The notes: a model not told the origin generated them from the letters alone. DNA of 64,000 bases from Bacilli bacterium (GCA_051872395.1 JBJEDU010000035.1:5740-69739); one strand, 5' to 3'; shown: positions 1-64,000, counted from the stretch's first letter. Made by a program: numbers and translations.

Positions 1-782
1 TAGTATTTCCATCATCAGTTAAGTTAATGGTTTTCATCTTAACATCGATGGAATAATCTTTTTCTTTTCGTAATGCTTTAGCAAATCTATCTGCGACCGT
101 ATATTGACTAGCGCTGGCTCTAGCACCACCTGAAATAATAAGAGGTGTACGAGATTCATCAATTAAAATTGAGTCAGCTTCATCGACGATACAGAAATTA
201 AGTCCTCTTAAAACTCGACCATTTAAATCAACGGCCATATTGTCGCGGAGATAATCAAAGCCTAATTCCGAGTTTGTAGAATATGTGATATCACATAAAT
301 ATGCTTCACGTTTTTCTGAGGTTGTTTTTGTTCTTAAGTTAACACCGACGGTTAAACCTAAGAAACGATAAACTTGGCCCATCCATTCGGCGTCACGTTG
401 TGATAAATATTCGTTGACGGTAACAACATGGACACCCTTCCCAGCGAGAGCGTTTAAATAAACCGCCATCGTGGCAGTTAATGTTTTACCTTCACCGGTT
501 TTCATTTCAGCGACATCACCATTATGTAAAACTAATGATCCAATAATTTGGACTTTATATGGAAATTCACCAAGAGTTCTTTTCGCAGCTTCGCGACAAA
601 CTGCAAAAGCTTCATATTTAATATCTTCTAATGTTTTTCCATTCGCTAGTTGTTCTTTAAAATAAGCTGTCTTTTCTCTTAATTCATCGTCAGATAATTG
701 ACTCATCGCTGTTTCATAAGCGATAACTTTATTCGCTTCTTTATCATATTTTTTTAACATGCGTTTATCAAAGAAACCCATC
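1..782 (-). CDS. secA: Preprotein translocase ATPase SecA, N-terminal part (5' end at 782, gene continues beyond window start)
   Basis: Hand translation of minus strand from ATG at 782 gives MGFFDKRML...[51 protein letters not shown]...[19 protein letters not shown], the canonical SecA DEAD-motor N-terminus; not in the ORF track because truncated. Confidence 0.9.
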
Positions 783-902
783 TAATATCACCTTTCACTT
801 GAAGCGTGCCTTTCTAGATAAAAATTAAATTATTAAATTATTCGTTAAATATAATAACACTAACTATATAAATTAGTCTAATAATAAATAGTATATTTAT
901 AC

Positions 903-1571
903 TTATAGTTTATATGGAGTTTTTGCCATAACTAAGACCTTAATCTTTTTTGGAGAGTAGGGTTTTATTAAATTAATCATGGCCTTAACAGTTGAACCAG
1001 TAGTAAAAACATCATCGACAATTAAAACATTTTTATTCGTTAACATTTCCCCGTTTTCAATTCTTAAATATTTATAAATATTTTTTCTTTCCTCTTTACT
1101 GACGTCAACTTGTCTTTTAATTATGTCTTTAAAAATGATGTTTATTTGTTTGTTTTTCATTACTTTAAACATTTCTTGAACATGATTAAAACCTCTATCT
1201 AAATCATCTTCTTTACTTGATGGAGCGCAAATCAAAATATAATTTGAAAATAAAAAATTTAGATATGATCGATAATTTATTAAAAATACATCTTTGAGAC
1301 AAATATCATAACAACCTTTAAATTGAAACAATAATTCTTTGATAAAATCATCGTATTCATATATGGATAAGCATTGGATATTTTCAAATTTAAATTTAAA
1401 AAATTTTGGATTCATCTTTGTTAAGCAAGATGGGCAAATCTTTGAAGAGTGAGCAAAAATAAAAGTGAACAAATTACTTTTAAAAGTAGATAAACAAATT
1501 TCACAATGAATTGTTTTTCTCTTTGATTGAGGAAATAGACTTTTCAATTTTGTCATTAATCTCATTAGCAA
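903..1571 (-). CDS. comFC: ComF operon protein C-like phosphoribosyltransferase (zinc-finger plus PRTase fold)
   Basis: CxxC...CxxC N-terminal motif and PRTase signature VLIVDDVFTTGSTV; overlaps upstream comFA-like gene. Confidence 0.8.
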   Translation of the reverse strand: MLMRLMTKLKSLFPQSKRKTIHCEICLSTFKSNLFTFIFAHSSKICPSCLTKMNPKFFKFKFENIQCLSIYEYDDFIKELLFQFKGCYDICLKDVFLINYRSYLNFLFSNYILICAPSSKEDDLDRGFNHVQEMFKVMKNKQINIIFKDIIKRQVDVSKEERKNIYKYLRIENGEMLTNKNVLIVDDVFTTGSTVKAMINLIKPYSPKKIKVLVMAKTPYKL

Positions 1572-2643
1572 TAAAAATTACCTTTCCAGTTGGAGCATCT
1601 TTTTTTCTGCCCACTCTTCCACTTATTTGCTCTAATGAATATTCATCGTATATTTCGTGATTAGCGTGCATAACTATCACTTGTAAATCTTTGACAGTTA
1701 CTCCTCTTTCCAAAACAGAAGTAGTAACTAAATAATCAAGATTCCCGTTTTTAAAAGATTGGATAATTTCATTTCTATTTTCTTTTTTAGAATGAACAAC
1801 ATTGCCGTTTGGGATAAAAAATTTGATAAATTTATAACCAGACTCTGAAAGAAGAATAGTAGGGAAAAATACAAATAATCTCTTTTTGTTTTTTATCAAT
1901 TTTTTCATTATGAAAACTAAATAAAAATAATCAAACGGGGATGCGATTCTTTTAAATTCTGGGATTGGCAAATCATAACCATGAAAACGATGATTAAGAT
2001 GCAATACTTCAAATCCATCTTGGGAAAAGTAGTCAATTGTTTCTTTGTTAGGGGTTGCACTTAGCAAAATATAGGGGCCTTTTAAAGAAGATACAAAGAA
2101 ATGATTGAGCAGCCTATTATCCTTGAATGGAAATGCATCGATTTCATCCATAATCAATAGATCAAAATAAAAAGTATATCGATATAGTTGATGTGTAGTT
2201 AAACATATAATATCCGCTGATAAAATCGAAGTATTTCCACCATATACTGCGACGACAGTATTATCTAAAAATATTTCTTTCAACCTTTGATATATTTCAA
2301 TCACAACATCTTTTCGAGGAATAGCAAAACCAATAGATAATTTATTTTTTAATGCATATGATATGACCTTTAAAACTATTTCTGTTTTTCCTGCTCCACA
2401 GACAGCATGGACTAAACTATTAACATTATTTTTATAATTTGATAAAAGTTTATCCGATAAAACTTCTTGCTCCCTCGATAACTTATAAGACAAATACGCT
2501 CGATATCCCTTTGGGTTAGTTTTTTCTATTTGTCTATTGTTTTGAAATTTAATACATACCCGACAATATCTAACCCCCTTTCTTATGCCGGTTAAGTTTA
2601 AATCTTTGTTTCCACATATAGGACAAATAAAAGGACTACCCAT
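1501..2643 (-). CDS. comFA: ComFA-like DEAD-box helicase/translocase (late competence)
   Basis: N-terminal Cys4 zinc finger (CPICG...CRVC), Walker A AVCGAGKTE, DEAD-like LIMDEID, helicase C-terminal motifs; upstream of comFC. Confidence 0.8.
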   Translation of the reverse strand: MGSPFICPICGNKDLNLTGIRKGVRYCRVCIKFQNNRQIEKTNPKGYRAYLSYKLSREQEVLSDKLLSNYKNNVNSLVHAVCGAGKTEIVLKVISYALKNKLSIGFAIPRKDVVIEIYQRLKEIFLDNTVVAVYGGNTSILSADIICLTTHQLYRYTFYFDLLIMDEIDAFPFKDNRLLNHFFVSSLKGPYILLSATPNKETIDYFSQDGFEVLHLNHRFHGYDLPIPEFKRIASPFDYFYLVFIMKKLIKNKKRLFVFFPTILLSESGYKFIKFFIPNGNVVHSKKENRNEIIQSFKNGNLDYLVTTSVLERGVTVKDLQVIVMHANHEIYDEYSLEQISGRVGRKKDAPTGKVIFIANEINDKIEKSISSIKEKNNSL

Positions 2644-2659
2644 ACTATCTAAGTAGTCC
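2633..2659 (-). terminator. 7-bp GC-containing inverted repeat (ggactac..13 nt..gtagtcc) followed on minus strand by UUUUAUUUGU; overlaps comFA start codon
   Basis: Seen directly; lies 25-50 nt downstream of ATPase stop (2684) and spans the comFA ATG at 2643. Confidence 0.3.
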
Positions 2660-2683
2660 CATTTTTTGTCTTTTGATTATAAA

Positions 2684-4846
2684 TTATTTAATTTTTTTAA
2701 CTAAAAGAAGCAAAACATAAATTGTTAATACTAACGATAAGCCAGTATCACATAACACTGCGACCCACATCGGAAGCTTAATAAATGGAATTAAAGATAA
2801 AACCATAATAATAACTTTTATTGAAAGCGCAAAAACGATAGAAGAAATAGCCTTGAATCTAGTTTTTTTAGCAATCTTAATCGCGCTAACCAATTTATAA
2901 GGGTCATCATTCATGATAACAATATCAGCGTTATCAACAACACTATCACTGCCTAATGAGCCCATCGCGACACCAACATCACTAAGTACAATACTTGGTG
3001 CGTCATTAACTCCATCGCCGACATAGCCAGTCGCTCCTTTATTATTATCAATAACCTCTTTTAAAGAAGATAATTTCTCTTCAGGTAATAATTCATATTT
3101 AACTGATTTGAGGTTAATTTTATCAGCGGTAAATAACGCGCTTTCCTTTTTCGCTCCAGTTAACATTACTGTATTAATATCATGATTATTTAAATATTCG
3201 ATAGTCTTATATGAACCTTCTTTAATTGTGTCATCTAAAGAAATATATCCATAACATTTATTATCAATAACTAAATAAATATTAAGTAGATTATACTCAG
3301 CTGAAACAAAATCTATATTGTGTTGTTTCAAATATGATTCATTTACAATTTTAATTTCTTTTCCAAGATAAGTATATTCCACTCCATGACCTTGAATTTC
3401 GTTAAAAGACTTAACATTTGCAACATTTACACTATTTTTTAACAAAGAAACAACAGCTTTTGCAATTGGATGAGAAGACAAAGATTCACCCATGACAATG
3501 TAGTTATAAAATTCTTCTTTAGAAATTTCTTCAGATATTTTTTCACCAACTAAAGAAAATTGACCAGTTGTTAAAGTTCCAGTTTTATCAAAAACCACTG
3601 TTGATAATTCATTTAAACGATCTAAATAATTACCACCTTTAATAATAATTCCATTCTTTGCTCCTAAAGCCACACCACTAAAATAACTAAGCGGTACCGA
3701 TATGACTATTGCGCATGGACAAGAAATTACTAAGAAGGTTAAAGCAGTATAAAGATAATTACTCCAAGTACTCCAGGCCCAAACATTTGTAAATAAACAA
3801 GTAAATAAAGGTGGAAATATAGCGATAATAAGCGCTAATAAACAGACGATAGGAGTATATATTTTAGCGAATTTATTAATAAAAGATTCAGCTTTGGCTT
3901 TATGTTCTCCGCTTTCTAAAACCATATTTAAAATTTGTGATGTTTTAGAATTGGTAAATGTTGAAGTAGCTTCAATGGATAAAGACCCATCTTTTAAAAT
4001 GGTCCCAGAATAAACAACATCATTTTCATTTACTAATACTGGAACAAATTCTCCAGTTAAAGATGATTGATCAATCGTTCCTTTTCCTTCTTTTACTATT
4101 CCATCAACTGGAAGAACTTCACCAATTTTTATTTTGAGTAAATCTCCTTCTTTAATATCATCACAACTTATTTCTTGAATACCCCCATTACTTAATATTT
4201 TAGATGCGGTTTTACTTCTCATATCAATTGTATTAACAATAATATTTTTTGATTTAATCAAAGAAATTTCTTCAAAAATATTACCGACTTGAGAAAGCAT
4301 AATAACAAGAATCGCTTCATTAAATTCCAATATGCAAAAAGCACCAATTGAAGCAACGACCATAAGTGTATTTTCATTAAATATAGTTTTAATAGATTTA
4401 AATCCTTTAAAGAATTTAATTAAAAAATCATAACTAATAAGTAAATAATCAATAATATATAAAGTAAAACTTATCCACCAAACTACATCGTAAGACTTTT
4501 TACTTAATGGACTAATAACAAAGATATTTATTAATAAGATAATTAAAGATAAAACTATCCTTCCAATCAAAATCATTATTGGCTTAGTAATAATCTTTGT
4601 TTTACCACTACTACGATTATCATTTTCAAATTTTGTAATGGTAATATCTTCGTTTTCAATTTCTTTAATTAAAGAAAGTAATTGTTCGTTTTCTAATTCG
4701 CTATTTTTATAAACTACTGTTAATTTTTCATTTAAAAAATCTAAGTTACAAGATTCAACTTCTTTATTAGTAGCAATATGATTTTGAATTTTTAAAGCAC
4801 AATTAGGGCAATCAATCCCTTTAATTTTATATTTAATCTTCTTCAT
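2684..4846 (-). CDS. P1B-type heavy-metal translocating ATPase (Cd/Zn/Pb-type, CadA/ZntA-like)
   Basis: N-terminal HMA domain with CPNC, TM6 CPC motif (SCPCAIV), DKTGTLT phosphorylation site, GDGVNDAP hinge, TM8 CDTG; 720 aa. Confidence 0.9.
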   Translation of the reverse strand: MKKIKYKIKGIDCPNCALKIQNHIATNKEVESCNLDFLNEKLTVVYKNSELENEQLLSLIKEIENEDITITKFENDNRSSGKTKIITKPIMILIGRIVLSLIILLINIFVISPLSKKSYDVVWWISFTLYIIDYLLISYDFLIKFFKGFKSIKTIFNENTLMVVASIGAFCILEFNEAILVIMLSQVGNIFEEISLIKSKNIIVNTIDMRSKTASKILSNGGIQEISCDDIKEGDLLKIKIGEVLPVDGIVKEGKGTIDQSSLTGEFVPVLVNENDVVYSGTILKDGSLSIEATSTFTNSKTSQILNMVLESGEHKAKAESFINKFAKIYTPIVCLLALIIAIFPPLFTCLFTNVWAWSTWSNYLYTALTFLVISCPCAIVISVPLSYFSGVALGAKNGIIIKGGNYLDRLNELSTVVFDKTGTLTTGQFSLVGEKISEEISKEEFYNYIVMGESLSSHPIAKAVVSLLKNSVNVANVKSFNEIQGHGVEYTYLGKEIKIVNESYLKQHNIDFVSAEYNLLNIYLVIDNKCYGYISLDDTIKEGSYKTIEYLNNHDINTVMLTGAKKESALFTADKINLKSVKYELLPEEKLSSLKEVIDNNKGATGYVGDGVNDAPSIVLSDVGVAMGSLGSDSVVDNADIVIMNDDPYKLVSAIKIAKKTRFKAISSIVFALSIKVIIMVLSLIPFIKLPMWVAVLCDTGLSLVLTIYVLLLLVKKIK

Positions 4847-5147
4847 CTTTTAATTTCTCCTTTGCATGTTGATAAGCAACAGAAATTAAAAGTTGAACAT
4901 GTTCATCATCTAAAAAATAAAAGACATAATTTTTTTCTTTTCTAAATGAAACAAGTTTCGCTTTCTTTAATATTTTTAATTGATGTGACACTAAAGATTG
5001 AGAAGCATTAATCTCAAATTGAATATCAGAAACACATTTTTCCCCTTCAAATAAACATAATAATATTTTTAGTCGAGTCTCATCAGCGGCTATTTGTAAT
5101 AACTGTGACATTTCTGTCAATAAATCTTCATTAATTTTATCAATCAT
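4833..5147 (-). CDS. ArsR/SmtB-family metalloregulator (CadC-like)
   Basis: wHTH ArsR signature (DETRLKILLCL...CVSDI...SQSLVSHQLKILKKAKLV); start moved to second Met (5147) which has RBS tagAGGTaaaatt; overlaps ATPase start by 14 nt. Confidence 0.8.
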   Translation of the reverse strand: MIDKINEDLLTEMSQLLQIAADETRLKILLCLFEGEKCVSDIQFEINASQSLVSHQLKILKKAKLVSFRKEKNYVFYFLDDEHVQLLISVAYQHAKEKLKDEED

Positions 5148-5159
5148 AATTTTACCTCT

Positions 5160-5212
5160 ATATGAATAACTGTTCATATTTCAATTATTATTATATGAAT
5201 AGTTGTTCATAT
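5160..5212. promoter_or_regulatory. Two tandem 20-bp imperfect palindromes ATATGAATAACTGTTCATAT and ATATGAATAGTTGTTCATAT: candidate ArsR/SmtB operators in promoter of the arsR-ATPase operon
   Basis: Direct reading; 7-6-7 inverted repeat ATATGAA..TTCATAT repeated 33 bp apart immediately upstream of the repressor gene. Confidence 0.45.
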
Positions 5213-5258
5213 TGTAAACAAAAAAATATCCTGGAATAACCAGAATATTAATTTTTTA

Positions 5259-5696
5259 TTAATCATTGATATTATCAATGAAATCTACACGAACTTGGTG
5301 TCTTCCACCTTCAAATTTAGTATTTAAGAATATTTCTAATCGGGTGATTATATCATTTAAAGCCATAAATTTTTGTGAAAATGATATAACATTCGCGTTA
5401 TTATGCTTTCTCATTAAAGAGGCAACTTGATCATTATACGCTAAGCCGCATCTAACACCCTTAACTTTATTTGCAGCCATGCAAACACCTTCGCCACTCG
5501 TACAAATAACTACGCCATAATCAGCCTTTTTAGTTTGAACATCTTTAGCGACTTTATAAGCATATTCTGCGTAATTACAAGAATCTAATGAATGTGTTCC
5601 TTCATCAATTACTTCATAATTATGTTCTTTTAAATATTTAATAACTTCTTGTTTATATTCATATCCGCCATGATCTGAACCAATGCTAATTACCAT
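5259..5696 (-). CDS. rpiB: Ribose-5-phosphate isomerase B (RpiB/LacAB family)
   Basis: 145 aa, MVISIGSDHGG...GVVICTSGEGVCMAANK motif typical of RpiB. Confidence 0.85.
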   Translation of the reverse strand: MVISIGSDHGGYEYKQEVIKYLKEHNYEVIDEGTHSLDSCNYAEYAYKVAKDVQTKKADYGVVICTSGEGVCMAANKVKGVRCGLAYNDQVASLMRKHNNANVISFSQKFMALNDIITRLEIFLNTKFEGGRHQVRVDFIDNIND

Positions 5697-6288
5697 GTTT
5701 AATAGCCTCCTTTATATCAATAAATTTAATACTTCCTTCTCTTATTAATTTTATATCATCTTGCGTTAAGTCAACAATAGTGGACGCAACAGATTTATTT
5801 GAATCAATTTGAACCAAATAATCAATTTCATCTTTAAAAACTTCATTTACTTCTTGATAAGTTAAACAAGGTTTTTCACCACTTTTATTAGCGCTCGGCA
5901 CTAATAATGGTTTATTTGCAATATTTAATATTTCTAAAGTGACATCAAAATTAGGAACTCTTATACCAATTATTCCACTATTATGAGTGACATAACCCGG
6001 TATATTATCTTTTGCTTTTACCAAAATAGTTAAAGCTCCAGGCATAAATTTATTAATGATTAATTTATCTCTTGAATTTAATAAAGCAAATTTTTCGATT
6101 TCATCAACATTTTTTAACATTAAAGTATATGGCTTATTTTCTTCTCTATTTTTGATTTTGTTCAATTTTTGATACGCTAAAAAATCATCATAAATTACCC
6201 CTAGTCCCATAACAGTTTCCGTAGGAAAAGCAATAACACCATGATTATTTAAAGCATTTAAAATTTTTTTTGAATCGATGTTTTTCAT
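5686..6288 (-). CDS. tsaC: L-threonylcarbamoyladenylate synthase (YrdC/Sua5 domain, short TsaC form)
   Basis: 200 aa YrdC-like fold; conserved position between rpiB and prmC as in many Firmicutes. Confidence 0.75.
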   Translation of the reverse strand: MKNIDSKKILNALNNHGVIAFPTETVMGLGVIYDDFLAYQKLNKIKNREENKPYTLMLKNVDEIEKFALLNSRDKLIINKFMPGALTILVKAKDNIPGYVTHNSGIIGIRVPNFDVTLEILNIANKPLLVPSANKSGEKPCLTYQEVNEVFKDEIDYLVQIDSNKSVASTIVDLTQDDIKLIREGSIKFIDIKEAIKHGN

Positions 6289-6290
6289 AA

Positions 6291-7133
6291 TTAATTTTTA
6301 AAAATAAATAAAAATCTATATTTATTATACATATCTTTTTTAAAGATATATGACATATTATTACTTAAATTATTTTTTAAAAATATTTCTAAATCATTAA
6401 CAGAAGTATCTTCAATTTCAAATGCGAATAAACCATTATCGTTAAGTAAATCCATTCCCTTTAAAATGATACGCTCATAAAATTCAATTGGATTAGAACA
6501 ATATAAAGCGATTGATGGTTCATATTTATTAACATTTTTGTCAACAGTATTTCGATTAAAAATATATGGTGGATTAGAAATAATCACATCAGCGTTTAAA
6601 TTATTTTTTAATGGATATTCTAAACAATCTGATTTGATTATATTAACTTCAAGTTTATTATTTAATGCATTAATTTTACTAACTTCAATAGCCTCTAAAG
6701 AAATATCAAATAAATACACATTCGAATTTTTAAAATAATCTTTTAAAGATAATCCAATTACTCCACTTCCAGAACAAACATCAAAAATATTTATTTTTTT
6801 ATCTTTGAATCTTTCTTTAATTAATTTCTTAGATATTTCCACTAATTCTTCAGTTTCATTTCGAGGAATTAAAACTCTTTCATCAACATAAAAATTTAAA
6901 GAACAAAACGAAACATTATTAGTAATATATTGGATAGGATATCCATCTTTTATTAAATATAAATATTTGTCAATTTTATCGATATTTTCTTTTTTTATTT
7001 CATCATCAAAATGAAAAGGAAGTTCATTAAAAGAAATGTTTAAACAAAAAGAAAACAATTCTTTAATTACTCTATCGTTTAAATATTCATTATCTAATTC
7101 TTTTAATTGAAAATATAGTTCACGAATTTTCAT
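6291..7133 (-). CDS. prmC: Release factor glutamine N5-methyltransferase PrmC (HemK)
   Basis: SAM-MTase motifs (DVCSGSGVIG) and NPPY catalytic motif; immediately downstream of prfA. Confidence 0.85.
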   Translation of the reverse strand: MKIRELYFQLKELDNEYLNDRVIKELFSFCLNISFNELPFHFDDEIKKENIDKIDKYLYLIKDGYPIQYITNNVSFCSLNFYVDERVLIPRNETEELVEISKKLIKERFKDKKINIFDVCSGSGVIGLSLKDYFKNSNVYLFDISLEAIEVSKINALNNKLEVNIIKSDCLEYPLKNNLNADVIISNPPYIFNRNTVDKNVNKYEPSIALYCSNPIEFYERIILKGMDLLNDNGLFAFEIEDTSVNDLEIFLKNNLSNNMSYIFKKDMYNKYRFLFIFKN

Positions 7134-8209
7134 TATGATTCTTGAGACATCTTTTGCTTTTGGTCAAAGTGAATCAAAGCTTCAATAACTTCCTCTAATT
7201 CACCTTCCATTACACGATCTAATTTTTGAATAGTAAAACCAATACGATGGTCAGTAACACGATTTTGAGGATAATTATATGTACGAATTTTTTCAGAACG
7301 CTCACCCGTTCCAACTTTTAACCTTCTCTCATTGCCAATTTTTTCTTGTTGCTCTTCGAGAAGTGTCGAATACATTTTCGCTCTTAACATTTGCATAGCA
7401 ATAGCTTTATTTTGAAGTTGGCTCTTCTCTGTTTGACAAGCGACAACAATACCAGTTGGAATATGTGTAATTCTAATTGCTGATTCAGTCTTATTGACGT
7501 TTTGTCCACCAGCGCCTTGAGAATGATATGTATCAATTTGTAAATCGTTAGGATTAATTTGAACATCAATTTCATCTGCTTCAGGCATGACAAGAACGGT
7601 CGCTGTTGAAGTATGAATTCTACCACTCGCTTCAGTGCGAGGAACTCTTTGAACACGATGTGCACCACTTTCAAATTTCAATTTAGAGTAAACAGAATCT
7701 CCCTTAATCATAAACGAAACTAACGCAAAACCCCCGGCTTCTGATGGATTTTCATCTATCATTTGAATTTTCCATCCTTGTGTTTCTGCGTAACGGGTAT
7801 ACATTCTAAAAAGGTCACCTGCAAAAATATTTGCTTCATCTCCACCAGCAGCCCCTCTTATTTCAACAATAATATTCTTATCATCATTTGGATCTTTTGG
7901 TAATAAAAGGGTACGAAGTTCTTCAATGAGATTATCTTCTTCTTCACATAATGATTTATATTCCATTCTTCCCATTTCAGAAATTTCAGCGTCGCTATCA
8001 CTACTCATTTCAAGTGCTTGTTCTTTTTCTTCAATAATTTTTTTGTATCTTAAAAATTTCGAAACTTGGACATCTAAAACCGCTCTTTCTTTTGATATTT
8101 GTTTAAAGTGATTAATGTCTTTTAATGTTTCTTCATTCAATAATTCTTCATCGATTTCTTTTAACCTATTTTCTGCAGTAGAAAGTCTTTGATACATGCT
8201 ATCGTCCAT
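7133..8209 (-). CDS. prfA: Peptide chain release factor 1
   Basis: GGQ motif (SQGAGGQNVNK), RF1-type PxT tripeptide (PRT), high similarity to B. subtilis RF1; start placed at Met8 (8209) because of strong RBS GGAGG 8 nt upstream. Confidence 0.9.
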   Translation of the reverse strand: MDDSMYQRLSTAENRLKEIDEELLNEETLKDINHFKQISKERAVLDVQVSKFLRYKKIIEEKEQALEMSSDSDAEISEMGRMEYKSLCEEEDNLIEELRTLLLPKDPNDDKNIIVEIRGAAGGDEANIFAGDLFRMYTRYAETQGWKIQMIDENPSEAGGFALVSFMIKGDSVYSKLKFESGAHRVQRVPRTEASGRIHTSTATVLVMPEADEIDVQINPNDLQIDTYHSQGAGGQNVNKTESAIRITHIPTGIVVACQTEKSQLQNKAIAMQMLRAKMYSTLLEEQQEKIGNERRLKVGTGERSEKIRTYNYPQNRVTDHRIGFTIQKLDRVMEGELEEVIEALIHFDQKQKMSQES

Positions 8210-8333
8210 AAAAGAACCTCCAAATCGCAACTTATAATAACATATCTTTAAGATATAAAAAAGTAGTTAAGAGTATTATTTGCTTTGAATTTGATAAAAT
8301 TAATAAAAGTTAATTAATATTATATATTAACTA

Positions 8334-8362
8334 TTTAAAGAAACTGCTAATTTATGTATAAT
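8334..8362 (+). promoter_or_regulatory. Putative sigma-A promoter for dnaX operon (-35 TTTAAA, 17-bp spacer, -10 TATAAT)
   Basis: Hexamer reading in 150-bp divergent intergenic region; RBS AGGTGA precedes dnaX ATG. Confidence 0.3.
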
Positions 8363-8380
8363 CTTTTTAGGTGATAAATT

Positions 8381-10087
8381 ATGGCATATAAAGCATTATA
8401 CAGAACTTATCGTCCCACAACATTTGAAGAAGTTGCAGGGCAACAACATATTGTTAAAACTTTAAAAAACGCAATTAATAATAACAAGATTGCGCATGCA
8501 TATTTATTTACTGGTCCTCGTGGAACTGGTAAAACAACCATGGCTAAATTATTAGCGAAATCTTTAAACTGCGAACATGGAATCGGTTGTCAATGTAATG
8601 AATGTAAAAACTGTTTAGCGATAAATGAAGGTTCACATCCAGATGTCATTGAAATCGATGCTGCGAGTAATAATGGTGTTGAAGAAGTCCGTGATTTAAT
8701 TGAAAAAGTTAAATACGGAACGATTTTAGGTCGCTATAAAGTTTATATCATCGATGAAGTTCATATGATGTCGACTGGAGCATTTAACGCTCTATTGAAA
8801 ACTTTAGAAGAACCACCAGAACATGTCGTATTTATTTTAGCGACAACTGAACCAAATAAAATTCTTCCCACTATTTTATCTAGATGTCAAAGATATGACT
8901 TTTCTAAATTAAGCGATAACGAAATAAAAGAAAGAATCAAAGAAGTTTTAGTCAAAGAAAATATTGAATATAACGGAGAAGCTGTCGATTTAATCATCTC
9001 TCTTTCCGATGGAGGAATGCGAGATGCATTATCTTTATTAGACCAAGTTTTAGCGTATTCAAATAATGTACTTAACCCCGAAGATATTCTCGAAGTATTT
9101 TCTATTGAAAGTAAAGAAGAAAAAATCGGATTAATCAGCTCTATTGCTAAAAAAGATTTAAGCGATGTGTTATTAAGATTTAATAACTACATTAATAAAG
9201 GAACTGATATTAAAAGATTGACTAATGACTTATTACAAATATTAAAAGATTTTGTCATATTCTTAACGACCAAAAACGAAGAACTATTAACTGTTATTAA
9301 AAAAGATGATGTTAGATACATGCAAACATTTTTAAATAACAAAACTGCTTTAAAAATGGTCGATGAATTAATGTCAGCAATTAAAGATTTTAAAAACGTT
9401 AATAGCGTTAATACTCTCTTTGAAATTACTTTATTAAAACTCGCTAATATTGAAACAATCGTTTCAAATAAAAACGATGAAATCATCGAAGAAAAAGAAG
9501 TTAGTAAACCTAGTAATGAAAAGAAAGAAATAACTGTTGAGAAAAAAGAAGAAATCAAAACAAAAGTTGAAGAAACTAAAGAAGAAAAAGATGAACAAAT
9601 GTCTTTATTCGATGAAGATATTAAAGACATAAATCCAGTTATTAGTAATAATATTATTTATTTAAATAATTCTCGTGTTGATCAATCTTTTGTGATATCA
9701 GATCAAAAATTAGTAGAAATAATGGTCTTATCAAAAAAAGAAATCAAAAAAGAATTATTGAATAAATGGAACAATATCAAAAAATTAGCGTTGCACCCTG
9801 TACTTGGAAAAACTGCGACACTATTATTTGATGGTCATCCACTCGTCGCCAGTAAAAACATTTTGATTATGGAATATCAAACTAAAACACTTGCTGAAAA
9901 AGTTAACAAAATTGAAATGCAAAATTCTCTTCAAGATGTTGTCTTTAACTCTTTTGGAAGAAAAATGTTTGTTTACGCTTTATCGAGAATGGATAGCATC
10001 AAATTCCAAAATTTATACATGAACTTATTACAAATTAACAAATTGCCAAAAGAAGCAAATATCACATTAGATATGGTGGGGGAATAA
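8381..10087 (+). CDS. dnaX: DNA polymerase III subunits gamma/tau
   Basis: AAA+ clamp-loader motifs GPRGTGKTT, zinc module CEHGIGCQCNECKNC, SRC motif; 568 aa. Confidence 0.95.
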   Translation: MAYKALYRTYRPTTFEEVAGQQHIVKTLKNAINNNKIAHAYLFTGPRGTGKTTMAKLLAKSLNCEHGIGCQCNECKNCLAINEGSHPDVIEIDAASNNGVEEVRDLIEKVKYGTILGRYKVYIIDEVHMMSTGAFNALLKTLEEPPEHVVFILATTEPNKILPTILSRCQRYDFSKLSDNEIKERIKEVLVKENIEYNGEAVDLIISLSDGGMRDALSLLDQVLAYSNNVLNPEDILEVFSIESKEEKIGLISSIAKKDLSDVLLRFNNYINKGTDIKRLTNDLLQILKDFVIFLTTKNEELLTVIKKDDVRYMQTFLNNKTALKMVDELMSAIKDFKNVNSVNTLFEITLLKLANIETIVSNKNDEIIEEKEVSKPSNEKKEITVEKKEEIKTKVEETKEEKDEQMSLFDEDIKDINPVISNNIIYLNNSRVDQSFVISDQKLVEIMVLSKKEIKKELLNKWNNIKKLALHPVLGKTATLLFDGHPLVASKNILIMEYQTKTLAEKVNKIEMQNSLQDVVFNSFGRKMFVYALSRMDSIKFQNLYMNLLQINKLPKEANITLDMVGE

Positions 10088-10090
10088 AAA

Positions 10091-10393
10091 ATGAATATTC
10101 AACAAATGATGATGCAAGCACAAAAAATGCAAAGAGAACTCAAAAAAGCTAAAGAAGATCTTGCTAAAAAAGAATTCACTCTTTCTAAAAGTGGACTTAT
10201 TACTGTTGTAATGACTGGAGACTATAAAGTTCAATCAATAAATATTGAAGAAGATGGTTTTGAAGCCGATAACAAAGAAATGATTGAAGAATTAATTGCT
10301 TCCACGATTAATGAACTGTATTTAGAAATCAAAGAAGTCGAGGAAGAAATTGAAGAAAAAATAACTGGACGAGCAGGAGGTCTTGGTTTTTAA
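10091..10393 (+). CDS. ybaB: Nucleoid-associated protein YbaB/EbfC
   Basis: 100 aa, conserved between dnaX and recR. Confidence 0.85.
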   Translation: MNIQQMMMQAQKMQRELKKAKEDLAKKEFTLSKSGLITVVMTGDYKVQSINIEEDGFEADNKEMIEELIASTINELYLEIKEVEEEIEEKITGRAGGLGF

Positions 10394-10989
10394 TGGACCA
10401 TTTACCACAAATAGATAAAGTTATTGAATCATTATCTAAACTTCCTTCTGTTGGGAAAAAGAGTGCTGAAAGAATTGCCTATTCTCTTTTAGACATGGAC
10501 GAAGAAGAAGTTAAAACATTAATAAACGATATTGAAATATTAAAATCTTCCATTTCATATTGTCCAATTTGTGGAGCGTATAAAGAGGAAGAAAATTGCG
10601 AATATTGTTCTAATGATTCAAGAGATAGAAGTGTCATTTTAGTAGTTAGTAACCCAAAAGATATTTTCAGTTTTGAAAAATCAGAAGAATATCATGGTTT
10701 ATATCACGTTTTAAATGGAGTAATTCAAACATCTAAAGGCATTGGACCAGACCAACTCAATATTGCTTCTTTAGTATCTCGCATTGAAAAAGAAAATATT
10801 AAAGAAGTCATCATCGCCACTAATCCAACACTCGATGGAGAAACGACAGCGTTATATATCTCAAAAATATTAGAACCATTAAATGTTGAAGTTACCCGTT
10901 TAGCGTATGGTCTACAAATGGGTGGAAATCTCGATTATGTCGATGCCATAACTTTATCAAAAGCCATCGAAGGAAGAAGAAAAATTTAA
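10393..10989 (+). CDS. recR: Recombination protein RecR
   Basis: HhH N-terminus, C4 zinc finger CPICG...CEYC, Toprim domain. Confidence 0.95.
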   Translation: MDHLPQIDKVIESLSKLPSVGKKSAERIAYSLLDMDEEEVKTLINDIEILKSSISYCPICGAYKEEENCEYCSNDSRDRSVILVVSNPKDIFSFEKSEEYHGLYHVLNGVIQTSKGIGPDQLNIASLVSRIEKENIKEVIIATNPTLDGETTALYISKILEPLNVEVTRLAYGLQMGGNLDYVDAITLSKAIEGRRKI

Positions 10990-10999
10990 GGAGAGAATT

Positions 11000-11620
11000 A
11001 TGTTTATTACTATAGAAGGACCAGAAGGTTCAGGAAAAACAAGCGCGATTGATTGGGCTTGTAAAGAATTAGAAAAATTGAATTATCAAATAGTAAGAAC
11101 AAGGGAACCAGGTGGAACAGAAATTTCTGAACAAATCAGAGAAGTTATCTTAAATAAAGATAATAAAAAGATGGATCCTAGAACTGAAGCTCTTTTATAC
11201 GCGGCAAGTAGACGTCAACATTTAGTAGAAAAAGTTTGGCCGGCTTTAAAAGAAGGCAAAATTGTTGTTTGTGACCGTTATTTAGATTCCTCTTTAGCGT
11301 ACCAAGGTGGAGCGAGAGGTCTCGGTATTGATGAAATATTATCTGTCAATATGTACGCGACAGAAAATACTTTTCCAGATTTAACTCTTTTATTTGATTT
11401 AGACCCTCAACTTGGATTAGAAAGAATTAGTCAAAACTCTTCAAGAGAAGTTAATAGATTAGATTTAGAAAAATTAGAATTCCATAACAAAGTAAGAAAT
11501 ACTTTTTTACTTTTAGCAGAACGTTACAAAGACCGTTATGTTGTAATTGATGCTTCTAAATCAAGAGAAGAAGTTAGAGAAGAAACATTACGAGTCATTT
11601 TAGAAAGACTATGCAAATAA
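11000..11620 (+). CDS. tmk: Thymidylate kinase
   Basis: P-loop EGPEGSGKTS, DRY motif (CDRYLDSSLAYQG), LID. Confidence 0.9.
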   Translation: MFITIEGPEGSGKTSAIDWACKELEKLNYQIVRTREPGGTEISEQIREVILNKDNKKMDPRTEALLYAASRRQHLVEKVWPALKEGKIVVCDRYLDSSLAYQGGARGLGIDEILSVNMYATENTFPDLTLLFDLDPQLGLERISQNSSREVNRLDLEKLEFHNKVRNTFLLLAERYKDRYVVIDASKSREEVREETLRVILERLCK

Positions 11621-12624
11621 AAAATTATCTCGAAAAATATCAACCAGTAATATTCCATACATTTAAAAACGCATTAAATAATCAAACATTATCTCATGCT
11701 TATTTAATTGTGGGAGAAGTTGGAACCAATCTAATTGATACCGCGAAATTTTTAGCAAAATCAATTTTATGTAATGATGGTGATCCTTTCGCATGCGATA
11801 GTTGCATTAATTGCATGCGCGTTGATAGCGATAATTATCCAGATTTAATGATTTTTAATGGTGAAAAATCAATAATCAAAAAAGAAGATGTGACATTTAT
11901 TGAATCGCAATTTGAAAAAACCGCTTTAGATGACAAAGGAATCAAAATATACATATTGCATCTTGTTGAAAATATGACATTAGAGGCCGTTAATTCTGTT
12001 TTAAAATTTTTAGAAGAACCAGAAAGTAATATTTACGCGATACTAACTTCTAATAATGAAAACGCTGTATTACCAACGATTATATCTCGTTGTCAAGTGA
12101 TGCATTTAAAACCAATCAAAAGAGAAATAATTATAGAAGAAGCAATAGAGGAAGGCATTACTAGAGAGGACGCTGAATTATTGTCGTATTTTTATAACGA
12201 TATAAATTTAATGAAATCCGCTCTCGAAAAAGATAAAATCAAAGAATACACTAATGCCAAAGAAGCTTTAATAAAATTTTTAAACGCCATTGAAAAAGAT
12301 GAAAAAGAAGCAATATACATTGAAGAAAAAGAAATTCAACCATTAGTGAAAAATAAAGAATCAATGAGATTTTTCTTAGATTTATTAATCAATTTCTTTG
12401 AACAAATATTATTGAAACAAAATAATAGAGAAGTATTACTAAAAAGTTATGATGAAATCATAACTACATTAAATAACAAACTAGAAAACATTGATAATTC
12501 TTTAATAGAATTAATGAAAGGGAGAAGTTTATTAAATTTAAATATTAATTCTTCTCTTTTATTAGATCATCTTACCCTTACCATACTCAAAAAGGAGGAA
12601 AACAATCAATATGATTTCGAATAA
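11611..12624 (+). CDS. holB: DNA polymerase III delta-prime subunit
   Basis: Clamp-loader fold, zinc module CDSCINC, SRC; follows tmk as in Firmicutes. Confidence 0.8.
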   Translation: MQIKNYLEKYQPVIFHTFKNALNNQTLSHAYLIVGEVGTNLIDTAKFLAKSILCNDGDPFACDSCINCMRVDSDNYPDLMIFNGEKSIIKKEDVTFIESQFEKTALDDKGIKIYILHLVENMTLEAVNSVLKFLEEPESNIYAILTSNNENAVLPTIISRCQVMHLKPIKREIIIEEAIEEGITREDAELLSYFYNDINLMKSALEKDKIKEYTNAKEALIKFLNAIEKDEKEAIYIEEKEIQPLVKNKESMRFFLDLLINFFEQILLKQNNREVLLKSYDEIITTLNNKLENIDNSLIELMKGRSLLNLNINSSLLLDHLTLTILKKEENNQYDFE

Positions 12625-13507
12625 TCAAACTGAAGTAAAAGAATATAAAAATGAAGATTTTACCCATTTCGCTGGTGTGAAATTTGAAACTGGAATTAGA
12701 TTTTATTTTTTTGGCACTAACGATGATACTTTAAAAATTGGTGATTCAGTGGTAGTCGAAACTTTAAGAGGAGTAGAACTTGGTTTTATCACTTTAGCCC
12801 CTATTCCAATGGAAAAATATACTAGCGAATTAGGTTTGAAACCTATATTAAGAAGTGCGACTGACGCTGATAAAAAGGCTTATGAGGCAAATCGAAAAAG
12901 CGCTGGCTTTGCAATGGAAATATGTCGAGCAGAAGTTAAAAAGCTCAACCTCGATATGAGACTTTTAAGTTGCGAATATACTTTAGATAAAACTAAAGTC
13001 ATCTTTTCATATCTTTCAGATGATCGAGTTGATTTTAGAGAATTACTAAAAGTTTTAGCCGCTAAACTTCATACACGAATTGAACTCCGTCAAATTGGAG
13101 CGAGAGATAAAGCAAAGATGGTTGGTGGTCTAGGAGTATGTGGACTTCCTTTGTGTTGTTCCACTTTCTTAAATGAATTTGATGGTATTTCCATCAATAG
13201 AGCGAAAAATCAACTACTCGCTATTAACATTCCAAAATTATCAGGCGCGTGTGGTAAATTATTTTGTTGTTTAAAATATGAAGATGATGCTTATACTGAA
13301 CTAAAGAAAGATTTCCCTGAAATTGGAACAAAATTTTTCATGGATAAAATTCAATTTACTGTTTCAAGCATCAATATAATTTCTAAAACAGTGGAAATAA
13401 GAAACGAAGAAACCATTCAAAATATTTCTTTAGAAGAATTTAATAACTTAAATAAAACGATTAAAAATAGAAAAGATAAAGATGAAAAGAAACAAATCGT
13501 TCAATAA
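12611..13507 (+). CDS. PSP1-domain protein (YaaT/RicT family)
   Basis: PSP1 C-terminal domain with Cys cluster (CGLPLCCSTFL...CGKLFCC); conserved position after holB. Confidence 0.8.
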   Translation: MISNNQTEVKEYKNEDFTHFAGVKFETGIRFYFFGTNDDTLKIGDSVVVETLRGVELGFITLAPIPMEKYTSELGLKPILRSATDADKKAYEANRKSAGFAMEICRAEVKKLNLDMRLLSCEYTLDKTKVIFSYLSDDRVDFRELLKVLAAKLHTRIELRQIGARDKAKMVGGLGVCGLPLCCSTFLNEFDGISINRAKNQLLAINIPKLSGACGKLFCCLKYEDDAYTELKKDFPEIGTKFFMDKIQFTVSSINIISKTVEIRNEETIQNISLEEFNNLNKTIKNRKDKDEKKQIVQ

Positions 13508-14348
13508 TAAAGAACCTCTTTTATATTTACTTAGCACTCCAATTGGGAATTTATCTGATATTTCTTTAAGAGCCAAAGAAATTCTTTCTTCATGCGATTT
13601 AATTGCCGCGGAAGATACAAGAAATACAAATTTTTTATTAGATAGAATTGGAATTAATAAACCCATTATTTCTTTACATGAACATAATGAAGTTAAAGCT
13701 TCTTTATCATTAATTAATAAAATTAAAGAAGAAAATATCAATGTAGTTTATGTATCTGACGCTGGATATCCAGGCATCAGCGATCCAGGCCATATCCTAG
13801 TAGAAAAATGTATCGAAAATAATATTAAAGTATCGGTCATTCCTGGACCTAGTGCTTTTTTAAGCGCTTTAGTCGCCTCAAATATTGACACTAATCACTT
13901 TGTTTTTTATGGTTTTTTAGACGCTAGAACAAATAAAGCGAGAAGTGAATTAAATAAATTAAAAGATTATGAGCATACTTTAATTTTTTATGAATCGCCA
14001 CATCGAATTGAGAAAACGATAAATTTATTTTATGAAGTACTTGGTGATAGAAAGTTCACTTTAGCGAGAGAATTAACCAAACTAAATGAAGAATATATTT
14101 ACGGAACATTATCTGAATTAGTTAATATTGATTTCTCATCTTTAAAAGGAGAAATTGTCATTGTAATTGAAGGCAAAAAAGAAGAAAAAGAACAATCTTC
14201 AATCGATAATGAAGAAATTAAATTAATCATCAAAAAATTATTGAAAGAAAACAAAACAAAAACTGAGATAACATCGTTATTAATCGAACAATATAAAATA
14301 AGTAAAAAAGTTATTTATAATCTATTTTCATTAATCGATAAAGAATAA
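13482..14348 (+). CDS. rsmI: 16S rRNA (cytidine1402-2'-O)-methyltransferase RsmI
   Basis: Tetrapyrrole-methylase fold motifs (LYLLSTPIGNLSDIS, AAEDTR, YESPHR). Confidence 0.9.
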   Translation: MKRNKSFNNKEPLLYLLSTPIGNLSDISLRAKEILSSCDLIAAEDTRNTNFLLDRIGINKPIISLHEHNEVKASLSLINKIKEENINVVYVSDAGYPGISDPGHILVEKCIENNIKVSVIPGPSAFLSALVASNIDTNHFVFYGFLDARTNKARSELNKLKDYEHTLIFYESPHRIEKTINLFYEVLGDRKFTLARELTKLNEEYIYGTLSELVNIDFSSLKGEIVIVIEGKKEEKEQSSIDNEEIKLIIKKLLKENKTKTEITSLLIEQYKISKKVIYNLFSLIDKE

Positions 14349-17300
14349 TTTTTTATTTTCTTTATCGACTTTCTTAATATCGAAATAGGAATAAGTTAAA
14401 TACATTATTATAAAAGAAACCATACCAACAAAACTCAAGGCATTGCCTTCTTTTAAATATGGTGGATAAAAGTCTAATTCATAATGATTATTTCCTTCAT
14501 TAGCTAAAAAGGAAACGAAACCACCTTGAGCAGGAAATACTTCAATATTTTTCTTTTCACCATTTTCATCAATTTCTTTAACTTTCCAACCCTCTTCATA
14601 CGCAATACGGGTGACAATTACTCTCTTAGAAGAATAATTAGTGTCAAAATCAAAATGGTTTGTTGAATAATTAACATTGTTTAATTTGTTTTCCTCTAAG
14701 GTAGATAAAGTATTATAAAAATCCGTGCCACTTTCATAATATAAGCGAATTGATGATTGAGCGTTAATCTCACTAAAACGTGGAACAATAATTATATTTT
14801 TAATTTTATTTTTGGTATAAAAAGTTCTTAATGATTTATTTGATGATGTCGTATTATCATCGTTATGATTATCAAATAAACAAATATTATCGTTTTCATC
14901 TAAAAAATAAACATTAATCTTTTTATTGCTTGTAAAAGAATATTGAAGAGTGAAAATATTTCCTTCTTCATCAAATGGGAAATAAGAAAATCCGCTATTG
15001 GATAAAAAGATTACGATGTGATTAGTAGAACTATTCGAAGCAGTTGGATTAGTTAAAGAATAGTTAGCAGGTATATTTTTTAATTCATCCAAACTCATTT
15101 TTAATGGATTTGAAGAACCTGTCGAATAATAATCAAATTGTAATGAAATATTTTTATTTAAAGCTTGCTCATTACCAAAATTATAAATAGTTTGTTCAGT
15201 TAATGTATTGTTAGATAATTCAAGAAGTCGATCATAATACTCATAAGAATAAAGTCCACATTTTAAATATAGTTCTTCATTTCTTAAAGGATAATATGAT
15301 GAACTCGCTAAAGTAGTTTGTTTATCTTCCATTGAATTATATGTCGCGATTTTATCAAAAGAGAAACCTAAATCGATAAATTTCGTATTTCGATAAACAT
15401 AAAATGAATCATTAGGATATAAAGAAGAAATATCTTCAAAATAAAATGGAACGTTGATGTTTACATCATCTAAACAAGTATCTTTTTCAACAAAGTAATA
15501 TTTAATACCTAAGAATGTATCTAAGTTGGCTCTTTTTTCTACGTAAGATCCACTCCACCCATTAATATTTTGAGTCAAACGACTCCAAGTAATAAATTCC
15601 ACAGTGTTAAAGTTATAAATAGAATGAAAGAAACTAACACCATTATAATTATTTCTCATCCCATCATTTCTTGCAGAATCAGTAGCTAAAGAAGAATAAC
15701 ATCGATAATATGTAGGGTCATCTTTTTTTATCCTACTTGTTAAGGCGTATAAATCTTCATTTTTTTCTAATCCATTATTGACAGAATTATAATTTGTGTA
15801 ACCATGGAAAATAGTAATTAAAGAACCCATCGTCACTAATTCGATACAAACAAATATATTAAAAGCTTTATAATAAGAACCCTTTTTAAGTGCGATACGA
15901 ACGACAAAATAGAAAACAGTTACATATACTAAATAAATGATGAGAGGTATAAATAAAGGCATTCTTTCACTAAAGTTATATTTCTCATTATTAACAAGAT
16001 AATAAGCGATGAGCACTGATGCCACTCCACCTATAAATGCAAATAAATAACCAAATAATAAATGAAGAGGTTTCATTTCTTTAATTCGATCAATATATAA
16101 ACCAACATAAGTAATTAAAGAAGTGGCGACAAACAAATACCATCTCGAATATGGTTTAGTAAAACCAAAGCACAAATAATAGAAAAATGGAGTGAAAATT
16201 GCAAGGATAAAGAAAATTATGGCAATAAAATGACTTATTTTTCTTCTTTTAAATGAGTCAATAATCGTCGGCACTAATAATACAATAAATGGAGAAAAAC
16301 AAAATAAAGAACCCGCAACATTATCATAAGATTCATTACCTAAAACAGTTAACGGTGTACCTCTATCGCTTGTGGTTGGGAAGAAAAATTCAATTATTGG
16401 ATATAAAACCCGATATCCTTTATTTCCCCCATCAACATCATTAAAAGAAAATAATAATTTTAAAGCATCAACAATTTTTCCTTCTTTAAATGCTGATAAT
16501 AAGTTTGCTAAATAAGTAGAACTAGTAGCCCTATCACTATTAATAGCAATCATCGCGCCAGGAAGGACAACTACTAGTGATAAAAGAATGCCAACTAAAA
16601 ATCCAATAAAGCCAATTCCTAAGATAATTAGATTATCTTTTGCATTGTTTAATTTTAACCTCTGGAAATATCTAAACATCGCATAAATAAAAGCGCAAAT
16701 AACGAAGCAAATAAAGAAGAAATAATTGGTTACACCCATTAAAAGTAATGACACCATTAAAACAAATGGGCGTTTTTCTTTTAATATTTTTTCTACACCT
16801 AATAAGATAAGAGGAAAAAAGACTGCAACTTCAGAAAAATGGTTAAACCATAAATACCAACTAACCCAACCAGAAAAAGCGTACGCTAAACCGCATAACA
16901 TCGAAGTCTCTTCTTTAACTTTGAAATAGCGAATGTAAAAATAAAACGCTAATCCTGAACAAGCTAATTTAAGTATAGTCATCGCCGCCATAACTTGTGG
17001 AATAATGGCGCGAGGAAATATCAAAGTTAATAAGAAAAAGGGATCAAATAAATAATAAAAGGAATTTGAACCAATATTATTTGCCCCTAAATATGTATTA
17101 GTATCATAAAAAACAAATTCACCAGTTTTAAAGAAATGATGCCAATCATCATATCCATTTAAATAAAAGGAAAATTGTTGAGCGCAATAATCTCCAGAAT
17201 ATGGAGTTGTAAAATTATTAGTAATTAAAATGGAAAAGAAAAATAATATTCCCATTATTAAAAGGAATAAAAAATATTCAAATTGAGATTTATGATTTTT

Positions 17301-17408
17301 AAAAAAATCTGTAATCATCAATAAAAATTTATTATTAGATTTCTTTTGATTATTTTTAAAAGCAATATCCATCTTCATTATTATAAAATCAAATAGAATA
17401 AATTGCAC
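14331..17408 (-). CDS. YfhO-family membrane glycosyltransferase-like protein (many N-terminal TM helices, large extracytoplasmic C-terminal domain)
   Basis: 1025 aa, hydrophobic N-terminal 550 aa, YfhO-like topology; start codon uncertain (several Met within first 31 codons, none with good RBS). Confidence 0.65.
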   Translation of the reverse strand: MQFILFDFIIMKMDIAFKNNQKKSNNKFLLMITDFFKNHKSQFEYFLFLLIMGILFFFSILITNNFTTPYSGDYCAQQFSFYLNGYDDWHHFFKTGEFVFYDTNTYLGANNIGSNSFYYLFDPFFLLTLIFPRAIIPQVMAAMTILKLACSGLAFYFYIRYFKVKEETSMLCGLAYAFSGWVSWYLWFNHFSEVAVFFPLILLGVEKILKEKRPFVLMVSLLLMGVTNYFFFICFVICAFIYAMFRYFQRLKLNNAKDNLIILGIGFIGFLVGILLSLVVVLPGAMIAINSDRATSSTYLANLLSAFKEGKIVDALKLLFSFNDVDGGNKGYRVLYPIIEFFFPTTSDRGTPLTVLGNESYDNVAGSLFCFSPFIVLLVPTIIDSFKRRKISHFIAIIFFILAIFTPFFYYLCFGFTKPYSRWYLFVATSLITYVGLYIDRIKEMKPLHLLFGYLFAFIGGVASVLIAYYLVNNEKYNFSERMPLFIPLIIYLVYVTVFYFVVRIALKKGSYYKAFNIFVCIELVTMGSLITIFHGYTNYNSVNNGLEKNEDLYALTSRIKKDDPTYYRCYSSLATDSARNDGMRNNYNGVSFFHSIYNFNTVEFITWSRLTQNINGWSGSYVEKRANLDTFLGIKYYFVEKDTCLDDVNINVPFYFEDISSLYPNDSFYVYRNTKFIDLGFSFDKIATYNSMEDKQTTLASSSYYPLRNEELYLKCGLYSYEYYDRLLELSNNTLTEQTIYNFGNEQALNKNISLQFDYYSTGSSNPLKMSLDELKNIPANYSLTNPTASNSSTNHIVIFLSNSGFSYFPFDEEGNIFTLQYSFTSNKKINVYFLDENDNICLFDNHNDDNTTSSNKSLRTFYTKNKIKNIIIVPRFSEINAQSSIRLYYESGTDFYNTLSTLEENKLNNVNYSTNHFDFDTNYSSKRVIVTRIAYEEGWKVKEIDENGEKKNIEVFPAQGGFVSFLANEGNNHYELDFYPPYLKEGNALSFVGMVSFIIMYLTYSYFDIKKVDKENKKLFFID

Positions 17409-17451
17409 TTAATTCAAATAAGGATTTTTATAATTTTTTATAAAAATATTC

Positions 17452-17480
17452 TTGTAATTTATTTTTCACTTTTCTAATAT
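17452..17480 (+). promoter_or_regulatory. Putative promoter for typA (-35 TTGTAA, 17-bp spacer, -10 TAATAT)
   Basis: Hexamers read directly; followed by RBS AGGAAA and typA ATG at 17506. Confidence 0.4.
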
Positions 17481-17505
17481 AGAAAAGAAAAAGTAGGAAA
17501 ATTAT

Positions 17506-19335
17506 ATGAATACAAGAAATATCGCCATTATTGCTCACGTCGACCATGGAAAAACTACCCTAGTAGACCAATTATTAAAAACTGCAGGGACATTTAGAAG
17601 CAATGAAGAAGTTAATGAACGTGTCATGGATAGCAATGATATTGAAAGAGAAAGAGGAATTACTATTCTCGCAAAAACTACTTCAATTTTTTATCATGAT
17701 TATAAAATAAATATTTTAGACACTCCTGGTCATGCTGATTTTGGAGGCGAAGTTGAAAGAATTATGAACATGGTTGATGGCGTTCTCTTATTAGTGGATG
17801 CCTTTGAAGGAACGATGCCACAAACAAGATTCGTTTTAAAGAAAGCATTACAAGCTCACATCAAACCAATTGTCGTCATTAATAAAATAGACCGCGCCAA
17901 TATTGATATACAAAAAACTTTAGATGAAGTTTTAGATTTATTTATAGAATTAGGTGCTGATGATGATTTATTAGATTTCAAAGTTGTTTATACTTCCGCT
18001 TTAAAAGGAACATCATCATTATCGCCTGAACTCGAATCACAAGTTCCAGGAATGGATGTATTATTTGAAACAATTATTAAAGAAATTCCTGAACCTAATG
18101 CTGATATTAACGGACCACTTCAATTACAAGTAGCGTTATTAGATTATAACGATTTCGTTGGAAGAATTGGTGTTGGCACTATTAAAAGAGGAACGATTAA
18201 AGTCAATGATAATGTCGCTTTAGCGAGAAATAATGACACTGTAAGACAATTTAGAGTAATGAAATTATTTGGTTATCAAGGTCTTAAAAGAGTGGAAATC
18301 GAAGAAGCTCATGCTGGTGATATTGTCGCTGTCGCTGGACTTAGTGATATTAATGTTGGTGAAACCATCTGCAGTGTCGATAATGTTGAACCACTACCAA
18401 AAATTAAATTAGATGAACCAACTCTTCAAATGACTTTTGGAACAAATACCTCTCCATTTTCAGGAAGAGATGGAAAACTTTTAACTGCTAGAAAAATTGA
18501 AGAAAGACTTTTTAAAGAGGTTCAAAAAGATATTGCGTTAAGAGTCGAAAGAATTCCTAATACTGAAAGTTGGATAGTTTCAGGTAGAGGAGAACTTCAT
18601 TTATCAATTTTAATTGAAAATATGAGAAGAGAAGGCTATGAACTTCAAGTATCAAAACCACAAGTAATTATCAAAGAAATTGATGGAGTAAAATGCGAAC
18701 CATACGAAGATTTAATGATCGATGTTCCAAACGATTATGTTGGAGATGTCATGACCACAATTGGAGAAAGAAGTGGCGAACTCATTAATATGGACGCTGG
18801 TGATGTCACAACAAGAATCGATTATATTATTCCTTCTCGCGGTTTATTAGGATATACGACTTCATTTTTAACATTAACCAAAGGTTATGGAATTATTTCT
18901 CACACTTTTAGAGAATATCGTCCATATAAAAAATTAGAGCTTGGAGAAAGATTATTAGGTGTTTTAGTCGCTACTGAAAGCGGATTAGCCACTCCATACG
19001 CTTTAGAACACGTTGAAGAAAGAGGAACAATGTTTATTGAACCAGGTGTTGAAGTATATGAAGGAATGATAGTTGGTGAAAATCGCTACGACATCGATTT
19101 AGCGGTCAATGTGGTTACTAAAAAGAATTTAACAAATGTTAGAAGTTCAACAAAAGATAACACTGTCGTTTTAAAAACACCTCGTAAAATGTCTCTTGAA
19201 GGTTGCTTGGATTACATTAATCTTGATGAATTAGTGGAAATTACCCCAAAAACTTATAGGATGAGAAAGAAAATATTAAATACGGTCGAAAGAAAGAAAT
19301 ATGACGCTCATCAAAAAAGAGATAATGAAAATTAA
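17506..19335 (+). CDS. typA: Ribosome-associated translational GTPase TypA/BipA
   Basis: GTPase G1-G4 (AHVDHGKTT, DTPGHADF, NKID), EF-G-like domains, 609 aa. Confidence 0.95.
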   Translation: MNTRNIAIIAHVDHGKTTLVDQLLKTAGTFRSNEEVNERVMDSNDIERERGITILAKTTSIFYHDYKINILDTPGHADFGGEVERIMNMVDGVLLLVDAFEGTMPQTRFVLKKALQAHIKPIVVINKIDRANIDIQKTLDEVLDLFIELGADDDLLDFKVVYTSALKGTSSLSPELESQVPGMDVLFETIIKEIPEPNADINGPLQLQVALLDYNDFVGRIGVGTIKRGTIKVNDNVALARNNDTVRQFRVMKLFGYQGLKRVEIEEAHAGDIVAVAGLSDINVGETICSVDNVEPLPKIKLDEPTLQMTFGTNTSPFSGRDGKLLTARKIEERLFKEVQKDIALRVERIPNTESWIVSGRGELHLSILIENMRREGYELQVSKPQVIIKEIDGVKCEPYEDLMIDVPNDYVGDVMTTIGERSGELINMDAGDVTTRIDYIIPSRGLLGYTTSFLTLTKGYGIISHTFREYRPYKKLELGERLLGVLVATESGLATPYALEHVEERGTMFIEPGVEVYEGMIVGENRYDIDLAVNVVTKKNLTNVRSSTKDNTVVLKTPRKMSLEGCLDYINLDELVEITPKTYRMRKKILNTVERKKYDAHQKRDNEN

Positions 19336-19361
19336 TTATTAATTAAACAAACTATATTTAT

Positions 19362-19398
19362 AAAAAAACTAGGTTGTATCAATTCGCCTAGTTTTTTC
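19362..19398. terminator. Bidirectional rho-independent terminator (A7-stem aactagg/cctagtt-T6) between convergent typA and P-II-like gene
   Basis: Inverted repeat flanked by A-run and T-run read directly. Confidence 0.45.
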
Positions 19399-19428
19399 TT
19401 ATATTAACTTTAATTATTAAAAGTTAAA

Positions 19429-19785
19429 TTATTCGCTATCTTTTTTTATACCTGCGACATCACTGACAGGGAGAGAAAAAGCAATGCCTTGACAATCAGT
19501 TCCTAATCCCGCCGCGGTATTTATCGCTAATAAAACATTATCTCTAATTGATTGATGAACGAGAATTAAAATTAATTCTTTATCTGGAGAAATGGTAATA
19601 TCAAATTTGGATGTTAATTCTTTAGTAGCGGTTCCTCTAGCGTGAAGAATTGTGCCACCTTTCGCTCCTTCTTTTCTCGCTGCGTCCATAACAATATCTG
19701 AATAGCCAGAATTGATAATGACAACAAGACATTCATATTCATTTTCTTCTGTAATAATCTCTTCTTTTTTTGTTTCTTTTTTCAT
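19429..19785 (-). CDS. P-II (GlnB-like) family small regulatory protein
   Basis: 118 aa; ferredoxin-like P-II pattern (LVVIINSGYSDIVMDAARKEGAKGGTIL...GTDCQGIAFSLPV resembling the GDGKIFV region). Confidence 0.65.
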   Translation of the reverse strand: MKKETKKEEIITEENEYECLVVIINSGYSDIVMDAARKEGAKGGTILHARGTATKELTSKFDITISPDKELILILVHQSIRDNVLLAINTAAGLGTDCQGIAFSLPVSDVAGIKKDSE

Positions 19786-19799
19786 AAAATAATCCTCGC

Positions 19800-20189
19800 T
19801 TACATCTTTGAAAATATGCGATATGCAGTAACGGAAGATATGGCTTTTAAGTCTACTGAAAATCCAATTCCTTTACTTGAATCATCCATTTTAAAATAGG
19901 CTTCAAGTTCAACTTTATAAAGAGGTAAATCTTCTTTTCGACATAATGTAAAAACTATATCTTTTTTATTATTTTCAATTCCTAAAATGTCATAGACATC
20001 TTTGCTTGCTGTTCCTAAACCAATTTGAGAAAAAGTTAAAATGGAACCGAGTGAATTAAATAATTTGGTAATAGAATTGCCTTCTCCACGAGGAACGATT
20101 GCGATGTAGAAAGAAAGTGGTTTAATATCACTTCGATCTTCGTATTTTTGTTTAACTTTCTCAACTTTTTTCTTAATTATTCTCGCCAT
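19800..20189 (-). CDS. Small hypothetical protein, possibly second P-II-like subunit
   Basis: 129 aa, operonic between DUF1538-like membrane protein and P-II-like gene; no definitive motif. Confidence 0.4.
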   Translation of the reverse strand: MARIIKKKVEKVKQKYEDRSDIKPLSFYIAIVPRGEGNSITKLFNSLGSILTFSQIGLGTASKDVYDILGIENNKKDIVFTLCRKEDLPLYKVELEAYFKMDDSSKGIGFSVDLKAISSVTAYRIFSKM

Positions 20190-20200
20190 AAAATTAAACC

Positions 20201-21733
20201 TTAAAAGTGAATAATTTGATTATCATCTTGGTCGTAAACAATTTTTCTATTGTGGAAGATAATCTTCATTTCTTTAACCTTTTCGACCATACCTAATAAT
20301 TGAATACCGATAATTGGTGTTAACGCAATAAGTGCGACAACACCAAAAGAAGTTGAATAGTAATCCGCGGATTCGCCATATAAAGTGAATGTTACACCTA
20401 AAATTAAAGGTAAGACAAAACTAACAGACATTGGTCCAGAAGCCGTTCCACCACTATCGAAAGCAAAGGCTGTATATATATCATTACAAAAGAACATGAG
20501 AACTAAAGAAATAATATATCCTGGAACCATGTAATACATAATTGAGAAATTATAAATCACCCTAATCGCACTAAGCATAATGGCTAAACCAACACCAATA
20601 GAAAGAGTAATTAAAACTGTTCTCTTTTTAATTCTTCCATCACTTATTGCTTCAATTTGTCCAGTTAAAACATGGACTGCGGGTTCACATAAAATAGTTA
20701 ATAAACCTATACCAAAACAAATGAGGATAATGACTATTGGTTCATGTTTTCCTAAAAGTGAACCAATCATTCCTCCGATAGGATTCATCACTGCACTAAC
20801 AGCGGTTAAAAATAAAACTAATCCGACATAAGTAAAAGCAAAACCAGTAAGTAACTTTAATACTTTCCTTCTTGGAAGTTTAATAAATATTAACTCATAA
20901 ATAAAGAAAATGACTAAAATTGGTAGAATCGCCATTAAGACTTCAATTAGAGAACCTAATGAAGTTGCACTGCTTGGTAAAAGAGCTTTAATAAAGTTTG
21001 ACCATTGAGGATTATTAATAGCGAATTCAAAGTAACCTGAAATATTTTTATTTAAGATAATTAGTAATGTCATAGTAAAGATTGGTCCAATTGAGGCCAT
21101 TCCTACTAAACCAAAAGAATCATTCGTGGAATTTTTACCACCACGAACAATCGCTACACCAGCGCCAAGAGATAAAATAAAAGGCACCGTCGCACTACCA
21201 GTAGTAATTCCACCACTATCAAAAATAAATGGAAGGAAAGTCGGATTATTAAGTGCGCATAAAATTATGAGCATAAATGTTATCGCATAGAAAAATAAAT
21301 ACCAAACTTTTAAAGAACCATGAATGATAATTCTAATAATTCCGATAACGACAAATATTCCCACTCCAACAGCGATAGAGCCAATCAATAAAAATTTATT
21401 AATATTTACTTGCTCGCTGACAACGATAATCGATGGTTCAGCGCATGTAATAAGCGCACCTAAAATAAATGAAAAGATTATAATTATCCAAATATTTTTT
21501 TGTTTTGATAAAGAACTTCCCATATATTCTCCAACTTTTGATAAGGAACTAGAGGCTCCAATTTGAAAGAGTGCTAACCCAACAATTAAAACTAAGGCAC
21601 CAACTAATAAAATTGGATAATTAGAAGATGGTAAAGGAGTTAAGCCTGTCAAAGACAAAATAATGACGATACCAATCATTGGAAGGATTGATAAGCAACT
21701 AGTTAGAAAAGCTTTTAAATATAAATTCTTCAT
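20201..21733 (-). CDS. Internally duplicated polytopic membrane protein (DUF1538-like, putative transporter)
   Basis: 510 aa, two homologous halves each with FDSGG(I/T)(T/A)SG motif (FIFDSGGITTGSATVPF / FAFDSGGTASGPMSVSF), about 12 TM segments. Confidence 0.6.
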   Translation of the reverse strand: MKNLYLKAFLTSCLSILPMIGIVIILSLTGLTPLPSSNYPILLVGALVLIVGLALFQIGASSSLSKVGEYMGSSLSKQKNIWIIIIFSFILGALITCAEPSIIVVSEQVNINKFLLIGSIAVGVGIFVVIGIIRIIIHGSLKVWYLFFYAITFMLIILCALNNPTFLPFIFDSGGITTGSATVPFILSLGAGVAIVRGGKNSTNDSFGLVGMASIGPIFTMTLLIILNKNISGYFEFAINNPQWSNFIKALLPSSATSLGSLIEVLMAILPILVIFFIYELIFIKLPRRKVLKLLTGFAFTYVGLVLFLTAVSAVMNPIGGMIGSLLGKHEPIVIILICFGIGLLTILCEPAVHVLTGQIEAISDGRIKKRTVLITLSIGVGLAIMLSAIRVIYNFSIMYYMVPGYIISLVLMFFCNDIYTAFAFDSGGTASGPMSVSFVLPLILGVTFTLYGESADYYSTSFGVVALIALTPIIGIQLLGMVEKVKEMKIIFHNRKIVYDQDDNQIIHF

Positions 21734-21775
21734 CTCGTTTTTATTATAAATAAAATATCTAATTGTTTATAGATG

Positions 21776-21816
21776 CAAAATAAAAATCATGTCTCTTTTT
21801 GATAAAGACATGATTT
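21776..21816 (-). terminator. Rho-independent terminator downstream of lemA (10-bp stem aatcatgtct/agacatgatt, U-run on minus strand)
   Basis: Read directly; stem followed by TTTTTATTTTG on transcribed strand. Confidence 0.5.
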
Positions 21817-21846
21817 CAAATATTCTTAGTAAGAAATATCTATCTA

Positions 21847-22509
21847 TTAAAAGAAGACATCTCTCGCTTTTTGTTTCATTTCTTTACTTGCGGTAAATGG
21901 AATACGTGTAGTGTATCCTGCTCTTGCTGCCACGATCATCTTAGTTGGCCAAGCAAATATTTCACGGTTCCAAGTCGCCACTGTATCGTTATAAACTTCT
22001 CTAGCGGCAGTAATTTCTCTTTGTAAATAAGAGTTTTGTTGCATCGCATCAGCGATTTCTTGGTGAGCTTTTAAATCTGGATAATTTTCCACTGCGACAT
22101 TGATTTTCGCATTGACGTTTTCAATTTCAGTTGCCATCGCATTTAAATCTTTGTTAGCAGCGTTTCCACTACGATATTTAGCAATTTCTGAGAATGTATC
22201 TTTATCAAGAGCGATTGCTTTATCTAATAATCTTGCAACGTTTTGTAAAATGACAACTCTTTGTTCAAGATAATTATCAATTGTTGATGCATCGTGTTGG
22301 ATTTTTTGTTGTAATTGTTGAAAATATTTTTTTGCATTGATTTTCATAAAAGTAAAAACAATACCTGGGATGATAAATAACACCCATAACAATACTTCAA
22401 AAAGGGTGCTGCCCCAACCAACTTTTACTTGGATTTGTTTTTCAATAACATTAATATCACGTCCATTTTCGTTAACTGGACCAGTTAATTCATCTAATTC
22501 ATTAGCCAT
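21847..22509 (-). CDS. lemA: LemA family membrane protein
   Basis: Single N-terminal TM, LemA signature (ENYPDLKA...REITAAREVYNDTV...NREI); RBS GGGAGG. Confidence 0.85.
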   Translation of the reverse strand: MANELDELTGPVNENGRDINVIEKQIQVKVGWGSTLFEVLLWVLFIIPGIVFTFMKINAKKYFQQLQQKIQHDASTIDNYLEQRVVILQNVARLLDKAIALDKDTFSEIAKYRSGNAANKDLNAMATEIENVNAKINVAVENYPDLKAHQEIADAMQQNSYLQREITAAREVYNDTVATWNREIFAWPTKMIVAARAGYTTRIPFTASKEMKQKARDVFF

Positions 22510-22586
22510 ATTTTTATTTATCCTCCCTAAATTAGATATACATACTTATAATAAATTATATTTTTGAATTATTAAATAATAATTGA

Positions 22587-24374
22587 TTATTTGCTGGGCG
22601 AAATCAAAGTCGCAAGAATACCACGTTTGAAAATTGATTTAAGTTTATCAACATTGGTATTTTTACTATATTGTTCATTTGTTTCGTTTGTTGCTTGAAC
22701 TAAAATAGTTGAATTCTTTTGAAGTGGAATATATTCATACCATTCAACTGGTACGTTGTGGTAGTGTCCATCACGACCATAAACTGAAACAAAGTCAACA
22801 TGTTTAATAGTCTTATATGAATAGCAAGTAACATTCACTTCATCCACTGTTTTGTCCTTCTTGATGAAATTGGTTTTTAAAATTCCAGGAGTAACACTTT
22901 CTGGATGAAGGAAATGCTTGGAATCAAATGTGTTCGCTGCTACTTCATGTTCATAATCAGTAACATTACTTGGCCAATCATATTTATAAATATATTCTTT
23001 AGTTTTTGTTTGTTGATATAAAGGAATAGATAATAAAGGAGCGAAATTGAAGAAGAATGATTTGAAATATTCGTCATTATATGAGACAAAATTATTTCTT
23101 GCATCTTCAAGATCAAAATTAATATATCTTCTTGGATCCGCGGTAATATCAAACCCTTGCGCGTGTTCTGCTTTGACAAAATTTAAATATTTATATTTAT
23201 AGAAATAGAAATCATCACCATATCCATAGTCATGGTCTTTAACTAACTCCATAATGTTGTTTTGCGCAAGTGGAGTAAAGAGCAATCTAAATTCCATATC
23301 GTTATCACGATTTAAAGCATTAAATAGCATTTCGAATTCAGCATTATACATTCTGGTAAATGTTGATGGATCATCATCAGTTAATGATTTTTGCACCATT
23401 TTATCTAATTTTTTATCGAATTTTGCCGCTTCTTTATCAATATTTTTTTCATCTAATTTAGCTTTATCAGTTGGCTTACGTGAGAAAGTTAAATGAGGCG
23501 CGGCATCACACCCATAAATGAGCCATGTGTCTCTATAATAAATTGGTTTTGGTTTTGTAATGAAAGCTTCAAGAACTTGAGAATGACTAACCGTGCGATA
23601 ACCATTGCTAGTTCTTTCAGTAGTCGTCCAATGAATTGTAATCGCCCCTCGATAAGTATAATCGACAATTTCTGTAACAAAATTTTCTCTTATAATAAAT
23701 GGATTACCTAAAATAGAACCAGATTGCACAGCGAGAGTACTTTGATTGACATTCGTATTGGAATCTAAACCATATTTTTCATGTAAATATTCAAATTTTT
23801 TGGTATCTAAATATTTATCCATTTGGAAAAGCGGACAAGTTTTAGACACTAAAGAGGCTGGAATATTCCAATCATACGAAGCGTTTAAAGGCGCCATTTG
23901 AGCGTAGGCTTCTTGTTTTAAATTATTGGCTTCTTCAATCAGTTTATTTTTTAACGAAAATAAGTCATTGATATCTTTATTGATGTCTTTAAAACCAAAG
24001 ACACAAATAATGATACCAATAATTAATCCACCTACTAATAGAGGGATAGAAATCGCTAAAGAAACACTAGAATTAAAAGCAATTAATAAAATTAAACCCA
24101 CAACAGCGGCTAAGAAAAAGATAATCGCTAATGCAATGATGAAATTTTTAATAGCCTTCTTCTTTTTTAATTTTTTATCTGTATTAGAAGCTTCTTTTAA
24201 TTTTGCGTAATGTTTTTTGACTGTTTCTTTATTGAGCTCTTCATCGACTTTATTAGATTTGACAAGCTCATCAAAAAACTTAATGCTATTTTCATGATGA
24301 AGGGATTTTAAAACCGATTTGTAAACTTTTAATGGTTCTAATAAATCATTTTGTTGCATTGTTTTTTCTCCCAA
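22587..24374 (-). CDS. Hypothetical membrane protein (N-terminal coiled-coil, TM hairpin, large C-terminal domain of unknown function)
   Basis: 595 aa ORF, two adjacent hydrophobic helices at aa 78-128; no recognisable catalytic motif. Confidence 0.5.
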   Translation of the reverse strand: MGEKTMQQNDLLEPLKVYKSVLKSLHHENSIKFFDELVKSNKVDEELNKETVKKHYAKLKEASNTDKKLKKKKAIKNFIIALAIIFFLAAVVGLILLIAFNSSVSLAISIPLLVGGLIIGIIICVFGFKDINKDINDLFSLKNKLIEEANNLKQEAYAQMAPLNASYDWNIPASLVSKTCPLFQMDKYLDTKKFEYLHEKYGLDSNTNVNQSTLAVQSGSILGNPFIIRENFVTEIVDYTYRGAITIHWTTTERTSNGYRTVSHSQVLEAFITKPKPIYYRDTWLIYGCDAAPHLTFSRKPTDKAKLDEKNIDKEAAKFDKKLDKMVQKSLTDDDPSTFTRMYNAEFEMLFNALNRDNDMEFRLLFTPLAQNNIMELVKDHDYGYGDDFYFYKYKYLNFVKAEHAQGFDITADPRRYINFDLEDARNNFVSYNDEYFKSFFFNFAPLLSIPLYQQTKTKEYIYKYDWPSNVTDYEHEVAANTFDSKHFLHPESVTPGILKTNFIKKDKTVDEVNVTCYSYKTIKHVDFVSVYGRDGHYHNVPVEWYEYIPLQKNSTILVQATNETNEQYSKNTNVDKLKSIFKRGILATLISPSK

Positions 24375-25289
24375 TTAATTTATATTAAACATTTTCTTAA
24401 ATTCTATTGGCATAGGCGCACAAAATTTCATTAACTTTCCAGTTATAGGATGAACGATATCAAGTTCATAAGCATGTAATCCAAGTCGAGAAATTGGATT
24501 AGAAGGATCCCCATATTTATCATCACCAATAACGGAATGATGATGTTCAAATAAATGAACACGAATTTGATTTTTTCTTCCAGTATCGATATTGACATCC
24601 AAAAGTGAATAATCTTCAATTTCTTTCATTACTTTATAATGGGTAATTGAATATTGTCCATCTGACTTCATAGATGAATACATCATATTTTGAGCGTTCT
24701 TTTTTAAATAAGATTTATAAGTTCCGCTTTCATTTTCCATGTGGCCTTCCACTATCGCGAAATATCCTCTTTTTTTCACGATGTCGTTCCAATTAGACAT
24801 AAATAATTCTTTGAGTTTTGGACTTTTAACAACCATCAAAACTCCAGAAGTATCTTCGTCTAGTCGATGGACGATAAATATACGATTATGTTTATCTTTT
24901 TGTTGAACATAATCAGTGAGCATACGGTAAACTGTCGAACATTTTTCTTTATCGCTAGCGATACTAAGTAACCCAGTTGGTTTATTGATGACAATCAAAT
25001 CATCATCTTCATAAATGATAGGTAAATTACTTCTAGTCTTCCTTCTAATAGGAGTGGAACTAATAATAATCGTGTCTCCCTTATATAGTTTGAAATTAAA
25101 TTGAGTAATAGGCGCGCCATCGATAGAGACACGATGACTACCTAAAAGTGACTTAATAGAATTTCTTGATTGTGAAGGAAAAGTTTTTAAAAGGAAAGGT
25201 AATAATTCAATATCTTCATTGACCTTATATTCTTTTAGATTTTTAAAATCTTTGGTACGATTATTTTTCTTAACGTAATTTTTATTCAT
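24375..25289 (-). CDS. RluA-family 23S rRNA pseudouridine synthase (S4 domain + catalytic HRLDxxTSG)
   Basis: S4-like N-terminus, catalytic motif HRLDEDTSGVLMV; 304 aa. Confidence 0.85.
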   Translation of the reverse strand: MNKNYVKKNNRTKDFKNLKEYKVNEDIELLPFLLKTFPSQSRNSIKSLLGSHRVSIDGAPITQFNFKLYKGDTIIISSTPIRRKTRSNLPIIYEDDDLIVINKPTGLLSIASDKEKCSTVYRMLTDYVQQKDKHNRIFIVHRLDEDTSGVLMVVKSPKLKELFMSNWNDIVKKRGYFAIVEGHMENESGTYKSYLKKNAQNMMYSSMKSDGQYSITHYKVMKEIEDYSLLDVNIDTGRKNQIRVHLFEHHHSVIGDDKYGDPSNPISRLGLHAYELDIVHPITGKLMKFCAPMPIEFKKMFNIN

Positions 25290-27811
25290 TATTCAACACT
25301 CTTTAATGATTCTACCATTTTTACTTTCTTTATTGATAGGGATAACAATACGTTGATAAGAAGTCCAGTTATAAAAGATATAACGAAACTGATGATGTAA
25401 CTACTAGTAAATACTGTATAGAGGAATTCAATGAGTGAATTACGATTGACGAATAACACTAAATATTCGACAGGGAATCCAATACATAATCCTAAAATCG
25501 CCCCAATAAATACTAAAATCATCGTTTCATAAATCAAAGATTTAGCAATTTGAGAATGAGGGAAACCTAATACTTTTAAAGTGGCCATCTCCCTAATTCT
25601 TTCTTTGAAATTTAAAAACGCTAAGTTATATAAAACAACAACCGCTAAAAGGATAGCGAAAACTTTAATTGTTAAAGTCATTGTTGAAACACTTGAAAGA
25701 ACGCTATTGATATTAACTCTAATCATATCTTGAGTTGTGAAAATTGATATACCCTCAACTTGATCAATAATTTGATTACCAAAAGTTTCAGGAGTTTCAT
25801 CAATACTAGATTTCATTTTTACAAAACTAACACTGACAGTGTCTAGCAAAGAAGCATACTGTTCATTTGCTATTGAAACATAAATACCATGACGAGAGAA
25901 AGTTTTTCCAATCTTTCCAACAACACCACTATAATGGTTGTTTAAAATATCAAACTCAATCGTATCGCCAACTTTGTAATTTCCATCGTTCGCGACTTTT
26001 TGAGTAATCATCACTTGATTGATATCAAAATCAACATCAATCAAATCATGTTGTTCTTCTAAAACGAAGAGAGTTGTTTTAATTTGTTTTTTGCCATAAG
26101 CATTTATCGAGATAGTTCTCATTTCATTAATCGATTCAATTTCATCAGAAAAATATGATAAAATCTCATCTTTTTTAGAACTACTTCCAGTGTTGTAAGT
26201 CAACATGACATCGCCTTGATAAAAATGTTCCATATCATAATCGACTGAATGATTTAAGGTATCTTCAATACCAAATCCAGCGACTAATAACGCTGTACAA
26301 CCCATTACACCAACAACAACCATGATTGATTTTAATAAATTTAATCGAATATTTCTTAAAGCCATTTTCATCGAAATAAGTTTGTTGGCTAATTTTTCTT
26401 TTTTGACATTGACTTTCGATTTAGTTTTCAATACTTTTACTTTCTTTGGTCGCATTGATTCAGATGGACATAATGAAATCTCTTTCTTTGTTGAGAAATA
26501 GACACATAAACAAGTAAGTCCACACATTGCTAAAACAATAATAAAGAAATATAAGAATGGGAAAACATAAGTCATCGTTGGTAACGTATATAAAATCGAA
26601 TATTTTATATTTAAAATATATGGAATTAATAATGGTCCAATAATCGAGCCTAATACAATACCAACGCCCACTAAAACGAGCATCAAAATCATATAATAAG
26701 CATATAAAGAAGAATTTTTAACGCCCAAAGCTTTTAGTGTTCCAATTTCTGTTCTCTCTTTGATAATGAGTTGAGAAATGGTAGTTAATATAACTAAGAT
26801 AGCGACAAAGAAAAATAAAAACGGAAAAACAATCATCAGTTGATATGATTGGTTAATATCCATTTGAATAATGGAATTAAATGGTTGATTTTCTAAGGAA
26901 CTAACATATAAAAGTGTTGATTCATCAGGGTTATTCGCATATTTATTTTCGTAATAAAAAGAAATATCGTTAACAATTTGATTAACTTTCTTTTGATTTT
27001 TAACTTTTACTAAATACTGATTCGCGAATACCGAATCATTCATATAACTTTCTAAATATGCCTTAACGAAATTCGCGAAAGCATCACTCATTCCATTTTC
27101 TTTTAATCCTTCAACAATTAAATCGATTAAAACATATGTAACATATTGTTTAGAAATGACATAACTATTAGATGAATAATCACCATTTTGAATATTTTCC
27201 ACAAATTGCATCGTCCCAGTTACTTTAAAAGGTAATTCAAATAAAGTTCCTTCGAATTCATCTAAATCAGATAAATCAAGGTCGGGAAATTGATATTTTA
27301 ACGCCATCAAAATATAACTTGTTTCAATAGATAGAGTTACTTCATCACCGAGTTTAACTGGGTTTTTATAATTCTTTTCATGAGTTAAAGTATCATCGAT
27401 ATATAAAAAACAATCGTCTGGTAAACCAGTATCCTCTAACTGTGAAATCACAATTGGCTTATTAATAATCGGATATTCATCATAAATACAGGCGACCGCG
27501 GATGAACTATTTAAAAAAGTTGGCAAATATCCACGATGAACAACTTCTCCTCCACCATTTGAAAGGAGGATATTATTTATCGCAGACTCTTCATCAACGT
27601 TATATCCTTGACAGGTGACATAAACATCAGCAGCGTTTCCTTGATTATAAAATCTATTGGTTCTTTCGCTGAGAGATAAAGAGTTACTAGCCAAACCTAA
27701 AAATAACGTAACCGCAATTGTCGCTATTCCGATAATAGCGATGAATTGACCTAAGCTATGTTTAATACTTCTCGTACATTTTTTAAAGAAAATCATTGAT
27801 AATTTCACCAA
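25289..27811 (-). CDS. ABC transporter permease with two FtsX/MacB-type domains
   Basis: 840 aa; two 4-TM FtsX-like modules separated by large extracytoplasmic domains; overlaps ATPase gene. Confidence 0.8.
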   Translation of the reverse strand: MVKLSMIFFKKCTRSIKHSLGQFIAIIGIATIAVTLFLGLASNSLSLSERTNRFYNQGNAADVYVTCQGYNVDEESAINNILLSNGGGEVVHRGYLPTFLNSSSAVACIYDEYPIINKPIVISQLEDTGLPDDCFLYIDDTLTHEKNYKNPVKLGDEVTLSIETSYILMALKYQFPDLDLSDLDEFEGTLFELPFKVTGTMQFVENIQNGDYSSNSYVISKQYVTYVLIDLIVEGLKENGMSDAFANFVKAYLESYMNDSVFANQYLVKVKNQKKVNQIVNDISFYYENKYANNPDESTLLYVSSLENQPFNSIIQMDINQSYQLMIVFPFLFFFVAILVILTTISQLIIKERTEIGTLKALGVKNSSLYAYYMILMLVLVGVGIVLGSIIGPLLIPYILNIKYSILYTLPTMTYVFPFLYFFIIVLAMCGLTCLCVYFSTKKEISLCPSESMRPKKVKVLKTKSKVNVKKEKLANKLISMKMALRNIRLNLLKSIMVVVGVMGCTALLVAGFGIEDTLNHSVDYDMEHFYQGDVMLTYNTGSSSKKDEILSYFSDEIESINEMRTISINAYGKKQIKTTLFVLEEQHDLIDVDFDINQVMITQKVANDGNYKVGDTIEFDILNNHYSGVVGKIGKTFSRHGIYVSIANEQYASLLDTVSVSFVKMKSSIDETPETFGNQIIDQVEGISIFTTQDMIRVNINSVLSSVSTMTLTIKVFAILLAVVVLYNLAFLNFKERIREMATLKVLGFPHSQIAKSLIYETMILVFIGAILGLCIGFPVEYLVLFVNRNSLIEFLYTVFTSSYIISFVISFITGLLINVLLSLSIKKVKMVESLKSVE

Positions 27812-28512
27812 CTGATATCCTCGATTTCTTTAATTTTGCGATTCTTTTTATCGCTTTCAATCTTGCCGTCTTGAATATGAATAACTCTCGAGGCAACTTC
27901 AGCGATTTTCGCATTATGTGTCACAATAATAATTGTGGTATTTTGAGTTTTGTTAATATTTTTTAATAATTTTAAAACAGAGGTACCGGTCTTTGAATCT
28001 AACGCTCCAGTAGGTTCATCACAAAGCAATAATTTTGGTTTTTTAACAATCGCTCGAGCGATAGATACTCTTTGTTGTTCTCCTCCACTAAGTTGTGAAG
28101 GAAAATTATTTTTTCTATCTTCTAAGTTTACCGCTTTTAAAGATGCTAAAGAGTTTTCGTTTTTCCCATTAGAAACTAACTCCGCGACCATGACGTTTTC
28201 ATAAGCGGTTAAATTAGGCATGAGATTATAAAATTGAAAGACAAAACCGATGTCTTCGCGACGTAATTTAGATAAACCTTTATCATTTAAAGATGTGACA
28301 TCAACATTTTCAACTTGATATAAACCAGAAGTAGCTTTGTCCATACCTCCTAATAGATTCAATAAAGTGGATTTTCCTGCTCCTGAAGCGCCAAGAATAA
28401 CAATAAATTCACCTTTTTCAATTTCAAAAGAAATATTATCTAAGGCCACAACTTCATTTGATTGTCCTTGGTTATAAATTTTAGATAAATTTTTTACGAT
28501 AACTTGTTTCAT
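27805..28512 (-). CDS. ABC transporter ATP-binding protein (MacB/LolD-type)
   Basis: Walker A GASGAGKST, ABC signature LSGGEQQR, Walker B LLLCDEPTGALD; 235 aa. Confidence 0.9.
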   Translation of the reverse strand: MKQVIVKNLSKIYNQGQSNEVVALDNISFEIEKGEFIVILGASGAGKSTLLNLLGGMDKATSGLYQVENVDVTSLNDKGLSKLRREDIGFVFQFYNLMPNLTAYENVMVAELVSNGKNENSLASLKAVNLEDRKNNFPSQLSGGEQQRVSIARAIVKKPKLLLCDEPTGALDSKTGTSVLKLLKNINKTQNTTIIIVTHNAKIAEVASRVIHIQDGKIESDKKNRKIKEIEDISW

Positions 28513-28589
28513 GTATTTAATTTTAATATATAAATTATATAAATTAAATAAAAATTGATTTTATTTGATATAAGTAAAAAAATAAGCAA

Positions 28590-28628
28590 ATAAAAATGAC
28601 TTCTTAATAGTAATTTTTTTAAGAAGTT
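28590..28628 (-). terminator. Putative terminator after hypothetical membrane protein gene (9-bp stem acttcttaa/ttaagaagt then U-rich tract on minus strand)
   Basis: Read directly. Confidence 0.35.
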
Positions 28629-28639
28629 ATCTAATAAAA

Positions 28640-29566
28640 TTATTTACTCTTTTTAAAAGATTTTATTAAGAAAATGAAGGCGGTAATTTCTGGTATGACA
28701 ATACCAATAAACAAGAACACTCCAGCGATAGGTAAAGAAGAGGAATGATCGATGAAAAATAATGGTGTCAAATCTCTACTAATAATATATGGACAAACAC
28801 AGGCTGAAATGATTCCATATGTGACAAAAAAGACTGTCACAGAAATCGAAATAATATAGAAAAGAAGAAATAATCTTTTATCATTATTTTTATGTTTATA
28901 AACAAGATAAAATATTCCATTCATCGTCATTAATACAAGAATGAAAATATATGGTAATGACAAATACCAAGTATCAGTTATTCCACCAATAAGTAAATAT
29001 ATAGAATGGAACGCTGCACCAAAGAAATAAGTTGCAACGCATAGATAAATAGAGAATAAAACCAAATATCTCTTTTTTACTTTTTCTTCAATGGTTTTTT
29101 CAATTTTTTCTTCTTTGATTGTCTTAAATGAATAGACAATTAAATAAATTGATAAACATAAAATAGCAAGAAGAATAATTAATACATCATAAGGGAATAA
29201 AGGAGAAATATTTTTTCCAATTGAATTCCATCCAAAAGAAATGAACATATTAATAAATTGAATTAAGAAAGCGAAGAAAGAAATAATAGTCATTGTAATT
29301 GAATAAGACTTCAAAACACGATGCTTGCTCGCATAATTTAAACAATGTTTATAAATGAAAAGGTAACATAAAGTAATGAGTGGAATGATAAATAAAATGA
29401 TTGTTGGTAAATAAGTTAAAGAGCCTCTCCCAGAATGAGAGATAATTGGAAACATCGTGTAAAAACCTTTAAAGGCAAATATCGAACTTATGACAAATAA
29501 GATACAAAATAAAGTAATGAAAATAGTTTTATTTTCAAAAGATTTCAATATTCTATTCATTTTCAT
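28640..29566 (-). CDS. Hypothetical polytopic membrane protein
   Basis: 308 aa, about 8 hydrophobic helices, no motif recognised. Confidence 0.45.
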   Translation of the reverse strand: MKMNRILKSFENKTIFITLFCILFVISSIFAFKGFYTMFPIISHSGRGSLTYLPTIILFIIPLITLCYLFIYKHCLNYASKHRVLKSYSITMTIISFFAFLIQFINMFISFGWNSIGKNISPLFPYDVLIILLAILCLSIYLIVYSFKTIKEEKIEKTIEEKVKKRYLVLFSIYLCVATYFFGAAFHSIYLLIGGITDTWYLSLPYIFILVLMTMNGIFYLVYKHKNNDKRLFLLFYIISISVTVFFVTYGIISACVCPYIISRDLTPLFFIDHSSSLPIAGVFLFIGIVIPEITAFIFLIKSFKKSK

Positions 29567-30692
29567 TAATCTCCTTATTTACAATTTCTTCAACACTCAT
29601 TTCATTAAATTGTCCACTATAGGTAACCTGGATTGGTTTCATTGAGAAAGTCTTATCATCTTTTAATGTGATGAAAGTTCCACCCATTAAAAATGGATCA
29701 TGATATATCCCTTTTGATGATTTTAATCCATAAATTAAACGAATTGGAAAATCGGTATTTTCACCTTTTATATAATGGAAATCAGAAAAATTAATATGGT
29801 CATGACCACAGACAATTCCTCTCGTCGAACGGAAGGCATTCATCGTTTCAAATAATAAATTACTACGATATCCAGAAGCAACACCACTTGATTCTTCCAT
29901 TCTCCAATAACTGTCTCTATCCGTGCCAGAAACACTCATACCAACTTCTTCCCAAGCTTCTTGAAATTCTTCTAAAGGAATATGGAAATACGCGATTGAG
30001 GGAATTAAATCAACATCGGATTTATTGACATCATCACTTAAATTATTTGCGTATCTAATTTGCTTTTTATACCATTCAATTTGATCATCATGAATGACAT
30101 CATAACCTAAGCCATAATATGTATTAGAATCTAAAACATATACTTGCCATTTCGTATCACCATTTTCTTTTAAATTGATGACATAATTCGCGTTTCCATA
30201 TACATTATCACTTGGATTTAAAAGAACTGAATTACGACATTTTTTTACGACTTTATCAATATATTTATTACCATATAATCCTTGTAAATCGTGATTGCCA
30301 TAAGTATAGGCAAAAGGAATATTAAAACTATCGATAAAAGAGAAAAATTTAGAAACGATATCGCTATTGACATCCATGAAAGTATCGCCATTTAAAACGA
30401 TGAGGTCGGGCTTAGCTTCTTCTTTGGTTAAACCTTCAGTTTCACATCTTGCAAAAATAACGTTTTCAATATAATTAAATTCTTCATCTAAATCTGTGAG
30501 AATTGATAAATGAATATCATTCAAAGATAAGATAGTAAAATTTTCTTTGTAATCAAGTTCATTAATGTAATCAGTTAAAGGAGGATTACTAACTTTTTGA
30601 CAAGAAGTCAAAAGGGCTACTAAAAATAAAGGTGCAATTTTATTAAATTTTTTCATTAAACTACCATCACTTTCTAAATATATTTTATACAC
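29553..30692 (-). CDS. Secreted lipoprotein metallophosphoesterase (calcineurin-like)
   Basis: Lipobox LTSC after MKKFNKIAPLFLVA (true start probably Met13 at 30656), metallophosphatase motifs LNGDTF, GNHD, GHDH. Confidence 0.7.
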   Translation of the reverse strand: MYKIYLESDGSLMKKFNKIAPLFLVALLTSCQKVSNPPLTDYINELDYKENFTILSLNDIHLSILTDLDEEFNYIENVIFARCETEGLTKEEAKPDLIVLNGDTFMDVNSDIVSKFFSFIDSFNIPFAYTYGNHDLQGLYGNKYIDKVVKKCRNSVLLNPSDNVYGNANYVINLKENGDTKWQVYVLDSNTYYGLGYDVIHDDQIEWYKKQIRYANNLSDDVNKSDVDLIPSIAYFHIPLEEFQEAWEEVGMSVSGTDRDSYWRMEESSGVASGYRSNLLFETMNAFRSTRGIVCGHDHINFSDFHYIKGENTDFPIRLIYGLKSSKGIYHDPFLMGGTFITLKDDKTFSMKPIQVTYSGQFNEMSVEEIVNKEINENE

Positions 30693-31609
30693 ATTTTTAA
30701 ATATTCTAGAGCAACATTTTTATTTGTGGTCTTTTCAAATTCATAAAACAACGCATTAGAATTTATTTCTAATAGCAAAATTTTATCGTTCTTATCAAAA
30801 AGAAAATCAAGACCTGCATATTTAATATTATATACTTTAATAATATTATTAATAATTTCAATTTCTTCATTATTAAGATTATAAATTTCAGAATATGTCC
30901 CTTTTAAAAAATTGGATCTAAAATCGTTATCATTTCTTCTAATAATCGCACCAAAGATTTGTCCATCGATTATTAAAACACGTAAAGACCTACCAACACT
31001 TGATTCAATAAATTGTTGAAATATCAAAGTGTCTTTATAATGTTTTTTATATTCATTTATCGCGGTTTGTTTATTATCGATTAAATACACTCCTTCTCCT
31101 AAAGAGGAAAATGATTTTTTCATAATGTATGGATAAGAGAGTTCTTTTTCAATAAAATCTAAGATTTTTAAATCTGACTCATCTAATTCATTAAATCTTA
31201 ATGGAGCGAAAATCGTTTTAACTAAAGGGATTTGATGATTTAAACCATATAAATAAGTTAAACCTTTGTCATTACAAATATGAAGAAACATTCCATCAGT
31301 GAATATTGGAATTTTTGCCTTACTAATTAAAGACGCTAAATAGAAATCTTTATCTAAATATATAACAAAAGAATACGCCTTGATTTTACTAACATTGACT
31401 AAACCTTGTTCATCAATAAACGCCAGTGTGCCATCATTAATTTTTATATCGAAATCAATATTTAATTTTCTTCCTTCATAAATTAATCTATCGATTTTAT
31501 ATTGGCTTTTCTTAATAGTTTTATTAGTAATTATTAATGCTTTCATAATAAATATAAAACGAGAATTAAAATAAGAATTACTAGCAAAATGAAGATAAAT
31601 AGTGAACAT
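30674..31609 (-). CDS. ATP-grasp ligase, RimK-like
   Basis: ATP-grasp C-terminal motifs (AGLDFLF...LLLEINSNA); likely start at Met22 (31546) forming ATGA overlap with GNAT stop. Confidence 0.65.
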   Translation of the reverse strand: MFTIYLHFASNSYFNSRFIFIMKALIITNKTIKKSQYKIDRLIYEGRKLNIDFDIKINDGTLAFIDEQGLVNVSKIKAYSFVIYLDKDFYLASLISKAKIPIFTDGMFLHICNDKGLTYLYGLNHQIPLVKTIFAPLRFNELDESDLKILDFIEKELSYPYIMKKSFSSLGEGVYLIDNKQTAINEYKKHYKDTLIFQQFIESSVGRSLRVLIIDGQIFGAIIRRNDNDFRSNFLKGTYSEIYNLNNEEIEIINNIIKVYNIKYAGLDFLFDKNDKILLLEINSNALFYEFEKTTNKNVALEYLKMCIKYI

Positions 31610-32238
31610 ATGATGATTTTTGACTTATTTATCTTCAAATTATTTTCTTTTTTTAATGAATAAACCATATGATAAGACATGTAATTACTTTCAAAATAAG
31701 TATATGTTTTAAAAGAATATAAAGGTTTAAAAGACAACGATTCATATAAATGAAAAGCCTTCTCGTTATGTTTTAAACATTCTAAAGAAATTGAATGATT
31801 TTTATATTTATTAATAAAATTAGATAAAAGTTTCTTTCCATATCCTTGAGATTGATATTGTTCATTAACTGCTAAATTATAAATATAAATATCTTCATGA
31901 AAATTCAATAGTTTAATAAAATAGCCATCTTTAATTGAAGTAAATATATTCTCATCATAAGAATCAAAACGAAGTAAAATTTCTTTGATTTTATCTTCAT
32001 CAAAAATAGTCTTCTTCGTAAAATACATCATTGAAGCGACCATCTTACCTTCATCAGTGAAATATCCATAAACATTTTTATAAGAAAAGTATTTACTTTC
32101 TTTTAAAAGCGCATTAAAAATATCTTTCTTTTTATCTTCTTTAAATAAAAGAGGATAGTTTTCTAAGTCACTTAAAAGCAAAGTGGAACTTATCTCATTA
32201 AAATCGTCATTTAAAGTAATCTTTCTAAAATTATTCAT
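31543..32238 (-). CDS. GNAT family N-acetyltransferase with C-terminal TM anchor
   Basis: GNAT motif A (AVNEQYQSQGYGKKLL); hydrophobic C-terminus IIICSLFIFILLVILILILVLYLL; stop codon TGA. Confidence 0.7.
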   Translation of the reverse strand: MNNFRKITLNDDFNEISSTLLLSDLENYPLLFKEDKKKDIFNALLKESKYFSYKNVYGYFTDEGKMVASMMYFTKKTIFDEDKIKEILLRFDSYDENIFTSIKDGYFIKLLNFHEDIYIYNLAVNEQYQSQGYGKKLLSNFINKYKNHSISLECLKHNEKAFHLYESLSFKPLYSFKTYTYFESNYMSYHMVYSLKKENNLKINKSKIIICSLFIFILLVILILILVLYLL

Positions 32239-32285
32239 TTCTTTAAAGATTATACAATAATAAGAGATTTTTTATATATATAAAA

Positions 32286-34067
32286 TTATTCAACTGTAAC
32301 CGCTTTCGCGAGATTTCTTGGCTTATCGACATTATAGCCTTTATATGTCGTTACATAATAAGCGAAATAAAAACCAAAAGATGATAAAACAATTGGAGAA
32401 AGATAAGAAGGATGGTCTTTAATAATTAAATAATCACTTTCTTTTGATAATGAAGAAGTAGAAATGGTATAAACGACCGCGCCTCGAGATTCAACTTCAC
32501 AAATATTTCCTCTCATAGAATGAGATGTTACAGGATCAGAAATAGTGACAATTACTGGAGTGTTATTTTCCATTAAAGCAATCGGACCATGTTTCAATTC
32601 TCCACCTGGCACTGCATCAGAGTGAATATAAGAAATTTCTTTAAGTTTTAAAGAAGCTTCTAAAGATAAATCATAATCATATCCTCTTCCAAGGAAATAA
32701 ATATCTTTTTCATTTTTTAGCTTTTCCGCTAAAAACATAATCTTTTCTTTTTTGTTTTGTTTAATATCAGTAATGACTTCGACACATTTTTCTAAATCAC
32801 TGATAACATCAATATTTTTTGTAATAGAAGAAGTTAATAACGCTAAAGTGGCAACCTCTGCGACATAGGCTTTGGTTGAAGCCACACTAACTTCAAGTCC
32901 AGCGAATAAAAGAAGAGAATAATCACATCCTCTTTCTAAAGAAGAACCTTTAGTGTTTGTTAACACTAATGATTTAATATTCTTTTCTTTAATAATTTTT
33001 AAGCAACGAATAACATCCGCAGTTTCTCCTGATTGCGATAAAAAGATAAAGAATGGTTTATTACCAGAATATCTTGGATAATATGCCCACTCTGAAGCAA
33101 TATAGCAACTTGCAGTTTTTCCAATCTTTTCAAAATATCTCGCACCCACTAAAGAGGCATGATAACTCGTTCCACAGCCAATGAAAATAATGTGGTCACT
33201 TGCTTCGATATCATGAAGTAATTTTTTATCAAAACAAAATTCGCCATGATCATAATATTCCACTGTCAATCGACGAATGACTTTATCAATTTCTTCAATT
33301 TCTTTAAGCATGAAATGTGGGTAACCCATTAAATCTCTCTTACTTAAATCTGGAGATTTTTCAGTGAAAGTATATTCAACTTCTTCTCCATTTTTGTATA
33401 GATGAACACTCGTTCTACTAACTGAACCATATTGTTCATCCTCTAAATCAATAAACTTTGAACAATATCGAATCATTGGAGAAGCATCTGAAGCCACTAA
33501 AGAGAAATTATCATTAGAAATAGCAATCATTAATGGTGAACTTCTTTTCATGACAAAAAGATGATTTTTATGCATCTCAGTAATAATAGAGACTGCGAAA
33601 CTACCTTTTAACATTCTCATCGTTTCTTCCATCGCTTTTTTAACATCACGATAAATGAAATAATTATCTTCTAATTGATTAGCAATAACTTCAGTATCTG
33701 TCTCACTTTTAAAGATAAAACCTTTATCGATAAGATTTGATTTCAAAGTAGAGTAATTTTCAATTACTCCATTATGGACTATATAAAACAATTTATGCAT
33801 TGAAGCATGTGGATGACAATTGATTGTTGAAGGACGACCATGAGTGGCCCAGCGCGTGTGGCCAATGCCTAAAGTTGATTCTAAATTTGAATCAACTAAT
33901 TGTTCCAAATTTGACACAGCACCAACAGCTTTAAAACATTCAATAGTGTCTTTATTTAAAAGAGCAATTCCTGCGGAATCATAACCACGATAATCAAGTT
34001 CTTTTAAACCATCAAGTAAAAATTTCTTGGTGTTTTTTAGTCCGATAGCACCAACAATTCCACACAT
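32286..34067 (-). CDS. glmS: Glutamine--fructose-6-phosphate aminotransferase (isomerising)
   Basis: N-terminal nucleophile MCGIVG, two SIS domains, 593 aa; RBS AAGGAGAT overlapping glnA stop. Confidence 0.95.
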   Translation of the reverse strand: MCGIVGAIGLKNTKKFLLDGLKELDYRGYDSAGIALLNKDTIECFKAVGAVSNLEQLVDSNLESTLGIGHTRWATHGRPSTINCHPHASMHKLFYIVHNGVIENYSTLKSNLIDKGFIFKSETDTEVIANQLEDNYFIYRDVKKAMEETMRMLKGSFAVSIITEMHKNHLFVMKRSSPLMIAISNDNFSLVASDASPMIRYCSKFIDLEDEQYGSVSRTSVHLYKNGEEVEYTFTEKSPDLSKRDLMGYPHFMLKEIEEIDKVIRRLTVEYYDHGEFCFDKKLLHDIEASDHIIFIGCGTSYHASLVGARYFEKIGKTASCYIASEWAYYPRYSGNKPFFIFLSQSGETADVIRCLKIIKEKNIKSLVLTNTKGSSLERGCDYSLLLFAGLEVSVASTKAYVAEVATLALLTSSITKNIDVISDLEKCVEVITDIKQNKKEKIMFLAEKLKNEKDIYFLGRGYDYDLSLEASLKLKEISYIHSDAVPGGELKHGPIALMENNTPVIVTISDPVTSHSMRGNICEVESRGAVVYTISTSSLSKESDYLIIKDHPSYLSPIVLSSFGFYFAYYVTTYKGYNVDKPRNLAKAVTVE

Positions 34068-34070
34068 AAA

Positions 34071-35405
34071 TTATCTCCTTAAATATCTATCGAGTTCCCA
34101 TTTTGAAATAGAATTATGATAAGATTTCCATTCCATTTCAGTCGCGGCTAAATATTTAGTGAAAGTATGTTCTCCAAGAGTCTCACGTAATAATTTTGAT
34201 TTTTTAAATTCTTGAACAGCCTCATGAAGAGTTTCTGGTAAATGAATAATACCTAATTTCTCAATTTCTTGTTCAGTAAGTGAGAAAATATTGTCGTAAA
34301 TTGGAGCAATGATTTCATCATCTTTTAAAGATGTAACTCCTTCAAGTCCGGCAGCGATTATTCCTGCTAACGCTAAATAAGGATTGGCCATTGGGTCAAC
34401 ATTTCTAACTTCTGCTCTCGTCGCTAAGCCTCTACCAGCAGGAATTCTAATTAACGCACTACGGTTTGAATCACTCCAGCAAGCATAAATTGGAGCTTCA
34501 TAACCAGACACTAAACGTTTATATGAATTGACGCTAGGATTAGTTAAAAGGGCTAATTCACGAGAATGTTTTAATACACCAGTAATCCATTTTTTTGCTA
34601 ACATGGATAATTTCATTGGGTCTTTTTCGTCAAAGAAAAGATTTTTGCCATCTTTTGAGAAAATGGAACAATTCGTATGCATTCCACTTCCAGCTTGACC
34701 TTGAACAGGTTTTGGCATAAATGTCGCTAAATATCCATGTTTACGAGCGATGGTTTTAACTACTTGTTTAAAAGTTAAAACACGGTCACAACTCGCAAGG
34801 ACATCATCGTATTTAAAATTAATTTCATTTTGTCCTGGACCAACTTCGTGATGGGATGTTTGAACAGTAAAACCTAATTTTTCTAATTCTAAAGTAATAT
34901 CTCTTCGTACATAATTTGCCCCATCAAGTGGACTTAAGTCAAAATAAGAAGCATTGTCGACAAAATCTAATTTTGGATTACCTTCTTCATCGAGTTTAAA
35001 TAAATAGAATTCAGGTTCAAATCCAACACAGAATTTTTCATAACCAATTTCTTTCATTTTCTCGATTTCTCTTTTAAGGATATATCTTGGATCACCCATA
35101 AATGGTTCACCATTAGTTTTATAGACATCACAAATGAATCTAGCAACTTTCCCATAACTACTATTTTCAAAAGAAAGGACCATAAAAGTCGATAAATCTG
35201 GATGAAGAACCATGTCCGCTTCTTTAATACGAACGAAGCCTTCAACACTTGAGCCATCAAAATTTATATTATTATCTAAAGCATCATCAAGTTTAGAAAT
35301 TGGAATTTCTACCGCTTTGATTGTGCCTAACATATCGCAAAATTGAAGTCGAATATATTTCACTTCCTCTTTCTCGCATATTTCTTTTATAGTATTTTTA
35401 TCCAT
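34071..35405 (-). CDS. glnA: Glutamine synthetase type I
   Basis: GS-I signatures (FDGSS..., KPVQGQAGSGMH, NPY adenylylation-loop region); start set at MDKNTIKEI (35405) with RBS GGAGG. Confidence 0.95.
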   Translation of the reverse strand: MDKNTIKEICEKEEVKYIRLQFCDMLGTIKAVEIPISKLDDALDNNINFDGSSVEGFVRIKEADMVLHPDLSTFMVLSFENSSYGKVARFICDVYKTNGEPFMGDPRYILKREIEKMKEIGYEKFCVGFEPEFYLFKLDEEGNPKLDFVDNASYFDLSPLDGANYVRRDITLELEKLGFTVQTSHHEVGPGQNEINFKYDDVLASCDRVLTFKQVVKTIARKHGYLATFMPKPVQGQAGSGMHTNCSIFSKDGKNLFFDEKDPMKLSMLAKKWITGVLKHSRELALLTNPSVNSYKRLVSGYEAPIYACWSDSNRSALIRIPAGRGLATRAEVRNVDPMANPYLALAGIIAAGLEGVTSLKDDEIIAPIYDNIFSLTEQEIEKLGIIHLPETLHEAVQEFKKSKLLRETLGEHTFTKYLAATEMEWKSYHNSISKWELDRYLRR

Positions 35406-35442
35406 AACCCTGCCTCCAATGTAATATGAAAAATACAAAATA

Positions 35443-35470
35443 AATTATACACGGATTTTAAAATCCTGTA
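35443..35470 (-). promoter_or_regulatory. glnA promoter region: -10 TATAAT (minus strand) overlapped by 21-bp near-palindrome ACAGGATTTTAAAATCCGTGT
   Basis: Read directly on reverse complement; candidate repressor operator. Confidence 0.3.
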
Positions 35471-35479
35471 TCTTATTTT

Positions 35480-35514
35480 TTAAAATAAAATAAAAAAATA
35501 TAGATTTCTCTATA
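35480..35514 (-). terminator. Weak terminator after membrane-protein gene (stem tataga/tctata followed by U7AU4)
   Basis: Read directly; AT-rich short stem so low confidence. Confidence 0.25.
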
Positions 35515-35543
35515 TTCTTTATTTATGTTTTTATTGATTATAT

Positions 35544-36179
35544 CTAATCTTTTTTCTTTTGATGTTTTAAAAATAAATCTTCTAAGTAAACATTAACAAC
35601 TGTAAATACAAACATCAAAATTGTGACAATTTGTCTAATTATTTCAATTGGAGTTAAATAAATCGCATGCCCTAAAATAAAGACCACAGAAGTTAAAATA
35701 GAGAAAACCATTGAAATAGTTACCATGAATCCTTTACTTTTTCGATTTAAGTTATAGTTAATAAACAAAGAAACAAAAATGAAGACAACATCATAAATTA
35801 AAAGCATGACAAGAAGAATTCCTTTTGTATCTAATGTGTTATAACCTAAACGATAAAAAGTAAAATAGAAAGAGAACAAATAAGTAATCAAATATAAAAC
35901 ATCTCTCGCTAATAAAGAAAGAGAGGATATATTAATCAATTTATTATCCACTTTATTAGTTATTATTAGTTTAACTAATCCATAACACGCAATAACCGCT
36001 CCAGAAAGATTAGTAACACTGACAAAAATTAAAATTAATGTCTCATAAGTTTTGCCTAATCCTTCCGCGTTAGCGATATTACTAATGCATTGAATTAATA
36101 AAGAAATAAACGCAAACAAAAATGAACAAATTAAAAAAGAGAAATAAGTAATTCTTGTTATTTTTTGGGCTTTAACCAT
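35544..36179 (-). CDS. Hypothetical small polytopic membrane protein
   Basis: 211 aa, 5-6 hydrophobic helices; RBS AGGAGAAAAG. Confidence 0.45.
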   Translation of the reverse strand: MVKAQKITRITYFSFLICSFLFAFISLLIQCISNIANAEGLGKTYETLILIFVSVTNLSGAVIACYGLVKLIITNKVDNKLINISSLSLLARDVLYLITYLFSFYFTFYRLGYNTLDTKGILLVMLLIYDVVFIFVSLFINYNLNRKSKGFMVTISMVFSILTSVVFILGHAIYLTPIEIIRQIVTILMFVFTVVNVYLEDLFLKHQKKKD

Positions 36180-36255
36180 AAATCTTTTCTCCTAAAAATT
36201 AAGATTATCGCCCTTCCTCACGTATTATTATAACAAAATATAATTGTTTATTAAA

Positions 36256-37071
36256 TTATTCTTTAATAATTTTATAAGTTCCTTTAATCGCTAAAGAGGA
36301 AATATCTTTTGGATTATAAATAGAACAATTTGAAGTGATAACATTACCTTTTAAGTCACTCTCTTCACCAAGATAATCACAATCCACTAATTCGCAATCG
36401 ATAAATTTAATATTTTCACTATAACAAAATGGTTGTTTAGATTTAATTTTACAACGAACAAAGGTGACATTTTTAGCGTACCACGCGACATATTCACCAA
36501 TGATTTCCATATCTTTTACCATGATATTTTCACTATGCCAAAATGGATCTTTCGTCTCTAGTCGACCAACATTTAAATTAATATCTTTAGAATATTGAAA
36601 AGAATATTTTCCTTTCAAATTCAAATTTGTCGCGTTGATATCTTGGCAATGTAAAAAAGCATATATGCTTTCAATATTAATATTTATTAGTTTAATATGT
36701 TGACATTTAATAATGCTTTCATCACCAAGAAGAACACCATTACTAAAATCAATATTTTGACATTCTCTTAAAACTTTATCTCCATTAAATGAAGTATCTT
36801 TAATAACGATGTTATTGCTATACCAAAAAGGTCCTCGACAAGTAATAGCGAAATTACTTCGATTAACTTCCACACCAAGACAATTCCAAAAAGGATAACG
36901 AAGAGCGAAATAAGAATCATTCACTTCGATATCTTTAGAAAATTTAAAAGCACTTTCACCATCTAAAGGACCACCAGTATAAATGTTAGTGAATGAAATC
37001 TTATTGCTTTTAAAAAATATTCTTTCTTGGTCTGAAGAAATATTTGAAATTATGTTTTGATATTTAGTCAT
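36256..37071 (-). CDS. Parallel beta-helix repeat protein of unknown function (DUF3737-like)
   Basis: 271 aa with repeated about 22-aa units rich in N/I/C/F (e.g. SENIMVKDMEIIG, SENIKFIDCELVDC); overlaps hydrogenase gene stop by 8 nt (translational coupling). Confidence 0.5.
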   Translation of the reverse strand: MTKYQNIISNISSDQERIFFKSNKISFTNIYTGGPLDGESAFKFSKDIEVNDSYFALRYPFWNCLGVEVNRSNFAITCRGPFWYSNNIVIKDTSFNGDKVLRECQNIDFSNGVLLGDESIIKCQHIKLININIESIYAFLHCQDINATNLNLKGKYSFQYSKDINLNVGRLETKDPFWHSENIMVKDMEIIGEYVAWYAKNVTFVRCKIKSKQPFCYSENIKFIDCELVDCDYLGEESDLKGNVITSNCSIYNPKDISSLAIKGTYKIIKE

Positions 37072-38497
37072 TTTTTAATACTTTAATCGCATCAGTAATT
37101 GTCTTTTCTAATGCTTCTCTCCCATATTTATCTACTTCTGATTTATCTCTAAATTCATGAGTTAAACAACAAGGACCGCCAATACAACCATTCGTGCACG
37201 CCATACCTTCAATAAAATTGAAATCTCTCAATTCAGGTTTATTTGCCTTATCTAATATGGCTTTACAATTATCAAGACCATCAGCAGCGACAGCTTTAGC
37301 GACAAAGGTAGAATTTTGTTCTTTAAGCGCTTCATTAACCGCGTCCACTAAACCACCACAACGAGCGAATATTCTTCCAAAATAAGAAGCATTATCTAAT
37401 TTATTTTCTTCTAATTCGCTAGCGACAATATCTCGAGAATCAATCAACGCTTGTAATTCTTCAAATGTCAAAACACTATCGACATAATTTTTAACTTTAT
37501 CTAATTGAATTTCTTTCTTTTTAGAAATGCAAGGTCCAATAAAGACAACCTTTGAGGTTGGATCGACACTTTTAATATATTTACTAATCGCCCCCATTGG
37601 AGATAAATTCGATGAAATATATTGAACCAAAGATGGATATTTCTTTTTGATAAAAGAAACAAATGAAGGACAACAACTGCTAGTTAAAAATCCTTTTTCT
37701 TCTAATTCTTTGGCTTCGTCATAACTGACCATATCCGCGCCTAAAGCAGCTTCAACAACACTATGGAAGCCTAACATTTTAATCGCGGTCACCACTTGTC
37801 CTAAAGAAGCATATTTAAATTGTGATGAAATGGAAGGGGCAACAACTGCGTAAACATGATATTTTTTGGAAAAATCACTATCTTTTAAGAAGTCAATAAC
37901 ATCTGTAATATATGATTTATCCATAATCGCTCCAAATGGACATTGATAAACACACGCTCCACATTGAATACATTTTTCATCATCAATTTTTGCAGCAAAG
38001 TCTTCACCCATTGAAATAGCTTTTACTTTACAAGCACTTTCACATGGTCTTTTAAAGTTGATAATCGCTCCATATTGACATGCCTTTGCACATAAACCAC
38101 AGTTGATACATTTAGTTTTATCAATTTGGGCAGTATGAGTCACTTCATTAAATGTAATCGCGTTTCTATGACATGCTTTTTCACATCGATGAGCGATACA
38201 TCCACGACAAGTTCTTGTAACTTCATATCCTCCTAATGGGCATTCATCACAAGCAATATTTAAAACTTGAACAACGTTTGAATTACTTCTATCCCCACCT
38301 TGAGCGACATGCATTCTTTCTAAAACGATTGCTCTTTCTTTATAAATACAACATCTCATCGTTGGTTTTGGACCAGGGACAATACGCTTTGGAATCTCAT
38401 TATATTCTTCAAGCAAAGTACCATTAAAATACGCTCTCGCGACTTCTTTTAATACTTTATATTTCAATTCTTGTACATTCGTATCAAATTTTAACAT
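37064..38497 (-). CDS. [FeFe]-hydrogenase-like protein with N-terminal Fe-S cluster domains (HydA2-like position; H-cluster motifs non-canonical)
   Basis: Two 4Fe-4S ferredoxin motifs (CINCGLCAKAC, CIQCGACVYQC), L1 SSCCPSF, L2 GPCISKKKE, L3 EGMACTNGCIGGPCC. Confidence 0.75.
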   Translation of the reverse strand: MLKFDTNVQELKYKVLKEVARAYFNGTLLEEYNEIPKRIVPGPKPTMRCCIYKERAIVLERMHVAQGGDRSNSNVVQVLNIACDECPLGGYEVTRTCRGCIAHRCEKACHRNAITFNEVTHTAQIDKTKCINCGLCAKACQYGAIINFKRPCESACKVKAISMGEDFAAKIDDEKCIQCGACVYQCPFGAIMDKSYITDVIDFLKDSDFSKKYHVYAVVAPSISSQFKYASLGQVVTAIKMLGFHSVVEAALGADMVSYDEAKELEEKGFLTSSCCPSFVSFIKKKYPSLVQYISSNLSPMGAISKYIKSVDPTSKVVFIGPCISKKKEIQLDKVKNYVDSVLTFEELQALIDSRDIVASELEENKLDNASYFGRIFARCGGLVDAVNEALKEQNSTFVAKAVAADGLDNCKAILDKANKPELRDFNFIEGMACTNGCIGGPCCLTHEFRDKSEVDKYGREALEKTITDAIKVLKND

Positions 38498-38526
38498 GGC
38501 ATTTTCTCCTTAATTTATAATATAAA

Positions 38527-39705
38527 TTAGAAATAACTAACTTTAATTTTCTTTCCCATTTGTTTTAATAATTTTGATAATTCATCAATCAATTGCATTT
38601 TAATTGAAAAATTAATTTGTAATCCTTCTTTTTGATGAGCAGGATTAACTGCACATCCAACAAAGAAATTAATATCTGTCGCTTCTTCAAATAATAATCT
38701 CGCTATTTGGCTCGCCCCATCTTGCGCGTAACTCCAATAAAAATATTTGGAATTATCTTCTAATACATTTTTCGCGTACTCTAATACTTTATTGATAGTG
38801 ATAACGCCTTCAGTAACTAAATCCACACCTTCAATCGAAGAAGTTGGAGGAATTTCTTTATCAATATAATCGAGTGATAATTCTAAGGGTTTATCTAAAA
38901 ATTTAGAAACCATATTAGATGTTGAACCACCTGAAACGATATGCTTCCCTTCTTTAGCGAAAAACAAAGATAACATTTTATTATCATCATCTCTATTACT
39001 CGCCGGTCCAATAAGAAGATTACACATTGATTTTTTTCTCACTCTCACCACGACCGCGGTCGTATCATCTTGAGGTTTACCACCATATAAACTATTACAA
39101 TGATCAATTAGCATCGTCGCTAAAGTTTTACTTGAATAAATTGGTGAATATAAATTAGACATGAAATCGACAATATTAGGTCTATCCCATCCCCAATTTA
39201 ATGAATTACCAATTCCAGCGTGAATTGTTCCATCACTCATCAAAATGAAAGTATCGTATAATTTTGCATTAATATGAGAGTGATATATTTTCTTTCCATC
39301 AATTTCAGACATCACTTGCATGACTGGATATTCCTTACCATCTCTTAAAATGATGGGTTGAGGATTGTCATAATTATATATATCAATCGAAGTGTTATTA
39401 GTAATTTTTAAAATGGTAAATGTTGAATATGCGACATGGCGATCTTTACAAACTGGAAGAGTTTCCACTACTGTTTGTACACATTCTTCAATCGAAATGT
39501 TATTAGCCATCATCGTTGAAAGAATGCGACTAGTCAAAGTCGACAAAATGTTAGCCTTAACTCCACTTCCTAAACCATCCGCTAAAACGACAATGTGGGT
39601 ATTATCATCTTTAGAAATTATCTCAACATGATCACCACATAATTGTTCACCTTCATGATTTAAAGATAAATAACCAATTTCTGTGACATAATTATTTAAT
39701 ATCAT
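38527..39705 (-). CDS. PP2C/SpoIIE-type serine phosphatase with about 165-aa C-terminal domain of unknown function
   Basis: PP2C motifs GDHVEII...VVLADGLGSGVKA and FILMSDGTIHAG; start overlaps hydS by 14 nt. Confidence 0.7.
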   Translation of the reverse strand: MILNNYVTEIGYLSLNHEGEQLCGDHVEIISKDDNTHIVVLADGLGSGVKANILSTLTSRILSTMMANNISIEECVQTVVETLPVCKDRHVAYSTFTILKITNNTSIDIYNYDNPQPIILRDGKEYPVMQVMSEIDGKKIYHSHINAKLYDTFILMSDGTIHAGIGNSLNWGWDRPNIVDFMSNLYSPIYSSKTLATMLIDHCNSLYGGKPQDDTTAVVVRVRKKSMCNLLIGPASNRDDDNKMLSLFFAKEGKHIVSGGSTSNMVSKFLDKPLELSLDYIDKEIPPTSSIEGVDLVTEGVITINKVLEYAKNVLEDNSKYFYWSYAQDGASQIARLLFEEATDINFFVGCAVNPAHQKEGLQINFSIKMQLIDELSKLLKQMGKKIKVSYF

Positions 39706-41380
39706 CTTTGAATGTATCCTTTAAACTTGATAAGGCCACTTTCGTTTCTGCTGCGGTTTCACCGAGTAAAGAAGCAATTTCTTGAACACTTCTCATATTT
39801 TTATCGATAACTTTATTAGTTATTTCGATAGATTTTCTTAATAATTCTTCTTTATTTTGTTTTTCAATCTCTTCATTAGTGATATCTCTCATAATGACGA
39901 TAAGAATATGGAATTGATGATCAAATACAATAGTTTGTTCGACATATTTATTGTATTCAGTCAAATATTCTTTTTTTCCATGAATTGTATCTAAACCACA
40001 TAACACTTTCGCATATAAATCTGGTTCTAATATCGTCGTGACATTTTTACCAGTAACAAAAGAAGAATCAGGAACTCCAATAATCTTACACATTGATTGA
40101 TTCATTAATTGAATGTTTAATTCTTCATCTAACACCATCAATCCATTTGGAGTATTGCTGACAATATTTTCCGAGAAAGATTCCGCTTTATCCATGAGGT
40201 AAGGTAAGCACATTTCTTTAACGGCTTTGCCTTCTAAAATCGCAATCGCTTTTTCTCGGCAAGTATTATATCCACAAGAACCACAGTTGAGTTCTTTTGA
40301 TTTATCATTTTTACCCATTTCTTTTAAAATGCGGTCAATTTCTTTTTCACTTGGTCTGGCTTTTTTAACATTGATTTCATAGAAATCTTTTCTTATATCT
40401 TCATAAGATTTTTCAGAGACTATAAAATCTTCTTTTCCAGCTTTTTGATGGACATATAAATAATCTTGTAATAAAGCTTTTCTTTTTGCATTTAACGCTG
40501 GTCCATTAATACAAGAACCACTACAAGCACTCATTTCAATAAAACAATGATGAACTTTTCCGCTTTCAATATCTTCTAAAGCTCGTAAAACATTATCCAT
40601 TCCATCAATTACCAAATATTGATAGTTTTTATTACGACATTCCATCGATGAAAGAATACCACCTGAAGTAGGAAATAGTCTTGTTTTACTATTGTTATTA
40701 ATTTCATCGTGATCTTGTTTAGAAATTTCAATATTGGCTTCTTTGAGCATATTATCTAATTCTAAAAATGTTAAGACCACGTCAATATAGGCTTTGTTTT
40801 TATCCGATTCATCCTTTTTAGCAATACATGGTCCAATAAAAACAACTTTCGCGTCTTTATGACGTAATTTAATGTCTTCTCCATGAGCGAGCATTGGTGA
40901 AAGGACATTAGCTAAATATGGTAAACATTTTGGATGATGTTTTTGTAAAAGTAAATTAATGGAATGACAGCAAGAAGAAATGATAATATCTTGCTTATTT
41001 TCATCGAGCATTTGATCATATACTTTTTTAACAATTGTCGCACCTATCGCAGTTTCTTCAACATCATAAAAACCTAATTTTAATAGTGCTTCTTTGACAT
41101 TATTAAAACCACAATTACGATACGCGGCAAAAAAGGAAGGGGCTAAAGAGACAATGACTTTCTCCCCGTTAGCGATCATATTTTTGACTAATCTCACATC
41201 ATCACGAATGACTTTTGTGCCTTGTGGACATGAAACATAGCAGCGACCACATAAGATACATTCATCATGGATAATTTTTGCTTGATTAGAAGAAAATGAA
41301 ATAGATTTTGTTGGACAACCTCTAATACATTTATAACAATTTTTACAATCATTTGTTTTGCTAGATAAACAATATTCCAT
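39692..41380 (-). CDS. hydS: Putative sensory [FeFe]-hydrogenase (HydS-like): 2x[4Fe-4S] domain, H-domain, Cx2Cx4Cx16C cluster motif, C-terminal PAS domain
   Basis: CKNCYKCIRGC/CILCGRCYVSC ferredoxin motifs; L1 SSCCHS, L2 GPCIAKKDE, L3 EMSACSGSC; CGSCGYNTC-x16-C; PAS-like C-terminus (aa about 400-520). Confidence 0.75.
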   Translation of the reverse strand: MEYCLSSKTNDCKNCYKCIRGCPTKSISFSSNQAKIIHDECILCGRCYVSCPQGTKVIRDDVRLVKNMIANGEKVIVSLAPSFFAAYRNCGFNNVKEALLKLGFYDVEETAIGATIVKKVYDQMLDENKQDIIISSCCHSINLLLQKHHPKCLPYLANVLSPMLAHGEDIKLRHKDAKVVFIGPCIAKKDESDKNKAYIDVVLTFLELDNMLKEANIEISKQDHDEINNNSKTRLFPTSGGILSSMECRNKNYQYLVIDGMDNVLRALEDIESGKVHHCFIEMSACSGSCINGPALNAKRKALLQDYLYVHQKAGKEDFIVSEKSYEDIRKDFYEINVKKARPSEKEIDRILKEMGKNDKSKELNCGSCGYNTCREKAIAILEGKAVKEMCLPYLMDKAESFSENIVSNTPNGLMVLDEELNIQLMNQSMCKIIGVPDSSFVTGKNVTTILEPDLYAKVLCGLDTIHGKKEYLTEYNKYVEQTIVFDHQFHILIVIMRDITNEEIEKQNKEELLRKSIEITNKVIDKNMRSVQEIASLLGETAAETKVALSSLKDTFKDDIK

Positions 41381-41406
41381 ATTGATTTCCTCAAAAAATT
41401 AGACTA

Positions 41407-41429
41407 TTAACCCCCAAATTGGGGGTTAA
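41407..41429. promoter_or_regulatory. Perfect GC-rich inverted repeat TTAACCCCC-AAATT-GGGGGTTAA in ferredoxin-hydS intergenic region (possible attenuator/processing or protein-binding site)
   Basis: Read directly; U6 tract lies 8 nt downstream on transcribed strand, then RBS GAGGAAAT of hydS. Confidence 0.4.
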
Positions 41430-41443
41430 TCAGTAAAATGTAA

Positions 41444-41689
41444 TTATAATTTTTCTAAAACGTGTTCATTGAATACATCTTGGAAGTTATCTTTATTAAC
41501 ACCAGTGATGATATCATCGTCAATTTTACAACTGACACCATGAATTCCACATTTTCCTAAGCAGAATGTCGCTTTTAAAGTAACTTTTTCTTCAAGATGA
41601 TTTTCGCTGATAGCTTTTTTGAAAAGTTCAATAATGTCATAAGAACCGTTCAAGTGACAGCTCGAACCAACACAGACAAGAATAGTCAT
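41444..41689 (-). CDS. Small thioredoxin-like [2Fe-2S] ferredoxin (NuoE/HndA-like module)
   Basis: 81 aa; Cys pattern CVGSSCHLNG...CLGKCGIHGVSC typical of thioredoxin-like 2Fe-2S ferredoxins. Confidence 0.6.
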   Translation of the reverse strand: MTILVCVGSSCHLNGSYDIIELFKKAISENHLEEKVTLKATFCLGKCGIHGVSCKIDDDIITGVNKDNFQDVFNEHVLEKL

Positions 41690-41692
41690 AAA

Positions 41693-44305
41693 TTAAATAC
41701 CTTTGTAAGCCTTTCTTAATATTTCTTTCATATCATTAACAAGAGGAACTCTTGGATTGGCAGGTGAACATTGATCTTCATAGGCTAAGACAGCGATTTC
41801 ATCAATCTTGCTATCCCAGTCTTCTTGAGAAATTCCACATCCTTCAAAAGAAATCGCTAAGCCAATTTCTTCGCCTAAATTTCTCACTGCAGTCGCTAAG
41901 GAATCGACAGCGACTTCTGGAGTTTCAGCATTTAAACCAAGAAGCTTAGCAATATCTTGATATTTCTTATCGGCACAATAAGTATTATATTTTGGCCAGA
42001 CAGATAATTTAGTAGGAACTTCGCCATTATAACGAATAACATATGGTAATAAGATGGCACATGTATGACCATGAACAGTATGGAATTCCGCTCCAACTTT
42101 ATGGGCTAAAGAGTGAGTCATACCTAAGAACGCATTAGCGAAAGCCATACCGGCGATAGTCGCGGCATTATGCATTTTTTCTCTCGCTTCTAAATCATTT
42201 TTGCCATTTTTCACAGCACGTGGTAAATATTCGAACACTAATTTGATAGCTTGTAAAGCCAAACCATCAGTGTAATCATTGGCCAAGACAGAAACATAAG
42301 CTTCGATAGCGTGAGTTAATACATCCATACCAGTTTGAGCAGTTGGTCGAGCAGGTAAATTAGTGGTAAATTCTGGGTCGACAATCGCGACGGTAGGAGT
42401 TAATGAATAATCGGTAAGAGGATATTTTTTCATATTCTTCTTATCTGAAATAACCGCGAATGGAGTGACTTCAGAACCGGTACCAGAAGTAGTAGGAATA
42501 CAAATTAATTTTGATTTTCTTCCAAGTTCAGGATATTTAAAGGCTCTCTTTCTAATATCCATGAATTTTTGTTTTAAGTCATCGAAATTGACTTCTGGAT
42601 GTTCATAGAATAACCACATTCCTTTAGCAGCATCCATTGGTGAACCACCACCGAGCGCGATGATAGTGTCAGGTTGGAACGCTTCCATCAATTTCACACC
42701 ACGTCTTACAGTTTCAATATCTGGATCTGGTTCAACATCGCAGAATAATTGAACTTGAACAGGACTTCTTCTAAGAGATAATTGTTCAGTAATTTTATTA
42801 ACGAAACCGAAATCGACCATCGAACGGTCAGTAACGATAAAGACTTTATTGACATCACGGCAAGATTGTAAATATTGAATTGAATTTCTTTCAAAATAAA
42901 TTTTGCTTGGAACTTTAAACCATTGCATATTGTTTCTCCTTTTTCCAACACGTTTAATGTTAAGTAAATTGACCGCGGAGACATTGCCTCCGATTGAGTT
43001 ACGTCCATAACTACCACATCCAAGAGTTAAGGATGGTAAGAATGAGTTATAGACATTACCAATACCACCAAAGGTGGAAGGAGAATTCCAAATGATTCTC
43101 ATCGCTTTGCATGCTTCACCAAATTTATCCGCTAAAGCTTGGTCTTTGCAGTGAATTGCTGCGCTATGACCTAAACCATTGAAATTGACACATGAAGCAG
43201 CTAAATGAATACCTTCATCTTCATCTTTCGATTTATATACTGCTAAAACTGGAGATAATTTTTCTCTTGAAAGAGGTTCATCGACTCCAACAGTTTTACA
43301 GAAAGCCGCTAAAACAGAAGTGTCATCTGGGACATCAAAGCCAGCTTGATTGGCAATCCATTTCGCGCTTTGACCAACGATTGTTGGATTTAATTTTGCT
43401 TTGTCGACTTCGCTTGGACTAGAAACTCCGAACATAAATTTTTCGAGCATTTCTTTTTCTTTCTTAGTAACGAAATAAACTTTGAATCTTTTGAATATTT
43501 CAATTGCTTCATCAAAAACTTCTTGGTCGATAATGACTGATTGTTCAGAAGCACAAATCATTCCATTATCAAAGGCTTTAGATAAAACGATATCATTAAC
43601 TGCTTGTTCGACATTCGCAGATTTATTAATATAGGCAGGAACATTACCAGCACCAACACCCATCGCTGGTTTACCACAACTATAGGCAGCTTTAACCATT
43701 GCATTACCACCAGTCGCCAAAATAGTAGCAACACCAGTATGATTCATGAGGGCGGTTGTCGCATCCATTGAAGGATGTTCGACCCATTGAATACAGTTTT
43801 TAGGAGCGCCAGCTTTCACTGCAGCGTCTCTAATCACTTCTGCTGCCATCTTCGAACATTTTTGTGCGCTTGGATGGAAAGCAAAAATAATTGGGTTTCT
43901 TGTTTTTAAACAAATCAAAGCTTTAAAAATAACTGTTGATGTTGGATTAGTAACAGGGGTGATACCACACACGACACCAAGAGGTTCAGCAATTTCAGTA
44001 ATTCCAGTAACTGGGTCATCGCTAATAATTCCAACAGTTTTTAAATGACGCATGTTATTAACAACATATTCACATGCAAATAAATTTTTTGTGGCCTTAT
44101 CTTCGAAAACACCACGTTTTGTTTCATCAATCGCGGCTTTAGCTAAAACACCATGTTGGTCTAAGCCGGCAACACTACATTTTGCTACAATGTAGTCAAC
44201 TTGCTCTTGATTGAGATTTAAAAATTCATCAAGGGCTTCTTTTGCGTTTTTAACAAGTTGATCAACTTCTTCAAACGCTTCAACGCTTACAATTTTTTCT
44301 GCCAT
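41693..44305 (-). CDS. adhE: Bifunctional acetaldehyde-CoA/alcohol dehydrogenase
   Basis: 870 aa; N-terminal ALDH domain with catalytic Cys region (NGMICASEQS), C-terminal iron-ADH domain (GGGSPMDAAK, His-rich metal site). Confidence 0.95.
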   Translation of the reverse strand: MAEKIVSVEAFEEVDQLVKNAKEALDEFLNLNQEQVDYIVAKCSVAGLDQHGVLAKAAIDETKRGVFEDKATKNLFACEYVVNNMRHLKTVGIISDDPVTGITEIAEPLGVVCGITPVTNPTSTVIFKALICLKTRNPIIFAFHPSAQKCSKMAAEVIRDAAVKAGAPKNCIQWVEHPSMDATTALMNHTGVATILATGGNAMVKAAYSCGKPAMGVGAGNVPAYINKSANVEQAVNDIVLSKAFDNGMICASEQSVIIDQEVFDEAIEIFKRFKVYFVTKKEKEMLEKFMFGVSSPSEVDKAKLNPTIVGQSAKWIANQAGFDVPDDTSVLAAFCKTVGVDEPLSREKLSPVLAVYKSKDEDEGIHLAASCVNFNGLGHSAAIHCKDQALADKFGEACKAMRIIWNSPSTFGGIGNVYNSFLPSLTLGCGSYGRNSIGGNVSAVNLLNIKRVGKRRNNMQWFKVPSKIYFERNSIQYLQSCRDVNKVFIVTDRSMVDFGFVNKITEQLSLRRSPVQVQLFCDVEPDPDIETVRRGVKLMEAFQPDTIIALGGGSPMDAAKGMWLFYEHPEVNFDDLKQKFMDIRKRAFKYPELGRKSKLICIPTTSGTGSEVTPFAVISDKKNMKKYPLTDYSLTPTVAIVDPEFTTNLPARPTAQTGMDVLTHAIEAYVSVLANDYTDGLALQAIKLVFEYLPRAVKNGKNDLEAREKMHNAATIAGMAFANAFLGMTHSLAHKVGAEFHTVHGHTCAILLPYVIRYNGEVPTKLSVWPKYNTYCADKKYQDIAKLLGLNAETPEVAVDSLATAVRNLGEEIGLAISFEGCGISQEDWDSKIDEIAVLAYEDQCSPANPRVPLVNDMKEILRKAYKGI

Positions 44306-44311
44306 AATGTT

Positions 44312-44950
44312 TCAATCTTCCTTTAACTTAGTATTTAATTTATGTGAGAGAACGGCGAGTGAACTCGCTAAGTTGACATTTTCCACTATGACGTTCTCAT
44401 TCACTTTTAGAATTGTCGGAGCAAAGTTCCAAATGGCTTTGACTCCTGAATTAATTAATCTATCGCATACTTCTTGAGCGACTTCAGTCGGAGTACATAA
44501 TATTGCGATATGAACATTTAATCGGGGAATTAAGTTTTCAATCCTTTCGATGGAAAATATTTCTTTTCCATTAATGCGAGTTCCTATCTTATTTGGATCA
44601 ATATCAAATCCTGCTAAGATGTTTAATCCAAATTCTTCAAATCCATTAAAGTTCATGAACGCTGAACCTAAATGTCCAACACCAACAATTACTGTTGAAG
44701 TTGAATCACGATAACCGAGATAATTTTCTAAATCATCAATGAGGTCTTGAACTTGTCTTCCAGTTTTTGGTTTACCAGAATTAGAAGTAACAATTTGCAA
44801 GTCTTTACGAACTTGCTCTTCATTAAATCCATTCATCGCAGCAATTTGAGGCGCGCTGGTATGGGTAATACCTTCACTTTTTAACCCCTTCAAATACTTT
44901 AAGTAAATTGGAAGTCTCGCTAATTGTTTAACTGAAATGGGCTTTTCCAC
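44312..44950 (-). CDS. rex: Redox-sensing transcriptional repressor Rex
   Basis: wHTH N-terminus (RLPIYLKYLK), Rossmann GVGHLG; GTG start with RBS AAGGAGAG; 6 nt upstream of adhE. Confidence 0.9.
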   Translation of the reverse strand: MEKPISVKQLARLPIYLKYLKGLKSEGITHTSAPQIAAMNGFNEEQVRKDLQIVTSNSGKPKTGRQVQDLIDDLENYLGYRDSTSTVIVGVGHLGSAFMNFNGFEEFGLNILAGFDIDPNKIGTRINGKEIFSIERIENLIPRLNVHIAILCTPTEVAQEVCDRLINSGVKAIWNFAPTILKVNENVIVENVNLASSLAVLSHKLNTKLKED

Positions 44951-44988
44951 TTGTCTCTCCTTATCAGTATTTTTTTACTGACATCGAT

Positions 44989-45019
44989 ATTATACATATG
45001 AAAATGTATATATGCAATA
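44989..45019 (-). promoter_or_regulatory. Putative rex promoter (-35 TTGCAT, -10 TATAAT on minus strand) with 6-6-6 palindrome ATACAT-N6-ATGTAT in the spacer
   Basis: Read on reverse complement of 44951-45105. Confidence 0.3.
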
Positions 45020-45107
45020 TAAAATGTTTTAAATAAATACTAGTTTGATTATATCAATACTTTTTATAAATAAAAAGAGTAATAAAAAATTACTTTTTTT
45101 CTATACT

Positions 45108-45146
45108 TTAAAAAATAAAAAAATCGTAAGTGAAACACTCACGATT
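45108..45146 (-). terminator. Rho-independent terminator of ATP-grasp gene (stem atcgtaagtg/cactcacgat, loop AAA, then U-rich tract on minus strand)
   Basis: Read directly; 10-bp stem, U7AU6 follows on transcribed strand. Confidence 0.55.
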
Positions 45147-45187
45147 AATAAAAATAATAATGAATAATTACTGAATTTTAAAAATTA

Positions 45188-46384
45188 TTACACTCTTTTA
45201 GAAACAAATTCTTTAAATTCCATTAACTCTTCAAATGTTTCAAATTTCGCCATGAAAAATCTATTTCCCATCGCTCCTGAAAAAATATCTGGATATCTTC
45301 CATACCAACAAAGATTATTTTTAAACTTAGAAATAATGTCATAATCACCATAATAATAATTATGAATATCTCTTCTTGAGGCACATCCAGCATAATATTT
45401 TGGATAATCCATTTTGAAGTTATTAGTGTCATACGCTAAAGAGTCTCCCCAAATTTCATAGCAAGACACACTATTCGCGAAATTTATTAAATCAGGAGTA
45501 TATCCTCCCGCGGGTCTCATATTAGTTTCTAAAGCGACATAGTCACCTTTTCTTCCAAGATTTTTCTTACCTTTTTTTAGTCTAAAAAACTCGAGATGAA
45601 AAAATCTATTTTTAACATCGAATGCTTTGATGACCGCGTGTCCATATTTTTCTAATTTTGTTGGAGTTTTTTTGTTCGTATAATAAAATACATCACTCTT
45701 CTCTTTGACAATATCAGCGATGGAAGGAGGAAATTCATTGGAAGTAAAAAATAACACTTCCGCGGTCGAAGAAGAAATACCATCAAAAGAAACAATATCA
45801 CCATCAATAAATTCTTCAGCGATATAACTGACTCCATCAACTTTTTCATTGAAGAAATTAATTAAATCATCATAGTTATTAATTTTAAAATCACCATACG
45901 CTCCAACACCAACATCAGGTTTAATAAAAATTGGATATTTAACTTCTTCAACGAATTGTTCTAATTTTTCTAAAGTTGATACTAAGATATAACGAGCAAA
46001 AGGAACACCCGCAATCGCATATTTTTCCTTCATTTTAGATTTGTGATTGTAAAACTCAATATCACTACCTCTAACACCGTTTTTAATATTGAACATCTCT
46101 CTTAATTTCGCATCTTTTTCTAGCCAATATTCATTGTTAGATTCTAAATAATCGATGTCATGATATTTATCAACAAAATATTTGACCGCTTTAATTTCAT
46201 TATCAAAATTATCCATATCTGGACATGTGTAATATTCATCTAAACAACTTTTCAGTTCATCGCTAATGTCATTATAAGGAGAATCACCAATACCTAAAGT
46301 AATAAATCCTCTTTTTTTCATCGCTTCGACAAAACGATAATAAGTTTTTGGAAAATGTGGGGATATAAATATAATTTTTTTCAT
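45188..46384 (-). CDS. ATP-grasp domain protein (carboxylate-amine ligase family, unknown substrate)
   Basis: 398 aa, ATP-grasp fold features (KPDVGVGAYGDF, EEFIDGDIVSFDG, ALETNMRPAGG); monocistronic between own promoter region and terminator. Confidence 0.65.
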   Translation of the reverse strand: MKKIIFISPHFPKTYYRFVEAMKKRGFITLGIGDSPYNDISDELKSCLDEYYTCPDMDNFDNEIKAVKYFVDKYHDIDYLESNNEYWLEKDAKLREMFNIKNGVRGSDIEFYNHKSKMKEKYAIAGVPFARYILVSTLEKLEQFVEEVKYPIFIKPDVGVGAYGDFKINNYDDLINFFNEKVDGVSYIAEEFIDGDIVSFDGISSSTAEVLFFTSNEFPPSIADIVKEKSDVFYYTNKKTPTKLEKYGHAVIKAFDVKNRFFHLEFFRLKKGKKNLGRKGDYVALETNMRPAGGYTPDLINFANSVSCYEIWGDSLAYDTNNFKMDYPKYYAGCASRRDIHNYYYGDYDIISKFKNNLCWYGRYPDIFSGAMGNRFFMAKFETFEELMEFKEFVSKRV

Positions 46385-46517
46385 TTAATTAGTCTCCGAA
46401 ATAAAATACTTAAAACATTATAAAGGGAAAGAAATATTTTTCCATTAAAAAGATATGAAAAGATATTTCTTGTTTAAATATTAGTAAGGATATAAATAAT
46501 AAAATAATTAATATTTT

Positions 46518-48419
46518 TTATTCAACTTTATCATCGATGAGGTTGAAATCAATTTGAGAAACATCGAGATTATATCCGTATTTATTAACAGCGAAGCAAG
46601 TTGCAGCTTTATCTAAAATAAATGAATAGTAAGTATCTAAAACTTTATCATTTAAATACAAAACTGTTTTCGCTCCAAGAACGGATTCATTGTTGAATTT
46701 AAGTTTTAAATTTTGACCTTTAATGACTTCTTTTTTATTTGTCACTCTCGTCAAATTATCAAATGGAACAGTAATTTGATATTTATGTTTTCCTTCTAAT
46801 AATATCGAATTAGCGATTTTGATATTATTATTCAATAATTTGAACTTAGAAACACCATTTTTAGTATTAACTAAAACATCAAATTTATTTTCTAAAAGTG
46901 GATATTTACAAGTTAACACAGTGTCCATTTCTTTATTCATTAATACTAAATTCTCTTTCTTGACATAAACAGTAATATCATCATCAACATTTAAATCAAG
47001 AAGAGGTAATTTAACACCTAAATAAGTATCACGATCACTTGTTGAAATATAAAGGAGCATCGAATCTTTTGATTTTTCAATGATTTTGATTTTCGCTTTA
47101 ATTTCAATATCATCGTCTTTCTCTTTTGTTAATGAGAAATTCGCTGTATCAATTTTTAAAACCACATCATGGACACCAGTCCAATATGAAGGAAGGACAA
47201 ACGCTCTTTCGTTTTCTGTTAAAGGAATAAGTTTATCCCCAAGCGTAATTACACCATTATCTCCATCATATCTCGCTAATAAATAATTGAAATTAGTCAA
47301 ACCAGAAATACGATTTTGATTATTTGCATCAAATAGATGAATGTGACGAGTGTGGAATTTAACAGTAATGACATCGCCTTCTTTAATTTCTTTTCTTCCA
47401 TCAATTTTACAAACGATAGGAATTTCTGTTTCATTAATTTTTCCATAGACGATAAGTTCAGAACCAAGTTTTTCAATAACATCGACAAAAACTTTAAAAA
47501 CGTCACTTCCAGAAACTTCATCTGTTTGATAAATTTCTTCTGGACGAATACCAATTTTTACATCTTTGCCGATATAATCTAAACTCACTAATTGGTGAAT
47601 TGTGTCTTCATGTAAAACGATTTTACAAGTCGATTCACCACTTGTTATTGTCGCATAATATTTATTCTTTTCTTTCGATAACTTCGCATCAAATAAATTC
47701 ATTTGAGGCGCGCCTAAGAAAGTCGCGACGAAAATATTTGTTGGATGGTCATATAAATTTGTTGGGGTATCAATTTGTTGAATGACACCATCTTTCATAA
47801 CGACAATTTTACTCCCCATTGTCAAGGCTTCGGTTTGGTCATGGGTAACATAAATGAAAGTTGTTTGAAGTCGACGATGAAGTTTAGTAATTTCGCTTCT
47901 CATTTGAACACGTAGTTTTGCGTCTAAGTTACTTAAAGGTTCATCGAGCAAGAATACTTTTGGTTCACGAACAATACTTCTTCCTAACGCAACTCTTTGA
48001 CGTTGACCACCTGAAAGAGCTTTTGGTTTACGAGTCAAATAATCAGTTAAACCTAATATTTCTGCTGCGGCTTTAATACGTCGGTCAATTTCATCATTAT
48101 CAACATGAGCGAGTCTTAAACCAAATGCCATATTTTCATAAACGGTTTTATGTGGATATAAGGCATAATTTTGGAAAACCATTGTAATATCACGGTCTTT
48201 TGGAGGTAATTCGTTCACTAATGTATCTCCAATATAAAGATCACCTGAAGTAATTGCTTCAAGACCTGCAATCATTCTTAAAGTTGTTGATTTACCACAT
48301 CCAGAAGGTCCAACAAAGACAACGAAATCTTTATCATCGATTTTTAAATTCAAATCGTTGACCGCTTTGACACCTCCATCATAAACTTTGTAAATGTGGT
48401 CTAATTTTAAACTCGCCAT
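46518..48419 (-). CDS. MalK/MsmX-type sugar ABC transporter ATP-binding protein with about 260-aa C-terminal extension
   Basis: Walker A GPSGCGKST, signature LSGGQRQR, Walker B FLLDEPLSNLD, TOBE-like domain to about aa 370, then additional unique about 260 aa. Confidence 0.85.
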   Translation of the reverse strand: MASLKLDHIYKVYDGGVKAVNDLNLKIDDKDFVVFVGPSGCGKSTTLRMIAGLEAITSGDLYIGDTLVNELPPKDRDITMVFQNYALYPHKTVYENMAFGLRLAHVDNDEIDRRIKAAAEILGLTDYLTRKPKALSGGQRQRVALGRSIVREPKVFLLDEPLSNLDAKLRVQMRSEITKLHRRLQTTFIYVTHDQTEALTMGSKIVVMKDGVIQQIDTPTNLYDHPTNIFVATFLGAPQMNLFDAKLSKEKNKYYATITSGESTCKIVLHEDTIHQLVSLDYIGKDVKIGIRPEEIYQTDEVSGSDVFKVFVDVIEKLGSELIVYGKINETEIPIVCKIDGRKEIKEGDVITVKFHTRHIHLFDANNQNRISGLTNFNYLLARYDGDNGVITLGDKLIPLTENERAFVLPSYWTGVHDVVLKIDTANFSLTKEKDDDIEIKAKIKIIEKSKDSMLLYISTSDRDTYLGVKLPLLDLNVDDDITVYVKKENLVLMNKEMDTVLTCKYPLLENKFDVLVNTKNGVSKFKLLNNNIKIANSILLEGKHKYQITVPFDNLTRVTNKKEVIKGQNLKLKFNNESVLGAKTVLYLNDKVLDTYYSFILDKAATCFAVNKYGYNLDVSQIDFNLIDDKVE

Positions 48420-48421
48420 AA

Positions 48422-49336
48422 TTATTCTCCTTCCTTGGTGAGTAACCCTTTGTTAACAATTTCTTTCGAATATTTTTTGTTTATGAATTTGTCAAACATC
48501 TTGAAGGCATAAAGACAAAAACATAAACTCATATGTGAAAATCCATAAAGGACAATTAATATCAAACTAATAATTTGGATAAGTGCGATTGGAATAAAAA
48601 TATAAAGAAGAAAAAATAGCGCACTAATCGCAACAAATAATAAATTTAATGGATATAAAACAAACGATAACATCAAATTATTTTTTAATGCTGGAATAAA
48701 TTTAAAATTATATAGTGTCCCCGAGGCGAGGAGATAGAGGGACAGCATGATTGAAAATAGATATACGATAGTTAATAAAATTATTAATATCACTTTAACA
48801 AATGAAGGAATATCAGTCATTAAAGGATAAAAATAAATATTGGAAATATAAAGGAATGAAAAAAGAGAAAATATCGCACCACTTAAAAGGGAAGATTTTA
48901 TATTATCTTTGATTCCAAAAAAGAAATCTTGTCCGACATTGATTTTTGGATCTTGAAACACTAACTTCTTAATGACATAAAATAGTCCACCTAAACCAAT
49001 AAATCCAATAATTAATAAAGGAATTGAAATCAAAGAAGAAATCATATTTAAAGAGAAATTTCTTAAATCGATATCGGCTTGAGTTAATGAAGTGGTATCG
49101 ATTGGCTGCATCATATAAAGTTTCCAAATAAAATTAAAAGCGAAAAACGGAATAAAAAATAACGCGCTAAGAAAAGATAAAGCGATTAATGTTCCAAATC
49201 GATGAGATAAAATATCAAAATACGCATAAAAACGATTCGATGGAAGTTTATCTCCGTTTTTTGATCGATTTTTATTGAAGAAATTATATAATTTCGTTCC
49301 TCTTTTATTTTCTGACATTTTGTTTAAATTTTTCAA
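48422..49336 (-). CDS. Hypothetical membrane protein associated with sugar ABC locus (YesL/DUF624-like?)
   Basis: 304 aa, 6 hydrophobic helices, N-terminal basic cytoplasmic segment. Confidence 0.45.
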   Translation of the reverse strand: MKNLNKMSENKRGTKLYNFFNKNRSKNGDKLPSNRFYAYFDILSHRFGTLIALSFLSALFFIPFFAFNFIWKLYMMQPIDTTSLTQADIDLRNFSLNMISSLISIPLLIIGFIGLGGLFYVIKKLVFQDPKINVGQDFFFGIKDNIKSSLLSGAIFSLFSFLYISNIYFYPLMTDIPSFVKVILIILLTIVYLFSIMLSLYLLASGTLYNFKFIPALKNNLMLSFVLYPLNLLFVAISALFFLLYIFIPIALIQIISLILIVLYGFSHMSLCFCLYAFKMFDKFINKKYSKEIVNKGLLTKEGE

Positions 49337-50237
49337 TTTCAGTCATTGTTGGACAAGAATCAATCGCACCCTTTTTTAAAGTAGTCAACCCTCCAACAAT
49401 GTTCGCTGTGGTAAATATTTCTTTAAGTTCTTCTTTTGATAAAAGAGAATAATCTTTCTTATCAAATGAAGATAACAAATATGAATAGAAAGCATCACCT
49501 GCCCCCGTAGTGTCAACTGGTTTAACTTTATAAGTATCAATATGTTCAAGTTTATCTTGATAAAAATAGTAACTACCATTTCCACCATCAGATAGACAAG
49601 TGAAGATATTTTTATTAACTAAAGAAGATAGTCCTTTAATAATATCTTTTTCTCCAGTTAATATTTCTAATTCATCAGTGGTGATTTTTAATATATCGAC
49701 ACTAGGAATGATGGATAAATAATATTTTTTACTTTCTTCTAAAGAAGAAAAAATATCGCTTCGATAATTGATATCAAAAGAAATTTTACATTTAGTGTTA
49801 TTTTTTAAATAATCAATCATCTTAATAAGTAATTCTCTACCTTCTTTAAAAGAAAGCATAAGAGAACCAAGATGAACAATATTAATATTTGAAAAATCAA
49901 ATTTTTTAAATGTTTCAAAATCTAATCGGTAATCCGCTCCATTATCGCGGTCAAATTTAAAATCTCTTTCCCCATCGGTTAAAGTGACGATTGCTTTCGA
50001 GGTATTATATGAATCAAGCTGTAAAATTTCTAATTTCTTAAAATTTTTCGTTTTTGCGAAATCACATAATAATTTCCCGTATCGATCTTTTCCAATCGCA
50101 CCAAAAAAGCAAACATCATTACCAAATAAAGTCAAGTTAGAGGCAACATTAAAAGGCGCTCCACCTGGGAAAACTGTTTCATTTTTATTTTCATCGACGA
50201 ATATATCCACTAATATTTCGCCAACACATAAAATCAT
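49305..50237 (-). CDS. PfkB-family fructokinase
   Basis: Ribokinase/pfkB signatures (GGAPFNVA, DTTGAGDAF); in fructan locus next to LacI regulator. Confidence 0.85.
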   Translation of the reverse strand: MILCVGEILVDIFVDENKNETVFPGGAPFNVASNLTLFGNDVCFFGAIGKDRYGKLLCDFAKTKNFKKLEILQLDSYNTSKAIVTLTDGERDFKFDRDNGADYRLDFETFKKFDFSNINIVHLGSLMLSFKEGRELLIKMIDYLKNNTKCKISFDINYRSDIFSSLEESKKYYLSIIPSVDILKITTDELEILTGEKDIIKGLSSLVNKNIFTCLSDGGNGSYYFYQDKLEHIDTYKVKPVDTTGAGDAFYSYLLSSFDKKDYSLLSKEELKEIFTTANIVGGLTTLKKGAIDSCPTMTEIEKFKQNVRK

Positions 50238-50239
50238 AT

Positions 50240-51187
50240 TTAGGCCGTTTCTCCGATTACAAATTCTGTTTTTATTTTATAAAGACTATCGACTTTTTCT
50301 TTCTTTATTCTTCTAAGCAAGACATCGACAGTAACTTTTGCCATCTCTTCGATATTTTGTCTCACTGATGTAAAAGTTGGAACTTGAATCCACTTATTCA
50401 TACATCCATCATAGGTAATAATATCGATTTTTTTATTAATATCATTGCAAATTCGATAAAACGCAAATCCAAAAGCGTCACTTGTCGCAAATAAGGCATC
50501 AACGTCAGGATACTTTTCATTGAATTGCAATGATCTTAATATTTCTTCACCATGTCTAAAATCTTCGTAATAGACATAAGATTCAAGATTGTATGCTTTA
50601 ATAAAATCTAAGTAAGCATCATATCTTTTTGATACTTCACTTTCGACTTTTGGACATCCACCTATAAACCCGATTTTGCGGTGTCCTTTTTGATATAAAT
50701 ATTTCAATGCTTTATAAGTTGCATCATAGTTGTCTGAAGTTATGCAAGGAACATTTTTTCCAAAGTGACGATCAATAGTCACTACTGGAAGCGATGAGTC
50801 GAAATGTCTATATTTATTATGAGTAATGAATATAATTCCATCGACTTGATTATGAGAGAGTAAATCAATAAATTCTTTTTCTCTTTCAACATCATTCGCG
50901 CTTCCAGTAATTAGAAGTTTATATCCATTGGCATGAGCTTCATTTTCTATCGCTTGAATCATCAACGCGAAGAAAGGATGACTAACAACAGGAACACATA
51001 AGGCGATCGTCTTAGTTGAATTATCTTTAAACATCTTCCCAATTGAATTTGTTTTGTAATTCAATTCATTGATAGCTTTTTCAATTTTTATGCGAACCTC
51101 TTTAGAGACATAGCCGTTATTAAAATAACGTGAGACAGTTGATTTTGATACTCCTGCAGATTTTGCTACATCCAAGATGCTAGACAT
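50240..51187 (-). CDS. LacI-family transcriptional regulator
   Basis: N-terminal HTH (ILDVAKSAGVSKSTVSRYFNN), periplasmic-binding-like sugar sensor domain; 315 aa. Confidence 0.85.
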   Translation of the reverse strand: MSSILDVAKSAGVSKSTVSRYFNNGYVSKEVRIKIEKAINELNYKTNSIGKMFKDNSTKTIALCVPVVSHPFFALMIQAIENEAHANGYKLLITGSANDVEREKEFIDLLSHNQVDGIIFITHNKYRHFDSSLPVVTIDRHFGKNVPCITSDNYDATYKALKYLYQKGHRKIGFIGGCPKVESEVSKRYDAYLDFIKAYNLESYVYYEDFRHGEEILRSLQFNEKYPDVDALFATSDAFGFAFYRICNDINKKIDIITYDGCMNKWIQVPTFTSVRQNIEEMAKVTVDVLLRRIKKEKVDSLYKIKTEFVIGETA

Positions 51188-51292
51188 TATTCTCCTTCCT
51201 CCCTAATCGTTGAATAATTCTTATTATGTATAATAGAACTAATTTTGAATAATAAAATTATATAGTAATTGTTTCGTTAGAGTAATTATATT

Positions 51293-53182
51293 CTATCTAT
51301 GAGAATACTTTTTCTTTTTGACAATTAATATAATTAATGCGCTGATAACTACAATTGAAATAATTGAAACAAATCCGACAAGTGTGTTGCCATTACTAAT
51401 GAAGTTTACATAAACGGAACCTAAAGTAGAAACAACAGCGGCACTATTCATATAGTTAATTGTTTCAACTACACCACATTTAGTAACTACGACATCATTA
51501 AGGTAATAAGTTTCACCTGGATCTACAATATTATTGTAATTATAATCATCGCTATTATTAATGATGGTTTTCGCAGTTACATCACTTATCGCATTATATT
51601 TACTAACTATATCGTTTCTTGTTTCAGTAGATAATTGACACAATGTATCACTACCATAATTACGCACTGTCGCATAGAATTCATCTAAGAAATTGAATGC
51701 TTTGAGTACAGAATCATTTTCTTCTTCAATATTTGAAACACCACGAACATATTTTGGATAAACAACGCCTTTGAATGTTTGATCTGGAGTCGCATCACAG
51801 GTTTGTTTAATAATATTGTCATCGAGTTCAACTTTAATGTCATTAACATTTAAATTGAATCTAATTTCATCAATATAGGATAAACCCCATCCATCACCGG
51901 TATTATTTTCACCGATTTCTAAATAAACGGTTTTTCCAACTAAACCAGAAATATCAACAAATACTTCGGTCATAGTATTAATCATACTTTTGCTGCTAAC
52001 AATATTGGCTACACCATTATCAACGAAGTAACGCATATTATTTCCAGTAGGAGTAAATTCAAATAAAACATCTTCAGTAGTAGAGTCAATTAAACGAACA
52101 TTAGCTTTCGCTGCTCCAATACGGAATGCCATATAATTATCTGTAATATTGATAGTAAATTTTGATCTTAATAATACTTTTACAGTTTCAGCAATTCCAG
52201 TCCAAGTTGGGTGAGTAGAGAAAAATTTATTACCGTGTTTATTAAATGGCATATGTTCTGCCCATTCATAACAATCTCTGGAAGAAATCATAGCGTTCCA
52301 CATATCATTTGTTAATTCAAGTGTCGATGAATCTTCATTGATAGAAAGATTAGTGAAATAATCCGCTAAAGCGATACCTTCAAAATCTAAAACCTCATAA
52401 CTTTGCCAATCATTTGATCTAAATGATGCAAATTCTTCAGTTTCATTGATTTTGCTCATCATATAGGCGTATTGACCAGCGTCTTTGTCGCCATCTGTTT
52501 GAGTGAGATAAGCATTTTTACGATAAGCCCTAATATCATTAGTAACATCCTCTGCAGTTTGATTGAATTTCAAACCACCGAAGTTGACAATACCAAATCC
52601 GCCAGTATTATTATCGACAACACGAACTGAAATATAATGATCGACATAATCCGCTAAATCAGCGACACGAATGTATAAAGCTTCACCAGTTTTTGGATCA
52701 TGAAATAAGCCAACATTCGTGAATTTTTTGATAGCAACACTACTGGTATTATCAGTGCCATTATCAATAATTTCGACATAGAGATTTTCTTCATTCGCTC
52801 CACCGCCTAAATAGAAAGTAAGATATCTTTCTGTTTGTTTGACTGGAGTTTTTAATTGAAGCTTTGATGTATTAGCGTCTCCACTTGCGGTTATTGTTTC
52901 ACCATCAGTGTCATAATTAACATCATCTACGCTTCGGTAAAAATCGATACCCTCTGGTACAAAGAATGAACGCACTGACCACCATCTACTAGTGCTGTTT
53001 GATGTAGGAAAACAACCAGTTGTTCCATCGACATATTCAAATGTATCACTACTGAATGCCACAGAAGTAACTGGGGATTCATCTTCTGCTTTTGCAACAT
53101 GACTATTATTTGCTTTCAAACCACTTGCAAATAATAATGACGCCATGAAAACAGGGACGAATAATAATTTCTTATTTTTCAT
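51293..53182 (-). CDS. Cell-surface protein with signal peptide, two degenerate CBM_4_9-like modules and C-terminal TM anchor
   Basis: Signal MKNKKLLFVPVFMASLLFASG; module endings LYIRVADLADYVDHYISVRVVDNNTGGFGIVNFGGLKF and VYLEIGENNTGDGWGLSYIDEIRF; C-terminal hydrophobic anchor plus KKKK. Confidence 0.6.
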   Translation of the reverse strand: MKNKKLLFVPVFMASLLFASGLKANNSHVAKAEDESPVTSVAFSSDTFEYVDGTTGCFPTSNSTSRWWSVRSFFVPEGIDFYRSVDDVNYDTDGETITASGDANTSKLQLKTPVKQTERYLTFYLGGGANEENLYVEIIDNGTDNTSSVAIKKFTNVGLFHDPKTGEALYIRVADLADYVDHYISVRVVDNNTGGFGIVNFGGLKFNQTAEDVTNDIRAYRKNAYLTQTDGDKDAGQYAYMMSKINETEEFASFRSNDWQSYEVLDFEGIALADYFTNLSINEDSSTLELTNDMWNAMISSRDCYEWAEHMPFNKHGNKFFSTHPTWTGIAETVKVLLRSKFTINITDNYMAFRIGAAKANVRLIDSTTEDVLFEFTPTGNNMRYFVDNGVANIVSSKSMINTMTEVFVDISGLVGKTVYLEIGENNTGDGWGLSYIDEIRFNLNVNDIKVELDDNIIKQTCDATPDQTFKGVVYPKYVRGVSNIEEENDSVLKAFNFLDEFYATVRNYGSDTLCQLSTETRNDIVSKYNAISDVTAKTIINNSDDYNYNNIVDPGETYYLNDVVVTKCGVVETINYMNSAAVVSTLGSVYVNFISNGNTLVGFVSIISIVVISALIILIVKKKKYSHR

Positions 53183-53203
53183 AAGTCTAGTTTTCTCCTT
53201 TCT

Positions 53204-55426
53204 TTAAAGTGTATTTATAGCGTTAGCCCAAGGAATATCTGTCACTACTGGCGGGTTACCAGTAACTTCAACTTGGGATACGGTATCAAATTTTGTTGAG
53301 ACATCAATTTCAGTCTCATAATAAGTGACGATTTCATCAAAGAAGACAACTTGCCATCCTCCATCGATAACTTCATCCACTAATTCGATATATAAGTTTT
53401 CTCCAATATAATCACTTAAATCAGCAACATAAGTTACCATTGTTGCTAAGCGACAACCATTAGAAACAGATGGGAAATTAACATCCGCGAAATTATAATT
53501 TTCATATTTTGCAATCATTTCGCCATTTTCTCTTCTAACAATTACTCTCGTGGAACGACCACCTAATTTAAATGAGATTTGTCCACTACCACCTAAGGTG
53601 AAATTAGTGGATTTAAATGAGAAGCCATTTGATTCTTCTACTCCGGCATCCCATCCATTGAAGAAGTATGTTCCAGTTTTGTTATAAGGAATTTCTTCAC
53701 TCCAGAAGGTATCAAGCGAACAAATGGCCGCATTGAGATTTGGACTACCACTTGTAATGGTCCAGCCAGTGGCATCTCCAGTTTCAAATCCACCATTAAC
53801 GATGTTATTATCGTAAGTCATCTTAGTAACAACTTCGATTTTGATTGTACCTACTGAAACATTGTTATAAGCATCAGTCGCGCTGAAAGTATATAAATAT
53901 GTTCCGTTTTGACTTAAATCACAAGCATAGTAATTGACATCTTCTAAAGTTGTTCCGTTTCTACTTAATGAAACTGAACGAATGACGAGATCATTTCTAA
54001 CAGTGTAATCATCTTTAATAGTTGTATTTTTGATGAGTTCCACTAAATTGTATGAACTACTAGCAGAAATCATTGTTTGATAAGCGTAATCGTTTTCATC
54101 GACTGAAATGACAGGAGCGTCTCCACCTACTGGGAATGAAATAACATTGTTATAAGCATCAATATAGGCGTTTTTCGCTACGCTATCATCGTTATATAAA
54201 CTACCATCCACTAAAGAAGCTCTTTCATTAATGATGGTTTCTTGACTCAAATTAATTCTGAATTCGTCAGCGTTAATTGCTGCAAAGCCTCCACTAGTCG
54301 CATTATCGTTAATAGTGAAATATAATGTTTGACCAATATAATTTGATAAATCGACATAATATCTCACTAATGAAAGTGATAATTCTGGGTCTTTAAAGGC
54401 AATGTTTTTAATTTTAATTAACTCTTCGCCTGTTAAACCGTTGTTAACAGCGATATATCCACTCGCGTCTTTAATACCACCTAATAAAACCGAAGCGTAT
54501 GAGGTGTTATTGCCTTGATCGGTGACGAGGAATTTTTCACTTCTTATCGTGCCGGTTAAATTTTCAGCATTTTTATATCCATTAAGGAAATAATTTCCAC
54601 TTGCGTTATGTTTTCTATCGGTCCAGAAATTTTCACTACTTAAACTAACTGAACCTTGAGTAAAGGCATTACCTTTAAGTATTTTCCAATAAGATAAATC
54701 GCCAGTTTCAAACCCACCATTTCTTAATTCTGTCACTGGAGGGTCATTATCGATGACTTCATCATGATATTCAATTAATTGTTCTTCTCTTTGAGTTCTT
54801 GCATCATTTAATTCTTGAGCGTTTTTCAAAATGCGAACATCATCGAGATTGACAAATGAATAATCGATATAATCACTATTTCTATCATTATCAGTAACTT
54901 TGATATAAATGACTTTTTCAAAATAATCACTCAAATCAACAACTTGTCTAATAAGTTGAGATTTAATGGTCGAATCATTGAAATCATCATTTGTTAATTT
55001 TGTGACTGTTTCTTGTTTTTGATTGACAATAAATGAAAGTGGTTCCGTTTTGCCGTATTCAAAAAATTCAATATAGCAATTTTCTTTATTTTTCATCGCT
55101 CCAATTTTTAAGGTAATTTGACCGATACCTTCTAAAACGAATGGATCTGAGATTAAACTACCAGTAAATGATGGAAGAGAAGAATAACCACCTACATAAC
55201 AATATGACCCTTCTTTATTTGTTGGAAGTCCGTCATTAAAAGTATCGATGTTCACAATATCTTCTTCTGTGAATGCACCTTCACCACTGACAGTCCAGCC
55301 TGTAATTCCATCTTCAAAGCTTCCGTTAGTGACACTATCAGGGAAAGAAGTAGTATCAGTGGTATCTTTTTGACAGCCAGTTAATAAAAGAGGGAGAATC
55401 AATAAGGGGAGAATCTTTTTGTTCAT
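53204..55426 (-). CDS. Surface lipoprotein with three tandem CBM_4_9-like beta-sandwich modules (putative fructan-binding protein)
   Basis: Lipobox LLLTGC; three repeats starting NGSFEDGITGW / NGGFETGDLSYW / NGGFETGDATGW and ending (V/Y)VDLS(D/N)YIG..LY(F/I); 740 aa. Confidence 0.65.
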   Translation of the reverse strand: MNKKILPLLILPLLLTGCQKDTTDTTSFPDSVTNGSFEDGITGWTVSGEGAFTEEDIVNIDTFNDGLPTNKEGSYCYVGGYSSLPSFTGSLISDPFVLEGIGQITLKIGAMKNKENCYIEFFEYGKTEPLSFIVNQKQETVTKLTNDDFNDSTIKSQLIRQVVDLSDYFEKVIYIKVTDNDRNSDYIDYSFVNLDDVRILKNAQELNDARTQREEQLIEYHDEVIDNDPPVTELRNGGFETGDLSYWKILKGNAFTQGSVSLSSENFWTDRKHNASGNYFLNGYKNAENLTGTIRSEKFLVTDQGNNTSYASVLLGGIKDASGYIAVNNGLTGEELIKIKNIAFKDPELSLSLVRYYVDLSNYIGQTLYFTINDNATSGGFAAINADEFRINLSQETIINERASLVDGSLYNDDSVAKNAYIDAYNNVISFPVGGDAPVISVDENDYAYQTMISASSSYNLVELIKNTTIKDDYTVRNDLVIRSVSLSRNGTTLEDVNYYACDLSQNGTYLYTFSATDAYNNVSVGTIKIEVVTKMTYDNNIVNGGFETGDATGWTITSGSPNLNAAICSLDTFWSEEIPYNKTGTYFFNGWDAGVEESNGFSFKSTNFTLGGSGQISFKLGGRSTRVIVRRENGEMIAKYENYNFADVNFPSVSNGCRLATMVTYVADLSDYIGENLYIELVDEVIDGGWQVVFFDEIVTYYETEIDVSTKFDTVSQVEVTGNPPVVTDIPWANAINTL

Positions 55427-56826
55427 TATTTTTTGACTCCTAAACCATGTTTAATTAAATTGTTGATTATCACTTCACTATTATTATTAATAGGGGTGAT
55501 TTTAAATTTTGTTCCAATTTTTTTGAAATAAGTTGATGAAAAAGAATATTTTCCATCGTTTATAAGAATATCGATACAAGAATTATCGATAATCATATCT
55601 AGTTTGAGATGAGTGAGATTGTCATCAATATCAATGATGCGATTTTTCGCATCAGTTAAATCTTTATTGACTATTTCTATATCCATGTTGTTTCTTGACA
55701 CAGTGATGTTGTTATTTATAACACTGACAGTGATATCAAAATCATCTTCAACACTGATTTTATAATCACCATTTGAAACAATTTCTATTTCAATACGACA
55801 ATTTCTCGAAGATAAATTATCATCGCTAAATTCACTATTGATATGGACATTATTTAAACAGTATTCATCAGTGTAATAATTCTTAATCGAAGGAATGAAT
55901 GATTGATACATCAAGTTATCAATGATTTTAATTTCACGAATAAAGGTAAATTGTCCAACATAACCTTCTTCTTGACTTGGATAGTTTCTATCCCACATAT
56001 TTTCCCACGCGACAAGATAAGATTTTCCATCTCTTTGTAGTGTTTGCGTTGCATAGAAATCAAATCCATAATCAACTTCTTTGACATCGCTTAAATGTGA
56101 CAAGACACCACTTTCTAAATCGATGATTCCAGTTTGATAAACTGTCGAATGGACATTTTGAAATTTGTTTTTAATTTTTTCTTTAAATTGCATGCAATAA
56201 ATCAAACAAATTTCATTTTTCTCTTTGTTAGTAAAAATGACATCTGGGCATTCAATCATTCCATTATTGATATCTTCTAATCTCATCACTTCATTAATAA
56301 AACCATAGTTTCTAAAATCTAAAGTTTTATATAAAAGTAAAGAGACTCCTTTATCTTTTCTTCTTGCCCCAATAAAGACATAGAAGACATCATCTTTTTC
56401 AATAATTTTTGGATCACGAAAATCCGCGACAATAAAATCATCTGGAAGATTATATTTAGAAATGACTGGATTAAAATGTGATTTAACAAAATGATTTCCA
56501 TCGACAGAAGTCGCTAAGCATTGAACTTGTTCATTTTCATTCGCTCCAGTATAAAGAAGATAAAGAGTTTTACCATGAACCATCGCACTTCCTGAAAAAC
56601 AACCATAAAATTTTTCATATTCTTCAGTTGGAAATAAAATAATTCCTTCTTCATTGAAAGTCACTAAATCTTCACTGGTGAAATGTAACCAGTGCATCGT
56701 GTCCCATTTGACACTATTGGGATTGTGTTGAGCGAAAAGATGATATTTTCCGTTGTAATAAATAAAACCATTTGGATCGTTAATCCAACCTTTTTTTGCT
56801 GTAATATGTAATTTTGGACGATACAT
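55426..56826 (-). CDS. Intracellular GH32 beta-fructofuranosidase (sucrose-6-P hydrolase/invertase-like)
   Basis: GH32 blocks WINDPNG, FRDPK, ECPD; no signal peptide; 466 aa. Confidence 0.9.
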   Translation of the reverse strand: MYRPKLHITAKKGWINDPNGFIYYNGKYHLFAQHNPNSVKWDTMHWLHFTSEDLVTFNEEGIILFPTEEYEKFYGCFSGSAMVHGKTLYLLYTGANENEQVQCLATSVDGNHFVKSHFNPVISKYNLPDDFIVADFRDPKIIEKDDVFYVFIGARRKDKGVSLLLYKTLDFRNYGFINEVMRLEDINNGMIECPDVIFTNKEKNEICLIYCMQFKEKIKNKFQNVHSTVYQTGIIDLESGVLSHLSDVKEVDYGFDFYATQTLQRDGKSYLVAWENMWDRNYPSQEEGYVGQFTFIREIKIIDNLMYQSFIPSIKNYYTDEYCLNNVHINSEFSDDNLSSRNCRIEIEIVSNGDYKISVEDDFDITVSVINNNITVSRNNMDIEIVNKDLTDAKNRIIDIDDNLTHLKLDMIIDNSCIDILINDGKYSFSSTYFKKIGTKFKITPINNNSEVIINNLIKHGLGVKK

Positions 56827-56835
56827 AAATAATTT

Positions 56836-58872
56836 TTATAAAACCTCAATTGTATTTTTAATTAAGTTTGTAATTTTTGATTTTCCTGTCGAATAAACTG
56901 AATAATTTAATTCATTATTTGTGGGGTACACTAATCCACTCATGGTGTAATAACCATCATTAATGAATACTTCTACGCTTGAAACATCGACATAAATTTC
57001 AAGAGTGATTTTGTTATCGATTGGAGTGATAGATGCATATCTAACATCTAATTCTCCATCATCGTCTGCAGTGGAAATTTTTCTACCACTATTTCGACGA
57101 TCGAATACAACTTTTTGAATTGTAGAATCGTAATAGATATTAGTTTCTTCATCTTCACCTTTTAATAATTTGAAGCCAACTGTTCCATTTAATTCACTAA
57201 CATCAATTTCTGCTTTAAATGTCAATGTATTACCAGAAAAATCTAAGCCAACTTCATTATTATCTAGCGATATTTCATCGACAACTTGTTCATTGACGAA
57301 ATAATTTTTTATCGCTGATATTGGTTTTTGATAAAGATGATTATCTTTGAGTTCTAAGGTTCGAGGAAGAGTAACTTCACCAGTCCAACCATCGACGCTG
57401 GAAGGATAACTTCTCGACCACATATTCATCCACGCAAGCATAATGGCTTCATCATCATGATTAAGTGTTTGTGTCGCATAGAAATCGAATCCTTTATCAA
57501 ATTCTTCCATGTAATCCGTGCCATTATCGTTCGTGAATGTTCCATTTGTATAATCAATGTGTCCGATTTGATAAGTCACTGAATGCATATTTTGATAAAT
57601 TGAGATATCTTCATTTCTCACAGATTGAGGAGAACTTAAGATAATGTCTTTTCCACCAACTTCAACATAATTTGGACACTCAAACATTCCAGTATTGGTA
57701 ATTGTTGAATCGACGAGCGTGCCAAGATATTTCCAAGATAAGAAATCATTTGATTCATAAAGTAATATCTTGCCTCCTGGACCTTCATTTTTTCCACCCA
57801 CTAAAGCGTAATATTTACCATCTTTTTCATAGACGTATGGATCTCTAAAATCAGTAATTCTTGAACCTTGTCTCATCGATGAATCAATGACAGGGTTTTT
57901 ACTTCTTTTTGTGAAATTAACGCCATCAAAAGAGGTGGCAATTGCTTGTTGTTGAACACCATTTGGTCCGACCGCAGTATACATGACATAAAGTTTGTCA
58001 TCAATGGTTAAGGCTCCACCCGAGAAAACTCCTAAAGAGTCATATGATTTATCAGGAGCGAAAGCGACAGGTAAATATTCCCATTTAACTAAGTCTCTAC
58101 TTCGTGCATGTCCCCAGTGCATCGTGTCCCAATTTGGACTATAAGGATTATGTTGATAAAACAAATGATAATAACCATCGTAATAACATAAGCCGTTTGG
58201 ATCGTTCATCCATCCGATATCAGGCATGAGGTGATATGTATGTCGATATGTATCACCAACATCACCAGCGTGACTCGAAACATAATTTCTTGCATCTTCT
58301 AGTAATGTTCCAATATCTTCACTACCTTCATAATCGAGAAGTACATCATCAAGAAGGATATGATTGAATCCATCCGTGCCATTGTCGTTATCGACGATTT
58401 TTAAATATAATTCTTTGTTGAGATATTTATTTAAATTTACTTTTAATCGATAAAGTCTATCGTTTGGTGCTTCTTCGTTAAAAAATTTATTAGTGATTCG
58501 ATATACTTCTTCGTTCGTGGAAGCATCGATAACACTGACATATACTTTATCTTTATAGCGACCTCCACCAATAAGAAGAGATAAGACCCCATTCTTTTTT
58601 AATTTGAATGGACTACTTGTCAAAGTTCCAGTCGCCGAATCTCCAGCTTGATATCCATCTAAGAAGAAGTTACCAACCACATGACGCTTTGTTATAGCAG
58701 AATCATCAGCGATTTGAACTGAATTTAATGAATAAGCATTGCCAGTGGCTTTCCAACCAAGAAGTGAACCATCTTCAAATCCACCATTGAGTAATTCATT
58801 TTTAGCATTTGAAGAGGAAGAACAACTTGTTAATAACAAAAGTGGAATTATAAGTGATATTTTTTTATTCAT
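56836..58872 (-). CDS. Surface lipoprotein GH32 exo-fructanase (levanase/inulinase-type) with N-terminal CBM_4_9-like module
   Basis: Lipobox LLLLTSC; N-terminal NGGFEDGSLLGW module; WMNDPNG, FRDPYV, MFECPNY; C-terminal beta-sandwich. Confidence 0.9.
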   Translation of the reverse strand: MNKKISLIIPLLLLTSCSSSSNAKNELLNGGFEDGSLLGWKATGNAYSLNSVQIADDSAITKRHVVGNFFLDGYQAGDSATGTLTSSPFKLKKNGVLSLLIGGGRYKDKVYVSVIDASTNEEVYRITNKFFNEEAPNDRLYRLKVNLNKYLNKELYLKIVDNDNGTDGFNHILLDDVLLDYEGSEDIGTLLEDARNYVSSHAGDVGDTYRHTYHLMPDIGWMNDPNGLCYYDGYYHLFYQHNPYSPNWDTMHWGHARSRDLVKWEYLPVAFAPDKSYDSLGVFSGGALTIDDKLYVMYTAVGPNGVQQQAIATSFDGVNFTKRSKNPVIDSSMRQGSRITDFRDPYVYEKDGKYYALVGGKNEGPGGKILLYESNDFLSWKYLGTLVDSTITNTGMFECPNYVEVGGKDIILSSPQSVRNEDISIYQNMHSVTYQIGHIDYTNGTFTNDNGTDYMEEFDKGFDFYATQTLNHDDEAIMLAWMNMWSRSYPSSVDGWTGEVTLPRTLELKDNHLYQKPISAIKNYFVNEQVVDEISLDNNEVGLDFSGNTLTFKAEIDVSELNGTVGFKLLKGEDEETNIYYDSTIQKVVFDRRNSGRKISTADDDGELDVRYASITPIDNKITLEIYVDVSSVEVFINDGYYTMSGLVYPTNNELNYSVYSTGKSKITNLIKNTIEVL

Positions 58873-61231
58873 AAATTGAATTCATCCTTGTAATTTTTAT
58901 GTAATTAATACTGACGTTTCCTTCTTCAAGAAGAGAGATTCCATTCGCATATAAATCGCTTGGATAACTTCTCGCTGAAATTGTTTTTTGAGAATTGAAA
59001 TTAACTTCTATTTGACTTCTATCAACATATAAAACGAGTTGAACTTTGTTTTCACTAGTTTTATAAGTGAATGGAGAATAATAATAATCTCCACTGGTAT
59101 ATGAAGAATTTACTTGATTGAGTGAAGTATTAACTCCTCCAGTTGAGGTAGAACCATCAAAATAAACAATGGTTCTTTCTTCACTGATAGAAGATTCTCT
59201 TATATTGAGTTTTAAAGTTGAATTATTAGGAACAAATTCCATCTCTAATTTATACATATCGTCATCAAAATCTTTTAATGATTCGTTAAAAGAAGAAATG
59301 GATGGATTATTTGCTTCATAAATGATTTCACCTTCAATTCCTTCGGTATTGATGAAATCAATGCCTAAATCATTAGTGGAAGTATCATAAAATACTTTTC
59401 TAACGAGTCCAACATTATGCGACCACCCAGATTCCGAAAGAAGTGAGGAAGGGCGTTTTGATTGCATGATTGAAAAAATCATTGCATCATTACTAATCGG
59501 ATCAATGAATCCACTTGGACCAGTAAAAACATTTTGACCTAAGTCCATACGTCGAGGGTTGGAGAATGAAGGAATAAAACGACAATTAACTTTGTCAAAT
59601 TCGCCAATCCAATAGATAACATTGTTGTCTGCTGTGGTCGCAGGTGCTGGTGAAATTATAAAAACGTACTTATTGGTAGTATTTCCGTTTTCATCTTTTA
59701 AAGGTAATAAAACTGGAAGTTCCCATACATTGCCCATCTCTAACGATGCGACATTGTATTCAAATAGGTGACCACGATATTCCCAGTTATGAAAATAATC
59801 GACTTTATTGACATTCGTGGTATAAATAAGTGCAGTACCACATGAATTATTTTCATTACCACTTCCAATGACAAGGTAATAATTATCTCCATCTTTTAAG
59901 ATGGTCATATCTCTAAATTCATTGCTTCGACCTTGTCCTTGAAGTTGTGCGATAGCGAGTCGATCACTTACTTCCCATTCTGTTAAGTATGGATCAGATA
60001 AATCTTTTGGATAAGCAATACCAACATTTTGATTGCTCACTAATCCTGGATGAGCGTAGTTACCGGCAGTAAAAAATAAATAAGGAACTCCATCTTTATC
60101 GTAAGTTGATCCACCACTCCAGACACCATCAGGGCACACGGTACCATTTTTAAAGACGACAACTTCTTTTCTTGGTGTCCAATCAACCATATCAGTACTA
60201 GTTAAATGTCCCCAAACAATTCCTTGAGCGTCATTAAAATATGGTCCGTTAGGATTGCATTGATAAAATAAATGGTAGACCCCATTGTAATATATTGGAG
60301 CGTGTGGTTCATTCATCCAATGTTCATATGGACCACCATGATATTGTGGTTTATATAAATCATCAGTTAATGAATTTTGTAGCCATACATCGTTAAAATC
60401 ACATGTTTTGATATTGTGATTTTCATCTAGACATGATTCGTAATAACTTCTAATCGTTGAATACGATAAGGCTTTTTTATACATGCGTAACTCATCTAAT
60501 AAACCAGAAATCATTCCTTTGGAACAATCTCCACTTGAAGAAGTAACGCTATTTTTTCCTATTAATAATGGAATATCGTCCGCGCGAAGGATATAACTAT
60601 CTTTTTCAATTTCGACACGATTGATAATTTTTCCATTTCTAAATAATTGAAGTTCACCATTGACCCCATCAAATTTAGCGAGGACATGGTTCCATTCATA
60701 TTGGTCGAGTGGACTATTGACATCAGTAATTTCTACCCAGCCATTATTAGTGCCAACACCAAAATATATTTGGCCTTCTCTTTTATAGCCTAAGGTAAAG
60801 CCCATAGAAAAGGTATCATCTCGATAATATTGTGAAGCGACAGCTTGAATTATCGTGTCGCTTGTATTATTGATATCACTCCAGTTATAACTTCTTGGAG
60901 CAATCCAACAAGAAATAGTGAATTCTTTTCCAGAAACAGAAAATTTTTCACTATCGATTTCTCCATAAATTGAATATCCATCAAAGACCATCGCATCTTT
61001 AACTACACCATCTTTAAAAGGAACTTCTTGTCTTTCTAAAGTTGAAGAGTTATGAAGATGATAATTCATTTCCACACTATTAATTTTCTTTGTTGAATCA
61101 ACTAAAAGAGAAGAATCGTTTTTATCAAAAGCAAAATACGCAATCATCGATGAATTATAATTATCATTTGATGAAGAACAACCAGTTAACAATAATAATG
61201 AAGATAAAGCAATAATCGATATTTTTTTCAT
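58865..61231 (-). CDS. Surface lipoprotein GH32 with N-terminal LamG/concanavalin-like domain and WMNEP active-site block (putative endo-fructanase)
   Basis: Lipobox LLLLTGC; LamG-like region aa about 35-265; GH32 blocks WMNEPHA (Glu at nucleophile position, codon RC of 60308-60310), EFRDM, NVWELP. Confidence 0.85.
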   Translation of the reverse strand: MKKISIIALSSLLLLTGCSSSNDNYNSSMIAYFAFDKNDSSLLVDSTKKINSVEMNYHLHNSSTLERQEVPFKDGVVKDAMVFDGYSIYGEIDSEKFSVSGKEFTISCWIAPRSYNWSDINNTSDTIIQAVASQYYRDDTFSMGFTLGYKREGQIYFGVGTNNGWVEITDVNSPLDQYEWNHVLAKFDGVNGELQLFRNGKIINRVEIEKDSYILRADDIPLLIGKNSVTSSSGDCSKGMISGLLDELRMYKKALSYSTIRSYYESCLDENHNIKTCDFNDVWLQNSLTDDLYKPQYHGGPYEHWMNEPHAPIYYNGVYHLFYQCNPNGPYFNDAQGIVWGHLTSTDMVDWTPRKEVVVFKNGTVCPDGVWSGGSTYDKDGVPYLFFTAGNYAHPGLVSNQNVGIAYPKDLSDPYLTEWEVSDRLAIAQLQGQGRSNEFRDMTILKDGDNYYLVIGSGNENNSCGTALIYTTNVNKVDYFHNWEYRGHLFEYNVASLEMGNVWELPVLLPLKDENGNTTNKYVFIISPAPATTADNNVIYWIGEFDKVNCRFIPSFSNPRRMDLGQNVFTGPSGFIDPISNDAMIFSIMQSKRPSSLLSESGWSHNVGLVRKVFYDTSTNDLGIDFINTEGIEGEIIYEANNPSISSFNESLKDFDDDMYKLEMEFVPNNSTLKLNIRESSISEERTIVYFDGSTSTGGVNTSLNQVNSSYTSGDYYYSPFTYKTSENKVQLVLYVDRSQIEVNFNSQKTISARSYPSDLYANGISLLEEGNVSINYIKITRMNSIYE

Positions 61232-61233
61232 AA

Positions 61234-62145
61234 TTATTTTAATCCTGTAAAGGAAACTCCTTCGACGATATATTTTTGACAGAAAATATAGACGATCGCG
61301 ATTGGAATCGTCGATATAGTTAATGAGGCCATGACCATACCAATATCTCTTTGCGCTGCACTATTGACGACTTGAAGAAATACTTGTAAAGGTTGTTGGT
61401 CAGTCGTTGGGAACATCAATTGAGCGAAAATGTATTCGTTCCATTGTCCCATAAATGTAAAGATAGCCACTGTCGCAAAAATTGGTTTTGATAATGGAAC
61501 TATCATTTTGAAAAATACCCCAATACGAGAGCAACCATCAATTCTTGCCGCTTCTTCAATTTCCACTGGCATTCCTAAAAAATATTGACGGAACATATAG
61601 GTGTAAAACAAAGACGCAACGCTAGGTAATAAATAACCAATGACATTTAAAGGTTTGGCTAATAAACCTAAATAGTAAAGAACTAAATATGTTGGAACGA
61701 TACTCGTTTCAATTGGAATAATCATTAAAACCAAAATGATTGTTGTCATCAATTTATTTCCTGGAAATCTAATTTTCGCTAAAGCATAACCAGATAAAGA
61801 ATTAATGACGAGAACTGAAACAATCATCACACTACAATAGAGAATAGAATTGAGAATGGATTGACCAAAATTTTCCATCGAATTGAATAATTTGATATAA
61901 GAAACAAACCATTCAGTAATATTCCAACTAGGTGGGAAAAATGTCCATATTGTCGATAATTGACGATTGACAGTGTCATTGTCTTTGAATGAGTTTGAAA
62001 GCATCCAAATGACAGGGAATAAAAATATAAACGCCAGTAAAGCGCAGCAAATAGCCACAATCGCAGTCTTTAAAATCTTGCTAATTTTGATATTCTTTTT
62101 AACTTTTGAAATGTTTTCAACGTGAGATAAATATTCCATTTTCAT
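61234..62145 (-). CDS. Sugar ABC transporter permease (MalG/UgpE-like)
   Basis: 6 TM, EAA-type loop (EAARIDGCSRIGVFFKMIVPLSKP). Confidence 0.9.
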   Translation of the reverse strand: MKMEYLSHVENISKVKKNIKISKILKTAIVAICCALLAFIFLFPVIWMLSNSFKDNDTVNRQLSTIWTFFPPSWNITEWFVSYIKLFNSMENFGQSILNSILYCSVMIVSVLVINSLSGYALAKIRFPGNKLMTTIILVLMIIPIETSIVPTYLVLYYLGLLAKPLNVIGYLLPSVASLFYTYMFRQYFLGMPVEIEEAARIDGCSRIGVFFKMIVPLSKPIFATVAIFTFMGQWNEYIFAQLMFPTTDQQPLQVFLQVVNSAAQRDIGMVMASLTISTIPIAIVYIFCQKYIVEGVSFTGLK

Positions 62146-62149
62146 AAGA

Positions 62150-63085
62150 TTATGCCTCGTTATCTCCGCCTAAAGCTTTTCTTAATGTTAAGGAAACTGT
62201 GGCTAAAATGATGGTATAGAATAAGGCAATCGCGGATGAATATCCGACATCCTTATATGTAATACCTTGTTTGTAAATGTAATATGACATTGTAAGCGTA
62301 GAATCTAATGGTCCACCACCAGTCATAATCATTGGTTGAACACAAATTCTAAAAGCTCCAATTAGCATCGTAATGAAGACAAAAACCATCGTTGGTTTTA
62401 ATCCTGGAAGGGTGACATTAATAAATTTTTGCCATGCGTTAGCCCTATCGATATCAGCGGCTTCATAAACATCACGTGGAATATTTTTAAGACCACTTAA
62501 TAAAATTAACATTTGATATCCAGCGCCTTGCCAAGCAGAAATAAATATAATACTTCCCATCGCTAAATTTGGATCATCAAGGAAGGCGACCGGATTAGCA
62601 CCCATTGCCAGTAATAATGTATTAATTAAACCATTTTGAGTATTTAATAAATTCATCCATAGCATTGATGTGACCGCTAAAGATAACATAACAGGGACGA
62701 AAAACGCCCAACGGAGAAATGTATTAAATCTTTTAATTTTATTTAATAAAAGTGCTAAACCTAAAGCAGTACCGAATTGTAAAGGCATAACACCTAAAAC
62801 AAATATCGCGGTATTTCTTAAGGCAACAAGAATTTTTGTATCATGCACTAATCGGACAAAATTTTCAAATCCGACAAATTTCATTTGAGTTAATCGACCC
62901 ATATTCGCATCAGTAAACGCCATCGTTAAAGAGAAAGCAATTGGAATGAAAACGAATATGATAGATAAAATCATACAAGGCGCAATAAAGGCTAAACCCG
63001 TTAACGATTCGTTAACGGTGTATTCTTTTTTGCCGATTTTAAAGTGATTTTTCTTTCGCTTAAAAGCGATATTTTCAACAGTCAT
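62150..63085 (-). CDS. Sugar ABC transporter permease (MalF/UgpA-like)
   Basis: 6 TM, EAA loop (EAADIDRANAWQKFINVTLPGLKP). Confidence 0.9.
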   Translation of the reverse strand: MTVENIAFKRKKNHFKIGKKEYTVNESLTGLAFIAPCMILSIIFVFIPIAFSLTMAFTDANMGRLTQMKFVGFENFVRLVHDTKILVALRNTAIFVLGVMPLQFGTALGLALLLNKIKRFNTFLRWAFFVPVMLSLAVTSMLWMNLLNTQNGLINTLLLAMGANPVAFLDDPNLAMGSIIFISAWQGAGYQMLILLSGLKNIPRDVYEAADIDRANAWQKFINVTLPGLKPTMVFVFITMLIGAFRICVQPMIMTGGGPLDSTLTMSYYIYKQGITYKDVGYSSAIALFYTIILATVSLTLRKALGGDNEA

Positions 63086-63086
63086 A

Positions 63087-64000
63087 TTAGCCTCTTGAAG
63101 CGTCGACTACACTCATCAATTCTTGAATTTTATTTTTTAAGTTATAGTTAGAAACAATGTTCATATTCTTGATGTATTCAAGAACACTACCATACGCATC
63201 TTTTAATTGAGGATATTTGACCATTTTAGGTCTAGTAAATGTATTAGCTTGTAAATAGATTGATAATGAATGAGCAGGACCAGTTGATAATTCATCCATT
63301 GTGGAAAGAAGTGTTTTGTTTGTTGGGAATGTACCAATCGCGTCATACATCATTCTCGATGCACTTTCGCCAGTGAGGTATTTAACCGCAATCGCTGCGG
63401 CTTCAAGATTTTTACTATCTTTGGTAATACCAAATCCATAACTACCACATGGAGAAGCAAAAATATTGCTCTTATTTCCATTTTCGTCTTCATAAACTGG
63501 ATAAGGCATAATATCGTATTGATCTTTTAACGAAGAAGTACCTTTGGAAATCTTTCTAGCATCCCATGGACCATGAATTTGGAAAGGAATTTGTTCTAAA
63601 ACGAAAGCACTATCACTAGTTCCAGAATAGACCCAAGATTCATTATTAGAAAGTCCAGTTTTGGAATAAAACATTTCTAGTTGAGCAATTCCACTGACAG
63701 CGTTATCTGTCGTCAATGCTTCAGTGACATGGTCGTCAGTGCCAAAGGTTGCTCCTGCCGAATACACTAATGGAGAATATAAATACATATATCCATCAGT
63801 GCCAAAACCAGTATTTAAGGCAATTTGATATGGTTGATTTGCCGCTTTTAATCTAATTTGGGCATCATGAACATCTTTGAATGACCAAGGATTTTCAAGC
63901 GTACCAAAATCCGCGTCAGTGTAACCAACTTTATATAACATTGCTTTGTTATAATATAATCCACCTGGGGCTTCCATCCCACTAAGTGAATATAATTTTC
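63087..64000 (-). CDS. Extracellular solute-binding protein of sugar ABC transporter (C-terminal part; 5' end beyond window)
   Basis: Open frame continues to window edge; family-1 SBP-like sequence; position upstream of permeases. Confidence 0.8.
   Translation of the reverse strand, partial: KLYSLSGMEAPGGLYYNKAMLYKVGYTDADFGTLENPWSFKDVHDAQIRLKAANQPYQIALNTGFGTDGYMYLYSPLVYSAGATFGTDDHVTEALTTDNAVSGIAQLEMFYSKTGLSNNESWVYSGTSDSAFVLEQIPFQIHGPWDARKISKGTSSLKDQYDIMPYPVYEDENGNKSNIFASPCGSYGFGITKDSKNLEAAAIAVKYLTGESASRMMYDAIGTFPTNKTLLSTMDELSTGPAHSLSIYLQANTFTRPKMVKYPQLKDAYGSVLEYIKNMNIVSNYNLKNKIQELMSVVDASRG

Follow-up and report, generated by a model that had tools for sequence, protein, structure and literature searches.

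A LamG-containing GH32 lipoprotein with glutamate at the nucleophile position, a putative endo-inulinase-like fructanase from a Bacilli fructan-utilisation locus

Described GH32 enzymes and the protein encoded in the window

[quoted passage not shown] According to a review, its endo hallmarks also include the replacement of the Cys following the acid/base by an aliphatic residue (Val234), called endo-specific, and Thr100 instead of the Ser of WSGS (PMC13416181), and its loop 4 (AVMNSYGSNP) has been cited as critical for endo activity. The GH32 endo-inulinase EnIA (EC 3.2.1.7), secreted by the soil actinobacterium Arthrobacter sp. S37, comprises 813 aa (2439 bp), with mutagenesis of Glu323, Asp460 and Glu519 reported in a review (PMC5984348), and its products range from inulotriose to inulopentaose (PMC6563369). 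The characterised endo-levanases BT1760 from Bacteroides thetaiotaomicron and LevB1 from Bacillus licheniformis (9H8I) have an Asp nucleophile, placed in BT1760 within the block A GFVGDPMP, with ECP kept. Asp, ECP and the loop motif GW-x-N-x-W are typical of the canonical exo-acting enzymes, i.e., sucrose-6-phosphate hydrolase, beta-fructofuranosidase, exo-inulinase and plant invertase.

In the window, a stretch of 64,000 nucleotides from a Bacilli bacterium (GCA_051872395.1 JBJEDU010000035.1:5740-69739), an intact open reading frame without interruption on the reverse strand (58865..61231) encodes a lipoprotein that combines LamG and GH32 domains and has Glu as predicted nucleophile, henceforth E-type GH32, the 788-aa sequence of which exactly matches MGM9874254.1 from a Bacilli bacterium MAG. 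The domain architecture established from Pfam and structural modelling proceeds from a LamG-like domain via the GH32 propeller to the GH32 C-terminal domain. At the N-terminus, MKKISIIALSSLLLLTGC, the lipoprotein signal peptide (residues 1-18; 61178..61231, reverse strand) ends in the lipobox L-T-G-C, and Cys18 is unchanged in all 18 aligned homologues; hence, both features defining a bacterial lipoprotein are present, with Pfam LPAM_1 borderline at 20.1 bits versus a cut-off of 20. The beta-sandwich N-domain (about residues 25-270; 60422..61159, reverse strand) is recognised as Laminin_G_3 (PF13385) at residues 89-260 with an E-value of 1.9e-18, shows weak PDB matches to LamG-type modules and is built, in the AF2 model, of beta strands spanning about residues 29-251. 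Surface lipoprotein character and a LamG-like domain of about 230 aa, as initially annotated, are thus both borne out, the size being a fair estimate.

[quoted passage not shown] With this combination of propeller and beta-sandwich, the protein belongs to glycoside hydrolase family 32; PDB sequence matches agree, and the AF2 model (pLDDT 86) reaches a Foldseek probability of 1.00 to many GH32 structures. The two-domain fold and the residues of the -1 subsite are shared with the canonical exo enzymes, as the retaining mechanism should be. Unlike these, however, the E-type GH32 has a LamG domain and lacks Asp, ECP and GW-x-N-x-W, and it scores far below NCBIfam family cut-offs (111 bits versus 356 for scrB_fam).

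Active-site residues and comparison with endo-inulinases

The reverse-strand codons cat tgg atg aat gaa cca cac gct read H-W-M-N-E-P-H-A, and the GAA at 60310-60308 encodes Glu308, the predicted catalytic nucleophile within WMNEPHA (residues 305-311), exactly as the initial annotation had it. Likewise as described there, the RDP block is RDM, with Asp441 of FRDM (GAT, 59909..59911, reverse strand) as predicted transition-state stabiliser, and the EC block is EL, with Glu504 of WELP (GAA, 59720..59722, reverse strand) as predicted acid/base followed by Leu505 at the position of the canonical Cys. In HMMER alignments, WMNDPNG, FRDP and WECP of Arabidopsis cell-wall invertase (2AC1, 2QQU) pair with WMNEPHA, FRDM and WELP, and BLASTP places Glu43 and Glu233 of INU2 (3RWK) on Glu308 and Glu504. 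The triad Glu308/Asp441/Glu504 consequently corresponds to Asp/Asp/Glu in 2AC1 and to Glu43/Asp/Glu233 in 3RWK, and block A, the misassignment of which had been named beforehand as fatal to the proposal, is correctly assigned.

Conservation among relatives shows that Glu308 is neither a chance substitution nor a sequencing error, since all of the 120 best homologues show WMNEPH[A/S/V] and Glu occupies the nucleophile column in 276 of 283 aligned family members. The Asp of the RDP block is found in 285 of 286 relatives. A catalytically dead, lectin-like fructan binder is accordingly hardly conceivable: a few members of the clade described below, P0237 (WTGRPMA/WVAP) and P0264 (WVGQPFA/WVAS), do lack the catalytic residues, but the E-type GH32 retains Glu308, Asp441, Glu504 and its complete -1 subsite, with hardly any variation at these positions in the clade as a whole.

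Besides the Glu nucleophile, two further traits appear to be shared with INU2, the second of them in part. In both enzymes the acid/base is followed by a residue other than Cys (EVP in INU2, ELP here), and the blade-5 loop F-S-I-M-Q-S-K-R (residues 586-593; 59453..59476, reverse strand), which occupies the place of exo-type GWMNNW, resembles AVMNSY of INU2 loop 4. In the MAFFT alignment, SIMQSKRPSS faces AVMNSYGSNP of INU2 and GWMNNWQYGA of exo enzymes; both Trp are absent and the loop opens with a small residue, an aliphatic one, Met and an amide (SIMQ versus AVMN), the likeness being limited to these first four residues. Taken alone, the Trp-less loop is not diagnostic, since the second Trp is also missing from plant exo-enzymes. 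Other positions differ: loop 1 reads PNGPYFNDAQGIV in the E-type GH32 and PTANVWGNI in INU2, the Thr100 hallmark (FTGT) is absent, with Ser372 of WSGG (W371-S372-G-G) in its place, and INU2, at 23% identity, has no LamG domain.

Membership of the fungal endo-inulinase clade (INU2, InuA, InuB) was considered as well and is ruled out by HMM scores and by PDB and Foldseek ranks. Fungal exo-inulinases lie nearer to INU2 (278 bits), and the score of INU2 is 174 bits with the HMM built from Asp-type GH32s versus 101 bits with that from Glu-type ones; 3RWK is only the 14th PDB sequence match (67.9 bits versus 115 for plant invertase), and INU2 ranks 19th by Foldseek against the model. Because INU2 scores higher on the Asp-type than on the Glu-type HMM, the three traits, i.e., Glu nucleophile, E-[L/M/V]-P and Trp-less blade-5 loop, appear to have arisen twice, so that, judged from these scores, the likeness is convergent. 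An argument for endo action hence has to build on convergence instead of homology, as the E-type GH32 is not specifically related to the fungal enzymes. The traits might, moreover, be structurally coupled to one another rather than tied to endo action.

An exo mode despite Glu, either as beta-fructofuranosidase or as an exo-hydrolase that frees fructose, inulobiose or inulotriose from the chain ends, would fit the complete -1 subsite (W305, N307, Q324, W340, W371-S372, R440-D441 and E504) as well as the best PDB matches by sequence and Foldseek, which are exo-acting plant invertases and fructan exohydrolases. These nearest structures, together with Ser372 in place of Thr100, count against an endo-inulinase-like reading. 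Streptomyces rochei, one strain of which has been reported to form inulotriose as main product from inulin, possesses a member of the clade (P0296), and this yield could fit either mode. We nevertheless consider exo action unlikely, as it leaves the convergence of three traits with INU2 unexplained, would add a redundant third exo-enzyme to an operon in which a surface and a cytoplasmic GH32, both canonical and of Asp type, are already encoded, and sits poorly with natural Asp-type/Glu-type fusions, which suggest complementary and not duplicate activities.

A closer counterpart is probably EnIA, judged from published positions and length only, from which homology is inferred: its nucleophile and acid/base are separated by 196 residues, the same span as from 308 to 504 here, and the nucleophile is located about 300 residues into both proteins (323/460/519 of 813 aa versus 308/441/504 of 788 aa). 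Block A of EnIA is printed as WMN(D)EPNGL in the review, compared with WMNEPHAP here, and EnIA is a secreted enzyme of an actinobacterium, whereas the E-type GH32 comes from a low-GC gut bacterium and is a lipoprotein. As to the alignment with endo-inulinases and endo-levanases proposed in the initial annotation, Glu308 lies on Glu43 of INU2, LevB1 is a weak match (34.9 bits, residues 293-379 only), and BT1760 is not among the PDB sequence matches. The Glu nucleophile, the weak LevB1 match and the missing BT1760 match rule out membership in a BT1760/LevB1-type endo-levanase family, the enzymes of which also lack a LamG N-domain.

A clade of LamG + Glu-type GH32 proteins

We define the clade by Laminin_G_3 directly preceding a GH32 module with W-x-N-E-P, E-[L/M]-P and [I/V]-M-Q, every part of which is present in the E-type GH32; its relatives all show the LamG-GH32 architecture. 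Column counts for the residue following the acid/base are Leu 218, Met 50, Val 5 and Cys 8, and the blade-5 loop is [S/T/G]-[I/V]-M-Q where exo enzymes have GW-x-N-x-W. At least 571 stretches from species-representative genomes, the majority belonging to animal-gut Bacillota, contain related genes. No characterised member of this large clade, to which the protein encoded in the window belongs, was found in the literature, and database names are generic only, with no entry bearing the name EnIA among the homologues and clusters. In natural fusions, an Asp-type GH32 is joined to LamG + Glu-type GH32, with LamG always before the Glu-type propeller and never before the Asp-type one.

The fructan-utilisation locus and the proposed role

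All genes of the locus are located on the reverse strand. With an overlap of 8 nt, the E-type gene is followed by a gene for a surface lipoprotein GH32 with an N-terminal CBM-like module and the canonical motifs WMNDPNG/FRDP/ECP (56836..58872), and then by one for a cytoplasmic GH32 without signal peptide (WINDPNG/FRDP/ECP; 55426..56826), likely an intracellular oligosaccharide or sucrose hydrolase. The GH32 neighbour with canonical motifs noted in the initial annotation is present, and a second GH32 gene carries such motifs as well. Further downstream are encoded a lipoprotein of 740 aa that carries a CBM-like module in triplicate and is a candidate for fructan binding at the surface (53204..55426), a secreted protein of 629 aa, anchored to the membrane at its C-terminus and containing two degenerate versions of this module (51293..53182), a LacI-family regulator (50240..51187), a PfkB-family sugar kinase, likely a fructokinase (49305..50237), and an MsmK/MalK-type ABC ATPase (ABC_tran + OB_MalK + TOBE_2; 46518..48419) as probable energiser of the transporter. 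Upstream, Pfam identifies two ABC sugar-transporter permeases (BPD_transp_1; 61234-62145 and 62150-63085) and an extracellular solute-binding protein (SBP_bac_1; 63087..64000), the gene of which continues past the window end. This synteny is conserved: among 80 related loci, the permeases are found in 61 and 58, an Asp-type GH32 in 59, the three-module lipoprotein in 56, the LacI regulator in 53 and the fructokinase in 43.

On balance, we favour, with modest confidence, a lipid-anchored, cell-surface, endo-inulinase-like retaining fructanase working within an import-and-hydrolyse operon. This reading is supported by the fact that both characterised GH32 types reported with a Glu nucleophile, INU2 and EnIA, are endo-inulinases and that the clade has, like INU2, a non-Cys residue after the acid/base and, in its [S/T/G]-[I/V]-M-Q loop, a partial likeness to INU2 loop 4. 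A front-line endo-enzyme would fit the surface site, the ABC importer conserved among related loci and the GH32 of the cytoplasm. Glu308 as nucleophile, Glu504 as acid/base and Asp441 as transition-state stabiliser would cleave beta-2,1 linkages within the chains of extracellular inulin-type fructan, possibly assisted by trimming through the Asp-type surface GH32 and by the three-module lipoprotein holding the polymer. The resulting fructo-oligosaccharides would be taken up by the ABC transporter that is co-transcribed with the gene, comprising the solute-binding protein, both permeases and the MsmK-like ATPase, and converted to fructose by the cytoplasmic GH32, followed by phosphorylation by the fructokinase, with the operon under control of the LacI regulator. 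Comparable roles are known from BT1760 and LevB1, surface or secreted endo-acting GH32s feeding an oligosaccharide importer within fructan-utilisation loci. We infer not only endo mode and beta-2,1 preference but also a common family with EnIA. The candidate endo-fructanase of the initial annotation thus gains from the endo-inulinase-like traits, the surface site and the importer, but Glu is no marker for endo-fructanases in general: because BT1760 and LevB1 use Asp, the signature would point to endo-inulinase-like action specifically.

A main activity as transfructosylase forming cyclic or anhydro fructo-oligosaccharides, in the manner of cycloinulo-oligosaccharide fructanotransferase (CFTase), appears quite improbable. 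The Paenibacillus CFTases belong to GH32 and are said to have a region homologous to bacterial endo-inulinases, Paenibacillus is rich in Glu-type clade members, and the clade relative P0194 (roughly 1325 aa) has CFTase-like size and layout. However, neither the CBM38 nor the terminal repeats described for CFTase occur in the E-type GH32, and linear oligosaccharides are the simplest fit to an import-and-hydrolyse operon.

Extending the endo-inulinase-like reading, the whole clade may represent the surface endo-fructanase of Gram-positive gut fructan loci, paired with a new family of three-module fructan-binding lipoproteins and having acquired the three changes of INU2 independently, a reading to which we give slightly less than even chances. 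If true, Asp to Glu, ECP to E-[L/M/V]-P and loss of Trp from GW-x-N-x-W would amount to a sequence rule predicting endo-inulinase action in GH32, and primary inulin degraders would be indicated among uncultured Bacillota.

With the same operon logic, the substrate might instead be levan or the mixed-linkage fructans of grasses and cereals (beta-2,6 or branched), which we regard as rather unlikely. Related genes are hosted by bacteria of the animal gut, which encounter fructans from grasses and cereals, and several related loci contain two Glu-type copies, suggesting divergent specificities. Against an endo-levanase, the characterised ones use Asp in a different block A, LevB1 being a weak match, and the characterised GH32s with a Glu nucleophile found in the literature are all endo-inulinases. 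Speaking for levan, and for a linkage specificity that may vary within the clade, the WTNEPHG-type relative P0253 carries a fusion to a pair of DUF4960 modules, for which about tenfold better binding of levan than of inulin has been reported.

Catalytic blocks and domain organization of the LamG-GH32 lipoprotein

The uninterrupted ORF at 58865..61231(-) in the window (G+C content of 30%) encodes 788 residues, and its product, a GH32 protein showing all defining features tested, has the same sequence as MGM9874254.1 of a Bacilli bacterium MAG. Its N-terminus MKKISIIALSSLLLLTGC is closed by a lipobox, with a borderline lipoprotein signal in the Pfam search, followed by the Pfam domains Laminin_G_3 (residues 89-260), Glyco_hydro_32N (residues 298-620) and Glyco_hydro_32C (residues 646-780). 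The reverse-strand codons cat tgg atg aat gaa cca cac gct are read as H-W-M-N-E-P-H-A, the codon of Glu308 being GAA at 60310-60308. In the HMMER alignment with Arabidopsis cell-wall invertase, WMNEPHA falls on WMNDPNG, FRDM on FRDP and WELP on WECP, while in BLASTP against solved INU2, the Aspergillus endo-inulinase (PDB 3RWK), Glu308 is matched by Glu43 and Glu504 by Glu233. Since both alignments match the known GH32 blocks, the assignment of block A is correct, and the misassignment considered in the initial annotation does not apply. Its description of a glutamate at the nucleophile position together with RDM and EL blocks is thus borne out, as is the proximity of a GH32 with canonical motifs, the two GH32 genes directly downstream both carrying Asp motifs.

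The Glu nucleophile is a character of the whole clade of LamG-fused relatives and not a sequencing error. All of the best 120 homologues, which are 40-85% identical, some 790 aa long and share the three Pfam domains, bear WMNEPH[A/S/V] and W-E-[L/M]-P. In a family-HMM alignment of the full set of 295 sequences gathered by then, the nucleophile column holds Glu in 276 of the 283 sequences with a residue there, and the Asp of the RD block and the acid/base Glu are kept in 285/286 and 281/283 relatives, respectively. Loss of catalysis is considered extremely improbable for the window protein, which possesses all three residues. Rare exceptions in the clade are P0217, P0218 and P0235, where the nucleophile column holds Asp (WMSDLCG, WSSDASG and WVSDTNG). 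Besides, P0237 (WTGRPMA/WVAP) and P0264 (WVGQPFA/WVAS) lack both nucleophile and acid/base and, judged from these motifs, may be non-catalytic.

A confident AlphaFold2 model of the window protein based on 18 homologues (pLDDT 86, pTM 0.85) consists of an N-terminal beta-sandwich domain followed by the propeller and a C-terminal sandwich, the high pTM being consistent with a fixed arrangement of the three domains. PDB sequence search and Foldseek did not reveal a solved structure from the clade. A known fructan-binding module could not be recognized in the LamG domain, as the PDB sequence search gave no significant match other than to generic LamG modules.

Resemblance to bacterial and fungal endo-inulinases

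In ordinary GH32 enzymes, the nucleophile is located within the first 20-60 residues. In the window protein it is preceded by about 300 residues, as in EnIA, the endo-inulinase of Arthrobacter sp. S37. According to a review of EnIA mutagenesis, Glu323 and Glu519 act as nucleophile and acid/base, with Asp460 also being essential (PMC5984348). The corresponding residues are Glu308, Glu504 and Asp441, and the span from nucleophile to acid/base amounts to 196 residues in both enzymes. Likewise, the 2439-bp gene of EnIA predicts 813 aa (PMC5984348), compared with 788 aa here. Hence, by likeness in residue positions and length, the window protein is probably of the EnIA type, and on the same comparison we infer that the clade and EnIA belong to one family. 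EnIA forms inulotriose to inulopentaose (PMC5984348; PMC6563369).

A glutamate nucleophile in GH32 is already known. The statement in the initial annotation that fungal endo-inulinases carry it in WMNEPNG agrees with the literature, INU2 of Aspergillus ficuum having Glu43 within YWMNEPNG (PMC5245892), whereas the Bacteroides endo-levanase BT1760 has Asp (PMC5245892; PMC6560043). For a closer comparison, INU2 (PDB) was aligned with the window protein and three distant members of the clade, and also with Aspergillus exo-inulinase, a plant invertase and the two Asp-type neighbors, i.e., GH32s with an Asp nucleophile. Asp-type enzymes show ECP at the acid/base, in contrast to EVP in INU2, whose Val234 has been named endo-specific in a review; in the clade, the position following the acid/base (505 in the window protein) is occupied by Leu (218 sequences), Met (50), Val (5) or, in only 8 cases, Cys. 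Exo enzymes bear GW-x-N-x-W in the blade-5 loop, the second Trp corresponding to Trp335 of Aspergillus exo-inulinase, to which, among other residues, narrowing of the pocket has been ascribed, whereas the window protein shows S-I-M-Q-S-K-R. Across the clade, 258 sequences have Ile or Val at position 588 and only 2 have Trp, and Gln occupies position 590 in 216. An IMQ-type loop is common to all 87 Glu-type propellers encoded in 80 related loci, where GW-x-N-x-W occurs in 53 of the 71 Asp-type propellers. The loop 4 motif AVMNSYGSNP of INU2 has been cited as critical for endo activity. Altogether, two of four INU2 hallmarks are present in the window protein, a third approximately, and one is absent; Thr100 of INU2 is replaced by Ser372, so that this trait is not shared. 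Exo action is regarded as unlikely.

Direct kinship with the fungal endo-inulinases was considered and rejected. INU2 is only the 14th PDB sequence match of the window protein (67.9 bits versus 115 for plant invertase) and ranks 19th by Foldseek against its model, its own best relatives are exo-inulinases, and it scores 174 bits on an HMM of Asp-type propellers versus 101 bits on one of Glu-type propellers. The window protein belongs neither to the clade of fungal endo-inulinases nor to the types of endo-levanase. Since no specific relationship links the clade to INU2, the same changes have arisen twice, and this convergence is the strongest in silico argument, short of proof of endo cleavage, that the changes belong together functionally. 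The endo-acting enzyme proposed in the initial annotation is partly supported, by a Glu known from endo-inulinases and by INU2-like traits, but the likeness to INU2 is convergent and incomplete at Thr100. From these sequence features, we somewhat favor an enzyme working most like an endo-inulinase. Transfructosylation is deemed quite improbable. Neither EnIA nor CFTase (cycloinulo-oligosaccharide fructanotransferase) appeared by name among the clade homologues and clusters looked up.

No prebiotics are used more widely than inulin-type fructans, which are also common in animal feed, and to our knowledge little work has been devoted to the extracellular opening of long fructan chains in Gram-positive gut bacteria. 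If the clade consists of endo-inulinases, primary fructan degraders could be recognized in metagenomes by this gene, and neutral-pH bacterial enzymes for making inulo-oligosaccharides would become available. Moreover, convergence with the fungal enzymes would reveal residues setting endo versus exo action in GH32.

Size, distribution and variants of the clade

What is new is how large the LamG-fused clade is, that it occurs in gut Bacillota and that no characterized member was found by name; the convergent three-residue signature and the co-conserved lipoprotein bearing CBM-like modules are new as well. Among 1.84 billion cluster representatives, an exhaustive profile search yielded 1172 clusters (50% identity) at E ≤ 1e-30, a count from a full-length profile that may include other GH32s; almost all of the top 150 are LamG plus GH32 over the full length. 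Block A variants in clade clusters include WMNEPHA, WTNEPHG and WANEPHG. Name look-ups with the window protein, a profile of high-GC members, P0210 (block A WMNEPSG) and the clusters did not return a characterized clade member among homologues and clusters, but generic names such as 'GH32 C-terminal domain-containing protein', 'LamG-like jellyroll' and 'sucrose-6-phosphate hydrolase SacC'.

Scanning one genome per species gave at least 571 confirmed relatives, and animal-gut Bacillota MAGs form the majority among the matches listed, with Candidatus Alloenteromonas, Lachnospiraceae, Oscillospiraceae, Faecalibacterium and Christensenellaceae represented. Further members occur in Paenibacillus, Streptomyces rochei, Microbacterium, Oxalobacteraceae, Vibrio and Bacteroidia. 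The architecture even reaches Archaea, as full-length relatives (32-33% identity over 96-97%) are encoded on the haloarchaeal megaplasmids NC_013744.1 (Haloterrigena turkmenica) and NZ_CP082248.1 (Natrinema sp.). S. rochei genomes code for a 977-aa clade member (P0296-P0299, with relatives); strain E87 of this species is reported to form mainly inulotriose from inulin (PMC5984348).

Linkage specificity may vary within the clade, as one relative, P0253 (MCB2153816.1, block A WTNEPHG), has two DUF4960 modules before the LamG-GH32 unit and seven loci (L010, L011, L014, L015, L016, L053 and L077) hold two Glu-type LamG-GH32 genes each, suggesting paralogues with different specificities. DUF4960 has been reported as a levan-binding domain with about tenfold better binding of levan than of inulin (PMC10076258). 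For the window protein, an endo-levanase or mixed-linkage endo action, to which these relatives would lend some weight, is nevertheless held to be fairly unlikely, and cleavage in the manner of an endo-inulinase is still preferred.

Operon context and a repeated CBM-like module

The Glu-type gene belongs to a closely packed operon on the minus strand, transcribed in the order solute-binding protein, two permeases, Glu-type GH32, an Asp-type surface lipoprotein GH32 with N-terminal CBM-like module (56836-58872), a cytoplasmic GH32, a 740-aa lipoprotein (53204-55426), a 629-aa anchored protein (51293-53182), LacI, a PfkB kinase (probable fructokinase) and a 304-aa ORF with TTG start (48422-49336), which shares 32 nt with the end of the kinase gene and lacks a Pfam match. 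Promoter hits were at background level, and promoter and terminator scans gave no clear operon boundaries. Further downstream on the same strand, an MsmK/MalK-type ABC ATPase of 633 aa is encoded (46518-48419; ABC_tran, OB_MalK and TOBE_2), whose Pfam matches end at residue 363, leaving about 270 C-terminal residues unmatched.

Partners of the Glu-type gene in the 80 related loci are ABC permeases (61), an Asp-type GH32 (59), a homologue of the 740-aa lipoprotein (56), LacI (53) and fructokinase (43). Moreover, both GH32 types are fused in several proteins, LamG always directly preceding the Glu-type propeller; the metagenomic P0151, P0154, P0177 and P0413 combine a WMNDPNG Asp-type GH32 with LamG/WMNEPHA on one polypeptide, P0177 additionally having ricin-type lectin domains. 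Fusions and synteny fit a division of labor in which the surface Glu-type GH32 would produce oligosaccharides, to be taken up by the importer and subjected to intracellular exo-hydrolysis. This would mirror the levan locus of Bacteroides, where endo-levanase BT1760 has the front-line role.

A module of about 170 aa starting with N-G-G-F-E-x-G-x-x-x-G-W is present in six copies in the operon (BLASTP E-values of 1e-6 to 1e-21), three in the 740-aa lipoprotein, one in the Asp-type surface GH32 (residues 21-205) and two degenerate ones in the 629-aa protein. By BLAST, the LamG domain is unrelated to it, and neither Pfam nor NCBIfam has a model above threshold. An AF2 model from the six aligned window paralogues is of low confidence (pLDDT 60) and resembles beta-sandwich CBMs (CBM61, a porphyran-binding CBM, CBM16 and CBM4); the module may represent an undescribed fructan-binding module. 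A profile of 16 homologues of the 740-aa lipoprotein did not detect a relative of solved structure. Such homologues adjoin the Glu-type GH32, for example, at L001:13841-16051 and L012:12687-14921, and every one inspected starts with a lipoprotein signal.
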